From Marsupella aquatica (lineage: Eukaryota; Plantae; Marchantiophyta), in the NCBI GenBank assembly GCA_973895155.1, contig OZ316895.1, positions 16,002,816 through 16,066,815 on the forward strand: a stretch of 64,000 nucleotides of DNA, read 5' to 3'. Shown here one piece after another: positions 1 through 64,000 of this stretch. The notes under the pieces were generated by a model. The model made no database searches, was not told where the DNA came from, and saw nothing but the letters and a program-made list of their open reading frames with translations. The position numbers were made by a program, and so were the translations under genes. The stretch's first letter is position 1, and each line of letters begins with the position of its first letter.

Positions 1-949
1 TCCGTTGTCAGGTTACAGAATGAGAAAAAGACAGGAGCCAGTCCTAGCTCTTTATCATAAACTGATTTTTTTACTTCATCAGATCCACCCACACACTCTT
101 AGTATCTCAAATTCCTGCCCGAGCTGCACACCTAATGGCACACTCACAATGATAACATGGCCATAAAGATTTCATGATCAAAACAATCTCATGGTCAAAG
201 CAATCAAGAATTATAATACAAGGTCCCGCTCTTTTATAGAGTGGTCATCCTTAGAATTTGCAGGCCCAAAAGGTAAACAATCTAACAAAGAGACCAATAA
301 ACAAAACATTAATTACATTTAGTGTGAAGGGGAAAAGCTACACTGTTTTCCAAGCAAGAAAAATAGGTTGCCAATGCACAAGAGCCCTTTGGGTACCATC
401 CATGCATATACCCTGTTCATCCCTCCACCTTTTTTACCACTATAATACTTGAGGGTTTCATTTCCACAAAAATGACACATCACCTGCAACGAAAGATAAG
501 GTCATTTATTGGTTCTAAGTGAAAATTTAAAAATTTGTGTAGAAGAACAATAAGATCTTTTAAATTCAATTTTGAGATATATAAGAACAATAGGGTCTTT
601 TAAATCAAAATTTTAGAGTATTCCAAGAATTTTCCAACTTTATAGGGGTTTAAAAATATAAAAAAATTTCTTACATTTTACGGGGTCGGAGGCCTAAAAA
701 TGTCACAAGTGATGGGGAGGTCACTATCCCCATCACTTTTATATTTATTTCTCTAAAAATTTGAATTAAAAAAACCATATTTTTCCTCTCCCTCGATTGT
801 GCATGGAATCTATGATGTGGTGGCCGCTATCTCCAGTCTCAAATTCCTATGTGCAATGGATGGGTTATTGAACACAACCACAAAAGTGTATGGTTGGGAT
901 CACACTTAACATGTCTCGATAACTACATTATAAAACTTATAATTTCCGC

Positions 950-1215
950 TTTCACCTTGACATCTTTTCTCACCTTGACATATTTTTCTGATCTTCACAT
1001 ATTTATCTCATCTCAATATATTTTCCTTGCCTTGTCATCTTTTCTCACATTGACATCTTTATTTTACACCATATTTTATTTTACCACAATATTTTTTTCT
1101 CACCCTCCATATTTTTTTTAACCTTGATATCTTATCTTTGTCTCATTGTGTCATCCTTTTTTCACTTTAACATCTTTCTCTCACCAATGACCTCACACTG
1201 GCCATCTTTTCTCTC
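950..1215 (+). repeat. Degenerate T/C-rich minisatellite (core cACCTTGACATCTTTT); the same family recurs at ~38720-38960, ~39530-39690, ~63550-63810 and reverse-complemented at 35100-36180
   Basis: Repeated caccttgacatctttt / cacattgacatctttt / cactttaacatctttc units with ~17-35 bp spacing; no coding signal. Confidence 0.55.
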
Positions 1216-1679
1216 CTCCATTTCTTTGCCTAGGGCTAGAAACCTTCTCTACAACTAACGACATCGGGCTAATAAATCTTTTTAGAGTCAACTCGTGAGG
1301 AGATGCTACGGTCAGTTGACTCAGTTCTGAAATGGAATGATCGAGGGTTTAGGGTCAGGGATCTTGGACTCCAGGGTTTATGAGGTTTGAGCCTTTGAGA
1401 GCTGAGTTGGCCTTGAAGTGATCGACCGAGCTCGATGGCCTAGGTGATGGCCACAAGCCGATGATGTAGTCCTTCAGGGACCCAATCAAATTGCCTTCGA
1501 CCTCTAGTGTGCGGGAATTCCCAGATAATGGATCCATACTCCGGGAGTGATTCCGTGGTTCAGAGTTCCTATCCGATTTTAATATTTCGATCCGCTATTT
1601 GGTTCTGATTTTGACCTTCAGAGGCGGAATTGAATAACGAGGATTAGGGTTAAGGTCGGGTGCCAGTGCAGCTACAGCA

Positions 1680-4600
1680 ATGGCGGACACGGTGCAGTAT
1701 CACCTGGAGCGCATGGTGCCAGAGCTGGACGACTTGGAGAAGCGAGGGTTGTTCACGAGGAAGGAGATTAAGGCGATAGTAAAGAAGAGGAGTGATTTCG
1801 AGTACTTGTTGAAGCGGCATTCTGCCGATAAGCGGAATTTTTTTCAGTACATAGAGTATGAGAAGAAGCTGGAGGCATTGAGGAGGTTGCGGAAGAAGGC
1901 TCTTGTCAGGGATCTGAAGGGCACAGGGGAGAAATGGAAGCACTCTCTGTGCGATAAAGCTAGCAGCATGCGTATCATGCAAATCTTCGAGCGGGCTCTG
2001 ACGAGATACAAAGGAGATTTGAATCTCTGGATGCAGTATCTCGAGTATTGCAAGGATCAGGCCCCCAGGAAAATGCAGAAGGTGAACTTCACATTAGAAC
2101 TCTGTCTTCAGTATTTAGTGTCGCAATTTGCTGTCGAAATCTATTTCGGGCGCGTCGAAGTAGTCCTAGCAGTGTCTCTTGAAACTTGGCAGACGGTGGA
2201 GTGAAGGGATGAATTTATCCATAGTTAAATGCATTGGCAGAAGGTTGAATGAATGAAAATGGAACATAGTTGAGTGATTGATTGAGTGAATTATGTACTT
2301 AACACAGGGTTGAAAGAGTCATAAATGAAGTAATGAATTTGACATTCTGTGAATGAGTAAAGAATGAAGATTTGAATCAGTTTCCTTTAAGGGAGCTCAT
2401 CTACAACTGTATCTCTTCTGATGTGAGCTGCACAGTTCATCGTTCATAGAATCTTTCTCACTAATTGCGTGAGTGTATCATTTGCAGGCGGCAACGAAAT
2501 GCTTGCAGCTCCATCCAAAAGTTCCAGGGTTGTGGATGTACGCAGCGGCATGGGAATTCGAACATAGGCTTAATGTGAAGGCGGCAAGGGCGCTCATGCA
2601 ACGAGGTCTCCGTATTTGCTCGCACGCAGAGAATCTTTGGCTTGAATACTTTCGAATGGAGCTTACGTACATCCAGAAGCTCAAATCCCGTCGATTGGCC
2701 CTGGGCCTCGAACCATCTAAAGGGAAGCAAGCACCCGCGGAGGAGTCTTCGCACAATGAACCCGTATCTGACGACGAACAGGCAGCTGAGGCGGTAAATA
2801 ACGTAGATAACGACGGCAACGTCTCGCTTGAGGATAAGCTTAGCTACAAATTGGCACAATCTGTGTACAGAAATGCCATAGCGGCAATTCCCTCGAGTCT
2901 CGGTTTTCGGCAGCGGTTCTTGGAGGCTCTAGATGCTTTCGAATTTGACAGTAAAAATGAGCTCGAGTTGCAAATTCAAGCGAGTATGAAAGCTGATTTT
3001 CGAGCGGACGAAAGCAGCTGGGAGTGGTTGGCCAGGCGGCATGTTGAGAGCGAGACAAGGGCAACTGAGGTATTTCTCTGCAAGTTTTCTGCTTGCTCTG
3101 TATTGCTTTGCAGTCCGGAAAAGCTTTTGGAGCCATATTTGACTCTAGGTTTAAGGTTAAAGGACTGAGGGTTTAGAGTTCAACCAACATTACGAAGTAT
3201 TATTCCCATAGAGCATTGTTTCGACAGGGAAGGTCGGATCCGGAGGGTCCGCGTCAGGAAATTCGTATGCCCAGGAGGATATCATACACCTTAAGCCTGG
3301 ACTGCCTTCTGTCACGATTTGTGGATTAGGACTTCCGAAGTTGAGTAGCAGTATACTGCTGGTGCTGGTTACTGGTTGCCTCGCATGTTCTCATGAGCTA
3401 GGTCCGTTACACTGACATTCTGATATTCTGTGTTGATTTGTTTGTAGGTTTTTGAAGATGCCCTGGACGTTGTTCCTTCCGCTCGGATGTACGAACTTTA
3501 TGCCAATTATTTAACAGATATTTTAGGTGCTGAAACTTTAGCTGACGCCGCATCAGGTCCGGACCAGTATGAAGATAAGATAATTAATGACCGGCATGAT
3601 GTTTCTGGTCTTCTTTGGGAGCTGTATGAGAGGGCATTGGAATCTGGGATCTCTACTGAGAAGTTGGCAAACGGACATCTTGAATTTTTCATGAGACGTG
3701 GAAGATTGGATGAAGCGTTAGACTTATGTAGGAAATTCTGCGGCATGGTAGAGTTGAAAAGTAGTGCTAGTTTATGGGAACGGCGGATTGAATGGGAGAT
3801 GAATAGAATTTCTTCCGGTGATTCTGATGATCAACGTGCCGAAACTATAGATAGGAGGGAACTAGTTTTGAAACTATTTCAAGAATCTGTGAAGAATGTC
3901 CCCCTGATAGAGGCAAAGCCTCTGTGGCTAATGGTGAGTCTCGCCTTTCATATGTATGTTAGTTGGGTATCGAAAGTTATCAGTGGAGTCTGTCCATGGC
4001 CGTCACTGAAGCCATGTTTGGACTTCTGCCAAAGTTTTGAGTCTGCTTTGTACCGTCAGTAGCAAATTGTTGTGTTTTTCCCTTGATCACCGAGGCATCC
4101 GGCCTTTGAAAAACGTTTTCACCTAATCTCCGCTCTTTGGCAGGTGCTGAACTTCTACACTGGACTGGAAAGCTACGCTCAAATTGTCCTAGGAATGCTA
4201 GAGAAAGTTCTATCAGGGGGTTCTGGCGGCCGAGTCGGAGCTGATCTTGCATGTACATGTCTCAAGTGGATTCTTCAATCACAAGGGATTACGAAAGCCC
4301 GGCAAACTTATCTCCGGTACATTAACCATCACATTGCGGGTATCCGATGTCCCATTCAAGGATTTTCTATTATGCACTTCAAATGTGTGGACGCGGCGTG
4401 CATAGAGCTCATTAAATTTTGTAACGGCTTCAGTACCTTCGAGAAAGATCTGAGCTCGCACTTTGAGATGTTGATTGGAATGGTTCATTGGCTTAGTTTT
4501 TGGGTGTAGATTAGAATGACAGGCAGGTTTCGTGTCCCTACCAAGTGGGAAGAAAATTAAATAGTTTTCTAACAAGTCGTTTGTTTGACTGGTTCATCTT

Positions 4601-5017
4601 TAGGTTTTTGAGCCTTCCAGGTCCGAGTGCAGAGTTCATTAAGCTTTGCATCACCATTGAAGCTGAGCATGTCAGTGCGGGTTGCACCGAGTCCTTCCAA
4701 TACTTGCGGAAACTTTTCAATGATTCTGCTGAGCGATTTGGACAAGATGATACGGATCTTTGGATTGAGTACTGCAAGATGGAGCTGAAGGTGAATCTTT
4801 GTGCATGATTTTCTGTCTAGTATGCCGTGTGGTAGATGTGCTTCACAGCTTCTTGAGTTTTGCCTATTCTTTGGAACGAAATGGTTCTGACGACGCAATC
4901 TTTTTATATGGATGGGTGCAGGCTGGTAATGTCGCATCTGCAAACACTGTATACTGGCGAGCGAAGAAAACCTTGAAGGATCCTACCGGTTTTATCGAGA
5001 GATACCAACATTTGTAA
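1680..5017 (+). CDS. UTP6: U3 snoRNA-associated protein 6 (HAT-repeat SSU processome component), 6 exons: 1680-2081, 2488-3069, 3448-3933, 4144-4316, 4604-4790, 4922-5017
   Basis: N-terminus MADTVQYHLERMVPELDDLEKRGLFTRKEIKAIVKKRSDFEY is the U3_assoc_6 signature. HAT repeats follow (LWMYAAAWEFE, ARALMQRGLR, LWLEYFRMEL) and the C-terminus reads YWRAKKTLKDP. All five introns are GT-AG and phase-compatible. Confidence 0.95.
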
Positions 5018-6368
5018 GTCTTTGAATTTTTTGTAAGGGGCCGGAAGTTTCTGTGTGAGAAAATCAATCAGATGACAAGGGACAAAGGAAATTGATACAA
5101 AGCATCGAGGCACAGTACCTAAAATAGTGCCTTCAACAACCACAAATGGGCTCGATATCCATGAGCGTTGCACGCAAGTCTTTACAGTTCGAACCATTTT
5201 GAACACATTAGATAGGTAGCAGTTTCCGAGCGTGAACCTCACTGATCTCATTAGTGGATGAAATCTTGAACGAGCGGTATGACAATGTTCACGAATGGAT
5301 TCTATGAATGCATGCTGTGGTTTGTTCTTCCTCCTCGTTCATTGTTCTTACATAACTAGGCCGAAATGGTTGCCAGTAATGCTGTTCATACATCCGACTA
5401 TTTTGTGCATGAGTGGAAAGTTGGATGAGGTATTTGGATGAAATCCAAGACAGGATTGACTGAATAGATCAGGGGGATATGGAAATGAATGTTAGTGACT
5501 TCACGTGTACGCATAACATTGTCCTCCAGTCTAAACTGAGACCAGGCTCAAGATATGTGGTGACGAATGCCTTCCAAGTGCTCAACACGTCGTATAGGGC
5601 AGATAAGCAATGTGCAGTCAGACCTATTGCACGTGTATTGAGCAAGTGCTCAAGTTTTGATTGATTGATGGGTACATCACAAAAGTGAAGTAGGCAATCA
5701 TCACATAACGCGATCATTGGACGCGAAGCATTTCAATCAGAGTTTTCTGAGCAGTATTATTGAGCTTATTGAATGGAAATGTCAGCCCCTTTCCAAAGCT
5801 AGCGGATTAGCACCTTCAATACCAACAAAGCTGACCACCCTCTAAATGTTACCCCCCACTTGGCCCTGTCACAACATGTTACGACTATGGGTGTTCACCC
5901 TCTGCACCCACCCCTTTCCCCCGAAAATGCCATAATGTTTCAGATGTAAATTCCTATTCTGCGCTCCTCCCCCCCCTCCTTAATCATGTCTACCCTGCCA
6001 TGGTAACTCATGATGGGTAAGGCCAGGCTCAAGGGTGGCCTAACCCCTCCTCTACATGTGTGTCCCTCTGAACCCTGTCTGCCCCTAGTGATGACCCTTG
6101 CCACTGGCTGTCCCAATGTGGGCTGTGGGCTGCTTTTAACCTTTGCTCCCACCTACCCACTAATGGGTACCCCCTGTTGGACCTGGCCAGGTGGGCAGTG
6201 AGAGGGGCAACTCTCTCGGCTAATCCTCCTGGGTTTGGTCATCGGCCAGGATGTAAACTTGAAGGGGTTACCATGGCAATCCATAAATTTGAATAGTACG
6301 GGGGCACGTAAAATTCGTAAAATCTAAAATAAAATAAAACTGTTTTGTAGGACTGCTAGATACAGTAG

Positions 6369-7265
6369 TTACATGCATAAATCAGACCTAAAATAAGAGA
6401 TTGTCCCTACTTGTCCATGGGAACGCGATCCCATCTCACAACTTCCTTTGACAAAAGAAAATACAAGTCTTGTACATACTATAAGATCTTCTGCATATTT
6501 AGTAAGTCGAAACACCTGTAACGTGGTTGTGTTGATATCGAGTGTGGACTGTGGACCTGAGCTAAAAGTCACAATAATGCCTTAATCACCACAAAACATA
6601 GCGCGGCGATTGGTAGTGCAAAATGTAACCCCATTAATTGAGTCTCCACGACCAATTTGATATAAAGACACCAGCACCATCATGTCCATAGTTATGCGGA
6701 AGTCTAACAAGGAATTCCGTATGCCCTGAACTACAGAGCTCCTTCTTGTTGAGATATTTTTGAGTGTTTTTATCATCATTACAGGAGACAAACACTGGTT
6801 TTGGCAACCAAGTGAATACATCACCACGAGCCTTCCAAATTTCAACCTCCTTTGCATGCCTTTCCATTTCTGTTCAAGTACATTCAAGGTTTGTTCTTTT
6901 GAACCTGCTTACTTGAATGACTCAACGTATATATGAGGAAAATGTATGCACAATAATGATCCTCCGAAGTTATCCAACTCCCATCTCAATACGTTGCATT
7001 CACCCCATATCCTTCTGAGCTCAGCCACCACAAACTTGCAATTTATGAAAATGTGGCAGCTCTGTGTCCGTCCACACTCCACAGATGATAAGCTCAAATT
7101 TTGTAGCGTTGAACACATAGAGAGATTATGAGCCCGTTCCAATCAATTACTTTTATGTGCCTGGGTTTGCTCGATTGACTGTGTATTTAATCGCATGCCT
7201 ATACTAGTAAGTAATCGATCTTGAGACGATCTGGGTGCTGAGTTGCATGCGTCCAAATGAAAAAG
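6369..7265 (-). pseudogene. Decayed ~299-codon reading frame of unknown identity
   Basis: ORFs 6909-7142, 6582-6887 and 6369-6572 share one frame, which extends to a tgcag acceptor at 7266. Only 3 internal stops (TGA 7143-45, TAA 6909-11, TAA 6582-84). Confidence 0.35.
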
Positions 7266-8055
7266 CTGCAAAAGAGGGCAACATTGCATGTCCCGTCCAC
7301 CTGGTAGCTCGTTCATTCAGACCACTCATTCAGACCACCTTCGGGAACCTTGGCGATGACTGGTGGGGGGAAGGGAGGTCTTCAGTCATCGGCTATTTAT
7401 GAACCAATGGGTAGACTCCAGACTTGTACACTTGTTTGTTATTATTAGACCCCCAAAGTCGATTTTGCTCAAGTTGTCCTACCTTGTCATTTATGGGACT
7501 GCATGCTGTCATCCATTATCTATCTATTGAATGGAATTGAACGAATGCATGAGCGACTCTAATAAGTGTGCCCTCATGGATGACTCTACTTCTAAATGGT
7601 ACTGTATATATGTAGAATTCAATTGCGATAAATAGGAATGAGATTTACAAGCGGGAGAGCAGCAGTGCTACTCCAGGATGCCGCTGAGAGAGGAAGGAAA
7701 ATGTAATGGACTTAGTTCAATATTTGTCGTTGAAATCCCGATCCAATGATCCAAATAGGCTTCTTTTACATTGTACGATTAGGAAGTTGAGGCGCAAAGT
7801 AACTTTATTATGCAGCTTGACTTGACCTTAATGCTCATAACAAGTATCGCTCATGATACGAATACCGCCCTTGGACGTGGCCATTGATATTTCATTTCAC
7901 GAATATATATTAGCCATCCTAATCCTAAGCATAACAGGTGTAGGGACACTATATAATTATTGTCGTTCACAAATTAAAAAGCCAGATCGTACCGGCAATC
8001 TATGATCATCACTTGTAAGTAATGTCTACCATGCAATATATGCTATGAACGATTA

Positions 8056-8390
8056 GGCCATAGATGAAATTACTACCCCACCCCCAAAAGACTCAAGCAC
8101 AGACACAAATACAACCATATTTGAAAGTAGGGTCAGTTACGAACTATAAGATATCAACAATTTGGCCATAGATGAAATTAGTGCCCCACCCCCAAACACA
8201 CCCACACACACACAATAATGATAAGCATGTCTGAAAATATTGGCTACTGCGAAATATATGTTTCTAACAATTCGGCCATAGATGAAATCACTGCCCCACC
8301 CAATTAAAAGACTCGCACATATACAAGACAACAATAGGGAACTTGAAAATTGAATGGATTGCCACAAATTTTTCTTGATCCAGGCCATAC
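8056..8390. repeat. Tandem repeat, ~108-110 bp unit, 3 copies plus the start of a fourth
   Basis: ggccatagatgaaatYaStRccccaccc recurs at ~8056, ~8164 and ~8274; ggccatac at ~8382. Confidence 0.8.
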
Positions 8391-11183
8391 TTAAGTCAAT
8401 TACACACGTACTTTAGTGTTACACTGACAGAGGAAGCTATTTGTTTGCTCTGAACTACCATGCCTTTCGTCCTACTCTAGCTACTGCATGGATCCATCGA
8501 TCTCAAGGTAATAAGTTGGTTGTGTTGCATTGCGTTCTTTTGCGCAAGTAAGCGGCAGCCGGCCAGCCGGTGCAATCAGCAACTGGCAGCTAGCAGCTGA
8601 GCAGCTCCATAGATACCCCCAAAAAAGGCGCTATTGGGACAATCTAGAACCTACAAGAATATGAATAATAATAACAAACTTACACGCAAGGTAGGAAAGG
8701 GAATGATATCAAAGATTTGCCTTTGAGAATTCCACGTCATGCCAAAAGAAAACGGATCGAGGGGGGATACCAGCAACTGATTAATCAAAGAACTCATACA
8801 TATTCATGCACTGTGGTCAGAATAATCATACCACTCTTCCCTTTCCAGCCTTTCCTCTCCTGTTCAATGTAGTCCCTCCGTTTACTTCTCCTAATCCCCT
8901 GGCTCAAAAGTTTAGACGAGACGTTGCACTGTATTTACTGTATCGATATAGCTGACGGGCCATACACTTGATCTTGATCACGTTGGTTTGTTTGTGGTTT
9001 GTAAGGTATAATTGTGTCCCCTCCTCTTTCCTCTTTGGCCACTTGTTATATGTACGTACCGAACGAATCAAATGAAACCAAGGGAGCCGAAGAATGGACG
9101 AACGAGCAAGCAATCCAGGCCCGGCCTGGCCTGACCTCACCTGACCTGCCCTAGATCTATCGGTCAGTCCTCAGTGGTTGCTCCGTGTTTGGTTTACTGT
9201 ACAGTGTCTGGGATTAGCGCGGCTGCATGCTTGTACTTGAGCAACGAAACTGGCAAAATGCAATGCCTACCCTACCGAATGGATGGCTGGATGAATCGAT
9301 GCGATCGACTATGGTCTTGTAGATGGATGGATAGATCGATCACGAGAAGAAATCGCGCGCGGGACGAATAATTAATGAATTGCGCCAGGACTGCGAATTC
9401 GCAGAGTGCTCCTGATCCCGATTACGGATAGTAGTTTACTGTAAGCGAAATACAAGGTTATGAGCGGAGCAGGAGGAGGCAAGGCTGGGCGCCGTCAATG
9501 AAGAGCTAGAACGATAAATCGGCGCAGATTCATTCGCCAAATAGGGCGCGTGAAGATCACGAGGTAGGAGGAAGAAATTGCCATAAACTAAAGGAAATCG
9601 TCGGTAGTTTAGTCTTTTTCATTACGCGCTCATCTGGCCTTGGTCCTGGATACGTAGTAATAAATTATTTGAGCAGAGGAGCGGTGAAAGATGTTGGTGA
9701 TAAAATCGCGAACAGCCGTCGTCGTTGCAGAGCCAATGTCCACAAATTAATCGCGAAGCGCTGACGATTGGCGCATTTTTGTCGGAAAAGATAAATATCG
9801 CGAGGCGCATGTAATTCGCGATGGCGGCGGTAATAATCTCTTGGTCGGACTGGGACGCGGTTTTTTGAGAAGTTCTTAGACAATCATGTCCTCTACTGTG
9901 CTTTGTTTAATTAACTAGCCGTCGTGGTTGTGGTTATCAAAGGTCTCTCGCTTGGCCATTTCTTTTCCGTCCTGTCTTGTCTTGCCTGCTCTGCTCTCCG
10001 CTCTTCAGCTTTCGGATCTCTGATTCGTCTTCGGGTCTCAAATTCCATGTCATTCGTCCGTCCTTTTTATTTGTTGCTTTTCTTCGATTTGCTTCTCGTC
10101 GATTTGCTTTGCTTCTCCGCGCTGTGCTTGACTTCCCTTCCCTTCGCTTTGCTTTCCTCCACCTTGTAGCGCACTTCATCAGCTTCCCTGCACTTCGCTA
10201 CAATCGTCTTTGGTCAGTCGGACAGATTTGCGGAAAAAAGGGCGAGAGCGACACAGAGAGCCGCATGACGATCGGTTCCACGAGATGATGATCGAATGAG
10301 AGGGCAGTGGGGAAGTAAAGCTCGGCTAGCGAGCGGAGCGGAGCGGAGAGATGCGGCTGGACGACGACTCGTAGCAGTAGCTCCGCGCAAAGCAGCAGCA
10401 TCATCGGGGAGTGTTGTCGACGGGAAAGCAACATTAGTGTCCGGTCTGAGGAGGTGTGGGGCTGATGAGGCCTTGATGAAGAAGGTGTGGAGGTGACAAG
10501 GCTAGAATAGTAGGAGGGAGGGAGGGAGAGAGGCACGGAGGGAGGGATGCGGGAGCAGGAAAATGGAAGAGAAGGAGGAGAGTAAGGAGGAAGACGAGGC
10601 AATGTGGCCAGGCGGAGGAGGCGGAGGAGGGGGGAGGAGCAAGTGTAAGAGTACGTGCGGGTGACGATGGGAAAGAACTGGACTGGCACGAAAAGGGACT
10701 CTTAGCAGCGCTGGTGCAGAGAGGAAGTGTCCATTCTGAGGAGGCAGTCGAACGAGGGAGCACAGAAGGGGATTAGTTTAAGAGTATTAGTGGGATCCAT
10801 TTTTTTGTTGCGGTTCATGTGAGAAGGAAATGGTCGCTGTAATGGCATCGTGCGGTCAGACAAGCAGCAACATGTCAATGCAATCTCGGCTCCACACTGA
10901 CGACTGCGCTTTCTTGAAATCGTCTCAGGATGAAGGCGAGTGACGACCACTGCGAATACTTTATCGGGATACCAATAAGAATTTCAAGGAATTTCAAGCT
11001 GCGTGCTTGGTAGCAATTCAGGACTTATTTGCTCATCTGCTCGGCAACGCTTGCGTCTCCACATTTTCTGGCCTCACAGACAGACAGCTCGCTCGATCGT
11101 CTCCGAGGAGAACAAGACGAAGATCAGCCAACCAGCCAGAAGCTTTTGAAATCAGGAGTAAGTAAGGTTAAATTCTGGAGACA

Positions 11184-14100
11184 ATGGTCACCAACATGGA
11201 AACCAGCGTCACCAACGGTATGTCCCCGCAAGAACACGACATTCTCGATTCGAGCAAATTGAGAGGGGGCCAAGCATCAAACGGCGATCGTGTGTACCGT
11301 CGAAGGATTCGGAGCTTGAAGGACCTACCCGTCCAAGTCATCAGCCATCCCAATTATGCTCAGGTATGAAGTCATTCACTACTCTTGTCTCCAGTCTTTC
11401 CGTCAATGTGGCAACCTGCCACACTGTAAAGTCTCCTACACTCGGTGATTCCATCTATGCTGTGCGATAAAGGAGCGGGATGAAATTGCTTGTTGGTTGG
11501 TGGATCAATGCCCCTGTTGAACTGAGAGATGCTCTGTCTCAGAGAGTTTGACCGTTGGTTGGGTCTTCGATTTTCGTTGGAATTGCTTTTGCTCTTCGCA
11601 TCTCCACCTAAAGCGCGAAGCTCCGAGGGTAGATATGGTCGAGAGTTTCACTATATTTGTATTGGTTTCTTAATTTTATTGAGTGTCAATATACCAGAAG
11701 GCCGAAATATGGACTTGTGAGTTTATGAAGCTTGACCTAGGTCAGGGTGCTCGAGGATCACCCCGCATCAATGGCCTTGATGCGGGGTTTAGTCTCGTGC
11801 CGTATCAGCTGGATAGATTTCGTCTTCTCGTCAGCGGATGGTTCCAGTGGCATCTTTGTGCTGCAAGGGTGGTGATTTGTTTTTTCGAGGCGTGGTGGTC
11901 GGTGGATTGTGGTGAAGGGGAAGGCGCGGGTTGAATGGTAGAAGTCTATTCGTGAGTCCTAATTTGCTCGTTCAATACTCTGTGGATCGTGTCATCTCAG
12001 TCTTGATTTCATCTGACAAAATAATATGTGACGATTTAAAAATAGATAATCAAAATTATGTTCCAATTTGTCGGGAATTGCCGCAGGGTCGAGAAGTAGG
12101 CTCGCGATCGAATTTTACGACCTCTAATGGTCCAACAGGTGCTGGGGGGCATGATCCAATCCTTGACGGCCGCAAATTCAGATCAGGGCAGAAGGTTAAG
12201 CGTTTGCCAAGTAAGGATCGTAATCAACGAGGTCCTTCTCCCTCCAATATGTCTCTTATTGAAGTTACGCCAGAGATAGGTCAGGTTCATGGTCGGGCAT
12301 CTCGGCCATACGGTGGAGTAGCCACTGAGTCGGGTCCAGGGGAGAAGCGTGTAAGCCAGGTTGTGACTGTTTTGCCCACTTCCAAAATGCAATCCAGGGT
12401 AACTTCATCGGACTTGCTGGGCAATGCGGATCGCAATGGCAAGCTGACGAAATCTGCCAAGCCAGTAGGGGCACAGCGGCAAAGCACGCTTGATATGTTT
12501 TTCCGGGATCCCAAACGGAAAGTGGAAGATAGAAGTCCAAAGAATGTGGCTTCGCCCGGGGGAGCTTCAGAGGTGAAGAATAGTGTGCGAGGATTCTCGA
12601 AGCGTGATCGGAAGAGCCCTTCGAAGTACAAGAGAAAGAAACTTGTCGTTGAAAATATGGGTGCACCTCCGAAGGGCAACATTTTCCCTCCCGTCCCCAC
12701 AGATGACGAGGTTTTACGTCAAAAGCGTCAAAAGATTAGGAGAAAGGGAATTCAAGTTGGAGAGCTAGCTCCAGATGCCAGTGCCATGGGGTTATCAAGT
12801 AAGAAAAGAGCTTCAATAGTTGAAAGCAATAGGCATGACGATGAGCATGATGATCGACCACCTCCAGTTATTGCCAAGAAGAGGCGAAAATTGCCCAGTT
12901 TGCCTTTAATGCAGGTTCCAGAAAGTTTACGCGAAGATTTTCCAAGTCTTTTGAGCATCCCCGTGGAAGCGGTTGGAAGCTCACATGGTAGAATAGTCCC
13001 CGTGTCTGTACCTGTCTCTGTCCCTGTGGAAGCTTTAGGAATTCCGCAGTCTGTACAGGCTCCTATAAGTATTGCGGTTGAAGCTTTACCAAGTCCACAC
13101 TCGAATTTGGTTCCTGTCAGTATCCCAGTGGAAAGTTTGGGCCTCCCACACGCCACTGAGATTCGTGTAGTTATACCAGTGGAAAGTTTGGGAATTCCAC
13201 AAATCAATCAGGTTCGTGTGAGTGTTCCAGTCGAAGAACTGAGAAGTCCACGGCCTAATTTGTTCCCAGGGCAGGAGGAAAGACCTCAAGCTACTGGTAT
13301 GCAACTCAAAGGCAGGACCTCAAGTCTGACACCTAAAAGAAAACTGTCGGGTATCAAGAAGGATGGTACACCTGATGGTCGATTCAAGAAAAGGGAAGGT
13401 CTAGGCCTTGTGACTAAAATTGAGGACACACAGAAAGAAGCTGCAAAGACTACAGAGGAAACGGCCCCGACGGGTGAGGTTAACGCAAAGAAGCTACCCG
13501 AGGTGCAGAAAAACGGCGTTAGGAAACCTAAGCGGGTTCAATTGAAGCGTCTCTTTGTAGAGAAACCAGAGGCACCTCTGCCCAGTGGAAATGGTTTGAC
13601 CAATTCCCGAGTGGTGAAGTCCCTATGGAGTCCCCACAAGCAGATGAAGCGTCAGGTAGATGTTGGCGAAGCAAGTATTTTGAACAAACCTGGAAAGTCT
13701 ACAAAGTTCCTGTCTCTACAACAGCTAGATGCCTCTGGGAAGCTGACTAAAATGAAAGGAAGACCAACATCTCCTAAAATGGAGGAATCTGAAGACAGTG
13801 CTTCTGATCGAACGGTGTCTGACTGTTCAACTGAAGTCCAGAAGGGGCAGACTAGCATTGGGGACACACGTCAACCTGGAAAAATACATGAGAATCACCA
13901 GAACATGTCGTTACAATTGAAGGCAAGATTGGCCAAAAAAGAGCACGTCGCGAATCAGATGGTTGCCTATAACAAATTGAAAGAGAAAGAGAAAATAGGT
14001 CGTAGAAAACATGGTGGGGTACCTGCATCTTCTGTCACGACTAAAACAAAGAAGCAACCAATAGCAGGTACATTGAAAGAAGTAAAGAGCAAAGGAGATC

Positions 14101-17100
14101 TTAAGGGGGAACCAAGAGTTTTGCATATGGCTCGGCGGCGAAGGGAGCAGGCAACCACAATTCAGCGGATAGAAGGGACGGCTAATGGAAACCTTCAAGT
14201 AAATGATGGTCAAAAAGCACCTCTTCAGACAGAGCAACCACTTACAGCTCAGATGACAGAGGAGACAGCAAGTGGCGACGACCCAGGATTAAGTCCGATC
14301 CAGTCGCCCTCCGTTGAACGAATTTCTGGTGGATTCTTTGAGGGAGCTAACGGAGTTCCCAGGATGACCCCAAGGACACGGAAGTTGACCGATGCAATGC
14401 AGAATTTCCTTCATCAAAAGGCCACCCTGCTACGCCAATGGAAGGAGTAAGTGTTCATATATCTTGTGTCCATTTGATCATAACTATACAGCTTCAAGTA
14501 TTTGGGCCAACAGCGGTGGTATGTAGACATTGGAAGAGAGGACCTGTAACAAAAGAAACTCATTGGAATACTACATGGAGTTACATTAGAAACTTTTCTT
14601 TGGTCTCTAGACATATCTTTAGTGTAGGGGACTGAACAACTCGGCCGATGCAGGATGGAGCTGGGCAAACTACATCCCATGGCGTTAATTGGGCGAAGCT
14701 GTAAGGTATTGTCAGACTTGTGCGCTCAAGGATATATTTTAGGAGATTTCCATGTTGCAGATGGTTAGAGCTGTGAAATCTTGTAAAGAGGATGAGAACT
14801 CCTGTTTTTCCTTTGTCCTTAAACAAGGCTTCTTTTTTGCTTTTTACTAATCCGAATGAATGGAGGCCTTTGTCATCACCACTACTGTAAGATAACGCCT
14901 GTTCCATTTGCTATTTTCCTGACAACATGCCGGCCTGGAATGCGCAGATTTATTGGCCGCTGGACAGTGAATGGTATCCAGGAGTCATCCACGAATACAA
15001 TCCACAGACACGGAGGCACCGGGTGAGGGCGGATTCTGTTTAGTCAAAGCTATCCTATAGTTCAAACAGAAATCTATGCTATCACCCAGTTCTTTTCCTG
15101 GGAAGATTTCTTACATGTTGTGATTACTGCTTTCTTGCTTTTGCAGTGTGCAGTATAGTAGTAGATTTCGCACTTCCCGGCAATGTGCAAAGAATCCAGT
15201 TTTACCCTATCAAGCCCTGCTATTATGTTAGAGAAGTGAAGACAAATTTTTTTGGAAACTGGATACAGACACTTGCCTTACTCTAATTAAAGCTTAATTG
15301 CGGAAGATGGATGGAAGAAACACTTTTGTTTGAGATTTTCTAACCAGCCATATAGGAATGAATCTACATTTTTTCACTGTCAATTTGTTATGACACTTAA
15401 TTTTAGGTAGTCTTCTCGCTGTGGTTAAAGTCGTTATTAGGTATTCTTCTCGCTGTGGTTCAAGTCGTTTTCTAATCGTTGGACATTCTAACCTCATTGG
15501 ATTTTCTGATTTGCTCAGATTGACTATGAAGATGACGAGAGGGAATGGGTTCTTCTTGGTAAAGAGCGAGTCAAGCTCCATGTGTCAGCTGAGGAGAGTA
15601 AATACTTGGAGATGTCTTTTGGGGAAGGCTCTCTGATGAACCAGAAGAAGAAGTTGGATGCCGATGAGCTAGCTGTTTTAGCAGGTGGCATTGAAGGGTG
15701 TCATGGAGAGCTTAGTCATGGTGATCTTGTTTGGGCCAAAGTGAAAGGTGGGTTGCGAACACGTTTGAGGTTCTATTTCTACTATCAGATGACGTGCACT
15801 GGGAATTAAGGCTATTTTGCTATCGTTGAACTGTTGTGGGGTTATAAAGGACTCTGTTATTGCACTAGTTGATTTTTAACTCCAGGAAACGATGTTTCTT
15901 TACGTACCCAGGGTATCCAATGTGGCCGGCTTGCGTGATGGATGAGGAACACGCAATTGCTTGTAGGTTGGAACCTTCTCCTCGAGAAAGAACCGTGCCA
16001 GTCCAGTTCTTTGGTAGCTATGATCATGCCAGGTACTTTCCAAACTCAAATTTACATTTCCTTTCTTGGCCTCTTTAAAACCATTGTTTGATCCCTGATG
16101 ACTGTTTAGATGAATGTTTAAACTCTATAGGGGATATTCATGCCGAAATAAAATGCTCTCCAGGACATGGATAAACCATCTGTGGCTTAGGGTTATACTA
16201 TTTCCTAGCGTCTGTCTTGTTATTACTTGTCTGTGATTTTTCATTGATATACAAGAGTTGTTGTTTTCTACAGAAGTAGCACTGTAAAGCGATTATGCTA
16301 CACATTGATCACATAATTGAACTGGCGCTGGCAATCATTGCAAACGTCCGCATACATTGTATTTTTGGTGTGGGGATGTCATATCAGGCGGCTGGGGTCT
16401 GAGGAATGTGCCAAGTGTTTAATCCAGCTTTGAATATTGTCAATATCTGTCCTTACTGCGAACATCTAACTGCGCTGGTGCTAATGTTGTTCATGTAGGA
16501 TCAATTCGAAGAAGGTTGTGCCGTTTGCAAAAGGCATTATGCACAAATATCATACCAAGTGTAAAAGAACTGTATTTGAGCAAGGCCTGCAGGAGATTGA
16601 AAGGTATGCAGCTGGGATTGATTCCAACTTTCAGTAGTATATTTAAATGTCTTTGACAATAGTTGGCCCAAGAGATCTGTTTGTGTACAGCTGGGATTGT
16701 TTAACTCTCAGCTGTAGATTTTGAGGTCTTTGAGATTAGTTGGCCCAGCAGATTTGTTTGACAATTTCTTCGGCTCAAAGGTTAAAAGGTAGTTAGATGA
16801 AGTGACGTTGATGGTTACTTTTGGGTGCTAATATTAGTTTATCCGCAGTTTGCATAAAGTTGGAAATCTAGCCGGGTTCATAACAACGAAGACTTTTTGT
16901 CCCAGGTACTTGAAGGAGTGCAAACTCCCAGAACAAATGGAGCTCCTAGAGGAAGATGTGGAGGCTCTAGTGAACAAGAAGGCAGATGACATGACTGGTA
17001 GTGAAGAAACTGAGGAAGATCGGGATGGTTTCAAAGATGGGAGCAATAATGCAGGGAAGAAGACTGGGGACACCTCGTTAACATTTCCACTTGAAATTGG

Positions 17101-20100
17101 AACCCTGCGTGTGTTAAGTTTAGGTAATACTTCAAGCCCTAGCTTACAGCACTCTTTGGTCCTTTGATGAGGACTCTTGACATGTTATAAAGGCTAGATC
17201 GTCTTTGGTCATGTAACCTCTTCATTTGTACTGCTGAAATTCTGACAGTAGTTTGTTTTTGGTCCCCAGACCGCCTTCATATTTGGCTCATTTTGTAGGA
17301 ACTATCTAGTTTTCTTATTTCACAGAGTGTCCTTTTATGGCAGTAATTCTGGCTCAGCAATATCTACAGTGATTGTATTTTGCGTTTTTGAAGTTTTTTT
17401 TGAAGTCCATGTTTACTTATTTATGTTGTTTTCAACTGCAATTGTGGTCTTTCTGCAGGTAAGATCGTTAAGGATTCTGAACAATTTCACAACGAGACTC
17501 ACATCTGGACTGAAGGATACACTGCGATCCGCAAGTTTGCTTCAATGAAAGGTTAGGTGTTGACAGTCGATGGTCGACAATTTGGGGCTGTCCTGATTCT
17601 AGGTATCTTTCTAGAATGAACATGCGTAAAGTTTCCTTACATATCATGGTGGATTTGAAGCTCGAAAATTCTCAATCGGATGTTTCTTGATGCAGATCCT
17701 GAGAGGATTATTGAGTATAAGATGGAAGTTCTGAGGAATCCAGCAACACCATTATTCCCACTCTTTCGAGTCACTCCAGAGGATGACAAACTTGTAAGCA
17801 GCGACAATCCATTGCCTGTTGTATTCTGCGTCTTCTGCAGATTTTAGAAGAGCTGGGCCTTTGCACCCAGATTGTTGGAGCACGTCATTTATAAGAGTTC
17901 GCACACTGGTTACCTATTGATAGCCAGAAGTTGGTATATTTAAGCTTGTCGTAATGTTTCAGAGTTAGATATTGGTGACGCCCTTGTTGCTGATGATAAA
18001 ATTTTGTCAGGTGGAGGCTCCCACTGCTTCTGGGTGTTGGAAAAAAATTCTCATAAAAATCCAGAGAGCGAAGGAGAAGGCTGGATTGTGCATCGCAACT
18101 CTTTTGGAGAAAAAGCGCCAGTCTTTTAGATCTGGTCCATCAATGTTTGGCTTTGGTGATCGAAGAGTTTCAAGATTGATCCAAGTATGTTGCTGTCTCT
18201 CGGGGGCCACTAAATATGTCATCTAGTCGTTTTCAAAGTAGATGAGTCGATACTTATACGTTGCAAAATAATCTTGACTTGGGTAGTTCTCTATCCGCTG
18301 TGTCTAGCAATTTTGATGAAATTACTGATAGGAAAGCGGACTGTCTATACGCTTTAGGTTTTTGAATGGATTTGGTTTTCTTGTGCAATCGTTCATGGAT
18401 CTGAAGGCTCTGCCGAATTCAAGAGTTTGCTCGAAGTTTACTGCTTGGCTTGATAAGCGTAAGCCGGAGGAGGGTGAGGAGGAACTTGTTCCAGCTGGAT
18501 ATCGACCTGTGGAGTTTCGTTGGGAGCATCTTGACCGATGCAATGTCTGTTACTTGGATGAGGCAAGTGCTTGGCCGTAACGTTGGATGAGCATATTGGA
18601 CTGTTTTGTCGTCCTATCAATAGGTAGTACTGGAATTGATGTGACAGTGTGACCTAGGAAGGTACTCATGGTGTTGTATTCTAGAACTGAGAGGTAATGT
18701 AGTTTCTTAAATTTTTATGGCATTAAGAGCAAGTCTGAGAAAGCTTGAGAAACTTGTCCTCACGTCTCTTATAGAATTAGGGGAGAGTAGATAAGTTTCT
18801 TTGCAAATGAAAATGGGCGAAGTGTTGAGCCTGATTTCTTTACATTGTTGCCTCAGGAGTATCAAGATAACCAATTATTGCAGTGTGACAAGTGCAGAAC
18901 CATGGTTTGTTGATCTTCTGCTCCTTTCTTAATCTGTTCTATTCTGCTTGGATGGGGTTGGGACACTTTTCCTCCTTTATGAGATATATTTATGGTTTAA
19001 TTCCAAGCAAGCTCTCATTCAACTTTGCTAGTGCAGAATTGGTCTACTGCGGAAAGTGAGGTCACAAGATGAGATACCTTAAACTGTTTAAACGTGAACG
19101 CTGAGAAGATGAGATCAGGTTCCAATTTGCCATAACGCGGCGTGGCTAACCATTTGTTGATATCGCATTCAGGTCCATATGTATTGCTACGGGGAGCTGG
19201 AGCCACCTGATGGTGACCTATGGCTTTGTAACCTTTGTCGTCCAGAAGCACCTAAGCGCCGCCCATTTTGCTGTCTTTGTCCAGTGACTGGTATGCTTTC
19301 TTATTCTTAGGGTATGTGAAGTGGGACATTGGTATTAAGAATAGGCGAGCGCTCTCGATAGTGGAATGTGCTTGAACAACTATTTGGAATAAATGGTTAC
19401 AAGCAAATACAATCTCGATATTAGTATATGTGCAAATCTATCTACTGTTGGATTGATTTGTAGTTGAATAGCCATGCGGGAAGCTCAGTGGTCTAGATCT
19501 CAATGTTTCTGCTAAGCAATTTAGAGTTCTTACTCTGCCCTAAACGACACTAGTTCAATTCCTTATCCAAATCACCTTCTCAGTAAATTCGATATTTTAC
19601 TAGTTTTTGACAATTTGAAGGTTCTGTATGGAATTTGTGCTCTATCATCTTCAGGTGGTGCTATGAAGACAACCACTGATGGGAGGTGGTGTCATCTCAC
19701 TTGTGCAATGTGGACCCCCGGTAAGTGTGGTATCTATGTCACAAGAATCTTGCTTCCAGATTCTTCTTCATAAAGGGTTTTCTGACAATCATGTGTCATT
19801 TATTTGAGCTCGTCTTTTACTTACTACTACCCATTCTTGATTGTTGTCTCATGTCTGAATTGAGGCACGATGGCCGTTGATGCCAGTGCTTTTGTCAGCT
19901 TTGCTTTTGTCAGCTTTGCGGTCACATTTATGAATATTGAGGATTCTAGCAGGCCCATTTGCATGGAGTTTAGTGACTGATCAAGGTAATTTCGTGCAGA
20001 GACCTGTCTTGTGGATGTGAAGAGGATGGAGCCAGTAGATGGAATAACGTCTATCAATAAGGTAGACTTTTATGGACGTTCCTATTAGCATGATGTCTTT

Positions 20101-23100
20101 GTTTGATGTGGAACTGTTACACTTTGGTGGAGTACAGTATTTCAGTGATGCGAGGTAACTTGTGTTTAATATGACGTGCAAACGGGTTCTCCAGGCTCCC
20201 TAAGCAGTGGTTATCATGATGCAGGAACGATGGAAACTGATTTGCACCGTGTGCAAAGTGCCCTATGGGGCTTGCCTTCAGGTACCTTCAGCCCTTAGTC
20301 GTTTGAAATCTGAATTCTATATCCGCATCATGTCTTAATTAAAGTTACACTTGCGCTGTCTGTGGAGATTCCATCTTTTTTGTTTGGGTTAGAAAATTGT
20401 AAGGGATTTGCGCAGGGAGTTGTTGCTTTCCTGCTATTGTGGTAAATATGAGCTTTTGCTCTTTTCAGCTTGTAAGTATGGGAATGTAAATCCTCATCCA
20501 GCAGGCACTTTCGGACAGAGAGCTACCTCACATCAATCCAACAAACCGTATAACTATTTCTCACTGGTTGATGAGAATTGTGAAGTCTTTACGAGTTTAA
20601 GTTATGTTCTGGATGACATGTGGATACCACATTGGCTTCAGATGCTCACCATTCCTAGTTTAACCGAGAGAAGTGAATTTATGCACGGTTAAAGTTGTTG
20701 TATGACTGCCTGCAGTGCTCTAAACCACGTTGCGGGGTAGCATTTCATCCACTCTGTGCCAGAGCAGCAGGACTGTCCACTGAGGTATGTGCGAATGCTT
20801 CATCCTTTGCTTGTGAAAAATGAGACAGAAGACAATGAGACTGTGATTTTAGCTCTGCAATGATCGATTTGACAATGAATGAATTTCGTTACAATGAATT
20901 TATCGAAGTAGGAAACTGTCTAAGGTTGAAGCAAGACTGAAGGTGTGACGCTAGCAATCACCGTGATAATAGGAGTGTGTCGGTTCATATCAGAAGATAT
21001 GACCAGAAATCAGAGGTAAATCTATTGATGAGAAAGAATCTAAAAAATCGGAAGAAAATGAGTCCGATTGTCTAACTAAAACACTATCTACTTACTAACT
21101 AACACACTACTCCTGAAACATTGTGGAACTGTACTATAACTATGAATTAACTTAGTCTAAGATTGCTCACATTGCAGACAATGGTTGTTAAAGTGCTCTT
21201 CTATTGAAGAACGTACCTGTTTAAATGTGTGGGAACTTTCCTTGTGTGATTAGATGTCTCAGGGTCCCAATGTGCTCACCTGTCGCATAATTTGCATAGT
21301 TCTTCCTTGAAATCATTCAGGTAATGGAGGATAAAGCAACAAGTTTTCCGGACCCTGAAGGAGGTCTTCAGCTCCTGACATATTGCAAGAAACACAGACT
21401 GCAAAGTGCTCAAGGAAGCTCCGCAAGGCCGCAGTCCCAGCAGACAGTTACAGCTCCACTGAAACGCCCAACTGCCAGCCCTCTAGTCCCACCTCCCCCT
21501 CCTTTCAACCCTTCAGGATGTGCTCGTAGTGGTAGGTTTCTCCACACAAGCTTCGTTCCGTTCTTAATTTTAATAAATTGCTGCATTTCTAAGAATCCAA
21601 AACATATTACTATCACTTCAGATTGGTCAAGCAATTCGGATTCAGACTTACACCTTGCCTGTTGTTTGCAGAACCCTACAATGTCGCATCCCGTCGTGGA
21701 CATAGACAGCCAGAAGCACTCGCTGCTGCTTTGGCAAAGCGCTTTTTCGTTGAGAACAAGCCTTATTTTGTAACAGGGTGTCAGCGAAATGCACCGAACC
21801 AGGATTTGAAGTCCCCGGGCGGAAGCCTGTGGTCTTGGCACTGGAAACAATCTAAATCAAGTACAGTTGTGAATGGAGAGGGTAGATCAAATGATGACGA
21901 AGCGGACTGTGAAAAGACACCGCAATCCACTTCAGAAAGATACAGGCATATGCGCTCTACTCTACACGAACGCCTTACATTTGGTATTGTAACCGCTCTC
22001 CTCGTCTTGGATGTTGTAGATGTTCTTGTGATTGCTTTGTCGAATTCTGAGGGCGAACGAAAAACCATGATTGAAGTGTACTGGTGCTCAGTATCCTTCT
22101 GAATTGTCAAGTGGATGTACAGGCAAATCATCAATTCATGGCTGGGGAGTCTTCACCAAACGATCCCATCGTGTTGGGGACATGGTATGACTTGATGAAA
22201 CTTTTGTAGCTTAGTAAAAGCCAAAAAACAAACAGTTTGGTTCTTGTAAATTGATTCACAATCAGTCACAGTGGATGATTGGCCGCTATCTTGTCAGGCC
22301 GTAGGTGCTTGCTCAGGATAACCTTGTACAATGCTTATTGATTTTATTATGTTGAGTGTTGCAGGTTATAGAATATGCAGGAGAAATTGTGAGACCCTCC
22401 ATTGCAGATATTAGAGAACGACGTTCATATGATTCTCTTGTGGTGAGTCTTTAATTAGTTTGCGCTGCTTTAGCCTCGCTTCTGTTAGCCTGACATGACT
22501 AGAAGATGAGACTGTAAACTCTATCTGCTCCAGACGATGACTGTCCTGGAACATGCAGGGTGCAGGAACTTACATGTTCCGCATTGACGATGAGCGTGTG
22601 GTTGACGCAACTCACGCGGGAAGTATTGCGCATTTAATCAACCACTCTTGTGAGGTACACTTTAAGCACTTCAAGCATGTTAGCAGTGTGTAAACGTTGG
22701 GCGTGATAATTTTTTCAAATTGTCCTCTTCCAGCCAGTATGGAAAGCCCTTCCCCATCCTCAAAACTGAATTCAAAACCATATCGACAAGTATTTGTTTT
22801 TGCTAAGGCTAACTGGTCTCGCATGTGAGCGTTGATGATGAGGAGCTCCGCTGGGCCTGCAAATTTTCTTTTGTTCAATTTCCAAATTAACTCATTCCTT
22901 TGTTGATGCCGTATTTATGCGCAGCCGAACTGCTATTCAAGAGTAGTAACAGCAAGTGGCGATGATCATATCGTTATTTTTGCAAAACGAGACATCCAAG
23001 AAGTGGAGGAGTTGACGTACGATTACAGGTATATGTTCGTTGACACATCTAAAAGGGTATTTTTTGGTCCTTAAATTTGAAATAAAAATCCGGTCGTCCA

Positions 23101-23286
23101 GTTGACATTCTCATTGTGTTGACTTGTTCTCTCCTCGTTGGCAGGTTCGCTTCAAAAGATGAGCTCCTAACCTGCTACTGTGGATGCGCTGGATGCCGGG
23201 GTTTCGTAAATACTTTTGATACAGAGAATGACCCAACTAGAATCGTTGCTCCTCGATCCGAGTTGACTAAGTGGGTTGTAACATAA
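11184..23286 (+). CDS. ATX1: Trithorax-like histone H3K4 methyltransferase, ATX1/ATX2 class (Tudor-like, PWWP, FYRN, FYRC, PHD, extended PHD, SET, post-SET); >20 exons, start codon tentative
   Basis: Exon translations give [18 protein letters not shown] (14654-15022), [16 protein letters not shown] (15720-15930), [59 protein letters not shown], e[56 protein letters not shown], and post-[13 protein letters not shown]. Stop at 23284-86. First exon 11184-11363 splices to the large exon 12087-14446. Confidence 0.93.
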
Positions 23287-25089
23287 AACCCTTTTCTTCT
23301 GGAAGTCGTCAACCTGAGGATCTTTTGTTTCCTTGATTGTTGAACTGGTCCATCAGGCCTCTTTCAGGACCGAGATGTGTGGCTTATGATGGAGACCACA
23401 GGGCATCATTGCTGTCCAGTTTAGAGTATTCTCTTCTGTAATGGTGTTGACGACGGCTCAACAATGACAAAATCTGGAGGGGGAGTCGTCGTCACACCCT
23501 ATTTTTCATTTTTTGAGAACCGCGTTTGAGCGAAGATTTTAAAGTGCGTAGTCCGAAGAAGTTGTAGGTGACACCTTAACGTCAGTGGGTTGGCAAACGC
23601 TGGTGATGAACTCTGTCGCTGGCCCTGGTCTTCCATGCAATGAAATCATCCTGAGATGCGCATAATTCAAGTCAAGGAGAGGTGCCTACATTTGAGATTA
23701 TCCTGATCTGAGATTCAGAAGATGGAGTGCCATTGTTTTATCAGGCAGCTGCAGTCAACAGAGTTCCTGTACTTCAGCAACACAGCTCACAATGTTTGGC
23801 GACCAGGTCATTCAATTTTTTTGTCACCACGGTGGCTGTGCTGTCTAGTAAACAAAATTTCACCAGTACTTCCCTCGATATGTGGATGCCGTTTTCAGCT
23901 CTTAAAATTGCGCTATGGCAAGGTCGTCAATCGCCAAGGGGTTTTGTCCTTCAATGTCTGAGTTAATTCTCCGGTCATCGTGTTGCGTGAAATAGCAGGC
24001 TGAAGATTGATGTTATGTACTGCTGTGTTGACATTTCTTTATGGAGGCCGATGGATGGAAACGCTGTGATGTCCCCAATAAGTACTCTCTAGTTTGATCA
24101 ATCTTTAAACTGCACAGGTCATTGTAATGCAATTTACCAGGAAAAGCTGGTTCGAGCAGATTAGATGGGATGCAAGTCAACAAGCTCATCTCTGAATGAC
24201 TGGATATAAGGCTCTGCCGCATTTCTGCCACTGGTCGACCGTATCTGTTGCTTCATTCAGTCAATACCTGGTTTGGTATGCACGTCGCTTCCACTCCTGA
24301 GACCCTCGGGTCTTTGAAGGGGACCTGGTTTCGAACACAACATAAACTTGAGTGGAACGGTAATGTATGACTTTTGCCTGTGGTTGTACTGTTTCCTCTT
24401 TTCTTGTCTAGCTCTTACTTGTCGGACGAGGAACTTGCCAGTGTTCCACTGGATCTTGTAGTCTGCTTTATCCTCTAAGCGTGCTGTATTCGATTCCGGA
24501 GATGATCAACTACCATACTAATTATGATGTTCATGATTACTAATTCTCAAGTATCTGAAGAATCGAAGCTATATAGTTTGCATTAGTCACTTGTTCTGGC
24601 GAGTATGGAGTTCATACGGGTGACATTATCCTCATCAGTTTAATAATCATACACAGCTTATAGTCCTCCTTTTTTCTATGCACATCCCTGTTTCTATGCA
24701 CTTATATTATATGGTGGGGCCATAGAACCCATTTTTGAATGTCAATAAAAATCATGACAAAAAACATTCATGATTATCATTTAACATATATTATACTCAT
24801 GACTTTCACATCCACAAGTTTTCCCATGCACATGGGCCATGAGTTATGGTTTAGAGTCTTCACATAAACGTTTAATACCACCCGGTCTGTAATTGGCTAA
24901 CTTTCCTAAAAACTGTAATTGGCTAACTTTCCTAAAAACTTTCTCCAGAGAACGGCAAGCCATTTCCGGGGATTCGAAACTACGAAAACAAAGCTTACTT
25001 CCATGTAACTTTTTTTCTGTGTAAATGGGTCAAGACTGTAACTTTGGAAATGTTCACATGCCCCAGACGCTTTTGACCATTTGAAAGGA

Positions 25090-25488
25090 AACCATTCTTC
25101 TGACCGAGAAACACATAAAAGACAAAGTCCTCTTGAAAGAAGTAAAGCAGGTGTTCCACAGGGATGTCCAACCATTCAACCTACCGAGAAAGACATAAAA
25201 GACAAAGTCCTCTTGAAAGAAGTAAAGCAGGTATTCCACAACCATTCTTCCTACCTAGAAAGACATAAAAGACAAAGTCCTCTTGAAAGAAGTAAAGCAA
25301 AGCAGGTGTTCCACAGGGATGTCCAACCATTCTTCCTACCGAGGAACATAAAAGACAAAGTCCTCTTGAAAGAAGTAAAGCATAGCAGGTGTTCCACAGG
25401 GATGTCCAACCATTCTTCCTACCGAGGAAGACATAAAAGACAAAGTCCTCTTGAAAGAAGTAAAGCAGGTGTTCCACAGGGATGTCCA
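25090..25488. repeat. Tandem repeat, ~70-85 bp unit, 5 near-identical copies
   Basis: acataaaagacaaagtcctcttgaaagaagtaaagca occurs five times, four of them followed by ggtgttccacagggatgtcca. Confidence 0.92.
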
Positions 25489-26537
25489 ATTTCTGGCACT
25501 AGTATTGCGCATTTTATTTTGCAGGGAAGCGGACCGTGAATGAAGCCTGGTCCACCTCCGAGAAAAAACACGCAAAAATGATTTGAGAGCGGAATGAAAA
25601 GGGTAGTTCGTTGGTAAGAAAGGTGAAACGAAACAAGGGAAAAGGGTCAATGGAATTATGTAGCACTGAACAGTTTGGGAAAGGTCTGGTATGTAGTTTT
25701 GACAGCCTGCTTTCCGGAGTAGCTTCGGCCTCGGCAGCTCTAGCTTTCGTCTCATTACCAGTTGCAATAAATTTTGCTCGCTCAGTTTGGCATTCGTACC
25801 GTGAACTGACGACAGGAGGGAGCGGAGGGATCCCGAACAAAAACAATCATTGACTTGAGACTAAAAAATGTCGGAGAAGCTGGGGAGTAGATGCCCGTAG
25901 CGGTAACAAAGTAACCTCAGGTCGGGTGGCAGCACGACCTCATCAATGCCATAACCCGAGAACCTGCTTGATTGATAGAGCCAAGGCAAAGAAGTTCAGA
26001 CCCTTTCGTTTCTATGTCCAATGCAAAAAATTTCAGCAACCGAGTAATCGAGGAATGCAGTGACGAGTTATTGGGAAGTTGAGTCAGAAACAGCTACGCG
26101 GACAAAGAGACGTCTCAAATCGTTTGGTTTTTCAAAGACTGTTATATCAACAAATCCTCAAATCACCATATTGTACACATGTATTGAGAATTATCAAAGT
26201 ACAAACCTTAACTATACTTAATGCCAATCAATGAGTCCACAGTGCCTGGCATCCAACTTTCTCTCCTCGGGAGATTTTACTACATGATCATTTTGATCAA
26301 GTCCAGCAAAGACTGCCCAACTCATCCTAAAACCTAAATCTTCATTGATATAGAGGGATGAGATCTAGGATCCCTCCTATTATGACAAGAATGGTAAGGT
26401 CTGTGTTAAGCACTTCGCGCACAGTGAGTCCAAACAGATAGGTACCCACACATTGTAAGTTTGTACACAGCTATTTGTATAATACATTTTTTATATTATG
26501 CAGAACTTCTCTGACACAGAGCAGTTAAGGAATCACG

Positions 26538-27688
26538 TTAGCAACTGCCAGATGCAGGCTCTATCGAGCTTAATAGGCCGTTGTTTCTTAGCTGTAGGCA
26601 ATGTTCCTCAGCATCATCTTGGCCACAAATAATGACGACAGCCAAGCCGTTCATGTGCGCTTCGTTCATTATGTTGACTGCATTGTCAACGGACATTCCA
26701 GGTATAACTTTCATCAGGACTTGAACGACATACTCTCGTTTATTGAAGCTGTCGTTGTGTAGCATCACCCTGTATGGGGGAGATAACTTGCGCGACTTCC
26801 TGTTGCCAGAAAATTCCAACACCGCAAGTGAGATTCAGGGCCAATATCAGCAGGAAGCCTTCCATATCCATACTTCAGGAGGAATTACCCATTTGAAGAG
26901 GGCACACACACATGAGCTTTACTTTTATCATATCTGTGCATCTACAAGACTGGTAAGACGACAACCAACTGTATTTCCGCAGTCAACTACACCACGATTA
27001 TAAAAAATAAAAAATAAATTATGAGCTTCATCCAACTCACTTTAGGTCAAACTCTGACTCTCTCCCCGGGGTTCCCTTTTCGATGATCGGTCTATCAAGT
27101 ACTCCACCGCCTTGGCGACCAGGTCCAGTCGCGACTCTAATAGTGCAGCCTCCAACTGGTGTTATCCTTTGAACTCTGCTGACCTTCTCCACCCCTGTGA
27201 GTCCAAGACATTCCACTTCTTTACTCTATGCTTGAAAGTGTGCCTCGTCATCTGGTACTTTTTTGATTATCAGTATGTAACAATTGTCATCGTACTTCTT
27301 GAGTCGGTGCCATTTGCGAAGGAGGTATACTTCCAGACTAAAATGGAGCCGACTGAATCCAAAAAGAGACCGTCAAGTGGTCTTTAGATGACATCCTTTG
27401 GAATTTCAGAATGTTACACAAAGTTTCCGGACTCTTGAGGGGGGTTACAATTGTCCAACTAACGCTAAGACTTATATCGATGTGTACTCATCCAAGTGCA
27501 ACAGGAACACTCTGGTTCCGTGAAAGCTCGGACGAGTCCCTTGTCAAACCAATTCTCAAAGCAGACCATAACCGAGTCAGAAACAGCATATCCACTACTT
27601 GAGGATGATCAAAAGAGTCCATACCTCTGTTGCCGTTGTAAGTTGTAACAAAGCAAGAGGAGAGCACCAGACCCAATGACGCTGCCAT
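26538..27688 (-). CDS. CLPS1: Plastid ATP-dependent Clp protease adaptor ClpS1, 159 aa; coding exons 27688-27625, 27194-27041, 26799-26538
   Basis: Spliced product MAASLGLVLSSCFVTTYNGNRGVEK...GGGVLDRPIIEKGTPGRESEFDLKKSRKLSPPYRVMLHNDSFNKREYVVQVLMKVIPGM...EAHMNG...SSIEPASGSC. GT-AG introns in phases 1 and 2; total 480 nt; transit-peptide-like N-terminus. Confidence 0.95.
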
Positions 27689-29185
27689 ATGTGGAAACGC
27701 GAAGTTACCAGTGACAACAGTTCACCCACTTTGCGATGAATCCCTGCAACACAGATGATAGCATTCAGTGCTCTGTATGCTCCTAGATCCCTAACAGCTA
27801 ATCTAAGACACATTGGAGAGGTTACAATTAAGTTTAAAGGGAACTAGGTAACAGAAAACTGTTGGAGAGAATGTTGAGCACCAAAATATTTAGGATGTAC
27901 GATTGGCCCCGAGCAACTAGAAGGGACAGGCAAACGAGCGGCAGCAGAATTGGTTCGGAACATCCTTAGAGCACTGGATATAAAGAGTTTCAATTCGAGA
28001 TTCGATATCGTCCACTTCCATTGACAAAACATGTCAGGAAAACTCTAGATATCCTCTGAAGCGGAGATCAACAAAACAGTTCATACCGGTCATAGTATCG
28101 TTCAACGAGAGAAAAGATAAAGACAGCCAGCGAGAGGAACACAGAAACATATACAAGAATGAAAGCCTTGCAAGAGGTGCAAGTGGAGATTCCGCTGGAT
28201 CTCTTAGGTTGTCTTCATTCGACCCAAAAAGCCCCTCTCACAGACCAGATCGTAGGAACCGATCATCCAGAACCAATGCTCCCAGATTTTTCGATTTTTT
28301 CCATCTTTGGCTCGTTTCAGTACCATTTGGATGTCTCTTCTAAAAAATTCCAATGATTGAAGAGCTGATAAATTTGAACAAAGATGGATCTTTTTTCGGT
28401 AAAGCACAGGGAAGAGAAAACTCCTGACCCAAACAACACAAGTCTTCGCGACCAATACTATGTACAGACATGAGAAGTAACTTCCCCACAGCGATTCACC
28501 GAATCCACGGATAGAATTCACAACATAAGAGAGCAATGAAGCCCATTGGGCAGAATCATATCGCTTGGGCTCATACTTTTACCTTGACGAAGTTCACAAC
28601 ATCAGCGATATCTATGGATGTCATTACAATTAATGACAGACACCATGAAATAATGGAGCCAACGAAAAGACAGGGAGACTAGTGGACTACGGAATAAGTA
28701 CGCTGGATCAAAACAATTCAGCGAAGAAATGCGTGAAGCATGGTACGTTACAAATTAGAGGTAGGCGGAAGGAGCTGACAAATCGTCGAGCCGCCAACAA
28801 TTCCGAATCACAATTAACTTGCTGCACTCATGCGCACGGCTCCGCAACGAACCAGCTGACCAGGGGAATTGAACGACCACATCGCTGTCATCCAGACACA
28901 GAGTGCACCGCACTGCCCTGGAAAGAGGCGAAAAGGTACCCCACGCTCCCCGCCTCGAAATAAAGGGAGCCACACAGTCGCCGAAGTAGATAAAATACAG
29001 TAAGGGACTACGGGGCAGCACTGGGCAGGGCAGCAGCGCAGGACCTGGAACGGAAGGGAAAGGATGGGAAGACCGAGCAGCTCAAGCCGGGCAGGGTGAC
29101 GATCCAAGTCAGAAAGAGCTCTTGGGAAGAAGCGAAGAGAATAGAAGAGAAGAAAATTATGGAGAGCAAAACGCAACAGTGCAAG

Positions 29186-29213
29186 GACAGACAGACAGAC
29201 AGACAGACAGACA
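29186..29213. repeat. (GACA)n microsatellite upstream of CLPS1
   Basis: gacagacagacagacagacagacagaca. Confidence 0.9.
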
Positions 29214-32200
29214 GGGAAGGACGGCGGGGGAAGAAGCAGCAGACAAGGGAGAAGGAAAGATTGTCGTGCTCTCAGTCATAATCCGTAAAGTACCGTGATG
29301 AGAATCGCCGCGCGCGCCGACCGTTTTCAATCTCAATCAGAAGCAAGACGAGCGCCTCCAAGCCAAGGCAAGGCAATCACAAACCAAGAGATCGGTCGAG
29401 AGATTTGGTGGAAATGCTCTGTTCCAATTCTAATATATTCTATTCTATTGATGAGCAGCAGCGCCGACACCACCAGCCCGGGAGCGGGGAAAGCTCGAGG
29501 TAGCCATGGACTCCTCCCTCGTCCTACAGTAATCTAGTCTTCTGTTCTGTTCTGTTCAGTTCAGTCCATTCCATTTCATAGGAGTAGAACTGTAGTTCGA
29601 GTCCTTCCTGTGGGCACACAGCCAGTGAGCCGAGCGAAGTGGAGGAAAGGCTGTCCTTCGTTCAATTGGATGTTTTAAGGCAAAAAGAAAGGCTGTCCTT
29701 CGCTGCTGATTCGCATGAAAGGCAGAGAAACGAAGACGGAGGGATCGGAGAAAGAGGGCGGGCGGGACGGGACGGGACGCGAAGGGACGGGACGGGACGG
29801 GAACGGCAGACGAGGAGGAGGGGACGAGCGATCTCGACGTGTCCGTTTCTGACTCGCCCATTGTCCGCCCCCGCCCCCGCCCCCCTTTGTTTCAGTCCAC
29901 TAGTACTTATGTGTCACTTCACAAGAAACACTTCCCAAGCGGAGATAAAATATTAGATCTCGTTGACACATCAACTAGTATAATACCCCGTTTTGCCTTT
30001 ATATCTCGTTGACACATCAACTACTACGATATCTAATCTTTCCTTTTTTCTCATCATCCTCTGCTTACAAAATAAGATTCGGGTGGGAGAATTTGTGGCC
30101 GTTCAATTGCTGGGAGTTTTTCCTGGGCCTTGGATCAGACAAATGAGGCCCTCAATAGGGCGTCTCAATTATGGAAAAAAAACTTCAAACTCGGGTGACT
30201 CTATACACACTCGGGCGGACCGGGAGAGTGTTGATGCAGGCCAAGAAATTTTGGGGTAGTCAATTCTGAGACGGGTTGCGGGTGGAGATGCCGCAGAGTC
30301 GACGAGACGCTGCTCCCTGTGCTGTTTTGCGCGATGGCTGTGCTGTTTTGCATGAAGAGCTAATCACGGTCGGGCGGGGGTTTCCAGTGTAAATTTCCCG
30401 GGCATAACTGGTCGGGCACCACAATCTGGGCGCTGATACTCCCGGGCGCTGATAATCCCGGGCGCTGAAATTCCCGCAACTGGCCATATGTGAGACGCCC
30501 TAATACACCCTCCTTGCTTGCCCTGCTCTCCTGCCCCTGGCTGATAGATCCTCACCTGGACCAAGTCTCCTTGCCCTTTGTGCGGGCCTCAATCCTCACC
30601 TGGCCCCACCTTGCCCGTGGTGCCCTGCCCAAATGCAGTAAGTAGTGTGGTAGTTTTGGTATAAGTGCCCACCTGCCTCTGCCCAAAAGTGCCCACCTGC
30701 CTCTGCCCAAAAGTGCCTTCCTGCCATGAAGAAAAAATACAAAAAGGAAAATAAGACAACAAGGCAAACAAACAAGTGAAAATTTTGATATAAGAAACCT
30801 CTCTCTTGTCATGCGACCAAGTTTGGACTCCACAAAGCTGCAGCTGCCACCACCCAAGCGCACCCTAGCCTCAACGACAATTGTATTACCCATGTGCATT
30901 GGGGTGACAAGAGAAGGGAAGGAGGAGGGGAGGGGAGGGGAGGCGAGGCCTTAAAGGGGGAATTCACCCTCCACCTAGCGCTAGCCTTAGGGCCAACTCG
31001 CATGTAGTCGGTCCTTCAGAATGCGGCCTTCACACTTGCCTAACGTTAGAGCATAAAGCACGATCTTGTTGATGCAGTCGATCCTACCCACTCCAACATG
31101 CAGTCCAGCCTTTCGACCCCGTGTCCCTGCTGTGTCGTTATGTGCACACAGTATACGGGGAAGATTGACGGGATGAGGCTTTGCAAACCGAGTGAACCTG
31201 TAAATCGATATGTGCAACGACTGAACCCTGCAAAAGTGCCGAAAGCAAATACAAAGGAAAGCCGAAAGCAAAAACACAATGATGACTGAACCCTGCAAAC
31301 TTCTCAAATAATTTTCAGCTTCCAAATTCGATCATGTCTGATTTCAACTATGCACCCCCCCGTTCGGTTGATCTTGGCTGTGCGCTCCCAGACTTTCCAG
31401 CTGCTTGACGACATCTTTTTCTATTTCGATTTTCATTCAGTGAAAGACTTGGACAGTCCCTGGACATACCAGAAGATTCCTCCACAGCTTGTCGTGATGT
31501 ATTCCACCGACGCCAAATAGAGGACGATGCTTGGGAACGATGGCCGATGCCGCAGACTTCACCCGAGGAAAATAACTGTGGCCTTGTGCAACACCGTTTT
31601 CAGCAAGGAAGGCTTATTGGTTGTGCGAAGAAATCCCACCAGGGGGACGTTGAATGAGATTGTGGAGAGTACATAGCCACGAGAAATCTCACGAGGACAA
31701 AGATTGTGAAGAGGACATGGCCGGCTCCTGGACTGGAGGATAGAAAGTGTCGATCCTAGCCTAAACATAGACATTCTATTCTACACAAACATCCGATGAA
31801 CGATTCCATGTCCTCTGTTTGGTCTTCGATTTTTCTCTGAATTGGCCTCGATATTGAGCAATGTCGATTGTTGCTCTCGGGAAGTAGAGATTGTCGGATT
31901 GGGTAATCGGTGGGGACCTGCATTGCATTGCATAGAAGAGGAAGCAGCTGCTGCTTGCTTGACTGCCGCCGTATCAAGTCTTGTATTGCTGCCAAAGGAC
32001 TCTCGTTGTGCTCAAGGTCAATGTAGCGTGAAAAATAGATGTTCACACGAAGTGCTTTGAGTATTTTACTTGTACTGAATAAGTTCAAAGTATAGGACAT
32101 GTCCATATACTTGGAAAAACCAATTGCTTTTTCACTAAGATCACCAACACTCTATTTTTCTTTGGGATGACAATTCTAGATTGCTTTCATTTAGTTTGTA

Positions 32201-32303
32201 CAGGTTTTCTTCACTTGATATGATGGTTTCCCTTGATATAACTCTGTTTGTTTTCTTTCTTCCATATATTGTGCAGGCCTTGGGATTGCAAAACTTGGAA
32301 AAT

Positions 32304-33604
32304 ATGGTTCTTTCAAATGAGGAACTTGAAATCATTTTGTCAACAATTCTTGCATTCCAACAAGTGGTAGAGCAGCAAATTAATGCGATTTGCAGCTCTT
32401 GTTGGTAACTATTTTTTGGAATCAGGTGATGGGAGACTCCTTGCAAACTTGTTTATACTCTTCCAAACCATTCAACATGCATTTTCCAGAGACCATCGTC
32501 TTCTATCTGACAATTATATCGAGCCCAGATCTAGAGAATGGAGTGGCTGGTACCTTATGCATGTTATCAAAGACGATCTTGTCCGCTTCAAGCATTTGTT
32601 TCGCGTGTCACCCGCAACATTCATGTACATTTGCAACTTGGTTCGAGAAGATTTGACTACACATCCCCCACCTGGCCTTCGCAATTTGACCAACATGGCA
32701 TTGTCCGTTGAGCGACAAGTTGCCATAGTGCTGCATAGATTTGCTACTGGGTGTTTGTTGTTGACACTTTCGGAGATGTTTGGGGTTTCAGTTCCATGCA
32801 TTTCTGATGTGATTTGGCGATTTGTTAAGGCATTAACAAGACGCGGTAGAGAAAGACATTTGAGTTGGCCGCAAGGAGAGGCCATGGCAAGGGTGAAAGA
32901 GGAATTTTGCCAATTGCAAGGATTTCCAAATTGTTGTGGTGCAATTGATGCTACTCATTTTCAAGTGGAGTTACCTCTTGGAATAAACTCAACTGATTAT
33001 CGTGACTACAAACATGGCCAAAGCATTTCGATGCAAGCCATTTGTGATGGTCGACTTTGATTTTTGGATGTCTTTGCAGGATGGCCTGGTAGCATTCAAG
33101 ATTCACGACTTTTGAGAGTCTTAGGTTTTTATGATGACATTTTGACACAACGCACAAAACTCTCTGGTCCCACATTTACAGCTCCGACAGGAGTATATTA
33201 TTGGTGATGCTGGCTACCCTGCTTATCCTTGGTTGCTAAACCCTTTTCCAGCAACTAGAGAGCATAGTCAAAAGAGAGAGTTCAACTACAGGCTTAGCTC
33301 AACTAGGATGTGTGTGGAGCGTGCTTTTGGTCAAGTGAAAAATAGTTGGAGATTTGTTTCTCGCAAAATGTTTTGGCCGCATTCATATCGATTGCCACAT
33401 TATATTACATGTGCATGCCTTTTGCATAACATTCATATTGACCGTGGAGATGTATATGATCCAGCATGGGGTATAGATGCAGACCCTCCATATGAACCTG
33501 GAGGTCCCCCTGCTGCACCTCAAACTTCAAATAATGGGCGTAGATATCGTATTGCAATGATGAATCATTTGCTACCTGAGGGAGAATGGGGGCATGAAGC
33601 TTAG
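32304..33604 (+). pseudogene. Harbinger (HARBI1/DDE_Tnp_4-like) transposase, disrupted
   Basis: Motifs FRVSPATF, LSVERQVAIVLHRFATG, GFPNCCGAIDATH, GWPGSIQDSR, IGDAGYP, FNYRLSSTRMCVERAFG and CLLHNI. Frameshift near 32385, in-frame TGA at 33058-60, frameshift or deletion near 33185. Confidence 0.9.
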
Positions 33605-33783
33605 AGTGTGCTGCCCGAGTTGCCAATAGATGTAATAGACAATGATGAAATTTAATAAAACCAAACTGTGCATGAAAATGGCACCATATTTTATTCATGT
33701 GCAATTGTATGTTGTCATTTCAAGAAGTACACTTGACTAAAATGGAAGTAGTTGCTTCTCTAAACCAAGTATGTGCAGCTACT

Positions 33784-34923
33784 CTATTGGGATGGTCGTG
33801 AAGAATTTGCTAGCTTCTCTAGAAGAATGTCATTCAAACGTCCCATCTGCTCAGCTGTTGTGGTTGATGTTGTGGTGATTGTTGTTGCCAAAACAGCAGA
33901 TTGCCGCTCACGGCTTTCACAATCAAACTTGGCCATGGAAACCATCTTTGCACAACTATTGGCCATGGATTTCAAATGTGCTTGTTTGTCGTTCCCAATC
34001 TTGGCTGCCTTTCGCTTTACACCTCTATTGCCGGGGCCAGAGAAGTCCTGAGGGGATGATGGTTGCTGCACTCCATCTGTACTCTCTGTATTTGGTTGCG
34101 CCCTCTCATGTGTTGGTCCTGTGAAATGTGTCTGGCTTGACGATGCCGACCTGTCTTCCTCAACCCCAACATCATCATCACCTGTAGAATAGTATAGACA
34201 TGATTCCTTGCATTTAGTAGAGCAAAGAGGAAGGAGAGAAATGTCACCCCAAAAATTTACAGTACCAATCCACCATAACAAAAATTAAATTGCACAATGT
34301 AAATGAAAGAAAAAATTCATCAGGTAGGAAAAAATAGATTACTCACTTCCAGATGACAAGTTGAATGGGTCCTGGTTTGTATTGTGGTTCATCCTAGAGT
34401 AATCAGATAAAAACTTCGTAGGTGGCGTGATGCGTGGAACATCTTTATACCATCCCAACAGATTTGCATACAGATCAACTGAGAAATGAGTCGGGAATTG
34501 TTGTAGGCGTCGCTCCTTCTCATCCATGTCAAAGTAAGAAATCTGCCTGGTCTTCTCCTTTTTCTCATAATCGTAAATCTTTTTGAACTTGCTGTCAATG
34601 AGCTGCCACTTCTTCTTGCAAGAGGATGGATCTCGAATAGGTCGGGTGAACCCCTCATCCTCCATAAATTTTGCCACGGCCTTCCATTTCAACTTGGTGC
34701 TAGTCATCTTTTGTTGCGTAGAACCCTCCATGATAACATTGAGGTGTTCAGATCGCTTGGCTGCAATCAAGCACTTCATCTCCTCATTTGTCCAATCAGG
34801 CAACTTATTCTTGATTGGAGGTTGTGGTGCACCGTTAGGACCTGTACCAATGTTGAGGTCCAAGTCAACTAATCGAATACGTTCTCGTGAAGGTAGACCA
34901 CGGCTCTGCTTCTGGCTCGTCAT
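33784..34923 (-). CDS. Harbinger Myb/SANT-like (trihelix) DNA-binding protein; exons 34923-34347 and 34181-33784
   Basis: WTNEEMKCLI...KWKAVAKFM...RDPSSCKKKWQLI is the trihelix/Myb-SANT tryptophan pattern. gtgagt donor and tctacag acceptor are phase-compatible. Convergent with the transposase, as is common in Harbingers. Confidence 0.85.
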
Positions 34924-35077
34924 CTGACATTACACAGTAGTATGCAAGAGACACAATTTCAGAAGCAAAAATTCATAAACAACTCTTGCGCAAGTGAACT
35001 CATTAAATTCCAAGTAGACATAAGATTCACATTTCATTTCAATGCATACTTAAGTACATCCCAACTTTATTCAAGTA

Positions 35078-36200
35078 CTAGCTCAATACCCGTGCGTTGC
35101 ACAAAAGAAGTCATGTCGGCCAAGATGTCGTTGAGAAAAAAAGATGTCGTGTCGGCCAACAGGTCGTTGAGAGAAAAAATGTAGTGTCAGCCAAGAGGTT
35201 GTGGAGAGAAAAAGATGTTGTGTCGGCCAAGAGGTCGTGGAGAAAAGAGATGTAGTGTCGGCCAAGAGGTCGTGGAGAAAAAAGATGTAGTGTCGGCCAA
35301 GAGGTCATGGAGAGAAAAGATGTTGTGTCGGCCAAGAGGTCGTTGAGAGAAAAGAAGTCGTTGAGAAAAAAAGATGGCCAAGAGGTCGTTAAGAGAAAAG
35401 AAGTCATTGAGGAAAAAATTTGTCATGTCGGTCAAGAGGTCGTTGAGAAAAAAGATGTCATGTTGGCCAAGATGTTGTCAAGAAAATAATTGTCATGTCA
35501 GCCAAGATGTCGTTGAGAAAAAATATGTCATGTCAGCAAAGACATCATTGAGGGAAAAGATGTCATGTCAGCCAAGACATCGTTGAGTGAAAATACTCGT
35601 GCATTGCACAAAAGATGTCCTTGAAATCATTTTGCCAAAGATGCCATTATGTGAAAGATGTTGATAAGAAAAATGTGTCATTTTGCCAAAGATATCGTGA
35701 AGTACAAGATGTTATAAAGAAAAAAAAGGTGTCATTTCATCCAAGTTGTCATTATGTGAAAGATGTTATGAAGTAAAAAGTCAAGGAGAGAAGGAGCAAG
35801 TCTTTTTCTTTGTTTGTTTTTTACCCAAAATGCCCTTGCATTTGAATGGCGACCACTCTATACATTGGCGCAATGTTATATTATCGGTTTCAGGTTTAAG
35901 GTTTTAGGGTTTAGCAAAGATGACCATTTTATCGCTATCCTTTCAATCCCCGTGCGTTGCATAAAAGATGTTGTTTGGTTAAAGATGTTGTTTGGTTAAA
36001 GATGTTGTTGAGAAATAGCTCATGGTGCAAAAGATATCATTGAATAAAAAATTGCACAAAACTTTTTGTTGAATGAAAGATATCATTGTGCAAAATACTG
36101 GCCACGGCAGCCACAAAAGTTCCCTTTTTCTTTTTTCTCCTTGCACAAAAAAATTCTTTGAATAAAAGACGTCATTGCGCAAACCACTGGCTATGACAAC
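35078..36200 (-). mobile_element. Non-autonomous Helitron-like insertion(s) with internal minisatellite; 3' end at 35078, 5' end undefined
   Basis: Minus strand ends ...gtgcaacgcacgggtattgagCTAG|t (hairpin gtgc-aac-gcac, spacer, CTAG followed by T), the canonical Helitron 3' end. Degenerate copies of the same end at ~35592-35610 and ~35942-35962. Confidence 0.65.
35105..35590. repeat. Minisatellite, ~33-35 bp unit (gtgtcggccaagaggtcgttgagagaaaaagat), >10 copies
   Basis: Directly visible tandem units; explains the repetitive spurious ORFs 35083-35586. Confidence 0.9.
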
Positions 36201-36990
36201 CACAAAAGTATAACAAAATGAGAGGTGTTTTTCCCCCCTTTTAAACTTTTTTTCCTCTTATGTTCCTTTTAAACCTTAACCTCCCCCTTTTCCCCATTTC
36301 ACCATCACTCCACTCGCTCGCCGCCCCCTCCCTCCCCACCCGTGCGCGACTGGAGCCCTTCGAGGGGCTGCCCTACATTGCAAGTGTGCCCCTCGCCCGA
36401 CAACTTGCCATCGACGTCCGTGTCATGCGTTTCACTATGTCTTTGGGCCTTATTACTGTTGTTTTTTGGCATTGAAAATGATAGTGCAAATGACTCTAAA
36501 AATCACCACAAATATTGGGAGAACAATTTTTTATTTATCAAGTAACTAAAATATTATTAGCAATTAAACTCCTATTATCACTATTATACAAAATTATGTT
36601 GCACATAATATTGAATATGTAGAATACTCTGAATATGTACAATACGGATCATGGAGGCCTGGAGGGAGTATCCTCCTTGATCCTCGTGCATTGATTGTCG
36701 TGCATTAATTAAAGTCTTTCACTTTTTGGGGTGTCTTGTGTCAGGTGTGATTATTTTGCTTGTCTTGGACAATGGTGTAACTTTTTGTGTCACACTAAAC
36801 TCAATCCACATTTTGATTTTATTACTTACCTTTGATCACATTTTTAAATTTTTATGCCCTTCAAATTTGAATGACGACCACTCTAAAAAGTGGCGCAACT
36901 GTGTATTATACTTTAGGATACAATTGAATCAAAATTTAATCATTTTGAGCCGCTGGAAAGTACGTCTAACTAAAACAAAAAAAACAATGG

Positions 36991-37569
36991 TCAAGGCTCT
37001 AAGCCAAGAGAATCACTATCTACACATCTTTTCTTTCTAGGTCTCACAAGGACAGCATCCTGGCCATGCAGTGATGGACCTATACTATTATAGACACAAG
37101 GTGTAGTAGAGCTCACGGCTTGTACTACATCAATAGCCATTTTTCCCTTGACCATATTTTTCTGCCCCACATCTATGCTATGTGCAACAATCTTAGAAAG
37201 ATTAGGAGAAATTGGAACCAAAGGTTCACGTGTAGCTATCACAATGTTTTTCTTGCCTAAATTGTCCAAAAACATTGCTTTCTGTGAGTGACCTCTTCTT
37301 TGCAAAATCTGAAGAGCCTCATATTGCATGTTTTCCAATGTGCTATTGACTTCATGAAGCTTCTGAATTTCTGCTTTCAAGCTTACTTTCTCTTGCTTTA
37401 GTTGTTCCGTCTCTCTACATAAGGCACTAGAATTACACATCTCGGCTGCCAACGCTGGCCACAACTGTTCACAAAACATAGACTCGAGCTCTGTGAAAGA
37501 CTCTTTAAAGTCCTTTAGCTGGCCCATAAACTTTTTTGCAACATCCTTCAATTCATGTTTGTTTTCCAT
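36991..37569 (-). CDS. Unknown 192-aa ORF with predicted coiled coil, inside the Harbinger TIRs
   Basis: ATG in good context (gccATGg) just after a ctttcag acceptor. Heptad-rich segment ETEQLKQEKVSLKAEIQKLHEVNSTLENM; basic RPRKKR near the end; possible donor at ~37047. Confidence 0.5.
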   Translation of the reverse strand: MENKHELKDVAKKFMGQLKDFKESFTELESMFCEQLWPALAAEMCNSSALCRETEQLKQEKVSLKAEIQKLHEVNSTLENMQYEALQILQRRGHSQKAMFLDNLGKKNIVIATREPLVPISPNLSKIVAHSIDVGQKNMVKGKMAIDVVQAVSSTTPCVYNSIGPSLHGQDAVLVRPRKKRCVDSDSLGLEP

Positions 37570-40500
37570 GGCGTAGTCCTACTCTGAAAGAAATTTCAAA
37601 CCTCAAATAATCACATTTCAGAAGTATGCTTGCTTCAAATCACTATCTAGTTGGCAGTGTGGTAGTATTTTGATGTTTCACCTATTCTACGAAAGCTTCT
37701 TGGGGCTGGGGTAGGGGACAACGGAGACATCTCAATAGAAGGTCTCAATAGAAGGCAGTGGGAAGAGCTGAATAGAAACTTAACAGCGACAGCTCAACCA
37801 AGAGAGCATCTCAGAGATCAAGAACAAAATAAAGAGAGCTCACCAGAACTTTCGCTGCTGAGTGAAGCAGTATTTCAGTAAGGAGAGACCGAGAATGAAA
37901 CCAGTAAGCAGCTTTGCTGCCACGACCTTCGATCAGCAGCAAGCAGTTTCGCTCCACTTCAATCAGCAGCAAGCCCTTTCGCTCCACCTTTTGCTGCTGA
38001 GTGAAGCTGAATTTCAGTAAGGAATGGAGAGGCCGAGAACAAATTCGAGCAAGCAGCAAGCAGGTTGAATTGAATTGAATTGAAACTACGACTGCTAAAC
38101 GGAGCCCCCAACACAAATCAGGTTGAATTTAATTTAATTGAAACTACTACTGCTAAACGGAGCCCCCAACACAAATCATCCGAAATACAGCAGTATACGA
38201 GATTGAGCCAGGTATCGATTGTGGATTGTTGTTTACTGCTCCAAGCTGAATGCTCGATGCTGAATTTTGAATGCTCTTCGTGACTACTTCAGACATTTCG
38301 TGACTACTTCAGACGTTGATTTCTCTCACTAGTGTTTAAACACAAAGGCCATATGCAGGGCGTTGTCCATAGTCCATATACAGGGCCGAGGTAGTTTGCA
38401 GGGATACCAGGAGAAAAGAGGCGGTGGGAACTGGGACTACAATAATCTACACTAAATCCATTGAAGCCCGTTGCACACAACACGTGTCAAGTGTGAATTT
38501 TGTTTTATTACCCAAGTGAAGTTCGGGACCTGCAAGGTCCGGAAAGGTTCCGGTCCTTGCCTTCACATTTCCTGAGTTTATGCCGTTAGGACTGGCAGGG
38601 CAGGAGGTGACGGCATCTTTCTCTCTTTCACTAGCATGCTGCCGATTGTCAGTTTTAGGGCCGCAAAGGGTAGGACCGACTCCATGCGAGTTGGCTCTTA
38701 GTTGTCATCACCTGTTTTGTGCTCAACCCCATGTTTTTCTAAACAACTCTTTTGGGGAAGGACCTCTTTACATAACTTATCATCTTTTATGCAACTGACC
38801 ATTTATGTAACTCACCATCTTTTATGCAACTTCTTTTACATGATGACGTCTTCTCCTCCACAACATCTTTTTCATAACAACATCTTTTGCCAGGTCATTT
38901 GCATAACAACATCTTTTGGGCAATGACATCTTCTCTATGCAACATATAAGTATTGAGCTCATGAAACACTAGGAGACTCTATTTTGCCAAAAAGTTGTCA
39001 TCTGTTTACAAAACAAGAAAAAGGGTAAAGCCAATTTGAGCCCTTCATCAAATTTTGATGTTTATGCAGCATCACCCATACACTTCTCCAATCTCAACTG
39101 TCTGCCCAAGCTTGCCTAAACTTGAAAATTTGAGAAGCTTTGAATATATGTAAAACTCAAATTATTGATTTATTCATTAAATTTTAGATAACTACCAAAA
39201 CAAAATTAAAACAAACAATACTCCTTCTTATTGTACGACAATGCACTCCACTATGAAGTGGCCACCGTCACCCATGTCCCCATGCTCTGCCCTTCACCCT
39301 CCCCGACAACAACATTTTCACAACAACAAGAACCCAGCCCAATTGTCAAGACTTATGCACCAACAAATTATGATACAGGGTCTCGTAATATTTTACCATA
39401 GTTGTTTTTTCAAATTTGACTAATGCCATGCCAAGGAAAGACTGAGGAGCAAAACAAGGGAAGGTTTAATTCTGGCCCCTTCAGTCCCAGGGATGGATGA
39501 GAAAAGGGGGCTGACCTCCTTCATGTAACAAAATCTTTTACACAGTAATTTCTTTTACATCACACCATTTTTACTCCCCAACATCTTTTGCAAAAGACAT
39601 TTCTTGCGGGTTTTGTGTAAAGACATCTTTAATGCAATGTCATCTTTGATGCAACAACTGAACATCTTTTGTGCAATGACGTTTTGTGTGCACACTGGTC
39701 AGAAATGGGGGATCCTGGCCCTTCATCAAAATCCAGGGAAAAATTAAATCAAAAACCAGATTGGAAAATTTTGAAAAACTCTGTGAAATAGAGTAAAGCT
39801 TTGTGATGCTCTTATTTAGCGTTTAACTGCAAAGAACTGGTGCTGGAGGAGATTATCCGGTCGAGTACAAGGTGACCGGAGATTGGCGGTGAAAAGTCTT
39901 TGGTCCAGAACAGATGCGACCTGTGTTCGTCATCATGAAATTTGGCATGGAGACATTCAAACCACACATCTGGTTGAGAGAGCGATGATGCGAGAGACGA
40001 ACGTCTGCCGAGAATCAAAGGATCAAGAAAGTAGAATTGGAAGATGTGGGAGAAATCCCGATCTCGAATTGTATTTTCTCAGAAGTTTATGTTTGAAATT
40101 GTGTGCAGGTAGCTATTTAGACATTCAAACAACATCCAAAATCGATCCATGAATTGGCTGAATACGCATGGTCAATAGTGTATAAACCGCCACATCTTTG
40201 CATGCAGAGGTAATCGGATTCGGGATGAAGAAGGAGAAATCTCTGTTTCGGAATATGTCTTCTCAGGAATGTCTGTTGAAAACTGCAGGCAGAGAGTCAG
40301 ATATTCAAACAACATGATCCATTGATCAACTGACTGCATCAGCTTGCTCAATAACGAATCAATCGACGTGATTGATGCAGAGCCATAGTTTATCGGAAGT
40401 CAGGATGCCGAATCCATGACATTGTTTCTGGAGGTGGTGTCGCTAATCAATTGATCGATATGTGTGTCTTGGTAGTAGGACATTTGAGAATTGGATTTCC

Positions 40501-40997
40501 TGGTGATAAGACAAATCGTCAGTTGCCTTCAAAGGCTGATGGCCGCCCTGGGCCGCGTCGTTTAGCTAGACCAAGAAACCCTACATCGAGAACTTAAATC
40601 AGACGTACCACACCGGGATAATATGATTGAAGCTAATCAAGCTCGATCTCCTTATTCGGAGCTGGAGAGATTTGGACAGCCTTCCATTCAAGGCCAGACC
40701 TTCTCTATATCGGTGAGAAGTGCCCAGGCGGACTGCTCGTCTTTGAAAACGTGTGATCTTGGAATTGCAAAAGACAAGAACGCTTCGCGTACAGTTTCCT
40801 GGCTAGATGCCACCCTGTTCAAATTCTCGACTAAATTGCTCTTTAATGTATCCGGGCGCATGCCATTATACCCGGTCCTATAGGAGGACTATACCATTCC
40901 GTAGATTGATCGTTCAAGCCAATCTTTCTTCAACCGCTGCATGACCCGCATATACATTGGAGGAAGAAGTTGGAGGATTGGCTTTCGACGTGCAACC

Positions 40998-43900
40998 ATG
41001 GAAGTTTTCTTGAAATTGTTGCTGATGCTGCTGTTGATGAGTTCTGCGAAGGCCAGCAAGGTGCACGCCGAGCACGTTACCACTGATGTCGTCATCATCG
41101 GAGCCGGTATTTCTGGTATGGCCCTTGTGTCAACTGGCCGGAAAACCAGCAGGAATATACATTGCCAGTCCATCTGAAACAGAGTTGATGAAAATTGATT
41201 GCATCCTGGCCTTAGGAGTCCAATGGAAGTTCAAATGGGGGGCGCTTAGACAAGCTATTCAAAGGACACAATAATTCTCCCATTTCATCATAAAATCTTT
41301 GTGTATATGGGTCATCTAAATGCAATTTATGCTTGCGTGATGATCTGCATTCTCGTCTCGTTGTGCGCACATTTGGCTGTAGGTCAGTATCCATTCTAGT
41401 TACAGGAGTCAGAACTTAAATAAATGCCAGTGATCGATCACTCTCTTCATCTATCAGGCACAAACCAAGCGCATGCGCGACAAATATCGATCTGGAGGCG
41501 TACCTGGAGCTGGCTCCACTCCTACACTTTGCGAAGTCGACACAGCAGTTGCGAGCGTGGCAGTAATATTATCAGATTCACAAATTGCGTGCTAGTTTGC
41601 TAGCCACGTCACGAAAATGATATCTCTGTCCATGTACCGCAAAGCTGGCTTCAATCACCACCGCTATCCCAAGTGAGCAGTCTCGTTCGTTTGAATCAAT
41701 TAAGGGGGTTTGATTGTTATTCAGGAGCGAGGTTCATTCAAATAGACAGTGTTCCACATGTATAATATAAAAGCTAACATAGGTCGTCTCTAATTATTCA
41801 CTATCAAATGCCAAACCAGATGGTTCCAACTAAGTAATTGGTTAGGTTCTGACACCTCCAACTTTGCATAACATTCCTCATAAAGAATGAGCGATTTGCA
41901 TATGATGAGAGACACTGGGAGAACGCATTCAGCCTTAAGAACGCTAACAGGATAACTAGTTAAGTTCAGGAAATTGTAAATTACTAAATACTCACACATA
42001 CTAATCCTGTTTTGTTGACATTCTTAGAACTTATTCCTGGAACTCGAGATAATGCGCATTAATGAATGATGCCTGTGCAGTAGCCTGTGCGATAGAATGA
42101 ATGGGGCCTGGGCAGTACAGTAGGATGGACCATCTCCATTCTTGAGGCTTACCCTACAAGATGTGGATTTCCTCTTGCAGGAATGACGGCCGGGAAAACT
42201 CTCTCGGACAACGGAGTGACAAACTTTGTCATCTTGGAGGCTACGGAAAAAATTGGGGGAAGGATCCGGAGCGATGAGTTCGCAGGGCTGGTGGTTGAGC
42301 TTGGTGCAAACTGGGTGGAGGGCGTCAATGGAGAAAAGCTAAATCCGATCTGGCCATTAGCTCTGGAAGTTAACTTGAGAACTTTCCTTTCTGACACCAG
42401 CAACATCAGCAGCAACATTTATGACATATCGTATGTGTTCTCCACTAATTATTCTCTCCCCGTTTAACCTGCCTAAAAATCTCATCAATCGCTCCCAAAT
42501 GGTCTATCAAGAAAAGTCACGTCGGAATGTCAGATAGTATCTCAAGCTACAGTGCAGGTCTAATGGCACCTAAAAGTATGGCTTATTGGTGATCAGTAAG
42601 TTGAGGTTGAAATCTCAGATGTCAATCGATCAACTGCGCGCAGGTATTCCCATTGTCTGCGATCTGCTCATTTGAGAAACGAATCGCTCGAAAATTCGCA
42701 CAACCACAAGTTTCGTTGCGGAAATCTGGAGATGTCAACGGGATGTGGGAGCGCTGTAGAGAAAGCATGCGCGCACTAAGCTGTTGACATTATGCAACAG
42801 ATTACAAGCATACTGTCTACGTCAGTGGCCCCAGCTGCGCTTAGATCTATATTCCGCTGAATTTGGCAGCACCAAATTTACAAGTAATTTACATAATACT
42901 ACTGATTGTTTAATGCAGCTACATATTTCCTGTCCCTTTGGTTGGTCAAATCAAGCCGGCATCGTAAGACATTCATTCCCAAACTTCGATTCCAAAACTG
43001 TTCCAAGCCAAGGATAAACTACACTTTGTGAAGGGACCAAGAATCCAATTTAAAATCTGACCAGGGAATTGGATTTCTTTTTACCTCTCTGAATCCAGCA
43101 GACAAATATGGCAAATTTGCACCTCATAGATTAGTCAATGACAGAGGTGACGATTTTGAAGGCAAAATTTTGCGGACATTTGTTCTTACTGGGTCACATG
43201 TCAGCTGAAATGCATGGTCTAGGGAATCTAACATTCTACGTGCGATGCCACTGCCCACGACTAACAGGGGCGCGTTACCAAAGCAGACCAAAGTTCAGGA
43301 GGCAACGACTGCTGTGACTGGGTACGTCACGTCTCTTGGCACATCGTTGTCGAAGAATGGGGAAGAGGATATTTCTGTCCTGACAGCACAACGCCTGTAT
43401 GGATGGTAAGCTCGAGCTCTTGGCTTAGACATGAGTCAAGAGGCTGTACATGTCAATAGGTCGCACTTTCTCCATGATGTCTAATCGTGGGTGTCATGCG
43501 GTGCCTTCTACGGATATGAAGCTTTCTTGCTGTGATCGCACAGTTCAAAGACCTATTATTGTGTCCTCAGAGCTCCGAAGCTGGTAAATTTTTACAAAAA
43601 GCGGTTGAGCTTTAGGCTGAGCTTTACCAATTTAAGGCCTGTACATTGGAAAGGTATGATCAGAAAGTAAAGCCAATAGCGAATGCTGTAAAAGGGGCAG
43701 AATTGTGGAAACCATAAGCGAAATAATGTTTTTAAAACTCAAGTTGTTCCCTCCGAGAACATCCTGATGTCAACTCAGTCTAACAAGTCAATAGACACCT
43801 GGCCAAGGCTTCATGTACTGAATTTTCATCAACCGCGCAGTGTACCTAGTTCTCCAGTCGAAATGGTGCTCGATTACGAATTCTATGACGGAGAATTTGC

Positions 43901-46263
43901 AGGTAATTCACATATTCAATGTCATGATTGGGGTAGGGAAGTTCTTGTTTAAGTTTTAACTTCATAATTAGGTCTTACATAGCGTAGACTGTTTTCGAAT
44001 GTTATATTATTTTCCGTATTCATCACAGCTCATCCCGCTCCAACCTCAGCATCTTATGTAGAAGAACTTATGAGAAATCCATCTATCATTGGCAATTCAA
44101 TATCATGCAGAATGATCTGATCTATTTGGCAGCTAATCCCATATGCACAGAACCGCCACGAGTTACAAGTTTAAAAAACACGCAGCCAGTACCGACCTTC
44201 AAAACTTTCGGAGCTGATAGCTACTTCGTTGCGGATCAGAGGGGCTATTCAGTCATCATACGTCCCTTAGCATCGTACCTTAAGAGCAAGAATGGAACAT
44301 TAACAGATTCCCGGCTAAAGCTAAACAAGGTATTGACCCAATTATATTTTGAAGTGTATGAAGACCCAACTTTATTGGCGCATATTGATTGCTACAAGCT
44401 TATGTAAAGTTTGACCTTCTTTTTCTAGCCTGTCTATGGCAAACAGCTTGACAATATCTTCTCTTCTCGACTTGCCCAGGTAGTGAGTAAGATAGAGTAT
44501 TCAGAAGATGGCGTCACTGTTCTAACCGAGGATGGCTCCACATATTCCGCAAAGGCTGCCATTTTGAGCGTAAGCTTGGGTGTGCTGCAAAGCAAACTCA
44601 TAAACTTTGAGCCGGAGCTGCCGGTAATGAACCCTAACTTCACATGATTCTCCAGCCAAAACCAGCTCAGTTTTTTTCAAAAGTCACCAAGGATTAAAGA
44701 ACACAAAGTGACGGCTTGTACACATCACTCTAGGTTTAGGTTTGAGTGTTCATTGAAGGTTCTATAAATTAGGTGAGGTACGTTGAGACAAATCCCAAAT
44801 TGTCAAAACTTTTGGTTTTGTCTACGTTGACCAAACAAAATAGCTACATCCTTCAGCTGCTTTGTTGCGCAGGAAGTACCACATACCCTTGACAGTTCGG
44901 ACCAGTAAAAGCTCTCTAACGTAGGTCAGACCTTGCGTGGGTCTCTTTGTACAGTACTGGAAACTCCAAGTTATTTCTGAATTTGATATGGCAATCTACA
45001 CAAAGATATTCCTGAAGTTCCCCACGAGCTTTTGGCGCACAGGACATGGTACAGAGTTTTTTCTATATGCCGACGGAAGTCGGGGTTACTATCCCATATG
45101 GCAGGTAATGTAGTTCCTGTCCATTCTCCTAGCTTCCTGTCGGGCCTCAGATGGTTGTTAAATGATTGTTACTTAAACTGTTACAAAGTTTTCAATCAAA
45201 TGCAAGGGGCCCTCATTAAAAGCATAAAATTTGATGTTGGGCTCAAGCTTCAAATGAGAACATCTGATATCTGTACTCGTGCATGGTGACCTTGAGCAAA
45301 TATTGACCGGTTCCATTTGAACTGTTCAGCATATGGATAATCAGTACCCAGACGCCCATATTATCTTTGTCACGGTCACGGATGACGAGTCACGAAGAAT
45401 TGAGCAGCAGTCCGACGAGCAGACTTTGACAGAAGTAATGGAAGTGCTCAAAAAAATGTTTGGGCCAGAAATTCCAGAGCCAGAAGATATTTTGATTCCC
45501 AGGTGGTGGAGCAATAGATTTTTTCGGGGAAGCTTCTCTAACTGGCCCATTGGTGTCACCCATCAGGATTTTAAGGCCCTTCAGGTGGATCATCTACTCG
45601 AAGATTGTCTGTAGACTTGCACTGAAATTACCAAAATGGCACTCAGATGAACATAACTTTGGGCAAACACATGGCCGAAATACACAACTTTTAGATCTGG
45701 AAAAACTAGTTCAATATCTAAGCAGCTGGTTCTGGAATCTGCTGTCTTTTGTCTTGTGAATCAAAACTTTGTCATGGTCTTTAGATCCTGGAGTAATCAA
45801 TCTGACTTAAACCTGGTAGCAGGCACCAATTGGTCGCCTGTTCTTCGCTGGAGAGCATACAAGCATGCACTATAATGGCTACGTTCACGGCGCTTATTAT
45901 TCAGGTACTGGCGAACTACCCTTCTCTTCATTTTATTCGAATGACAAACTTCTCTTGAATAAAATCAACCTTTATCTTTGAAGCTGGGTCATGACTATTT
46001 TTAATTGTATCTCTACAAGGCTTGCAGCAAGTAAGCAAACATGGAATAGACAAAAACTGAGAATTGGTGTTCAAATGCATCCATTCCTCCATGGTGTCAC
46101 AGGCATCGATTCTGCCAACGAGGTCAGTGACTGCCTGCAAAAGGACAAGTGCCCGTCTGCCTGGAAGCAGGGATCTAGAAATACGGTGCAGCACAAGAAG
46201 AGTCATCTAGAATCAACATGTGTTGCTCCAATTGAAGAGGTACTCGCCCCTTTGCTACAATGA
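40998..46263 (+). CDS. PAO: Polyamine oxidase (FAD-dependent amine oxidase, maize PAO1-like) with predicted signal peptide; ~10 exons, last exon boundary uncertain
   Basis: [19 protein letters not shown] signal-like start and [10 protein letters not shown] dinucleotide fold (exon 40998-41115). [19 protein letters not shown] (42181-42430), [88 protein letters not shown]. Confidence 0.93.
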
Positions 46264-49200
46264 ATTCTCCTTTCTACTAGACTGACGTAGCTGTTCAATG
46301 TTCACTTGGACATTTATGGCCCCGGTGGAATGATTTCAGTATTACATCCTGATGTGACAAGTCTCACAAATACACCAATGGTTAAAAACTCTTACTCGGA
46401 CTCTTGACAAACATAGAAGTTGAATTTGCAGCCCATCTACAAATTAGGTTGCCAAACTCTCGAAATTTGTGGTATTCTAACCATGACAGCGTGCCTCTGT
46501 GGTTTCATCAAATGAGTGATATACGCAATGTCACCGCTGAAAATAGAAGGAACTCTGTAGGTCTTCAATAAATGTTCCAGTACTCATCCCAAACCAACAT
46601 ATGGCGTACCAGACGGCCCTGCCCATCACTGAAATCAGCCGATTGGAATTCCTTATGCAGGTATTTTGACCTGTGAGTCAGGTCAATACAGACAAAGAGC
46701 AAGACAAGAATATAGTCATTGGATTTAATAACCAGGTACTATGAAACTGGTGGCATCAAGCTGCATTTGAAGAATAATGTGCAATTACTGTCCGGTGTGG
46801 CTCCAGCAGCCAGTCCCAGAAAATTCAGACCAAGCTTATCTCTCGACACAACTGTCTTGCAATTGGTAAAGAATCTGACGCAGCAGCCAAAGCGAAATTT
46901 GAAATTGGCACAGTTTTAGCCGCTCGACAGTTAAAAACACCACAAGAGACATCATAAGTTGTCGAGGTCACGTGTACACCCGTAGGAATTTAATTGACAT
47001 TCACGCATGGTAATGTCTAATAATAAACATCAGCTCCCGTTAATTTGATAAAATAAGCAGGTCTTGCATGCGAGGTACAATCATCGACTGAATCAAAAGT
47101 TTCCCTGATCTATCAATGCAGGAGCTCTTATCATCAAATGACCTAAGAACTGTTGAGCTCAAGAATTACACAGCGACGTCGTCAATTGCTCCCTAGCTAT
47201 TGAAGCAGTGATAAAATCTGTTGAATTAACGGAGCTGGCGGAAAATAAACCAAAGTTGAGCCGCAGGGCTACTGTGACAATTTACCGAAGTCTCAGCGAC
47301 CTTGGCCAGATACTAATTTGATCTCTTGAACTGCGATTCAGAGTCATATTATTAAACACTTCAAAAGGAACGATATTAAGGGCCAATGAATAGCAAAATT
47401 GACTGATAAATAGTGGCAGTGAAGTCAGATTTTAGGGTCAAGGCAGGACCAAAGAAAGCCCAAGAAAATTAAGTGATCAAATTAAGTAAGAAAATTTGTT
47501 CTCGTTCTTTTTCGTCTCATCTCAGAACGAAAACAATTTTTCTGAAAGAGGCCGAAACGGAAAAGTGGAGAGGGGACTGAACAGAAAAAAAAAACAGTGG
47601 AAAAAAAAATTGCATTCTAAGTAAAAACCACACAGAACACAAAATATGCTAAGCTGGCATGGTACTTATGATCACTAGAAGTAGACTAAATCACCTACCT
47701 CCAACTCAAAACCTAACCTCCAAGGAAAAGAGGCTATGGTCGAAACCAGGAGACAAGTCCCAAAGGAGCAACGACCCAAAAACAGGACCTTGACCTAAAA
47801 GCTAAAAACATTCAATAATCTAGTACAGAAAGATCACTAACTAGATTCACGTCACCTGACAGTGAACAATGGCTGTCTACTTGAAGATGGCTACCAATGC
47901 CTTGCTCTCCTCTTGTCCAGCCCAAAGTTCAGCCCCATGCGAACGCCCAGGCATGTCCAAGGAGCTGCGTCTATGATTCCACAACTTACCATACCCAAAG
48001 CGTGACACAGGTTGATTGAAGGCTCAGTAACTAATAATGCATTTTCAGTCGGCACTCAAATTGTTCACAATAGAAGCTAATTGTCTCAAACAGTTGCTGC
48101 AAGAAATAGAAGCTCCCATAGACTACAAGGTTTGGCAAGATGCTCAGATGGCCTGTCCAAACTCACATGGACCATTATCAAATATTGCCGCTCAGATGAC
48201 ACCTTTTTTCATTATTCAAATGCTCATTTTTGGGGTGTCCAAAGTGTTTGGTTCATTGTTCTTGAGATCAATTGATATGGTCCATCTGAGCATAAACTCA
48301 GTTGGTACAATGTGATCTGAGAAGTATTGCTCACGGACTCATGCTTAGGAGACAAACTTTAAAGATGTGGAAACCCGCCAAAGAATTGAAGCATTGCCAG
48401 CTTGCAAGGAAAACCCTGCCGCCTAATTTATTGCAACGAAGGAAGGCAACCCAATTGTGCTTTGGCCTAAACACAATAAATATATCATAAGTTAGTCTTT
48501 GTATCAGGTAACTACCATCACCTTACCACATTCAACCACTTCTTCTGGATTTACCTGGCCTATTTCTTGCACATATGGGAAATCTTGGGATGACATAATA
48601 TTATATCTTCTTGGATGAAGTATAATTGTTAATGATATCACGAGGCTAAGTAGGGATAGTATAGGTGCCTCTGTCCAGATGCTAGATAGCCAGGCATAAA
48701 AATTTCACTCAAAGTTGGAATGCCCTCTGTGAACTCATGCCACCTGTCATGGGCCCTTGATCTTGGTTATCCACACAACATAATTATGCAGTAAGCGGGT
48801 CTCCCTAACTCCCTAAGGAATAGGTTGAGGCAAAAAATCATTCAATGTTGGAGTGCACTCTTTATTAGAATGCCAACTCTGAAATAGCGCACAACTAAAA
48901 TGCTCTAGACTGGAGGTAGCATACCAAATGCTAACGAGAATGCCAGTATACGAAATTAAATAAAACTTCAAAACGAGCGCACGTTTGAGTTGTTCGATTC
49001 ATTAGCAACTAATTCTCAAGCTCTGCCTACCAATCGTAGCTCTACTCACTCTTTCGCGTTCAATTCGTTAGCAACTAGGCTCAAGCATATATTTCCTCAA
49101 GCTCCGCAAAGAAATCGTAGCTCTAGTTTAATTCACCTTCTCGTTCAATTCGCAACTGTTTTTAACATTTTGTCACGGCTACGCGCGGAGATCCGAGCTC

Positions 49201-49559
49201 TGGGCACGGACTTTTCGAGCATTCATTAGTCTTCGAATTTGACATCGAAATTGCTTCTGAGGTTTCTGCCATGATGGCAAATGATGACATTCAACAATTG
49301 TCTTCGATGAAGAAGCACAACTTTCTCGGAAAGAGTTTCCTGGCATCGATCCGTGACGTAGATATCAACATTTTTGAGAGCTTTCGTCCGGGCTTTCGTC
49401 AGGGTGGCCACACAGTCTGAAGGAGAAACAGGTCCTTTCGTCACTCACGATCCCTTCAATTTTCTCTCTACTGTTGTTGGTACAGCAACATCTCAAATTA
49501 TTGTAACTGAAGCGGTATGAAGTGAAGTAGCCCGATCCGACAAGTGACTTCTCGAAACA

Positions 49560-50895
49560 TCGCGGGAAACAGCTGCTGGGATTATCTCTCCATTATTTGG
49601 TCGTCTACAATTCTTCTCTCACCTTACTTCATCTTTCCGACAATTTCTTTAATTGGAGGAATTCCGACCTGTAGGGCCAACTGTTCCAACCCGTGTGCTG
49701 GACCTATGAATCAAAAAATCATCCTACTGGAACTGACGGCACGCTCGAATCTGCAAGAGCTCAACCTGTCTGGGAATGCGTTGACACACGCTACTTTTCT
49801 GTCACTTTTGAATCTATTAGCGTTGAGAGTCTTAGACATAGGACATTAATCTTTTTTGCCTTGAAAACCCAAAGCAGGCCCATCCAACATAGGATAGACG
49901 TCCTGCTTTGGAGCATGCATTTCCATGTAGGGCAGCCACAAGGGGACAATGCTTTGGAGCATGCATTTCCATGTAGGGCAGCCACAAGGGGACAATACCC
50001 AGGGATCCGACAGGGACCCAGACCAGGAGGAAGAGAAGATTAAACCAGAACCCAAAGTGGGCAACCAAGGCTGAGGAGATAATCAATACTCCCACCACTA
50101 CACCCCACCCACACACACACACACATACCCTCCACACCCCTTATGTGTGGAGGGAGGATTGAACCTGGGACCTCTCGGTTCTAGGCTCATCCTCTGGCCA
50201 ACTGACCAAAGCCAGTTGGTTAGCAGACATTAATCTTATGACATTGTCCTGTGGTGAATATTGAAAATCAGAGACCCTCAATTTGAGCAACAATCAGATT
50301 TCTATTACCGACATATTGATTTTTCAATGGCTGCAGAAGTCGCAGACACTTAGCTTGAAAGCTAATTTTTTTCTCAATTGGGATCAATCCCACGATCTCT
50401 GGGTGCTGTGAACGGGGCTCTGAAGACCCTTCGCTTCCTTTCACTACGCTATATATAATCTGCTTTCAGGAGCGATCCCCAAAGAGCTGGGAACTACCCA
50501 GAATCTCACTGATATAGTACCTGCTCCTCTAGTCCATTGCTCTTCTCTCAGTGTAGCACTTATGTCCGAGGATCTCTAAACTGGACAAACAGTCGCTGAC
50601 ATTGGCTTGTTATCTGAGCTCCATGCCAGGCCGTTTACATAAGGAACAAAAGTTTAACAGGCTCCATCTCTCCCAGCCTGTTGGAGTGCACCTCTCTCTC
50701 TTAAATAATCTTTAGCTTCAATTTCTTTAGTGGGGCAGGAGATTCCTCTGGCATATATTGGGTGCGCTGAGCAAAGTGGAAGATCTTCTTCTCCATGTCC
50801 TCAATCTCGGAGGTGGAATTCGTGCCTCTAGGCAACATCTCCAGTCTTCATGAAGTTTTCCTCAACAGAAGCCAGTTCATTGGATACCTTTGATC
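49560..50895 (+). pseudogene. Degenerate plant extracellular-type LRR gene fragment (LRR-RLK/RLP-like), interrupted by a SINE
   Basis: Frameshifted LRR remnants: LHLSDN..LIGGIP, LQELNLSGNALT, LRVLDIGH(N), ETLNLSNNQIS, GAIPKELG, LSFNFFSG..EIP, GNISSLHEVFLNRSQFIG. Confidence 0.75.
49854..50225 (-). mobile_element. tRNA-derived SINE, ~370 bp, 12-bp TSD
   Basis: Minus-strand head has A box TGGTCAGTTGG and B box GGTTCAATCC; short A tail. TSD gacattaatctt at 49842-49853 and 50226-50237. Internal ~46-bp tandem duplication at ~49905-49996 and a (CA)n run. Confidence 0.85.
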
Positions 50896-51063
50896 ATTTT
50901 AAATCATGAGTGCCCATCAAAAACTATAACAACAGGTCATCTTATATATCAAAACAGAGGGCGCCAAACCGGGAGACCTGATCCCTCAGGCAAAAGACCC
51001 AATCAAGGGGGGAGACCACCAAGGGGCCAAGAAAAGCAAACCCAAAGACAGGAACCCAAACGC

Positions 51064-51743
51064 CTACCTATCAGCAAACTGGAGAGCCTGGTAAAGCTCC
51101 GGTGTGAACTGCATGGGGGGGTCAAGCAAAGGAATCCTACTAGTGGCCCTAAGACCAACAGCCTCCCCCCTACGAAGAATAGTGAATGCCTGTGCCCGCT
51201 GAAGCGCAACAGACACCCTCTGTCTAAAGAATGCAGTGATGACCGACACAGGGGGATAGGGCCTCCGCTCGACGTACTGAACTGCGCAAGAGCGAAGAAA
51301 ACGATCAAAGGATGGATGTAGCGCCCCAAAGACCTCCACGGCAAACGGATAGAAGAGGTCCTCGGGGTACCGCACAGCATAGGCCTCCTCCTTCAGCCGA
51401 GCTGCCCTCGCGGCGGCATGGCCTGGTACATGAGCCACCGAAGCCACGTTGGCCCCACAAGTCGGATCAGCAACAACGACGTCCCCAAGGGCACGAACAC
51501 CAGCGCGAGAGAATACCAGATCTGCTCGACGACGATCAGAAACCCCATCCCGTGGAGGTAACACATGTCTCTGCTCCTTCATGATATGGTAACCAGAGTC
51601 ACGGGCAATGGCCGCCACCACGTCCCGAATGTCGTCGTGTGTCGCAGTCCTCTCACTACCATGACCGCACCTGAGAATGTGAATGCCTTGCCCATCAAGG
51701 GGCGCTCCACAGACGCAAGTGGGCTGACCCAAGAGGCAAGGGT
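51064..51743 (-). pseudogene. C-terminal CCHC zinc knuckle and restriction-like endonuclease domain of the CRE-like LINE
   Basis: CVCGAPLDGQGIHILRC, ATHDDIRD, RRADLV, DVVVADP, KEEAY and FYPFAVEVFGAL match the RLE (PD..D-type) motif series. Confidence 0.85.
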
Positions 51744-52440
51744 TGTCATGCCGAGGGACAGTGCCTCTTGTGCACATCGGCACGTCCCTCGCATGCCCGC
51801 TAGGTATGGTTAGGGCTAGTTACTACTTGAGTTAGTGTCATGTTCTTGTAGCGAGTCTGGGCTATTCTTGAAGCAAAAGGGGTTTGTTAGTGTGACGCCT
51901 GGACCCGGTCCTACTTAGGGCATGTTTTTCTTTGCCGTTCTGCAGTTCTTCTTGAATCGCTGTGAGATAGAGTTTTTCAGAGGCTGCTCGTCGGTTCCGT
52001 ACACGGAATTCACACAGTGATTCGTTAGATGCTCCCGGCTGATCTTGGCATCTCGCCGGTTTTCGATTTGATTTCAGTACGTTTGTTTCTATCACGCTTT
52101 TTATTCAAGAAGAACTCCCTGTGAAATGTCAGCGGCAGTTGTATCTTACGTGTATACACATCAGGGAGGGACCGTTTTTGTTGTTTTTATTCCTTTTTAT
52201 TTTGACCCTCTTAGGCAAGGCCGACATACACGGGGCCAATTTCATTCTCTTTAGCCCCGGCCTCCTTGCCTCACGCCGTTTATTTTATTTGTGGGTTAAT
52301 TTTCTAAGCCTTGGGGTTGCCATTTCTTTTCTTGTCAGTTTCTTTCCCGACAACACCAGATACCACCAGACAAAGAGGGGGGGTGGAGACATTTCCTGTT
52401 GCTACCATTTCCAATTTGGCACCCCGGGTTAGCATGCAGC

Positions 52441-55400
52441 ATGTCAGCAGAGGAGTCGAGTCGTAGCAGCTCATCGCCACCGACACCTCGATACCACTTA
52501 CGGAGTGATCCACGACCATTGGTGCCAATTTCATTGGAGTCTCGGCAATTTTGACAACGTCCATAGACAGCAGCAGCACCCATACCACGCAATCCTTCTG
52601 CTCAATTTGGCAGTCGCTTCACCACTACCCCAAAGCCTGTTATCGCTTCTCTGCCCTTTACTCCTTTTGCATCAGTGGTTGTTCCAGCTTCACCGACATA
52701 CAACATGGATGCCAGCCACTCATCTGGCCGCATTGAGCGTTTCAGCGGGCGGCCAGGTACTGTTTCTTTGCGTGAGTTCAAATCCACTTTCTACACTGTC
52801 GTTTACGAATTGGAGTTGAAGTATGGCAGCAATTTCATAAATGCTTTTGCATTTAAGCAACTAGCCAGGTATGTGCACCACGAGGCTTTGGATGTGTATG
52901 AGCAGCACTCTCAACGGCTGCTTGCTGTCACACAATTGCCTAACCCTACCTATGCCACTGCAATTGTGGCTGCCTCACAACTGGCATTACAGAATGCCAT
53001 TGCAGCCCATGCTGCTGCTCCTGCCACTTCCCCTCCTACTCCAGTTCCCACCACTGCACCAGTTACTCCCACTGTCTTGGCACAGGCTACATCAGGCATT
53101 TCTCCCACCATTGATTCTCCTACCTTTGCTGATCCAGTGGCTGAGTTTTTCCAGGTTCTTGAATTGGAATTCCCAATCAAGAGTGCTGACAAAATCATGC
53201 AGTTGGCCACCTTTGTGAGGCAGCGCGATAAAACATTGAAGATGATGTATCGTCGGCTTCTCAAGTTGAAGGAGGACACCCAGAGCATCACTGATCTGGA
53301 AGCTGCTCATCGCTATCTTGGCACATTGGAGGGCACACCAGCTCTCCATTCGCAAGTGTTGCAGCAAGTATTCTCAAAGTTTGGAGACAGCTACACTTTG
53401 CTCAATGTCTATGACACTGCTGAGAAACTTGAATTGGCCCATGCACATTATGAGGCCAGTATTGCGCGTCCATCGCGATCCAGGTACCAGGCTGCTGCCC
53501 CTCCACTAACCACCCCTTCCCGTGTGCCACAGTATGGTTCCAAGCCCAAACCAGCCCATGCTGCTTTCATGCTGTCATCTTGCAACTACTGTGGTAACCC
53601 CAATCACAAGGCTAATGAATGTGATATTGTTGCTGAGGACCTGTCTTGTGATTTTTGCGGGAAAGTGGGTCACTTGGAGGCAGTTTGTTTTGCCAAATTC
53701 CCAGAGAGGAAGTAGCTACGACAGCAGGCCCCTCATCCTACTCCTGCTTCCACTCCCCCACCAGCTAGGAGGGCTCCTACTGCATCAGTTGCTCCTCCTT
53801 CCAGTGGCAAAGCACCCGGTGCTAACAAATTGCCCAAGCAGCAACAGAAGCAACCAGCTCAGAAGGAGGCTCACAATGCACAGGCAACTCAACTCCAGTC
53901 TCTGACTCATGAGGTTGAGTCATTACGTGCCCAACTTGCCAACATCAAAGGCAAGTCCACTGTCTCTACTGGTCCTTCTCAACCTGGCCCAGGCACCACT
54001 GACAGTTCAGCACCCATTCCCCGCTCTTTCTATGGCTTGCCCTTTGATGCTCATATGGGTGAGTGTGTGCTGTCCTCTGCTACACAGCCCGGCCTTACAG
54101 CAGAATTTTTAGATTCCTTCTGCCTTTCCTATTTTGCTTACCAGCAGGCCAGTGCTGCCTCCTGTATTGCTCCCACACGCCGCATTGTACAGGCTGATGG
54201 TCTTGCTGCTGGTCCTATGACTAGAGCCAGGGGAGCTCGGGCTGTCATGCCCCAATCTTTTCAGCCACTCACACTTGCTGAAGAGCGCACCTTGTTGGCG
54301 AGGGGGGAGGGAGTTGCAGCTACATCCATTCCACCACCAGGTGCTGCTGACATTTCACAGGGAGTTGTTTTTCCTGAGCTGCTTGAGCATTTCACCTCCG
54401 GTATGGCACAAAGGATTCTTACCACTCCACTTTTCAGTTGCCATGATTTACAGCTGGATGCTAGAGCTGTCATCAGAGCGCTAGAGGGCTCACTGCATTC
54501 TTCATCAGCCCCTGTGACACCGGTTTTGGAGGTCCAATCCCATGTATATACTGGACCTTCTTCTTCTCCATTGCATGCTTCCACTGGTTTGGCTATACCA
54601 GTACCAATTTCCAGTGGTAGAGATGACAGTATTGCTACAGATTGTGTGACCAGAGCTACACTTGATTCTGGTCATGCTGCTCCATCTTTCCTGGCTATGC
54701 TGTTGAGTGGGAAGACCGTGGACACTAACTCCCTTCACAAGGTACCTCATCATTTGCCAAAAGTGGTGCCTATTGACAGGACTTTAGTTTCCACCACCAT
54801 TGCCATTGTTGACAACAGGAATTCAGCAGTCAAGTTGGAGGGTCACACTCCTCAGGTGGTCATGCTAGACATAGGCGCTCAACCAGTAATCTTGGGCATT
54901 CAGTTTGCCAAGAAGATGGGACTGCTGACTGATCATTTACAGCAATCTAGGTGGCACATTCGGACTGCTAGTGGCACTGTGGAGGATGTGCTGGGTGAGA
55001 TTTCTACTTTACTCACTCTCACTTTTAATGGAGGTACAGATCAGGAACTGCATTTCCCAGTCAGATGTTTGGTTACCAATGCCACTACGTATGATGTGCT
55101 CATTGGGCAGGAGGCTTTGTTCCCACCAGGTTTTACCATTGACAACTGGCATGAGCATGCATACTACAGAGTTGATTGGCATACGGATGGCTCACACTTG
55201 GGATACATTCCACTTGATTTGCATGGTGCCCATACCCCTATGGCTCACCACTGTGTGTTGAAAGCAGTGCACACAGCTACCTATGTCAACCACCCATTGC
55301 AGGATTGGATTGAGGAGGATGATGATGAGGTGGCTACTGCACATGCTGCTGCACGTATAGCAGCACTTTCCAGCAACGTGGATCATCAACCAGAGGTGGT

Positions 55401-56292
55401 ACAACGGCTCCAAGCAGCCCATGGACCTTTGGTGGCTGCATTGCACAAATTTGAGGACCTTGGGCAGCATAATGGACAACCAATAGCCCCAATCTTGAGC
55501 GTACCAGTTACATGGACTCTTCCTTCAGATGGCCTTACATTGCTTGAGCTTGTTGGTGGCATTTCTACAGGCCTGGAAGCTCTCCTAAAGTCTGGCATGG
55601 TGGTGAAGCAGTACATCTATGTGGATATTGATCCAGGTGCAAGGCAAGTGGCTGAATCCCGTCTGCTGGACTTTTCAGAGCGATTTCCCCAGCAGTTTCC
55701 ACATAGTGCATGGAAGTCTGCATTTTCTTTCTTCCCTCCAGATATCCAGCTTGTCCAGCACCGGCACTTAACCCTTCTTGGCTCCCTTGATTTGATCATA
55801 GCTGGTTGGGAATGCCAAGGGTTTTCAGCTGCTGGTCACGGTGCTGGACTGCATGATTCTCGTTCTGGCCTTTTCACAGCATTGGTTCAGATTCTCACCT
55901 GGGCTCAATCCCTTTATCCTGCTGTTGGTTATATCATTGAGAATACTCCATCTCAGTTTGACCAGCGTCCACAGGTCAAAGAGGATTTCAGTGTGGTCCA
56001 GCACTACTTGGGACCACCCCTTCTCATTGATGCAGTGCACTGTGGTTCTTATGCACATCGTCTTCGTAACTTTTGGACTAACCTTGCACCACCTTCCTTG
56101 CTGGAGATGGCTCTTCACCACACATCCAGGGACACTAACCTTACAGTGGACCAGATTTTGGATCCTGACAGTTCTTGCCAACCAGTTACACGGCAAGAAC
56201 CAGCACCTTGGTATCCAACCAATACCATTGGACAATGGAGAGGCTGGCACTTCTGGCTCTTTAAGCATGAGTACATCAGGTCCTATTCCTAG
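52441..56292 (+). pseudogene. Gag - aspartic protease - C5 cytosine methyltransferase frame, interrupted by 3 stops
   Basis: One frame from ATG 52441 (MSAEESSRSSSSPPTPRYHLRSD) with stops TGA 52552, TAG 52564 and TAG 53713. Two zinc knuckles CNYCGNPNHKANEC and CDFCGKVGHLEAVC (53581-53688). Protease MLDIGA (54862-54879) and YDVLIG. DNMT motifs at 55534-56240. Confidence 0.88.
55534..56243 (+). other. C5 cytosine DNA methyltransferase domain (motifs I-VIII plus start of the target-recognition region) inside the retroelement polyprotein
   Basis: Motif I LELVGGISTG, II YIYVDID, III PDI, IV LIIAGWECQGFSAAG (catalytic Cys 55813-15), V DSRSGLF, VI YIIENT, VIII AHRLRNFWTNL, in the correct order and spacing. 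Confidence 0.9.
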
Positions 56293-59200
56293 TGTTGCCA
56301 ACTACACATTTATCATGGGCAACCACCTGAGTAAAAGACAGAAGGACCAGCTGCTGAATTTGCTCCTCAAGCATGAGAATGTGTTTGCTTTCTCTATGAA
56401 GGACTTGGGTAAGTGCAAGACTATGCAGTTCTCCATTGAGTTGGCTGATGAAACACCTATCTTCAGGCGGAGACACCGTTTGAGTAAGCATGAGTGGCAG
56501 TTGGTGGATGAGAGGTGCCAAGAGCTTTATGAAGCTAGTCTTATTCAGCCATCTACATCAGATTTTGCGGCAGCTACAGTGATGCCAGCAAAGAAGGATT
56601 CCAGTGGATTGTGGACAGAGAAGCGCATGTGTGGGGACTACAGGCCATTGAACCTGGTCACACCCCAGGACAGGTACCCCATGCCATGGCCAGAGGAGCT
56701 ATTTGACAGCATTGGAGACTCAGACATCTTCACTCTTGTGGATCTAAGGCAAGGCTTCAACCAGATTTTGCTGCTTGTAAAGGACCGCAAGAAAACAGCT
56801 TTCCATGGTAGTAACCAACTATGGGAGTGGTTGGTGATGCCATTTGGCTTGAAGAATGCGCCCATATTCTTTCAAAGAGTCATGGACCAGGTTCTTCAAG
56901 GTGCTGAGTTTCTAAAATGCTACATTGATGATGTGTTGGTCCACAGCAAAGGATTTGACCAGCATCTACTTGACCTTGAGGAGCTATTCATGAGGCTTAA
57001 GAAGGTGAACCTAAAGATACACCCCAAGAAGTGTGAATTTGCTGTCAAATCAGTAGTATATCTTGGGCATCGCATTCTTCCAAATGGAACCATGGCTCAG
57101 TGGGCCAAGGTGGTATCCATCTTGGAAATGCCCACTCCTACCGATGTTCACACTTTGAGGAGTTTTATTGGGTTGTGCAATTACTACCGGATCTACATCA
57201 AAGATTTCAGTACCATTGCACACCCATTGTACTCTTTGTTGAAAAAGAATGTGCCTTGGACATGGAGTACAGATGCTGAGGCAGCATTTGCCACTTTGAA
57301 GGAGAAGCTCTCAGAATACCCAGTGCTAAGAAGACCTGATTTCAGCAAGGTCTTTGTGCTACACACAGATTGGAGTGCCCTTGGGATTGGTGCCATTCTG
57401 GGCCAGCATGATGAGGAAGGTAAAGAGTACGTCATTGCCTATGCATCCAGGAGCAACAATCAGGCAGAGAGTCATTATTCTTCTTATGAGGGTGAATGCC
57501 TTGTTGTTGTGTGGGCTGTCATACATTACAGGCCCTACCTCTATGGGACCAGGTTTGTTCTCTACACCGACCACCAGCCCTTGAAGTGGTTGATGACCAA
57601 CGACAAGCTTACTGGCAAGCTTGCTCGTTGGGCGCTCATACTCCAGGAGTATGATTTTGAGGTAATTCATAGGCCTGGTGTGACACATCAAAATGCTGAC
57701 ACTATGTCCCGCAGCCCTTTGATTGCCTCTGATGATCCCTCAGATGCACGGCAGGATTTTGACCAGGTTTCCATCCTGCCTACATTTCATGCATCTACCT
57801 ATCTTGCTTTGCTGCCATGCTACATTGTTGACCAACCTGTGGTGGACATATCGGAGGACAGCGACACTCTGAGATTTCTGCAAGATGGGGAGTACCCCAC
57901 CCATGTTACTGCTGCCCAGAGAGACCGAATTCAGCAAAGGTCCAAGCACTACTTGTGGAAGGGAGATCATCTTGTGCGCTGCTTGCCAGACAGGGAAGTG
58001 GTGGTTCCACCCATTCATGAGAGGGTTGGCCTTATCCGCAAGGTACATTCTGAGCTTGGTCATTTTGGTGTTAAGAGGACTTATAGCCTCTTGGTCCCCC
58101 ATTATCATTGGAGAGGCATGCATGGTCAGGTTCGAGATGTTATTGCCCGGTGTGAGCAGTGTGATAGGGTAAGGACTTCTTTCACATCTCGGCAATCCAC
58201 ACTTCATCCACTCCCTATTCAGGGCATGTTTTATTGTTGGTCATGTGATTTGGCTGGAGAATTACCCCTCACATCTCGGGGTAATCTCTACATCATGATC
58301 ATGATAGAGCATTTCTCCAAGTGGATAGAACTTGTGGCATTGCCGTATAAGACCTCCTGTAGCACCAGCCAGGCATTCTTGCAACAAGTTCTCAGCCGCT
58401 TTGGAGCTTGTGCAGAATGTCTCACTGACCAAGGCTCAGAGTTTAGAGGAGAGTTCCAGGAGCTGCTTGATCAGGCTCTCATTGATCATCGCCGGACATC
58501 ACGAGATCACCCACAGGCAGATGGCTTGGCAGAGCGCATGGTTCAGACATGCAAGAAGGGCCTTCGGAAGATCTGCCTCACCAAAAACAAGGAGGATTGG
58601 GACCTGGCCTTACCCTACATTGCCATGGGGTATAGGATGTCCAGACATGCATCACTGTCTAACTTTTCTCCCTACTTCTTGTTGTTTGGTCGTCACCCAG
58701 TTCCACCTTCTGCTATTGCTTCTCACGTGCTTCAGGTGGTGGACTTGGATTCAGTTGTGACTTGGTCTGATGTGATCTTTGAGAGGGCTGCCCTATTCAG
58801 GAGGGTTATGCCCATGGCCATGGAGAATTTGGCCATTGCACAGCACAGGGACACACTGCGTTATGCACACACACGAGGGGGCACTTTTCAGCCCAAGGTC
58901 AGGAAGTTTGAAGTGGGAGATTTTGTGTACTTGCAGCGGCAAGCTAACGACACCCTGGACACCTCTACCAGTCGCACTATTCTCAGGGTCAAAGCTATTC
59001 GACCGTCTGGAGTGCTAGAGTTACAAGGGGCAGATGGGCGCACAATTGCTGACAATGCCAAGAATTGCGCCCCTTGTCATCTGCCTAACCTGGATCCCAC
59101 CATTGTGACTTCTACTTGGATTCCACCTGTGGACTACCCTTGCAAAGTGTGTTTGCGAATTGATGATGTTGACCAGATGCTGCTGTGTGACAATTGCAAT

Positions 59201-59293
59201 GGAGGGTACCATCTTTTCTGCCTTCGGCCTGAACTTACCCAGGTGCCAGAAGGGTTATGGTTTTGCCCTTCTTGTGCTCCACGTGCTATCTGA
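56240..59293 (+). CDS. Pol: reverse transcriptase, RNase H, integrase, C-terminal PHD finger (uninterrupted frame)
   Basis: RT RMCGDYRPLN, DLRQGFNQ, VMPFGLKNAP, YIDD (56921). RNase H LHTDWS, YEGE, YTDHQPL, NADTMSR. Integrase HSELGH..CEQC, SCDL, TDQGSEF, GLAERM. PHD CKVC..LLCDNCNGGYHLFCL..VPEGLWFCPSC (59141-59276). Confidence 0.93.
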   Translation, partial: EAGTSGSLSMSTSGPIPSVANYTFIMGNHLSKRQKDQLLNLLLKHENVFAFSMKDLGKCKTMQFSIELADETPIFRRRHRLSKHEWQLVDERCQELYEASLIQPSTSDFAAATVMPAKKDSSGLWTEKRMCGDYRPLNLVTPQDRYPMPWPEELFDSIGDSDIFTLVDLRQGFNQILLLVKDRKKTAFHGSNQLWEWLVMPFGLKNAPIFFQRVMDQVLQGAEFLKCYIDDVLVHSKGFDQHLLDLEELFMRLKKVNLKIHPKKCEFAVKSVVYLGHRILPNGTMAQWAKVVSILEMPTPTDVHTLRSFIGLCNYYRIYIKDFSTIAHPLYSLLKKNVPWTWSTDAEAAFATLKEKLSEYPVLRRPDFSKVFVLHTDWSALGIGAILGQHDEEGKEYVIAYASRSNNQAESHYSSYEGECLVVVWAVIHYRPYLYGTRFVLYTDHQPLKWLMTNDKLTGKLARWALILQEYDFEVIHRPGVTHQNADTMSRSPLIASDDPSDARQDFDQVSILPTFHASTYLALLPCYIVDQPVVDISEDSDTLRFLQDGEYPTHVTAAQRDRIQQRSKHYLWKGDHLVRCLPDREVVVPPIHERVGLIRKVHSELGHFGVKRTYSLLVPHYHWRGMHGQVRDVIARCEQCDRVRTSFTSRQSTLHPLPIQGMFYCWSCDLAGELPLTSRGNLYIMIMIEHFSKWIELVALPYKTSCSTSQAFLQQVLSRFGACAECLTDQGSEFRGEFQELLDQALIDHRRTSRDHPQADGLAERMVQTCKKGLRKICLTKNKEDWDLALPYIAMGYRMSRHASLSNFSPYFLLFGRHPVPPSAIASHVLQVVDLDSVVTWSDVIFERAALFRRVMPMAMENLAIAQHRDTLRYAHTRGGTFQPKVRKFEVGDFVYLQRQANDTLDTSTSRTILRVKAIRPSGVLELQGADGRTIADNAKNCAPCHLPNLDPTIVTSTWIPPVDYPCKVCLRIDDVDQMLLCDNCNGGYHLFCLRPELTQVPEGLWFCPSCAPRAI

Positions 59294-59512
59294 CTTTTCT
59301 TCAGCCCTCCTTTTGGCTGTGGTCTGGGGGGGATACAGAGGTTTACACCTCCACTACGTACATACCACCTCAGTTGCTCTTTCTTGGCACTTATGAATGT
59401 GATTGGACTTTTTCTATGCATGTTGGTTGCTAGCAGCTTGCACATATGCATTGCCGGTGAGTTGTATGTTTTCGATACACTATGGCTACGATACTATATG
59501 TCACGACAGGGT

Positions 59513-61950
59513 GAGGAAGACCCAACCGAAGGCGCGTGGATGTGGTAAAAATAAAAGAACTCATACGAAAGGGGGCCCAAAGAGGACTCGCCGATAGCCA
59601 AGACCCCGAACCAGCGCCCGAACCGGATAAAAGACGTGCCCGTACCAAATCTGAGGGTGCCTCAGAAAGCATGCTGGAAAGGGTGTGTCGGTGCATGCGA
59701 TCAGAAATCACCTGTTGGACTCGATCCAGGCTGTCCAAAACAACTCCCTCGAAAGCAGGGACCACGCTCTGCACGTCCTCTGGCAATAATGACCGTGCAT
59801 GACGAAGCTGGACCTGAAAAGGGAGAGCTCCGTTCTCCACTCCCATGACCGAGTCAGAGAGGATAGGCCGAAGGTCCACAATGAAACGTGAGGCCAGGGC
59901 AGGGGCCACCTGCGCCCAACTACCAAGAAACGTGCAAGGGGCAGTGTCCACTGCCAAGGCCACCCCCATACCACCTCCCGATGGGGGTAACGCAGCCTGC
60001 CTAGCCGCAAAAGAACCATCCTCTCCATCAAGGGCTCCCGGACCAATGAGGTGACCAAAGACTCTCATCACAGTGGTGTCAAATGAAGAGAGTAAGGACA
60101 GGAACATCACGGTAGGAGGGACTGTCCGGAGAAGATAGGAAGGACGCCGAACAAAACATAGGACCAGGATCAAACAGGAGATCTGGGCATCCCCCATGGA
60201 CACCAACTGGTCAATATGCAAAATGTTCTGGGACAGGGCCGCTAGAAGAAAATCCTGCTCAAAGGCCGCTCCCCCGAAAGGCACCCCAAGGACTCTAATG
60301 CCCTCGAGCCGAATGGGTATACCAAGAGGTGGGGTGAAAGAGTGGGGGAGGGGGAGACGAGACCAAACCCCACACTTCCAAGGCTGAACTGAAAGACCAA
60401 TGAGGGTAAGCTGGTCCACAAAGTGGGAATAGGCGTCCCCAACAAGCAAGACCCGGGCAACAATGAGAGTGTCATCCGCAACAGAAGGAAACATGCAACC
60501 CGGGAAGGCAGCCAAAGAGGCATGAATAGCACGAAGGTGCGCCATAGCAAACAACGCCCCACCAAGGGGGTCACCCTGCCTAGTCCCGGACTCGGATGAG
60601 ATGGTCACATAGGACCCAGGAACAAGATGGTCAGGGTAAACCAGGGGGGTCGGGGCCCCATAGAAGGCCCGGGCAAAGGGGATGAGGGATGCAATCTCCC
60701 CTCCAGCGGCCCGCAACTCCTCAAACATGACCCGACGGGATACAGAGTTGAATGCGTTAGCCACATCCACCTGAATGACAGCCCAGTCGGGGGTGGCCAC
60801 TCCAAACTGGTGAGGAAAAAAGTGTGATGAAAAGGGAGCCCGAGTTTGCAAACAAACACAACGGCTCACCAAGCGGAACAAGACCTCCCCGATGGCCAAG
60901 GGCCTGACACCCCCAGTCTCTTTGGCCATAGCCAGAAGCCGACAGGCCCCCAAAAGCCGAGCAACCACAGGAGGAATACGGCCCCCCGCTACATGGGCAC
61001 AGACCTGGAACAACTCAGAAAAACCAGATGCCGAGTCGTCGGGACAAAAGCAATCGCGTAGGTGCTCGAACCTCATCCCAGAAATCCCGCCCGCGGATCG
61101 GCGGGGTAGATGCAGGAAGACAGAGGAGAACACCTCGCGGGATAGGGAGAACTCGGTCTCAGGGGTAAAGCTCCCAAGAAAACTAGGAACCTCGGATGCA
61201 GCCGGGGGATGAAGAGACCAAAAGGCAAGAACGGTCTCGGCTGAAGGAGGAGAGGGGGAGAGGGGGACCAAGGAGCAGGCGGCCCGAGAAAACTCCCCCG
61301 CCTGTCCCAATAGAAGGCACTGGCGAAGCCTGCACTGCACAGGAGGGACAGATGACTCCTCGACAGGCTCAGAGGTCCGAGAGGCCATCGCTAACAACCT
61401 ATGGTAATACTCCTCATGAAGCAAAGCCCAATCCCCAGAAAGGAACCGCTACAACCGGACCAAGGTCTCCCTATGCCCGGATGCCCCCCCCCCCGCGGAG
61501 GAAGGACCAGCACCCAATGAGGGAGCAGCAGGAGCAAGGACCAAGCCCCAACATCTGAGGGGTCGCGAGCCAAGCGGTCGAAGGGAAGACGAAAGGCTCT
61601 CTGAAGGAGAGGCCGCACGGGCACGGGAATCCTAGTAAACAAACGGGGATGCCAAAAACCGGGATAGAGGGCAGCAAGGACATCAAGGTGAGCCAACCAA
61701 TCCCAAGAGGAGGGAGGGGGCCCAGATGGAGGTGGGGGGAGGACGGGGGGTGGAGGCAAGAACGACGGTGGCGTGTCAAACCTGACGGCCGGTACCAACT
61801 ATGACAAGCATCGCACTGGACACGGGGATCAGAAGGGGAAGTGGGAGGTGAGGAGGGACGATGGCGACGGACGGAAAGAGGGGTGGAGTAGGGGGAAGCC
61901 AGAGGGCGCGGAGTGGGGGGAGGGGAACTCAAAATGGGAAGAGGCTCCAT
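59513..61950 (-). pseudogene. N-terminal zinc finger and RT portion of the CRE-like LINE ORF, with frameshifts in poly-C tracts
   Basis: CDACHSWYRPSGLTRHRRSC zinc finger. RT motifs SAGGISGMRFEHL, AKETGGVRPLAIGE, QFGV, VDVANAFNSV, GTRQGDPLGG, SVADD, GIRVLGVPFG. Frame changes near 61735 and 61485; apparent short deletion between QFGVATP and DWAVIQVD. Confidence 0.88.
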
Positions 61951-62735
61951 GAGAAAATGAAAATATAAAACAAGGATAAAGAAGAAACATATAAAGTAGG
62001 CAAGTCAAACAAAAACAAACAGAAAATATTACTAAAGCGACAACAAAAACAAAAACAAAGGATGGATGACCAAAGCAAAGAACCTCGACCCGGTAGTGAC
62101 AACAACCGCACGTCGAAAAGGACCGCTGCAGCCCCGCGCAAAGGAAGCTGTCGCGGAGGCACCCCCTCCGGGTAGAACACCAAGAAGCCACACCACAACG
62201 AGCTGCCCCAGGCCACGAACCAACCCCGGCACAGAGCCAGGAGAAAAAGCGCCAGACCCCGGGCCAGGGCAGGGCCGATCACCAGGCTAGAGCAGAAATC
62301 CAACCAGCAGAGAAGGCTCCCAAGCACCAAGACCTCCCCCCCAAACAGAACCGAGGGGCCCGGAAAACAGCCCCCAAAGGGCCAAAGCCAGCAGTACGAG
62401 GAGCACCGAAAGAGGAGAACCAAGGATGAAGAGCCCGGGGCCAACAACCCACACAAAAATCCCGGTAAGGGGGAAAGGGGGGGGGGATCCGAGGGTCACC
62501 CCGGCGGAAGGAGCCCCTCTCCGAGGGGCAGGGGGTCCCTCATAATGAGGCCCCCCCAAAAAGGGCCCCTGCGCATGCCCCTCCCTGGCTTCGCCACACG
62601 TCAGCCACCACAGCGCGTCAGCGCCCAGCCGTGCGCAACCCAGCCCACCCCCGCCGCGCTCGACCTCGCTCGCCCGACCCTCCCGCCACTCACTCGCTCC
62701 CCCGCTCCTCCCGACCCCGGTTCGCTCCGCTCCGC

Positions 62736-62980
62736 TCCACTCTTCATAAACTAAGTTTTCCTCAACAAAAGCCAGTTCATTGGATACCGTTGATTTTTCT
62801 TAAATCACAACTGGCCATCAAAAACTAAAAATAAGATTAAGCCTCAAAAAGTATAACAACAGATAGTCTCCACTTTTCATGAAGTTTTCCTCAAGGGAAG
62901 CCAGTTCATAATTGGATACCTTTGATCTGCCCATCAAGAATTATAATAAGCATTAAAAACTATAACAACAGGTCCCGCCA
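62736..62980 (+). repeat. Copies 2 and 3 of a ~105-130 bp tandem unit whose first copy lies at ~50839-50940 on the other side of the LINE
   Basis: ctccaStYttcat..aagttttcctcaa..aagccagttcat..tggatacc..ccatcaa..aaaa.tataacaacag present at 50839, 62736 and 62868. Confidence 0.8.
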
Positions 62981-63084
62981 TTTTCTTTATAGTGGTGCTT
63001 CTTAGCTTTTTCTGTGCCAAAGAAAATAAGGAAAGCAAAGATAGAAACAAACATGGAGAACAAGTCACTCCAAAAGTGGAGGAA

Positions 63085-63335
63085 GAATCACTCTTGATCC
63101 TCTTGATCTCCCAATGTAATTGCAAGACAGTACAGTCACTCCAATCCCTGGCCAGTGTCTTCTTTGTAATTGCTCCTCCACTTGATCTCCTAACTGTACT
63201 TGCAAGTATGTCTTCTTTATATTTGCTCCTCCACTTGATCTCCTAACTGTACTTGCAAGTAAAGCCATTCCCCTTGATCTCCTCATTGTAATTGCAAGTA
63301 GAGTCACTCCAATCCTTGGCCAGTGTCTCCTTTGC
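63085..63335. repeat. Short compound tandem duplications (cttgatctcc / gtaattgcaag / agtcactccaatcc units)
   Basis: ttgctcctccacttgatctcctaactgtacttgcaagta twice (~63170, ~63222); agtcactccaatccYtggccagtgtct twice (~63134, ~63302). Confidence 0.75.
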
Positions 63336-64000
63336 ATTTGCCCCTGCCCTAATGTATCCTCCATATATGTGCCATGCAATGCAAACAGAGTGTGGTAGCC
63401 CCCTCCCCTTGGTACTCCCATGAAATGAGTACATAACATGAAAACCAATATAATTGGCAAAATTGAATCAAATGGTAATGATTTAGGGGATAAACAACTC
63501 TGAGCCGGGGTGGCAGGGTTAAAAGATGCATGCATGAGGGAACCACCACATGTGACATCTTTTAGATAACATTATTTTTTGTGTAACAACATCCTGTGTG
63601 CAATGTTCTCTTTTGCACAAGATCATCCTTTCAATTCTATGACAGACTTCTTTTACTAGCTTAATGAAATCTTTTGTGTAATGATATCCCTCTACTAAAC
63701 AACATATTTTCTGCAACAACAGCTTTAACTTAATATGACATGTTTAATTTGGACAATGATATAATTTACTTAACTACATCTTTTATACAATGATATTTTT
63801 TGTGTAACGCCTGGGATTGAACTCCTACATAATATGTATAAGGGGAACCATCCATTCAGGACTTCTCCCTTTCTACACATCCCCCTCACATTCTTTCCTC
63901 TAAGGGGCCAGTCTGCTCCATCATTTCAGGAATTTTTTATAGTCAATAGTAAAATTTACGTGGATCATACGAGTAACCCGTAGCTCTTGACGGCCGGGGC

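Follow-up and report, generated by a model that had tools for sequence, protein, structure and literature searches.

A DNMT3-like methyltransferase between protease and reverse transcriptase in a bryophyte Ty3/Gypsy retroelement family with split repeats

The element at positions 51744-59508 of the window, that is, of the whole 64,000-nucleotide stretch of Marsupella aquatica DNA analyzed here, is a Ty3/Gypsy retroelement in a leafy liverwort, inserted with a 4-bp target-site duplication (Table 1). The window copy itself is dead; its family, a bryophyte Ty3/Gypsy one, has a DNMT3-like domain between the protease (PR) and the reverse transcriptase (RT), and we think it probable that the enzyme CpG-methylates new cDNA and that integration proceeds via a palindrome inside the long terminal repeat (LTR).

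Element Boundaries and Classification

The bounds proposed in an earlier note on this DNA proved exact, with GGGT on either side, and the joint of the empty site (51738>59508) was seen in three of the four runs (X1, X3, and X5). The insertion interrupts a host non-LTR retrotransposon whose RT ORF runs 61448>59509 and resumes at 51743>51064. The claim that the host is a land plant is supported by a UTP6 exon that is 93% identical to that of Calypogeia fissa, with lower identity to Marchantia paleacea (69%) and Ceratodon (60%).

Table 1. Features of the element and of its insertion site, in window coordinates
Feature	Position	Strand	Basis or remark
Host non-LTR retrotransposon into which the element inserted, between 51-bp direct repeats	50853..62803	-	
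Left 4-bp target-site duplication GGGT	51740..51743	+	duplicate; empty-site joint
Repeat A (A1), starts TG; 3' half of inferred LTR; promoter, R, U5	51744..52104	+	joints of A end to B start in runs
Predicted transcript 5' end and self-primer	51944..51957	+	14-nt perfect complement of 52103-52116
Self-priming primer-binding site, adjoins A end	52105..52116	+	
Gag with zinc knuckle; its terminal stop (53713-53715) is private to the window copy	52705..53715	+	ORF, zf-CCHC
Aspartyl protease, motif 54865-54879 altered in window copy	54829..55119	+	
DNMT3-like C5 methyltransferase, motifs I-VIII; IX-X deleted	55534..56235	+	PF00145, relatives
DNMT motif IV, with the catalytic Cys	55804-55827	+	
Junction of ~470-485-nt deletion and frameshift, DNMT/RT	56228..56235	+	loose ends 56228 and 56235; length from relatives
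Reverse transcriptase (YIDD 56921-56932) and RNase H	56297..57720	+	Ty3-like
DDE integrase with H2C2 zinc finger	58010..59080	+	
C-terminal PHD finger and stop	59141..59293	+	PF00628, E = 6.6e-11
Polypurine tract, adjoins B start	59321..59332	+	
Repeat B, ends CA; 5' half of inferred LTR; x-A2-B2 of full copies missing	59333..59508	+	
Right 4-bp target-site duplication GGGT	59509..59512	+	duplicate

Profile searches recovered every domain listed earlier (PR, RT, RNase H, integrase, and PHD), along with H2C2 and rve, and the zf-CCHC of Gag gave a match below the cut-off (E = 0.0027). Gag followed by PR-RT-RNase H-integrase, a DDE integrase, and a Ty3-like RT (the best solved relative of RT/RNase H is Ty3 Gag-Pol; E = 6.6e-90) place the element in Ty3/Gypsy. 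Its TG...CA ends and short target-site duplication conform to this assignment, the 4-bp duplication being perfect also in 9 of the 14 loci with both ends, as do the primer-binding site, here of the self-priming type, and the G-rich polypurine tract that flank the internal region. Two full direct LTRs, one per end, are absent, and a repeat search found no LTR pair in the window, a feature on which the earlier note is silent.

A DNMT3-Like Domain Maintained Across the Family

The methyltransferase motifs I, II, IV, V, VI, and VIII quoted in the earlier note are located at 55543-56085, and the PF00145 profile check that it called for returned a match (E = 4.1e-7; 30.2 bits vs. a cut-off of 22). 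Among the best 27 PDB sequence matches of P0040, at least 25 are chains of DNMT3A, DNMT3B, or DNMT3C, and the predicted model of an intact natural domain, that of locus L003 (pLDDT 94.7), has DNMT3A as its top Foldseek match (E = 4e-19; TM 0.75). By sequence and by the fold of the predicted model, the methyltransferase of the element is DNMT3-like. In an alignment of 149 DNMT sequences, with identity of ~40%, the catalytic Cys and the Glu of motif VI are present in all 149 and the Args of motif VIII in 148; motifs I, IV (Cys), VI (EN), and VIII (RxR) follow one another in the order that characterizes the DNMT3 class. In the ESM Atlas, the nearest cluster is streptophyte PF00145, which we treat as a lead only.

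The survey of further copies drew on contigs from the runs and on metagenome loci. All of the best 80 of 514 matching loci contain motifs I-VIII and 79 also motifs IX and X, which the window copy has lost; RT lies downstream of the DNMT in 68, a complete Gag-to-PHD array is present in 20, and the order RNase H-DNMT-integrase in none. The family thus has an unrearranged Dnmt3-like domain in the Pol frame that is broken in the window copy: in L003, DNMT, RT, and RNase H share one frame, and in C. fissa protein CAM6101866.1, so do Gag, PR, DNMT, and RT. Comparison of the window domain with L001-L003 yielded dN of 0.21-0.25 and dS of 1.8-2.1, that is, dN/dS of about 0.10-0.14 in three pairs with dS near saturation. 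As judged from these sequence comparisons, the DNMT domain is family-wide and under purifying selection, in line with the earlier claim that this Gypsy lineage encodes a C5-methyltransferase of its own.

A single insertion that had picked up part of a host DNMT3 would be compatible with the truncated and frameshifted domain of the window copy. However, this explanation, which the earlier note had named as one that would undo its claim, is practically negligible: the domain occupies the same position in the 80 loci (the best 80 of 514 matches) and in proteins of C. fissa, Sphagnum magellanicum, and Closterium, it is under purifying selection, and further copies in these runs are uninterrupted at the break. 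The PR-DNMT order extends to Closterium, whereas in most relatives the DNMT follows RNase H. These algal-type elements form a separate clade in the DNMT, RT, and integrase trees, which were built without host DNMT3, DRM, or named Gypsy lineages and of which the first RT tree was unrooted with an unresolved base. Searches of viral contigs with a single query yielded no relative and, with an alignment query, only phage methyltransferases (23-31% identity); of 80 loci from bacterial genomes, two represent algal-type elements that were likely mis-binned, and the others are distant. No named Klebsormidium nitens element was among the 30 proteins looked up, and our literature search found no prior report of a DNMT-carrying Gypsy element in land plants.

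The Window Copy Is Dead

The copy at 51744-59508 is dead and unable to deliver any enzyme. Gag, PR, and DNMT do lie in one frame, as had been stated, but Gag is separated from PR-DNMT by a stop at a position where other copies have a sense codon. The statement that RT follows the DNMT directly does not hold, given that the ~470-485-nt deletion intervenes, shifting the frame and taking out motifs IX-X together with the linker; other copies in the same runs read on beyond this break. In addition, motif I has V in the window copy vs. F in 78 of 80 relatives, and its protease motif is DIG vs. DTG in four of the nine relatives examined, the other five having no pattern match.

Split Repeats and Self-Priming

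Relatives display the layout A1-internal-B1-NN-A2-B2: split repeats in the order A-internal-B-A-B were found in 15 of 21 long loci and a full LTR pair in none. The A-coding-B-A-B arrangement is seen in the relatives and in joints from the runs that hold the family, the window copy having only A-coding-B. The end of A is joined to the start of B in all four runs and also in X11, and 10 X1 contigs with unlike flanks start at 51744. The spacer x between B1 and A2 measures 2 nt in 20 of 20 junctions, whereas the A2|B2 joint varies, being precise in 9 of 14 distinct insertions and imprecise in 5, one of which retains a G of the tract. A CA-NN-TG palindrome in the interior is the source of the TG/CA ends, and the same palindrome lies behind the polypurine tract in two algal-type elements. 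A MAFFT profile of the flanks was tried as a guide to the ends and did not define them.

The A-internal-B form of the window copy most likely arose either when B1 and B2 of the inserted element recombined or from a circle with one LTR. Collapse of B1-A2-B2 during assembly, with no real deletion, appears quite unlikely to us. Young copies have a B1 and a B2 without differences, and no examined contig spans the window copy, but this copy is old enough to have accumulated several private lesions. Furthermore, a full copy (L044) and an A-internal-B copy (L036) occupy one common insertion site, with B1 and B2 differing by 6%, although collapse may have occurred there too.

A self-priming stem with 13-14 of 14 pairs was detected in 22 of 32 loci vs. 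5 of 960 shuffles, and the remaining 10 loci, with fewer than 13 pairs, are decayed copies. Two compensatory double changes in the stem distinguish the window copy from moss-type copies, and three runs covering the self-primer region list no differences there. A TATA box is positioned 32 nt upstream of the predicted start in 23 of 32 loci, with no clear TATA at -32 in the window copy. A 31-nt inverted repeat (52107-52137/54342-54372), considered as a priming partner, was rejected, having no counterpart in the 32 moss-type loci.

A Proposed Replication and Integration Cycle

Because the polypurine tract adjoins B1 and the priming site adjoins A1, both primers define the A|B joint rather than the TG/CA ends. 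We infer that the conventional LTR is B-x-A and that end-joined cDNA is cut internally by the integrase. The RNA would begin inside A1 and stop in A2, and its first ~12 nt would prime the minus strand at the site behind A1, as occurs in the self-priming Tf1. Plus-strand synthesis from the polypurine tract would then produce a linear cDNA, [B-x-A]-internal-[B-x-A], whose ends (ATA.../...AT), owing to this starting point, would not be integrase ends. Joining of the cDNA ends would create the A|B joint, followed by a staggered integrase cut at CA-NN-TG in x and insertion as A-internal-B-x-A-B. The packaged DNMT would methylate the cDNA, which would arrive pre-marked, and the PHD on the integrase, likely reading unmodified H3 tails, would pick the insertion site.

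A circle cut at either x also predicts A-B-x-A-internal-B, which was observed in 0 of 32 loci (25 sites) vs. 14 for the form actually seen, and the joined-intermediate model leaves this 14:0 bias unexplained. Copying in the manner of PAT/Ngaro elements would explain why A-internal-B-A-B is the sole form (14 distinct right ends; B before A1 in 0 of 32 loci): the RNA would begin at the first base of A1 and stop at the last of B2, two template jumps would rebuild both ends, and the integrase would act on ordinary linear TG/CA ends, with the A2|B2 joint simply copied and no joined intermediate. As a rule, tyrosine-recombinase elements have this repeat order, according to the accessible text of PMC6681497. 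We nevertheless regard this route as rather unlikely, considering the location of the polypurine tract and the self-priming site next to B1 and A1, respectively, the TATA spacing, which places the start inside A, and the variability of the A2|B2 joint against an x constant at 2 nt in 20 of 20 junctions.

Possible Roles of the DNMT and PHD Domains

That the element methylates its own new cDNA is plausible, and its synonymous sites show a strong loss of CpG that fits this idea: at codon positions 2-3, CpG accounts for 14 of 604 sites in the element vs. 36 of 260 in the LINE of the host (p = 3.5e-10), the control being a LINE rather than a DNMT-less Gypsy element. CHG is not depleted. The CpG loss could instead stem from host silencing; the flanks of moss-type elements are poorer in CpG (0.15-0.34) than the elements themselves (0.27-0.43), and algal-type elements are only mildly depleted (0.47-0.57).

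Retention of the domain for DNA binding or self-limitation of transposition, rather than for marking cDNA before insertion, would accord with the lack of methylation by the K. nitens retro-DNMT3 in yeast, a result its authors consider inconclusive, and host-benefit and RNA roles are among the options they list (PMC5890265, accessible text). We find this improbable: the catalytic residues are invariant across the 149 sequences at ~40% identity, which argues for catalysis, and the place inside Pol favors packaging with RT. Somewhat more credible, if still tentative, is that the main job of the DNMT is local control of the palindrome, whereby methylation of CpG/CHG in CACGACA-GC-TGTC would protect the integrated internal junction from re-cutting and bias which LTR copy is cut, potentially accounting for the 14:0 bias. 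The junction CpG is conserved in liverwort, moss-type, and algal-type elements, the spacer variants GT and AC are those expected from deamination of methylated GC, and split repeats accompany a DNMT both here and in K. nitens; however, palindrome control is pure inference, and host methylation would produce the spacer variants equally well. In the broadest form of this idea, which we offer as speculation, a Gypsy clade of old standing in the green lineage, with living members in algae, liverworts, and mosses, would have replaced linear cDNA end-processing with a joined intermediate, its integrase would open an IS3-like palindrome, CA-NN-TG, within the LTR, and DNMT3 would have been kept to methylate this palindrome, decide which junction is cut, and shield the integrated one.

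The suggestion that DNMT and PHD constitute a writer-plus-reader module is weakly supported, with the PHD located at the integrase C terminus, ~1,150 residues from the DNMT. Given this distance, the PHD likely stays with the integrase after proteolysis and steers insertion, so that, as far as domain positions indicate, it likely belongs to the integrase and not to the DNMT. Its PDB matches are the PHDs of WSTF, CHD4, KDM5/Lid, ATXR5, and BAZ2B, from whose properties we presume a specificity for unmodified H3 tails.

Implications and Comparison with Known Systems

These findings add land plants to the one charophyte genome from which Gypsy elements carrying a DNMT3 had been described, and a PR-DNMT-RT lineage common to Closterium and land plants suggests inheritance across the move to land. 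The proposed cycle is a concrete, testable account of DIRS-like split repeats in a DDE-integrase retrotransposon, a puzzle noted for Gypsy-Dnmt3 without explanation in the accessible text of PMC5890265. Lacking an LTR pair, such elements are likely missed by LTR-finding surveys, and bryophyte annotations that include them can overstate the number of DNMT3 genes. Provided that the DNMT is active, bryophytes would be genetic hosts for testing transposon self-marking of cDNA.

A likeness to the Klebsormidium retro-DNMTs named in the earlier note agrees with the published description. KnitGypsy-Dnmt3 of K. nitens likewise combines a Gypsy Pol, whose Dnmt3-like domain is intronless, unrearranged, and maintained by purifying selection, with DIRS-like A-coding-B-A-B repeats (de Mendoza et al. 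2018, PMC5890265, accessible text), whereas the hosts here are land plants, a liverwort and a moss. The accessible main text of that paper mentions neither a PHD nor a priming or integration mechanism. Algal-type RT-RH-DNMT-INT-PHD elements (P0001-P0018, L161, L162, and Monoraphidium neglectum KIY99053.1) share the DNMT family (~40% identity), the PHD after the integrase, and the junction palindrome behind the polypurine tract, but differ in that 100 of 103 informative representatives have the DNMT after RNase H and before the integrase.

As in Tf1/sushi and plant Tcn1 elements, LTR-derived sequence behind the 5' repeat replaces the tRNA site; those elements differ in having a chromodomain and a full LTR at either end, instead of split repeats, PHD, and DNMT (PMC6317226 and PMC2864245, accessible text). 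No chromodomain was found at the integrase C terminus here, the PHD taking its place, and the accessible text of PMC6317226 contains no match to PHD for Selgy elements. Split direct repeats of the form A1...B1-A2-B2 are shared with PAT/Ngaro/VIPER and with SymbioDIRS-Dnmt3, which also carries DNMT3 in Pol (PMC6681497 and PMC5890265, accessible text). Unlike these, the liverwort element encodes a protease and a DDE integrase and is flanked by 4-bp target duplications; the profile search yielded no match to a tyrosine recombinase family but an rve/H2C2 integrase.

At IS3-family circle junctions, a DDE enzyme cuts the palindromic joint of two ends. Foamy-virus integrase similarly cuts the palindromic joint of 2-LTR circles into 3'-processed ends (PMC1180852, accessible text). 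In both systems the joint is formed from the cDNA ends, whereas the liverwort element would use a standing site inside the LTR, with a second, non-att joint arising from the ends. Finally, EpiLTRs resemble the present family as LTR elements with a methyltransferase and a chromatin-reader domain, but encode a DNMT4-related enzyme, DAM, and a chromodomain, and in the accessible text their authors set them apart from streptophyte Gypsy-DNMT3 elements (bioRxiv 10.64898/2026.05.21.726589).

Structure and integrity of the window element

The Ty3/Gypsy copy in the Marsupella aquatica window interrupts the minus-strand reading frame of a non-LTR retrotransposon, and the limits proposed for it in the earlier note are borne out by the flanking GGGT duplication and by contigs bridging the empty insertion site in three of the four sequencing runs. 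Pfam profiles recover, in order, a weak zinc knuckle, aspartyl protease (PR), C5 DNA methyltransferase (DNMT; PF00145), RT, RNase H (RH), H2C2, rve (integrase, INT), and PHD domains. The PF00145 match, a check suggested by the earlier note, lies above the cut-off (E = 4.1e-7), and the methyltransferase motifs quoted there are present where they had been placed.

The window copy is a dead, fossil element. Gag, PR, and DNMT had been read as sharing one frame, which holds, but a stop at 53713-15, where most contigs from all four runs have a sense codon, parts Gag from PR-DNMT. RT was also thought to follow DNMT directly; instead, the distance from motif VIII to RT is 250 nt, versus 735 in the relatives P0044 and P0040, corresponding to a deletion of ~485 nt relative to these and ~470 nt relative to the Calypogeia fissa protein CAM6101866.1 (counted from sequence). 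Motifs IX-X are lost, RT is out of frame, and the deletion junction is marked by loose contig ends at 56228 and 56235. Altered residues are also found in motif I and the protease motif.

The interrupted non-LTR element resembles a CRE-type site-specific element that inserted into a decayed LRR region. Direct repeats of 51 bp (88% alike) flank it, and the third copy of this repeat is at 62867-62909.

Annotated features of the window
Feature	Position	Strand	Remarks
Host UTP6 gene	1638-4509		First exon matches Calypogeia fissa at 93% identity and the remaining 30 hits at 69% or less; host very likely a leafy liverwort
844-codon open frame	11916-14450		No Pfam match; 51-nt tandem repeats at 13095-13247
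PIF/Harbinger-type transposon	32371-34929	+/-	DDE_Tnp_4 transposase on +, Myb/SANT gene on -; possibly bounded by a 51-nt imperfect inverted repeat (30986/38651)
Degenerate ~35-nt tandem array	35100-36020		Strong strand skew
Non-LTR retrotransposon (host of insertion)	50853-62803	-	RT, C-terminal Cys/His, endonuclease-like region
Gypsy element	51744-59508		Target duplication GGGT on both sides

The DNMT is a family-wide trait of the element

A metagenome scan yielded 514 confirmed matches, the best 80 of which were retained and labeled moss-type based on close alignment with a Sphagnum magellanicum protein. Among these 80 loci, motifs I-VIII are present in all and IX-X in 79, RT lies downstream of DNMT in 68, and 20 retain the full span from Gag through PHD; in none is DNMT located between RH and INT. 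The DNMT domain is free of stops only in locus L003, where DNMT, RT, and RH share one frame, the other loci being decayed. In C. fissa, Gag-PR-DNMT(I-X)-RT is annotated as a single protein in one frame. Between the window and L001-L003, DNMT shows dN of 0.21-0.25 and dS of 1.8-2.1, with RT more conserved (dN 0.10-0.13). The moss-type copies have undergone heavy C>T decay, which has also hit both arginines of motif VIII, retained in 50/80 and 56/80 loci.

By sequence, the closest solved relatives are DNMT3C/3A/3B (E = 2e-4), with DRM-type and HhaI rows ranking lower, and the predicted model of the L003 domain (pLDDT 94.7) has DNMT3A as its closest fold (E = 4e-19).

A four-sequence profile search retrieved 453 representatives at E<=1e-30. 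In the best 150 of these, the domain order is RH-DNMT-INT in 100, PR-DNMT in 3, and uninformative in 47, and the catalytic Cys is present in 149/149 aligned rows; one further representative, P0260 (cluster of P0255), has the order Gag-PR-DNMT. The PR-DNMT group includes two Closterium proteins; Monoraphidium, a named chlorophyte, carries the RH-DNMT-INT order. In the DNMT tree (29 rows), a branch with SH-aLRT of 98.5 separates RH-DNMT-INT rows from PR-DNMT rows and bryophyte copies, and the window copy groups with the PR-DNMT-RT proteins P0256/P0258 in the RT-RH (0.999) and integrase (0.998) trees. Because these trees are unrooted and quick, they show congruence rather than the order of events.

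Algal-type (RH-DNMT-INT) retroelements were also observed in two bacterial MAG contigs, L161 and L162, likely mis-binned eukaryotic DNA. L161 has an additional 713-codon ORF after PHD (10033-12171; no Pfam match), whereas in L162 the polyprotein runs ~350 aa beyond PHD (8464-9516), with a weak Tudor match and, by eye, adenine-methyltransferase-like motifs.

Split repeats and a putative self-priming site

No LTR pair was found within the window. Run contigs connect the end of repeat A (52104) to the start of repeat B (59333) in 4/4 runs and, with two letters between, the end of B (59508) to the start of A (51744) in 3/4 runs. The corresponding layout, A1-internal-B1-x-A2-B2, is visible as repeats in 15 of the 21 long loci (A1/A2 84-92% and B1/B2 80-94% alike), the other six having no repeat; in L031 most of B2 is missing. 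All 20 junctions have a 2-nt spacer x (GC 9, GT 7, AC 4), which lies inside the near-palindrome CACGACA-NN-TGTCATG; this near-palindrome also occurs behind a purine tract in two algal-type elements. A G-rich tract adjoins B1 in the window and the loci shown. A perfect 4-bp duplication flanks 9 of the 14 loci with both ends, and the A2|B2 joint, across 14 distinct insertions, is precise in nine, two bases short in three, and altered in two (tract G kept in one). The A-internal-B form of the window fits B1-B2 recombination; L044 and L036 represent one insertion site in two assemblies, in the full and A-internal-B form, respectively.

The stretch immediately behind A1 is complementary to a site inside A (14/14 pairs in the window), a signature of self-priming. 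Such complementarity (13-14 pairs) occurs in 22/32 loci versus 5/960 shuffles. In 23/32 loci, a TATA box lies 32 nt upstream. Two compensatory double changes separate the window stem from the moss-type stems, and A as a whole gives no BLAST match between window and moss-type loci. A 31-nt inverted repeat (90%) has one arm in the primer-binding region (52107-52137) and the other in the Gag-PR linker (54342-54372); none of the 32 moss-type loci has a counterpart.

The two primers would delimit a conventional LTR, B-x-A, with TG/CA not at its ends but internally, at x. The variable A|B joint would arise when the cDNA ends are joined. Staggered cleavage at x, following each CA, would leave 3'-recessed ends fit for strand transfer and generate the permuted layout. 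IS3-type circle junctions are similar to an integrase-cut palindromic LTR joint. In foamy virus, integrase is described as cleaving the palindromic LTR joint (PMC1180852). The weak point of the joined-end, internal-cut mechanism is the permutation bias: 14 distinct insertions have one form, and the other is found in none of the 32 loci (25 sites).

Possible roles of DNMT and PHD

As part of Pol, the DNMT would enter the particle together with RT and be the first to meet the cDNA. The coding region of the element has a CpG o/e of 0.25, versus 0.58 in the surrounding LINE and 0.68-1.02 in host exons, with loss mainly at synonymous positions (p = 3.5e-10 vs LINE) and no CHG loss. This pattern is compatible with long-term CpG methylation but points to no particular enzyme, since moss-type flanks are even CpG-poorer and algal-type elements only mildly depleted. 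The PHD occupies a chromodomain-like placement at the integrase C-terminus and resembles the fingers of WSTF, CHD4, KDM5, ATXR5, BAZ2, and UHRF1, readers of unmodified H3 tails; steering of insertion would be its likelier role.

Relationship to known elements

Gypsy-DNMT3 elements as a kind are already known from KnitGypsy-Dnmt3, for which no activity was detected in yeast (de Mendoza et al. 2018, PMC5890265); these elements are cited as 'streptophytes' by Sarre et al. 2025 (PMC12344493) and, likewise, in a 2026 preprint. In the literature searched, with Repbase and most subscription journals outside its scope, we found no report of the priming or junction anatomy of Gypsy-DNMT3 and, in the accessible parts of the sources, none of a land-plant member; the 2025 and 2026 supplementary trees could include bryophytes. 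The accessible part of PMC11982613 holds nothing relevant to these elements. The presence of Gypsy-DNMT3 in land plants, the PR-DNMT-RT order, and the split LTR with a putative internal att site mark the family as a further variant of this kind. KnitGypsy-Dnmt3 is described with DIRS-like repeats, and the liverwort and moss-type family has the A1-internal-B1-x-A2-B2 arrangement; the signature behind A1 in the window element and moss-type loci is the same as that of the self-priming described for Tf1/Tcn1 (PMC6317226, PMC2864245).

Follow-up and report, generated by a model that had tools for sequence, protein, structure and literature searches.

The Gypsy-type element at positions 51744 to 59508 of the window (the whole 64,000-nucleotide stretch of DNA analysed here) reads as a damaged member of a family whose long terminal repeat is split into two halves, A and B. 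This copy has the layout A-genes-B, whereas the commoner form is A-genes-B-NN-A-B, NN being a 2-nt spacer; as judged from the sequence, the family quite probably replicates through a permuted LTR, B-NN-A, with the integrase opening a palindrome internal to that repeat.

Insertion Site and Coding Content

The element lies in a LINE on the minus strand, whose ORF comprises an RT-bearing part (59513..61448; PF00078, E 4e-7) and a C-terminal part (51064..51743), recognised as an ORF and from frame restoration, which is without Pfam match and shows, by eye, what we take to be Cys/His and restriction-like nuclease motifs. The tetranucleotide GGGT stands at 51740-51743 and again at 59509-59512 (both plus strand), and these copies are assigned as left and right TSD from the duplication and from the LINE frame, which is unbroken (RLGLPHP joined to CLLGQ) when the element and one TSD are excised and broken when both TSDs are kept. 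The empty LINE, seen as a joint from 51738 to 59508, occurs in contigs of two of the four runs, and together with the frame check it bears out the base-exact boundaries, the GGGT duplication and the restored frame of the original prediction. The termini, TGTCATG from 51744 and GTCACGACA up to 59508, are inverted over 7 bp only; they were found as predicted, and the further proposal that they are made by an integrase holds as well. The HHCC and DDE integrase, the TG...CA ends and the TSD of 4 bp, within a range of 4-6 bp, are Ty3/Gypsy features; absent from the window copy are two direct LTRs around the genes, and relatives have split repeats. A self-BLAST at word size 7 gave no direct repeat between the element ends (top 3′-versus-5′ match 9 nt, E 1.5), and no relative has one and the same TGTCA repeat at its start and at its end, in agreement with the earlier claims that this copy has no LTR pair and is not a canonical LTR...LTR element.

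The Pfam domain order, all on the plus strand, is Gag, protease, cytosine methyltransferase, RT, RNase H, DDE integrase and PHD finger, that is, the Ty3/Gypsy order with a methyltransferase inserted between protease and RT. Gag (52705..53715), with two CCHC knuckles at 53581 and 53647, terminates at a stop codon, 53713-53715, which is missing from most family contigs and through which P0002 reads open. It is followed by an aspartic protease (54745..55260; LDIGA at 54865; PF13975 and PF13650, both below cut-off) and a C5 cytosine methyltransferase (55519..56235; PF00145, E 3e-6) with the N-terminal motifs ELVGG, WECQG and IIENT, whose C-terminal part is deleted, about 485 nt being missing near 56230 relative to L002, together with a frame change. 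Reverse transcriptase (YIDD at 56921) and RNase H occupy 56315..57700 (PF00078, PF17917, PF17919), and the integrase, with HHCC and D-D-E motifs (SCD 58241, TDQG 58424, AERM 58529; PF17921, PF00665), lies at 58010..58720, its DDE residues being intact in an alignment with Ty3 and foamy virus integrases. Pol ends in a PHD finger (59141..59276; PF00628, E 7e-11) and the stop codon at 59291-59293; no chromodomain match was obtained after the integrase at E 0.1, and no tyrosine recombinase match by Pfam in the three element ORFs. Of the complete Gypsy gene set claimed originally, the presence of the genes stands and their integrity does not, given the Gag stop, the deletion and the frame change, and the methyltransferase and PHD finger are additions to that account. 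The window copy is probably a dead element.

Split Repeats and the Predicted Self-Primer

The A half of the split LTR (51744..52104, plus strand, 361 bp) starts with the attachment arm TGTCATG, and its end is the point from which family contigs continue in B; the B half (59333..59508, plus strand, 176 bp) starts exactly after a G7 polypurine tract (PPT; 59326..59332), a G-tract that directly precedes B in relatives too, and ends with the attachment arm. The 215 nt after the Pol stop are thus as originally described, with 176 nt measured after the G-tract for the approximately 175 given. The suggestion that a 3′ LTR had collapsed to 10 bp fails, since 59333-59508 is an entire B half, as long as that of relatives, and TGTCACGACA makes up one of the arms of the attachment palindrome. 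In contigs of four runs, the best of which contains 56% of the window's words, the own family shows both joints, A to B (52104/52105 to 59333) in 4/4 runs and B to A, with 2 nt between, in 3/4, and this copy has lost, or never had, the second pair of halves, A2-B2. Run X4 holds nine contigs with dissimilar flanks at 51744, and several family contigs skip about 70 nt at 52349..52416 (plus strand). In run X1, contig depth drops about 35-fold beyond 52115, the summed depth not being a copy number.

Relatives have the layout TG-A-genes-PPT-B-NN-A-B-CA with 4-bp TSDs. A second A is present in 16 of 24 distinct 3′ ends and the other 8 end after B as in the window copy, although these relatives are metagenome contigs, in which B-A-B could collapse to B; B before A1 was found in none of 24 distinct 5′ ends. 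The TSD is perfect in five of the eight full A-genes-B-A-B loci, matches at three of four bases in two and is absent in one, and it is perfect in all three full A-genes-B loci (L040, L047, L077). The short L047 and the long L051 have TSD and flanks in common, and no clean B1/B2 crossover was seen in the B of L047. The spacer between B1 and A2 is 2 nt in 16/16 distinct junctions (GC 5, GT 5, AC 4, AT 2), each of which could arise from CAGCTG through C-to-T change; GACAGCTGTCA is present also in L081, L082 and L083, at 48-53% integrase-region identity, and no attachment palindrome was found in L084-L086, two of which end too early. Of 14 A2-to-B2 joints, 10 connect the start of the PBS exactly with the end of the PPT, the others being 2 nt short (two), altered by one substitution (one) or with B mostly missing (one). 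A1 and A2 lengths are element-specific and equal within 1 nt in 8/8, the nearest match of A1 being its own A2 in 6/8 and that of B1 its own B2 in 4/6, with 5-14% divergence between B1 and B2. The upstream ATAGT in L030 was rejected as a B remnant, and the circular assembly of L081 was rejected as evidence of circles, its 127-nt end overlap being an assembly feature. No relatives were found among viral contigs, and the window has no Rfam match.

A ends exactly before a predicted 12-nt PBS (52105..52116, plus strand), assigned from complementarity and covariation; 51944..51955, the predicted self-primer AGTTCTTCTTGA and putative RNA 5′ end, is complementary to it at 12/12 positions, a value reached in 0/2000 shuffles, and the helix is present in both MFE and centroid folds. 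Of 22 relatives, 15 match at 10-12 of the 12 positions, and 14 of these 15 have a TATA-like box 32-34 nt upstream (the window has TACTTA, 32 nt above the primer); the other 7 match at 8-9 of 12, the chance level. Compensatory changes number two between the window and L002, with one further in L030, and in L081 the pair is another one altogether, 13 bp long and 29 nt below TATA; the Tf1-like pairing is kept across three different sequence families. In L083, left out of the primer counts, a 12-bp inverted repeat has no TATA above it. Two other candidates were discarded: the 31-nt inverted repeat at 52107..52137 (plus strand), which overlaps the PBS and matches 54342-54372 at 90% by self-comparison, has a comparable match in 0/11 relatives (best E 0.004), and TGGCACCCC at 52417, similar to a tRNA PBS, is separated from the A border by 310 nt. 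By sequence, then, a PBS after the 5′ repeat and a PPT before the 3′ repeat are present as in Ty3/Gypsy. Because B starts right after the G-tract and A ends right before the PBS, the copied LTR is read as B-NN-A, which would contain the TG/CA attachment site as a palindrome around the 2-nt spacer. The second A of the relatives, the PPT and the self-primer site contradict the original suggestion of a family without LTR, one of two offered, and point instead to the use of strand transfers.

Replication and Integration

In the cycle proposed here, the RNA would start at 51944 in A1 and run into A2, its first 12 nt would fold back, pair with the PBS and serve as minus-strand primer in the manner of Tf1, and minus strong-stop DNA would jump to A2. 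Plus-strand priming at the G-tract would then give a linear cDNA, B-NN-A-genes-B-NN-A, with no TG/CA pair at its ends, and joining of the two ends, as a 2-LTR circle or through an end-to-end jump by RT, would create the A-to-B joint. In the left CA-GC-TG palindrome the integrase may nick each strand 3′ of CA, giving 2-nt overhangs identical to those of normal 3′ processing, and A-genes-B-A-B would be inserted with a 4-bp TSD. Copies of the form A-genes-B, that of the window included, could derive from B1 by B2 recombination after insertion, from use of both palindromes or from a 1-LTR circle; as they lack A2, R would be missing from their 3′ end, and such copies are predicted to be dead ends. 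The intact DDE residues and the missing tyrosine recombinase match favour this cycle. If a 2-LTR circle were opened freely, A-B-A-genes-B should arise as well, and the absence of B before A1 in the 24 5′ ends means that the joining or opening steps need a bias.

That same one-sidedness (A2 in 16/24 3′ ends), with joint variants of 1-2 nt, would also suit a directional route with permuted LTR and self-priming and no free circle, in which the integrase would cut the linear cDNA at its left palindrome and, within the particle, the right end would receive the B piece by transfer or by copying. This is a variant of the preferred cycle and not its opposite, with identical products, so that sequence cannot tell the two apart; it is rather unlikely, as it needs an enzyme step without known example. 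One-sidedness follows naturally, too, from replication of the DIRS/Ngaro type, with RNA running into B2, an A-to-B joint inherited from the template and split repeats rebuilding the ends without PBS/PPT priming, and the repeat layout is that of SymbioDIRS (excerpts of PMC5890265). Such replication leaves the start of B at the PPT and the stop of A at a covarying primer site unaccounted for, and with tyrosine recombinase absent and TSDs present it appears highly doubtful.

One of the two original readings, a repeat-less family that moves as a reverse-transcribing Ginger would, with no strand transfers between LTRs, would be consistent with the 7-bp inverted ends and with A-genes-B as the sole form of the window copy and the 8 shorter 3′ ends, with perfect TSDs in 3/3. 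It is nevertheless largely refuted and extremely unlikely, in view of the A2 in the remaining 3′ ends, the two own-family joints and the PPT and self-primer site conserved precisely at the borders of B and A; moreover, without A2 the sequence upstream of the putative start site could not be regenerated. Collapse of B-A-B to B in the assembly would concern the window copy only, not the family mechanism: in young copies B1 and B2 hardly differ, and the L047/L051 pair could be one such case of collapse, yet no more than about 540 bp would have been collapsed, the short form is seen again in 8/24, and the B1/B2 differences in relatives are enough to assemble the halves apart, which makes collapse improbable.

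We lean slightly towards a green-lineage Gypsy clade that has shifted its attachment site to mid-LTR and whose default integration, with self-priming, is via a joined-end (circular) intermediate, a DDE integrase opening the built-in CA-GC-TG palindrome with a strict preference for one of the two identical copies. On balance, this would be the abandoned 1984 retroviral circle-junction route run as a normal life cycle. The circle-junction model was proposed in 1984 for SNV, and the retroviral integration precursor was later proved to be linear DNA and not the circle junction (excerpts of PMC11054761).

Related Systems and Implications

The element appears to be kin to KnitGypsy-Dnmt3 of Klebsormidium nitens, a Gypsy with a C5 methyltransferase in Pol, for which the Fig. 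4c legend states that the repeats are those of a DIRS element; the methyltransferase showed no activity in yeast, a result called inconclusive there, and in the text examined neither a primer site nor an attachment site is described, nor any mechanism (excerpts of PMC5890265). The window copy shares the methyltransferase inside Pol, in truncated form, and differs in lacking A2-B2 and in its host, apparently a land plant and not an alga; the A-genes-B-A-B repeats are present in the eight full relatives and indicated by the own-family joints. Klebsormidium protein P0102, which may not be KnitGypsy-Dnmt3 itself, has the methyltransferase before RT and 45% identity to the window Pol, and an RT-RH tree (FastTree, 122 rows) puts both into one large group, separate from ordinary Gypsy (support 0.73, and 0.996 on the other side), with weak deep nodes and the window element not sister to P0102. 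The nearest named matches are from Calypogeia fissa (77-82%).

PAT and Ngaro are DIRS-order elements with split direct repeats, circle junctions are cleaved in IS3 and IS30, and Ginger DNA transposons are integrase-only, with TIRs, TGT ends, a 4-bp TSD and a Gypsy-like integrase, and are not known to have RT or Gag. The window element shares those ends, TSD and integrase type with Ginger, but has no long TIRs, and the likeness noted originally is superficial, since this element also encodes RT, RNase H, Gag and protease. With the DIRS order, including SymbioDIRS-Dnmt3 (excerpts of PMC5890265), it shares the A-genes-B-A-B layout of split direct repeats, although DIRS elements have a tyrosine recombinase where this one has a DDE integrase, TG/CA ends, a 4-bp TSD and a PPT. 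In Tf1/sushi and Tcn1, the first 11-12 nt of the RNA complement a site just after the 5′ repeat (excerpts of PMC7175516 and PMC6317226), as predicted here from complementarity, covariation and a putative RNA start, but those elements have ordinary LTRs and mostly chromodomains, in contrast to the split repeats, methyltransferase and PHD finger of this one. Foamy virus integrase cleaves palindromic LTR-LTR junctions (excerpts of PMC1180852); the proposed likeness is that a DDE enzyme cuts at a palindrome in which two attachment arms meet. In circle-junction systems this palindrome forms from cDNA ends, not the accepted retroviral route, whereas here it would be hard-wired mid-LTR, the cDNA ends then having no attachment pair.

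The A-genes-B-A-B Gypsy layout is already in print as a single figure-legend remark (excerpts of PMC5890265), and methyltransferase-bearing LTR elements are treated in bioRxiv 10.64898/2026.05.21.726589, with no repeat layout in the text examined. No mechanism for a Gypsy with DIRS-like repeats was found in a literature search that had subscription papers, Repbase and theses outside its scope. If true, the cycle would describe an LTR retroelement whose replication ends differ from its integration ends and which combines retroviral-type priming, a DIRS-like layout and IS-like junction cleavage, and CA-GC-TG would offer a short, defined substrate with which to ask whether a retrotransposon integrase opens an internal palindrome and inserts in one step. 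The split repeat accounts for calls of LTR-less Gypsy, and with this layout a multi-copy family is likely missed by LTR-pair finders. Through this family, land-plant genomes receive both a DNA methyltransferase and a PHD reader, KnitGypsy-Dnmt3 having come from an alga.

Insertion site and gene content

The element extends from 51744 (TGTCATG) to 59508 (GTCACGACA) and is flanked by GGGT on each side. These ends, the duplication and the repair of the host LINE frame, as given in the original prediction, were confirmed, since the frame is regained when the insertion and one TSD are removed in silico, and the empty LINE form is present in contigs from two of four public runs. The claimed absence of an LTR pair in this copy also held, as self-comparison of the window element found no direct repeat between its two ends. 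Gag bears two zinc knuckles, and the further domains are protease, C5 cytosine methyltransferase, RT, RNase H, an integrase in which HHCC and D-D-E are present, and a PHD finger; the Gypsy set described as complete is thus present, but the copy is damaged, because it carries a stop codon at 53713-53715, missing from most family contigs, and has lost ~485 nt at the methyltransferase end. Among named proteins, those of Calypogeia fissa come closest (77-82%), ahead of Klebsormidium, Closterium, Tetraselmis and Riccia, and a bryophyte host is probable; in the RT tree the broad group of the element, of weakly resolved internal order, stands apart from ordinary Gypsy.

In one clade (P0007, P0011, P0027, P0039 and the metagenome locus L086; support 0.999), the methyltransferase lies after RNase H, not before RT, and several of these elements end in an additional domain where motifs of amino-methyltransferase type were recognized by eye (cf. 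the "EpiLTRs" of bioRxiv 10.64898/2026.05.21.726589). Loci L081-L086 are eukaryote-type retroelements on contigs binned as prokaryote genomes, likely through contamination.

The host LINE ORF is open on either side of the insertion (51064-51743 and 59513-61448, minus strand), and its motifs look CRE/NeSL-like. It is flanked on both sides by a ~100-bp motif in three copies at 79-83% (~50840-50940, 62735-62830 and 62867-62974), without an Rfam match, possibly a target repeat or a long duplication of a site-specific LINE. Elsewhere in the window, the plus strand holds UTP6-like gene exons (1638-4062; PF08640, PF24892), an 844-aa open frame (11916-14450; no Pfam match) that is probably a large exon, and a transposase-like ORF (32371-33060; by eye, no Pfam match) facing a minus-strand Myb/SANT ORF (34339-34929; PF13837), the pair being a probable PIF/Harbinger remnant; short tandem arrays occupy 25090-25489, 35103-35593 and 8014-8336.

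Split repeats in the family

The family is probably a permuted-LTR Gypsy clade. In own-family contigs, 59508 is joined to 51744 with 2 nt between (3/4 runs) and 52104/52105 to 59333 (4/4 runs), and these joints therefore define block A (51744-52104) and block B (59333-59508); they were read from contigs too short to phase whole elements or to derive a share per form. Nine contigs of run X4 have differing flanks at 51744. Of the 548 stretches matched in metagenomes, 80 were retained; once repeated records of one insertion had been merged by flanks and two B matches without a G-tract excluded, they gave 24 distinct 3' ends, all with the G-tract followed by a 176-bp B. Eight finish there, and 16 continue after 2 nt (NN) into a second A, followed in 14 by a second B, so that the proposed LTR-less family is not supported. 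The whole TG-A-genes-B-NN-A-B-CA form occurs at eight loci (4-bp TSDs perfect in five, with one mismatch in two, none in one), and the whole short form, A-genes-B, at three, all with perfect TSDs. Since the first and second A (A1, A2) are equal in length within 1 nt in 8/8 elements and A1 best matches its own A2 in 6/8, they appear, from sequence comparison, to behave like co-copied LTR parts.

A DIRS-like repeat arrangement, resembling these split repeats, has already been noted in the figure legend for KnitGypsy-Dnmt3 (De Mendoza et al. 2018; PMC5890265); no primer site, attachment site or mechanism was found in the portions of its text and supplement examined, nor for such elements in the other literature searched, and the accessible part of the REXdb paper (PMC6317226) yielded no mention of PHD or methyltransferase.

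Predicted priming sites at the repeat borders

In the window and relatives, B starts immediately downstream of the G-tract. A stops directly before a 12-mer (52105-52116), the predicted primer-binding site (PBS), which is the exact complement of 51944-51955 within A (0/2000 shuffles); this pairing closes a predicted RNA fold whose overall z is only -1.8. Of the 22 related 5' ends, six show a 12/12 primer/PBS match, four match at 11, five at 10 and seven at 8-9; in 14 of the 15 best-matching, a TATA-like box stands 32-34 nt above the primer. Two compensatory pairs separate the window element from L002, L030 shows one more, and in the distant L081 an unrelated pair of 13 bp is placed 29 nt below TATA. 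The geometry is that of Tf1, where the first 11 RNA bases pair with the PBS and are then removed by RNase H (PMC7175516), and the clade is probably self-priming.

A 31-nt inverted repeat (52107-52137/54342-54372; 90%, self-BLAST E 8e-6), missing from 11 relatives, overlaps the PBS; it may have arisen by template switching or may be an RNA switch of a subfamily that hides the PBS. In L026 (14469-14759), A2 stops exactly at the PBS border; beyond it lie unrelated sequence and a piece of gag in inverted orientation, as might be the case at a raw cDNA right end.

Internal palindrome and possible origin of the short form

The spacer between the first B (B1) and A2 is 2 nt in 16/16 junctions, and its four forms are all derivable from CAGCTG through C-to-T change on either strand; GACAGCTGTCA was found again in three distant loci. 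Standard reverse transcription from the self-primer would give a linear cDNA with B-NN-A as LTR, beginning ATACA and ending TTTAT, whose ends would lack the TG/CA pair; TG and CA, the termini of the integrated element, would meet mid-LTR as CA-NN-TG, which places the predicted attachment site within the LTR. Joining of the two ends would form an A|B joint, and we infer that the joint between A2 and the second B (B2), which fuses PBS- and PPT-defined ends (exact in 10/14), is its product. Nicking each strand 3' of CA would produce 2-nt 5' overhangs like those of normal 3' processing in established integrase chemistry, and opening at the left palindrome would yield A-genes-B-A-B. All of these steps are inferred from sequence, and the clade likely integrates via the internal palindrome. 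Cleavage of palindromic LTR-LTR junctions has been reported for foamy virus integrase (PMC1180852), and linear DNA is the accepted retroviral integration precursor (PMC11054761, also for the overhangs).

The chief difficulty for a joined molecule is that A-B-A-genes-B, expected from opening at the right palindrome, was found in 0/24 distinct 5' ends, which therefore points to a strong palindrome bias or to a directional route with the same permuted LTR and no free circle; the latter would account for the missing products and is considered unlikely. Among the relatives, the short L047 and long L051 share the TSD and, at 97%, ~250 bp of flank on the left and 5 kb on the right, which fits post-insertion loss of A2-B2 or assembly collapse; collapse at the window locus itself seems improbable. 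The short form in the window would derive from B1xB2 recombination, cutting at both palindromes or a 1-LTR circle, which all give the same sequence and TSD and are not distinguishable at this locus. Because RNA without A2 has no terminal redundancy, the A-genes-B form is predicted to be a dead end.
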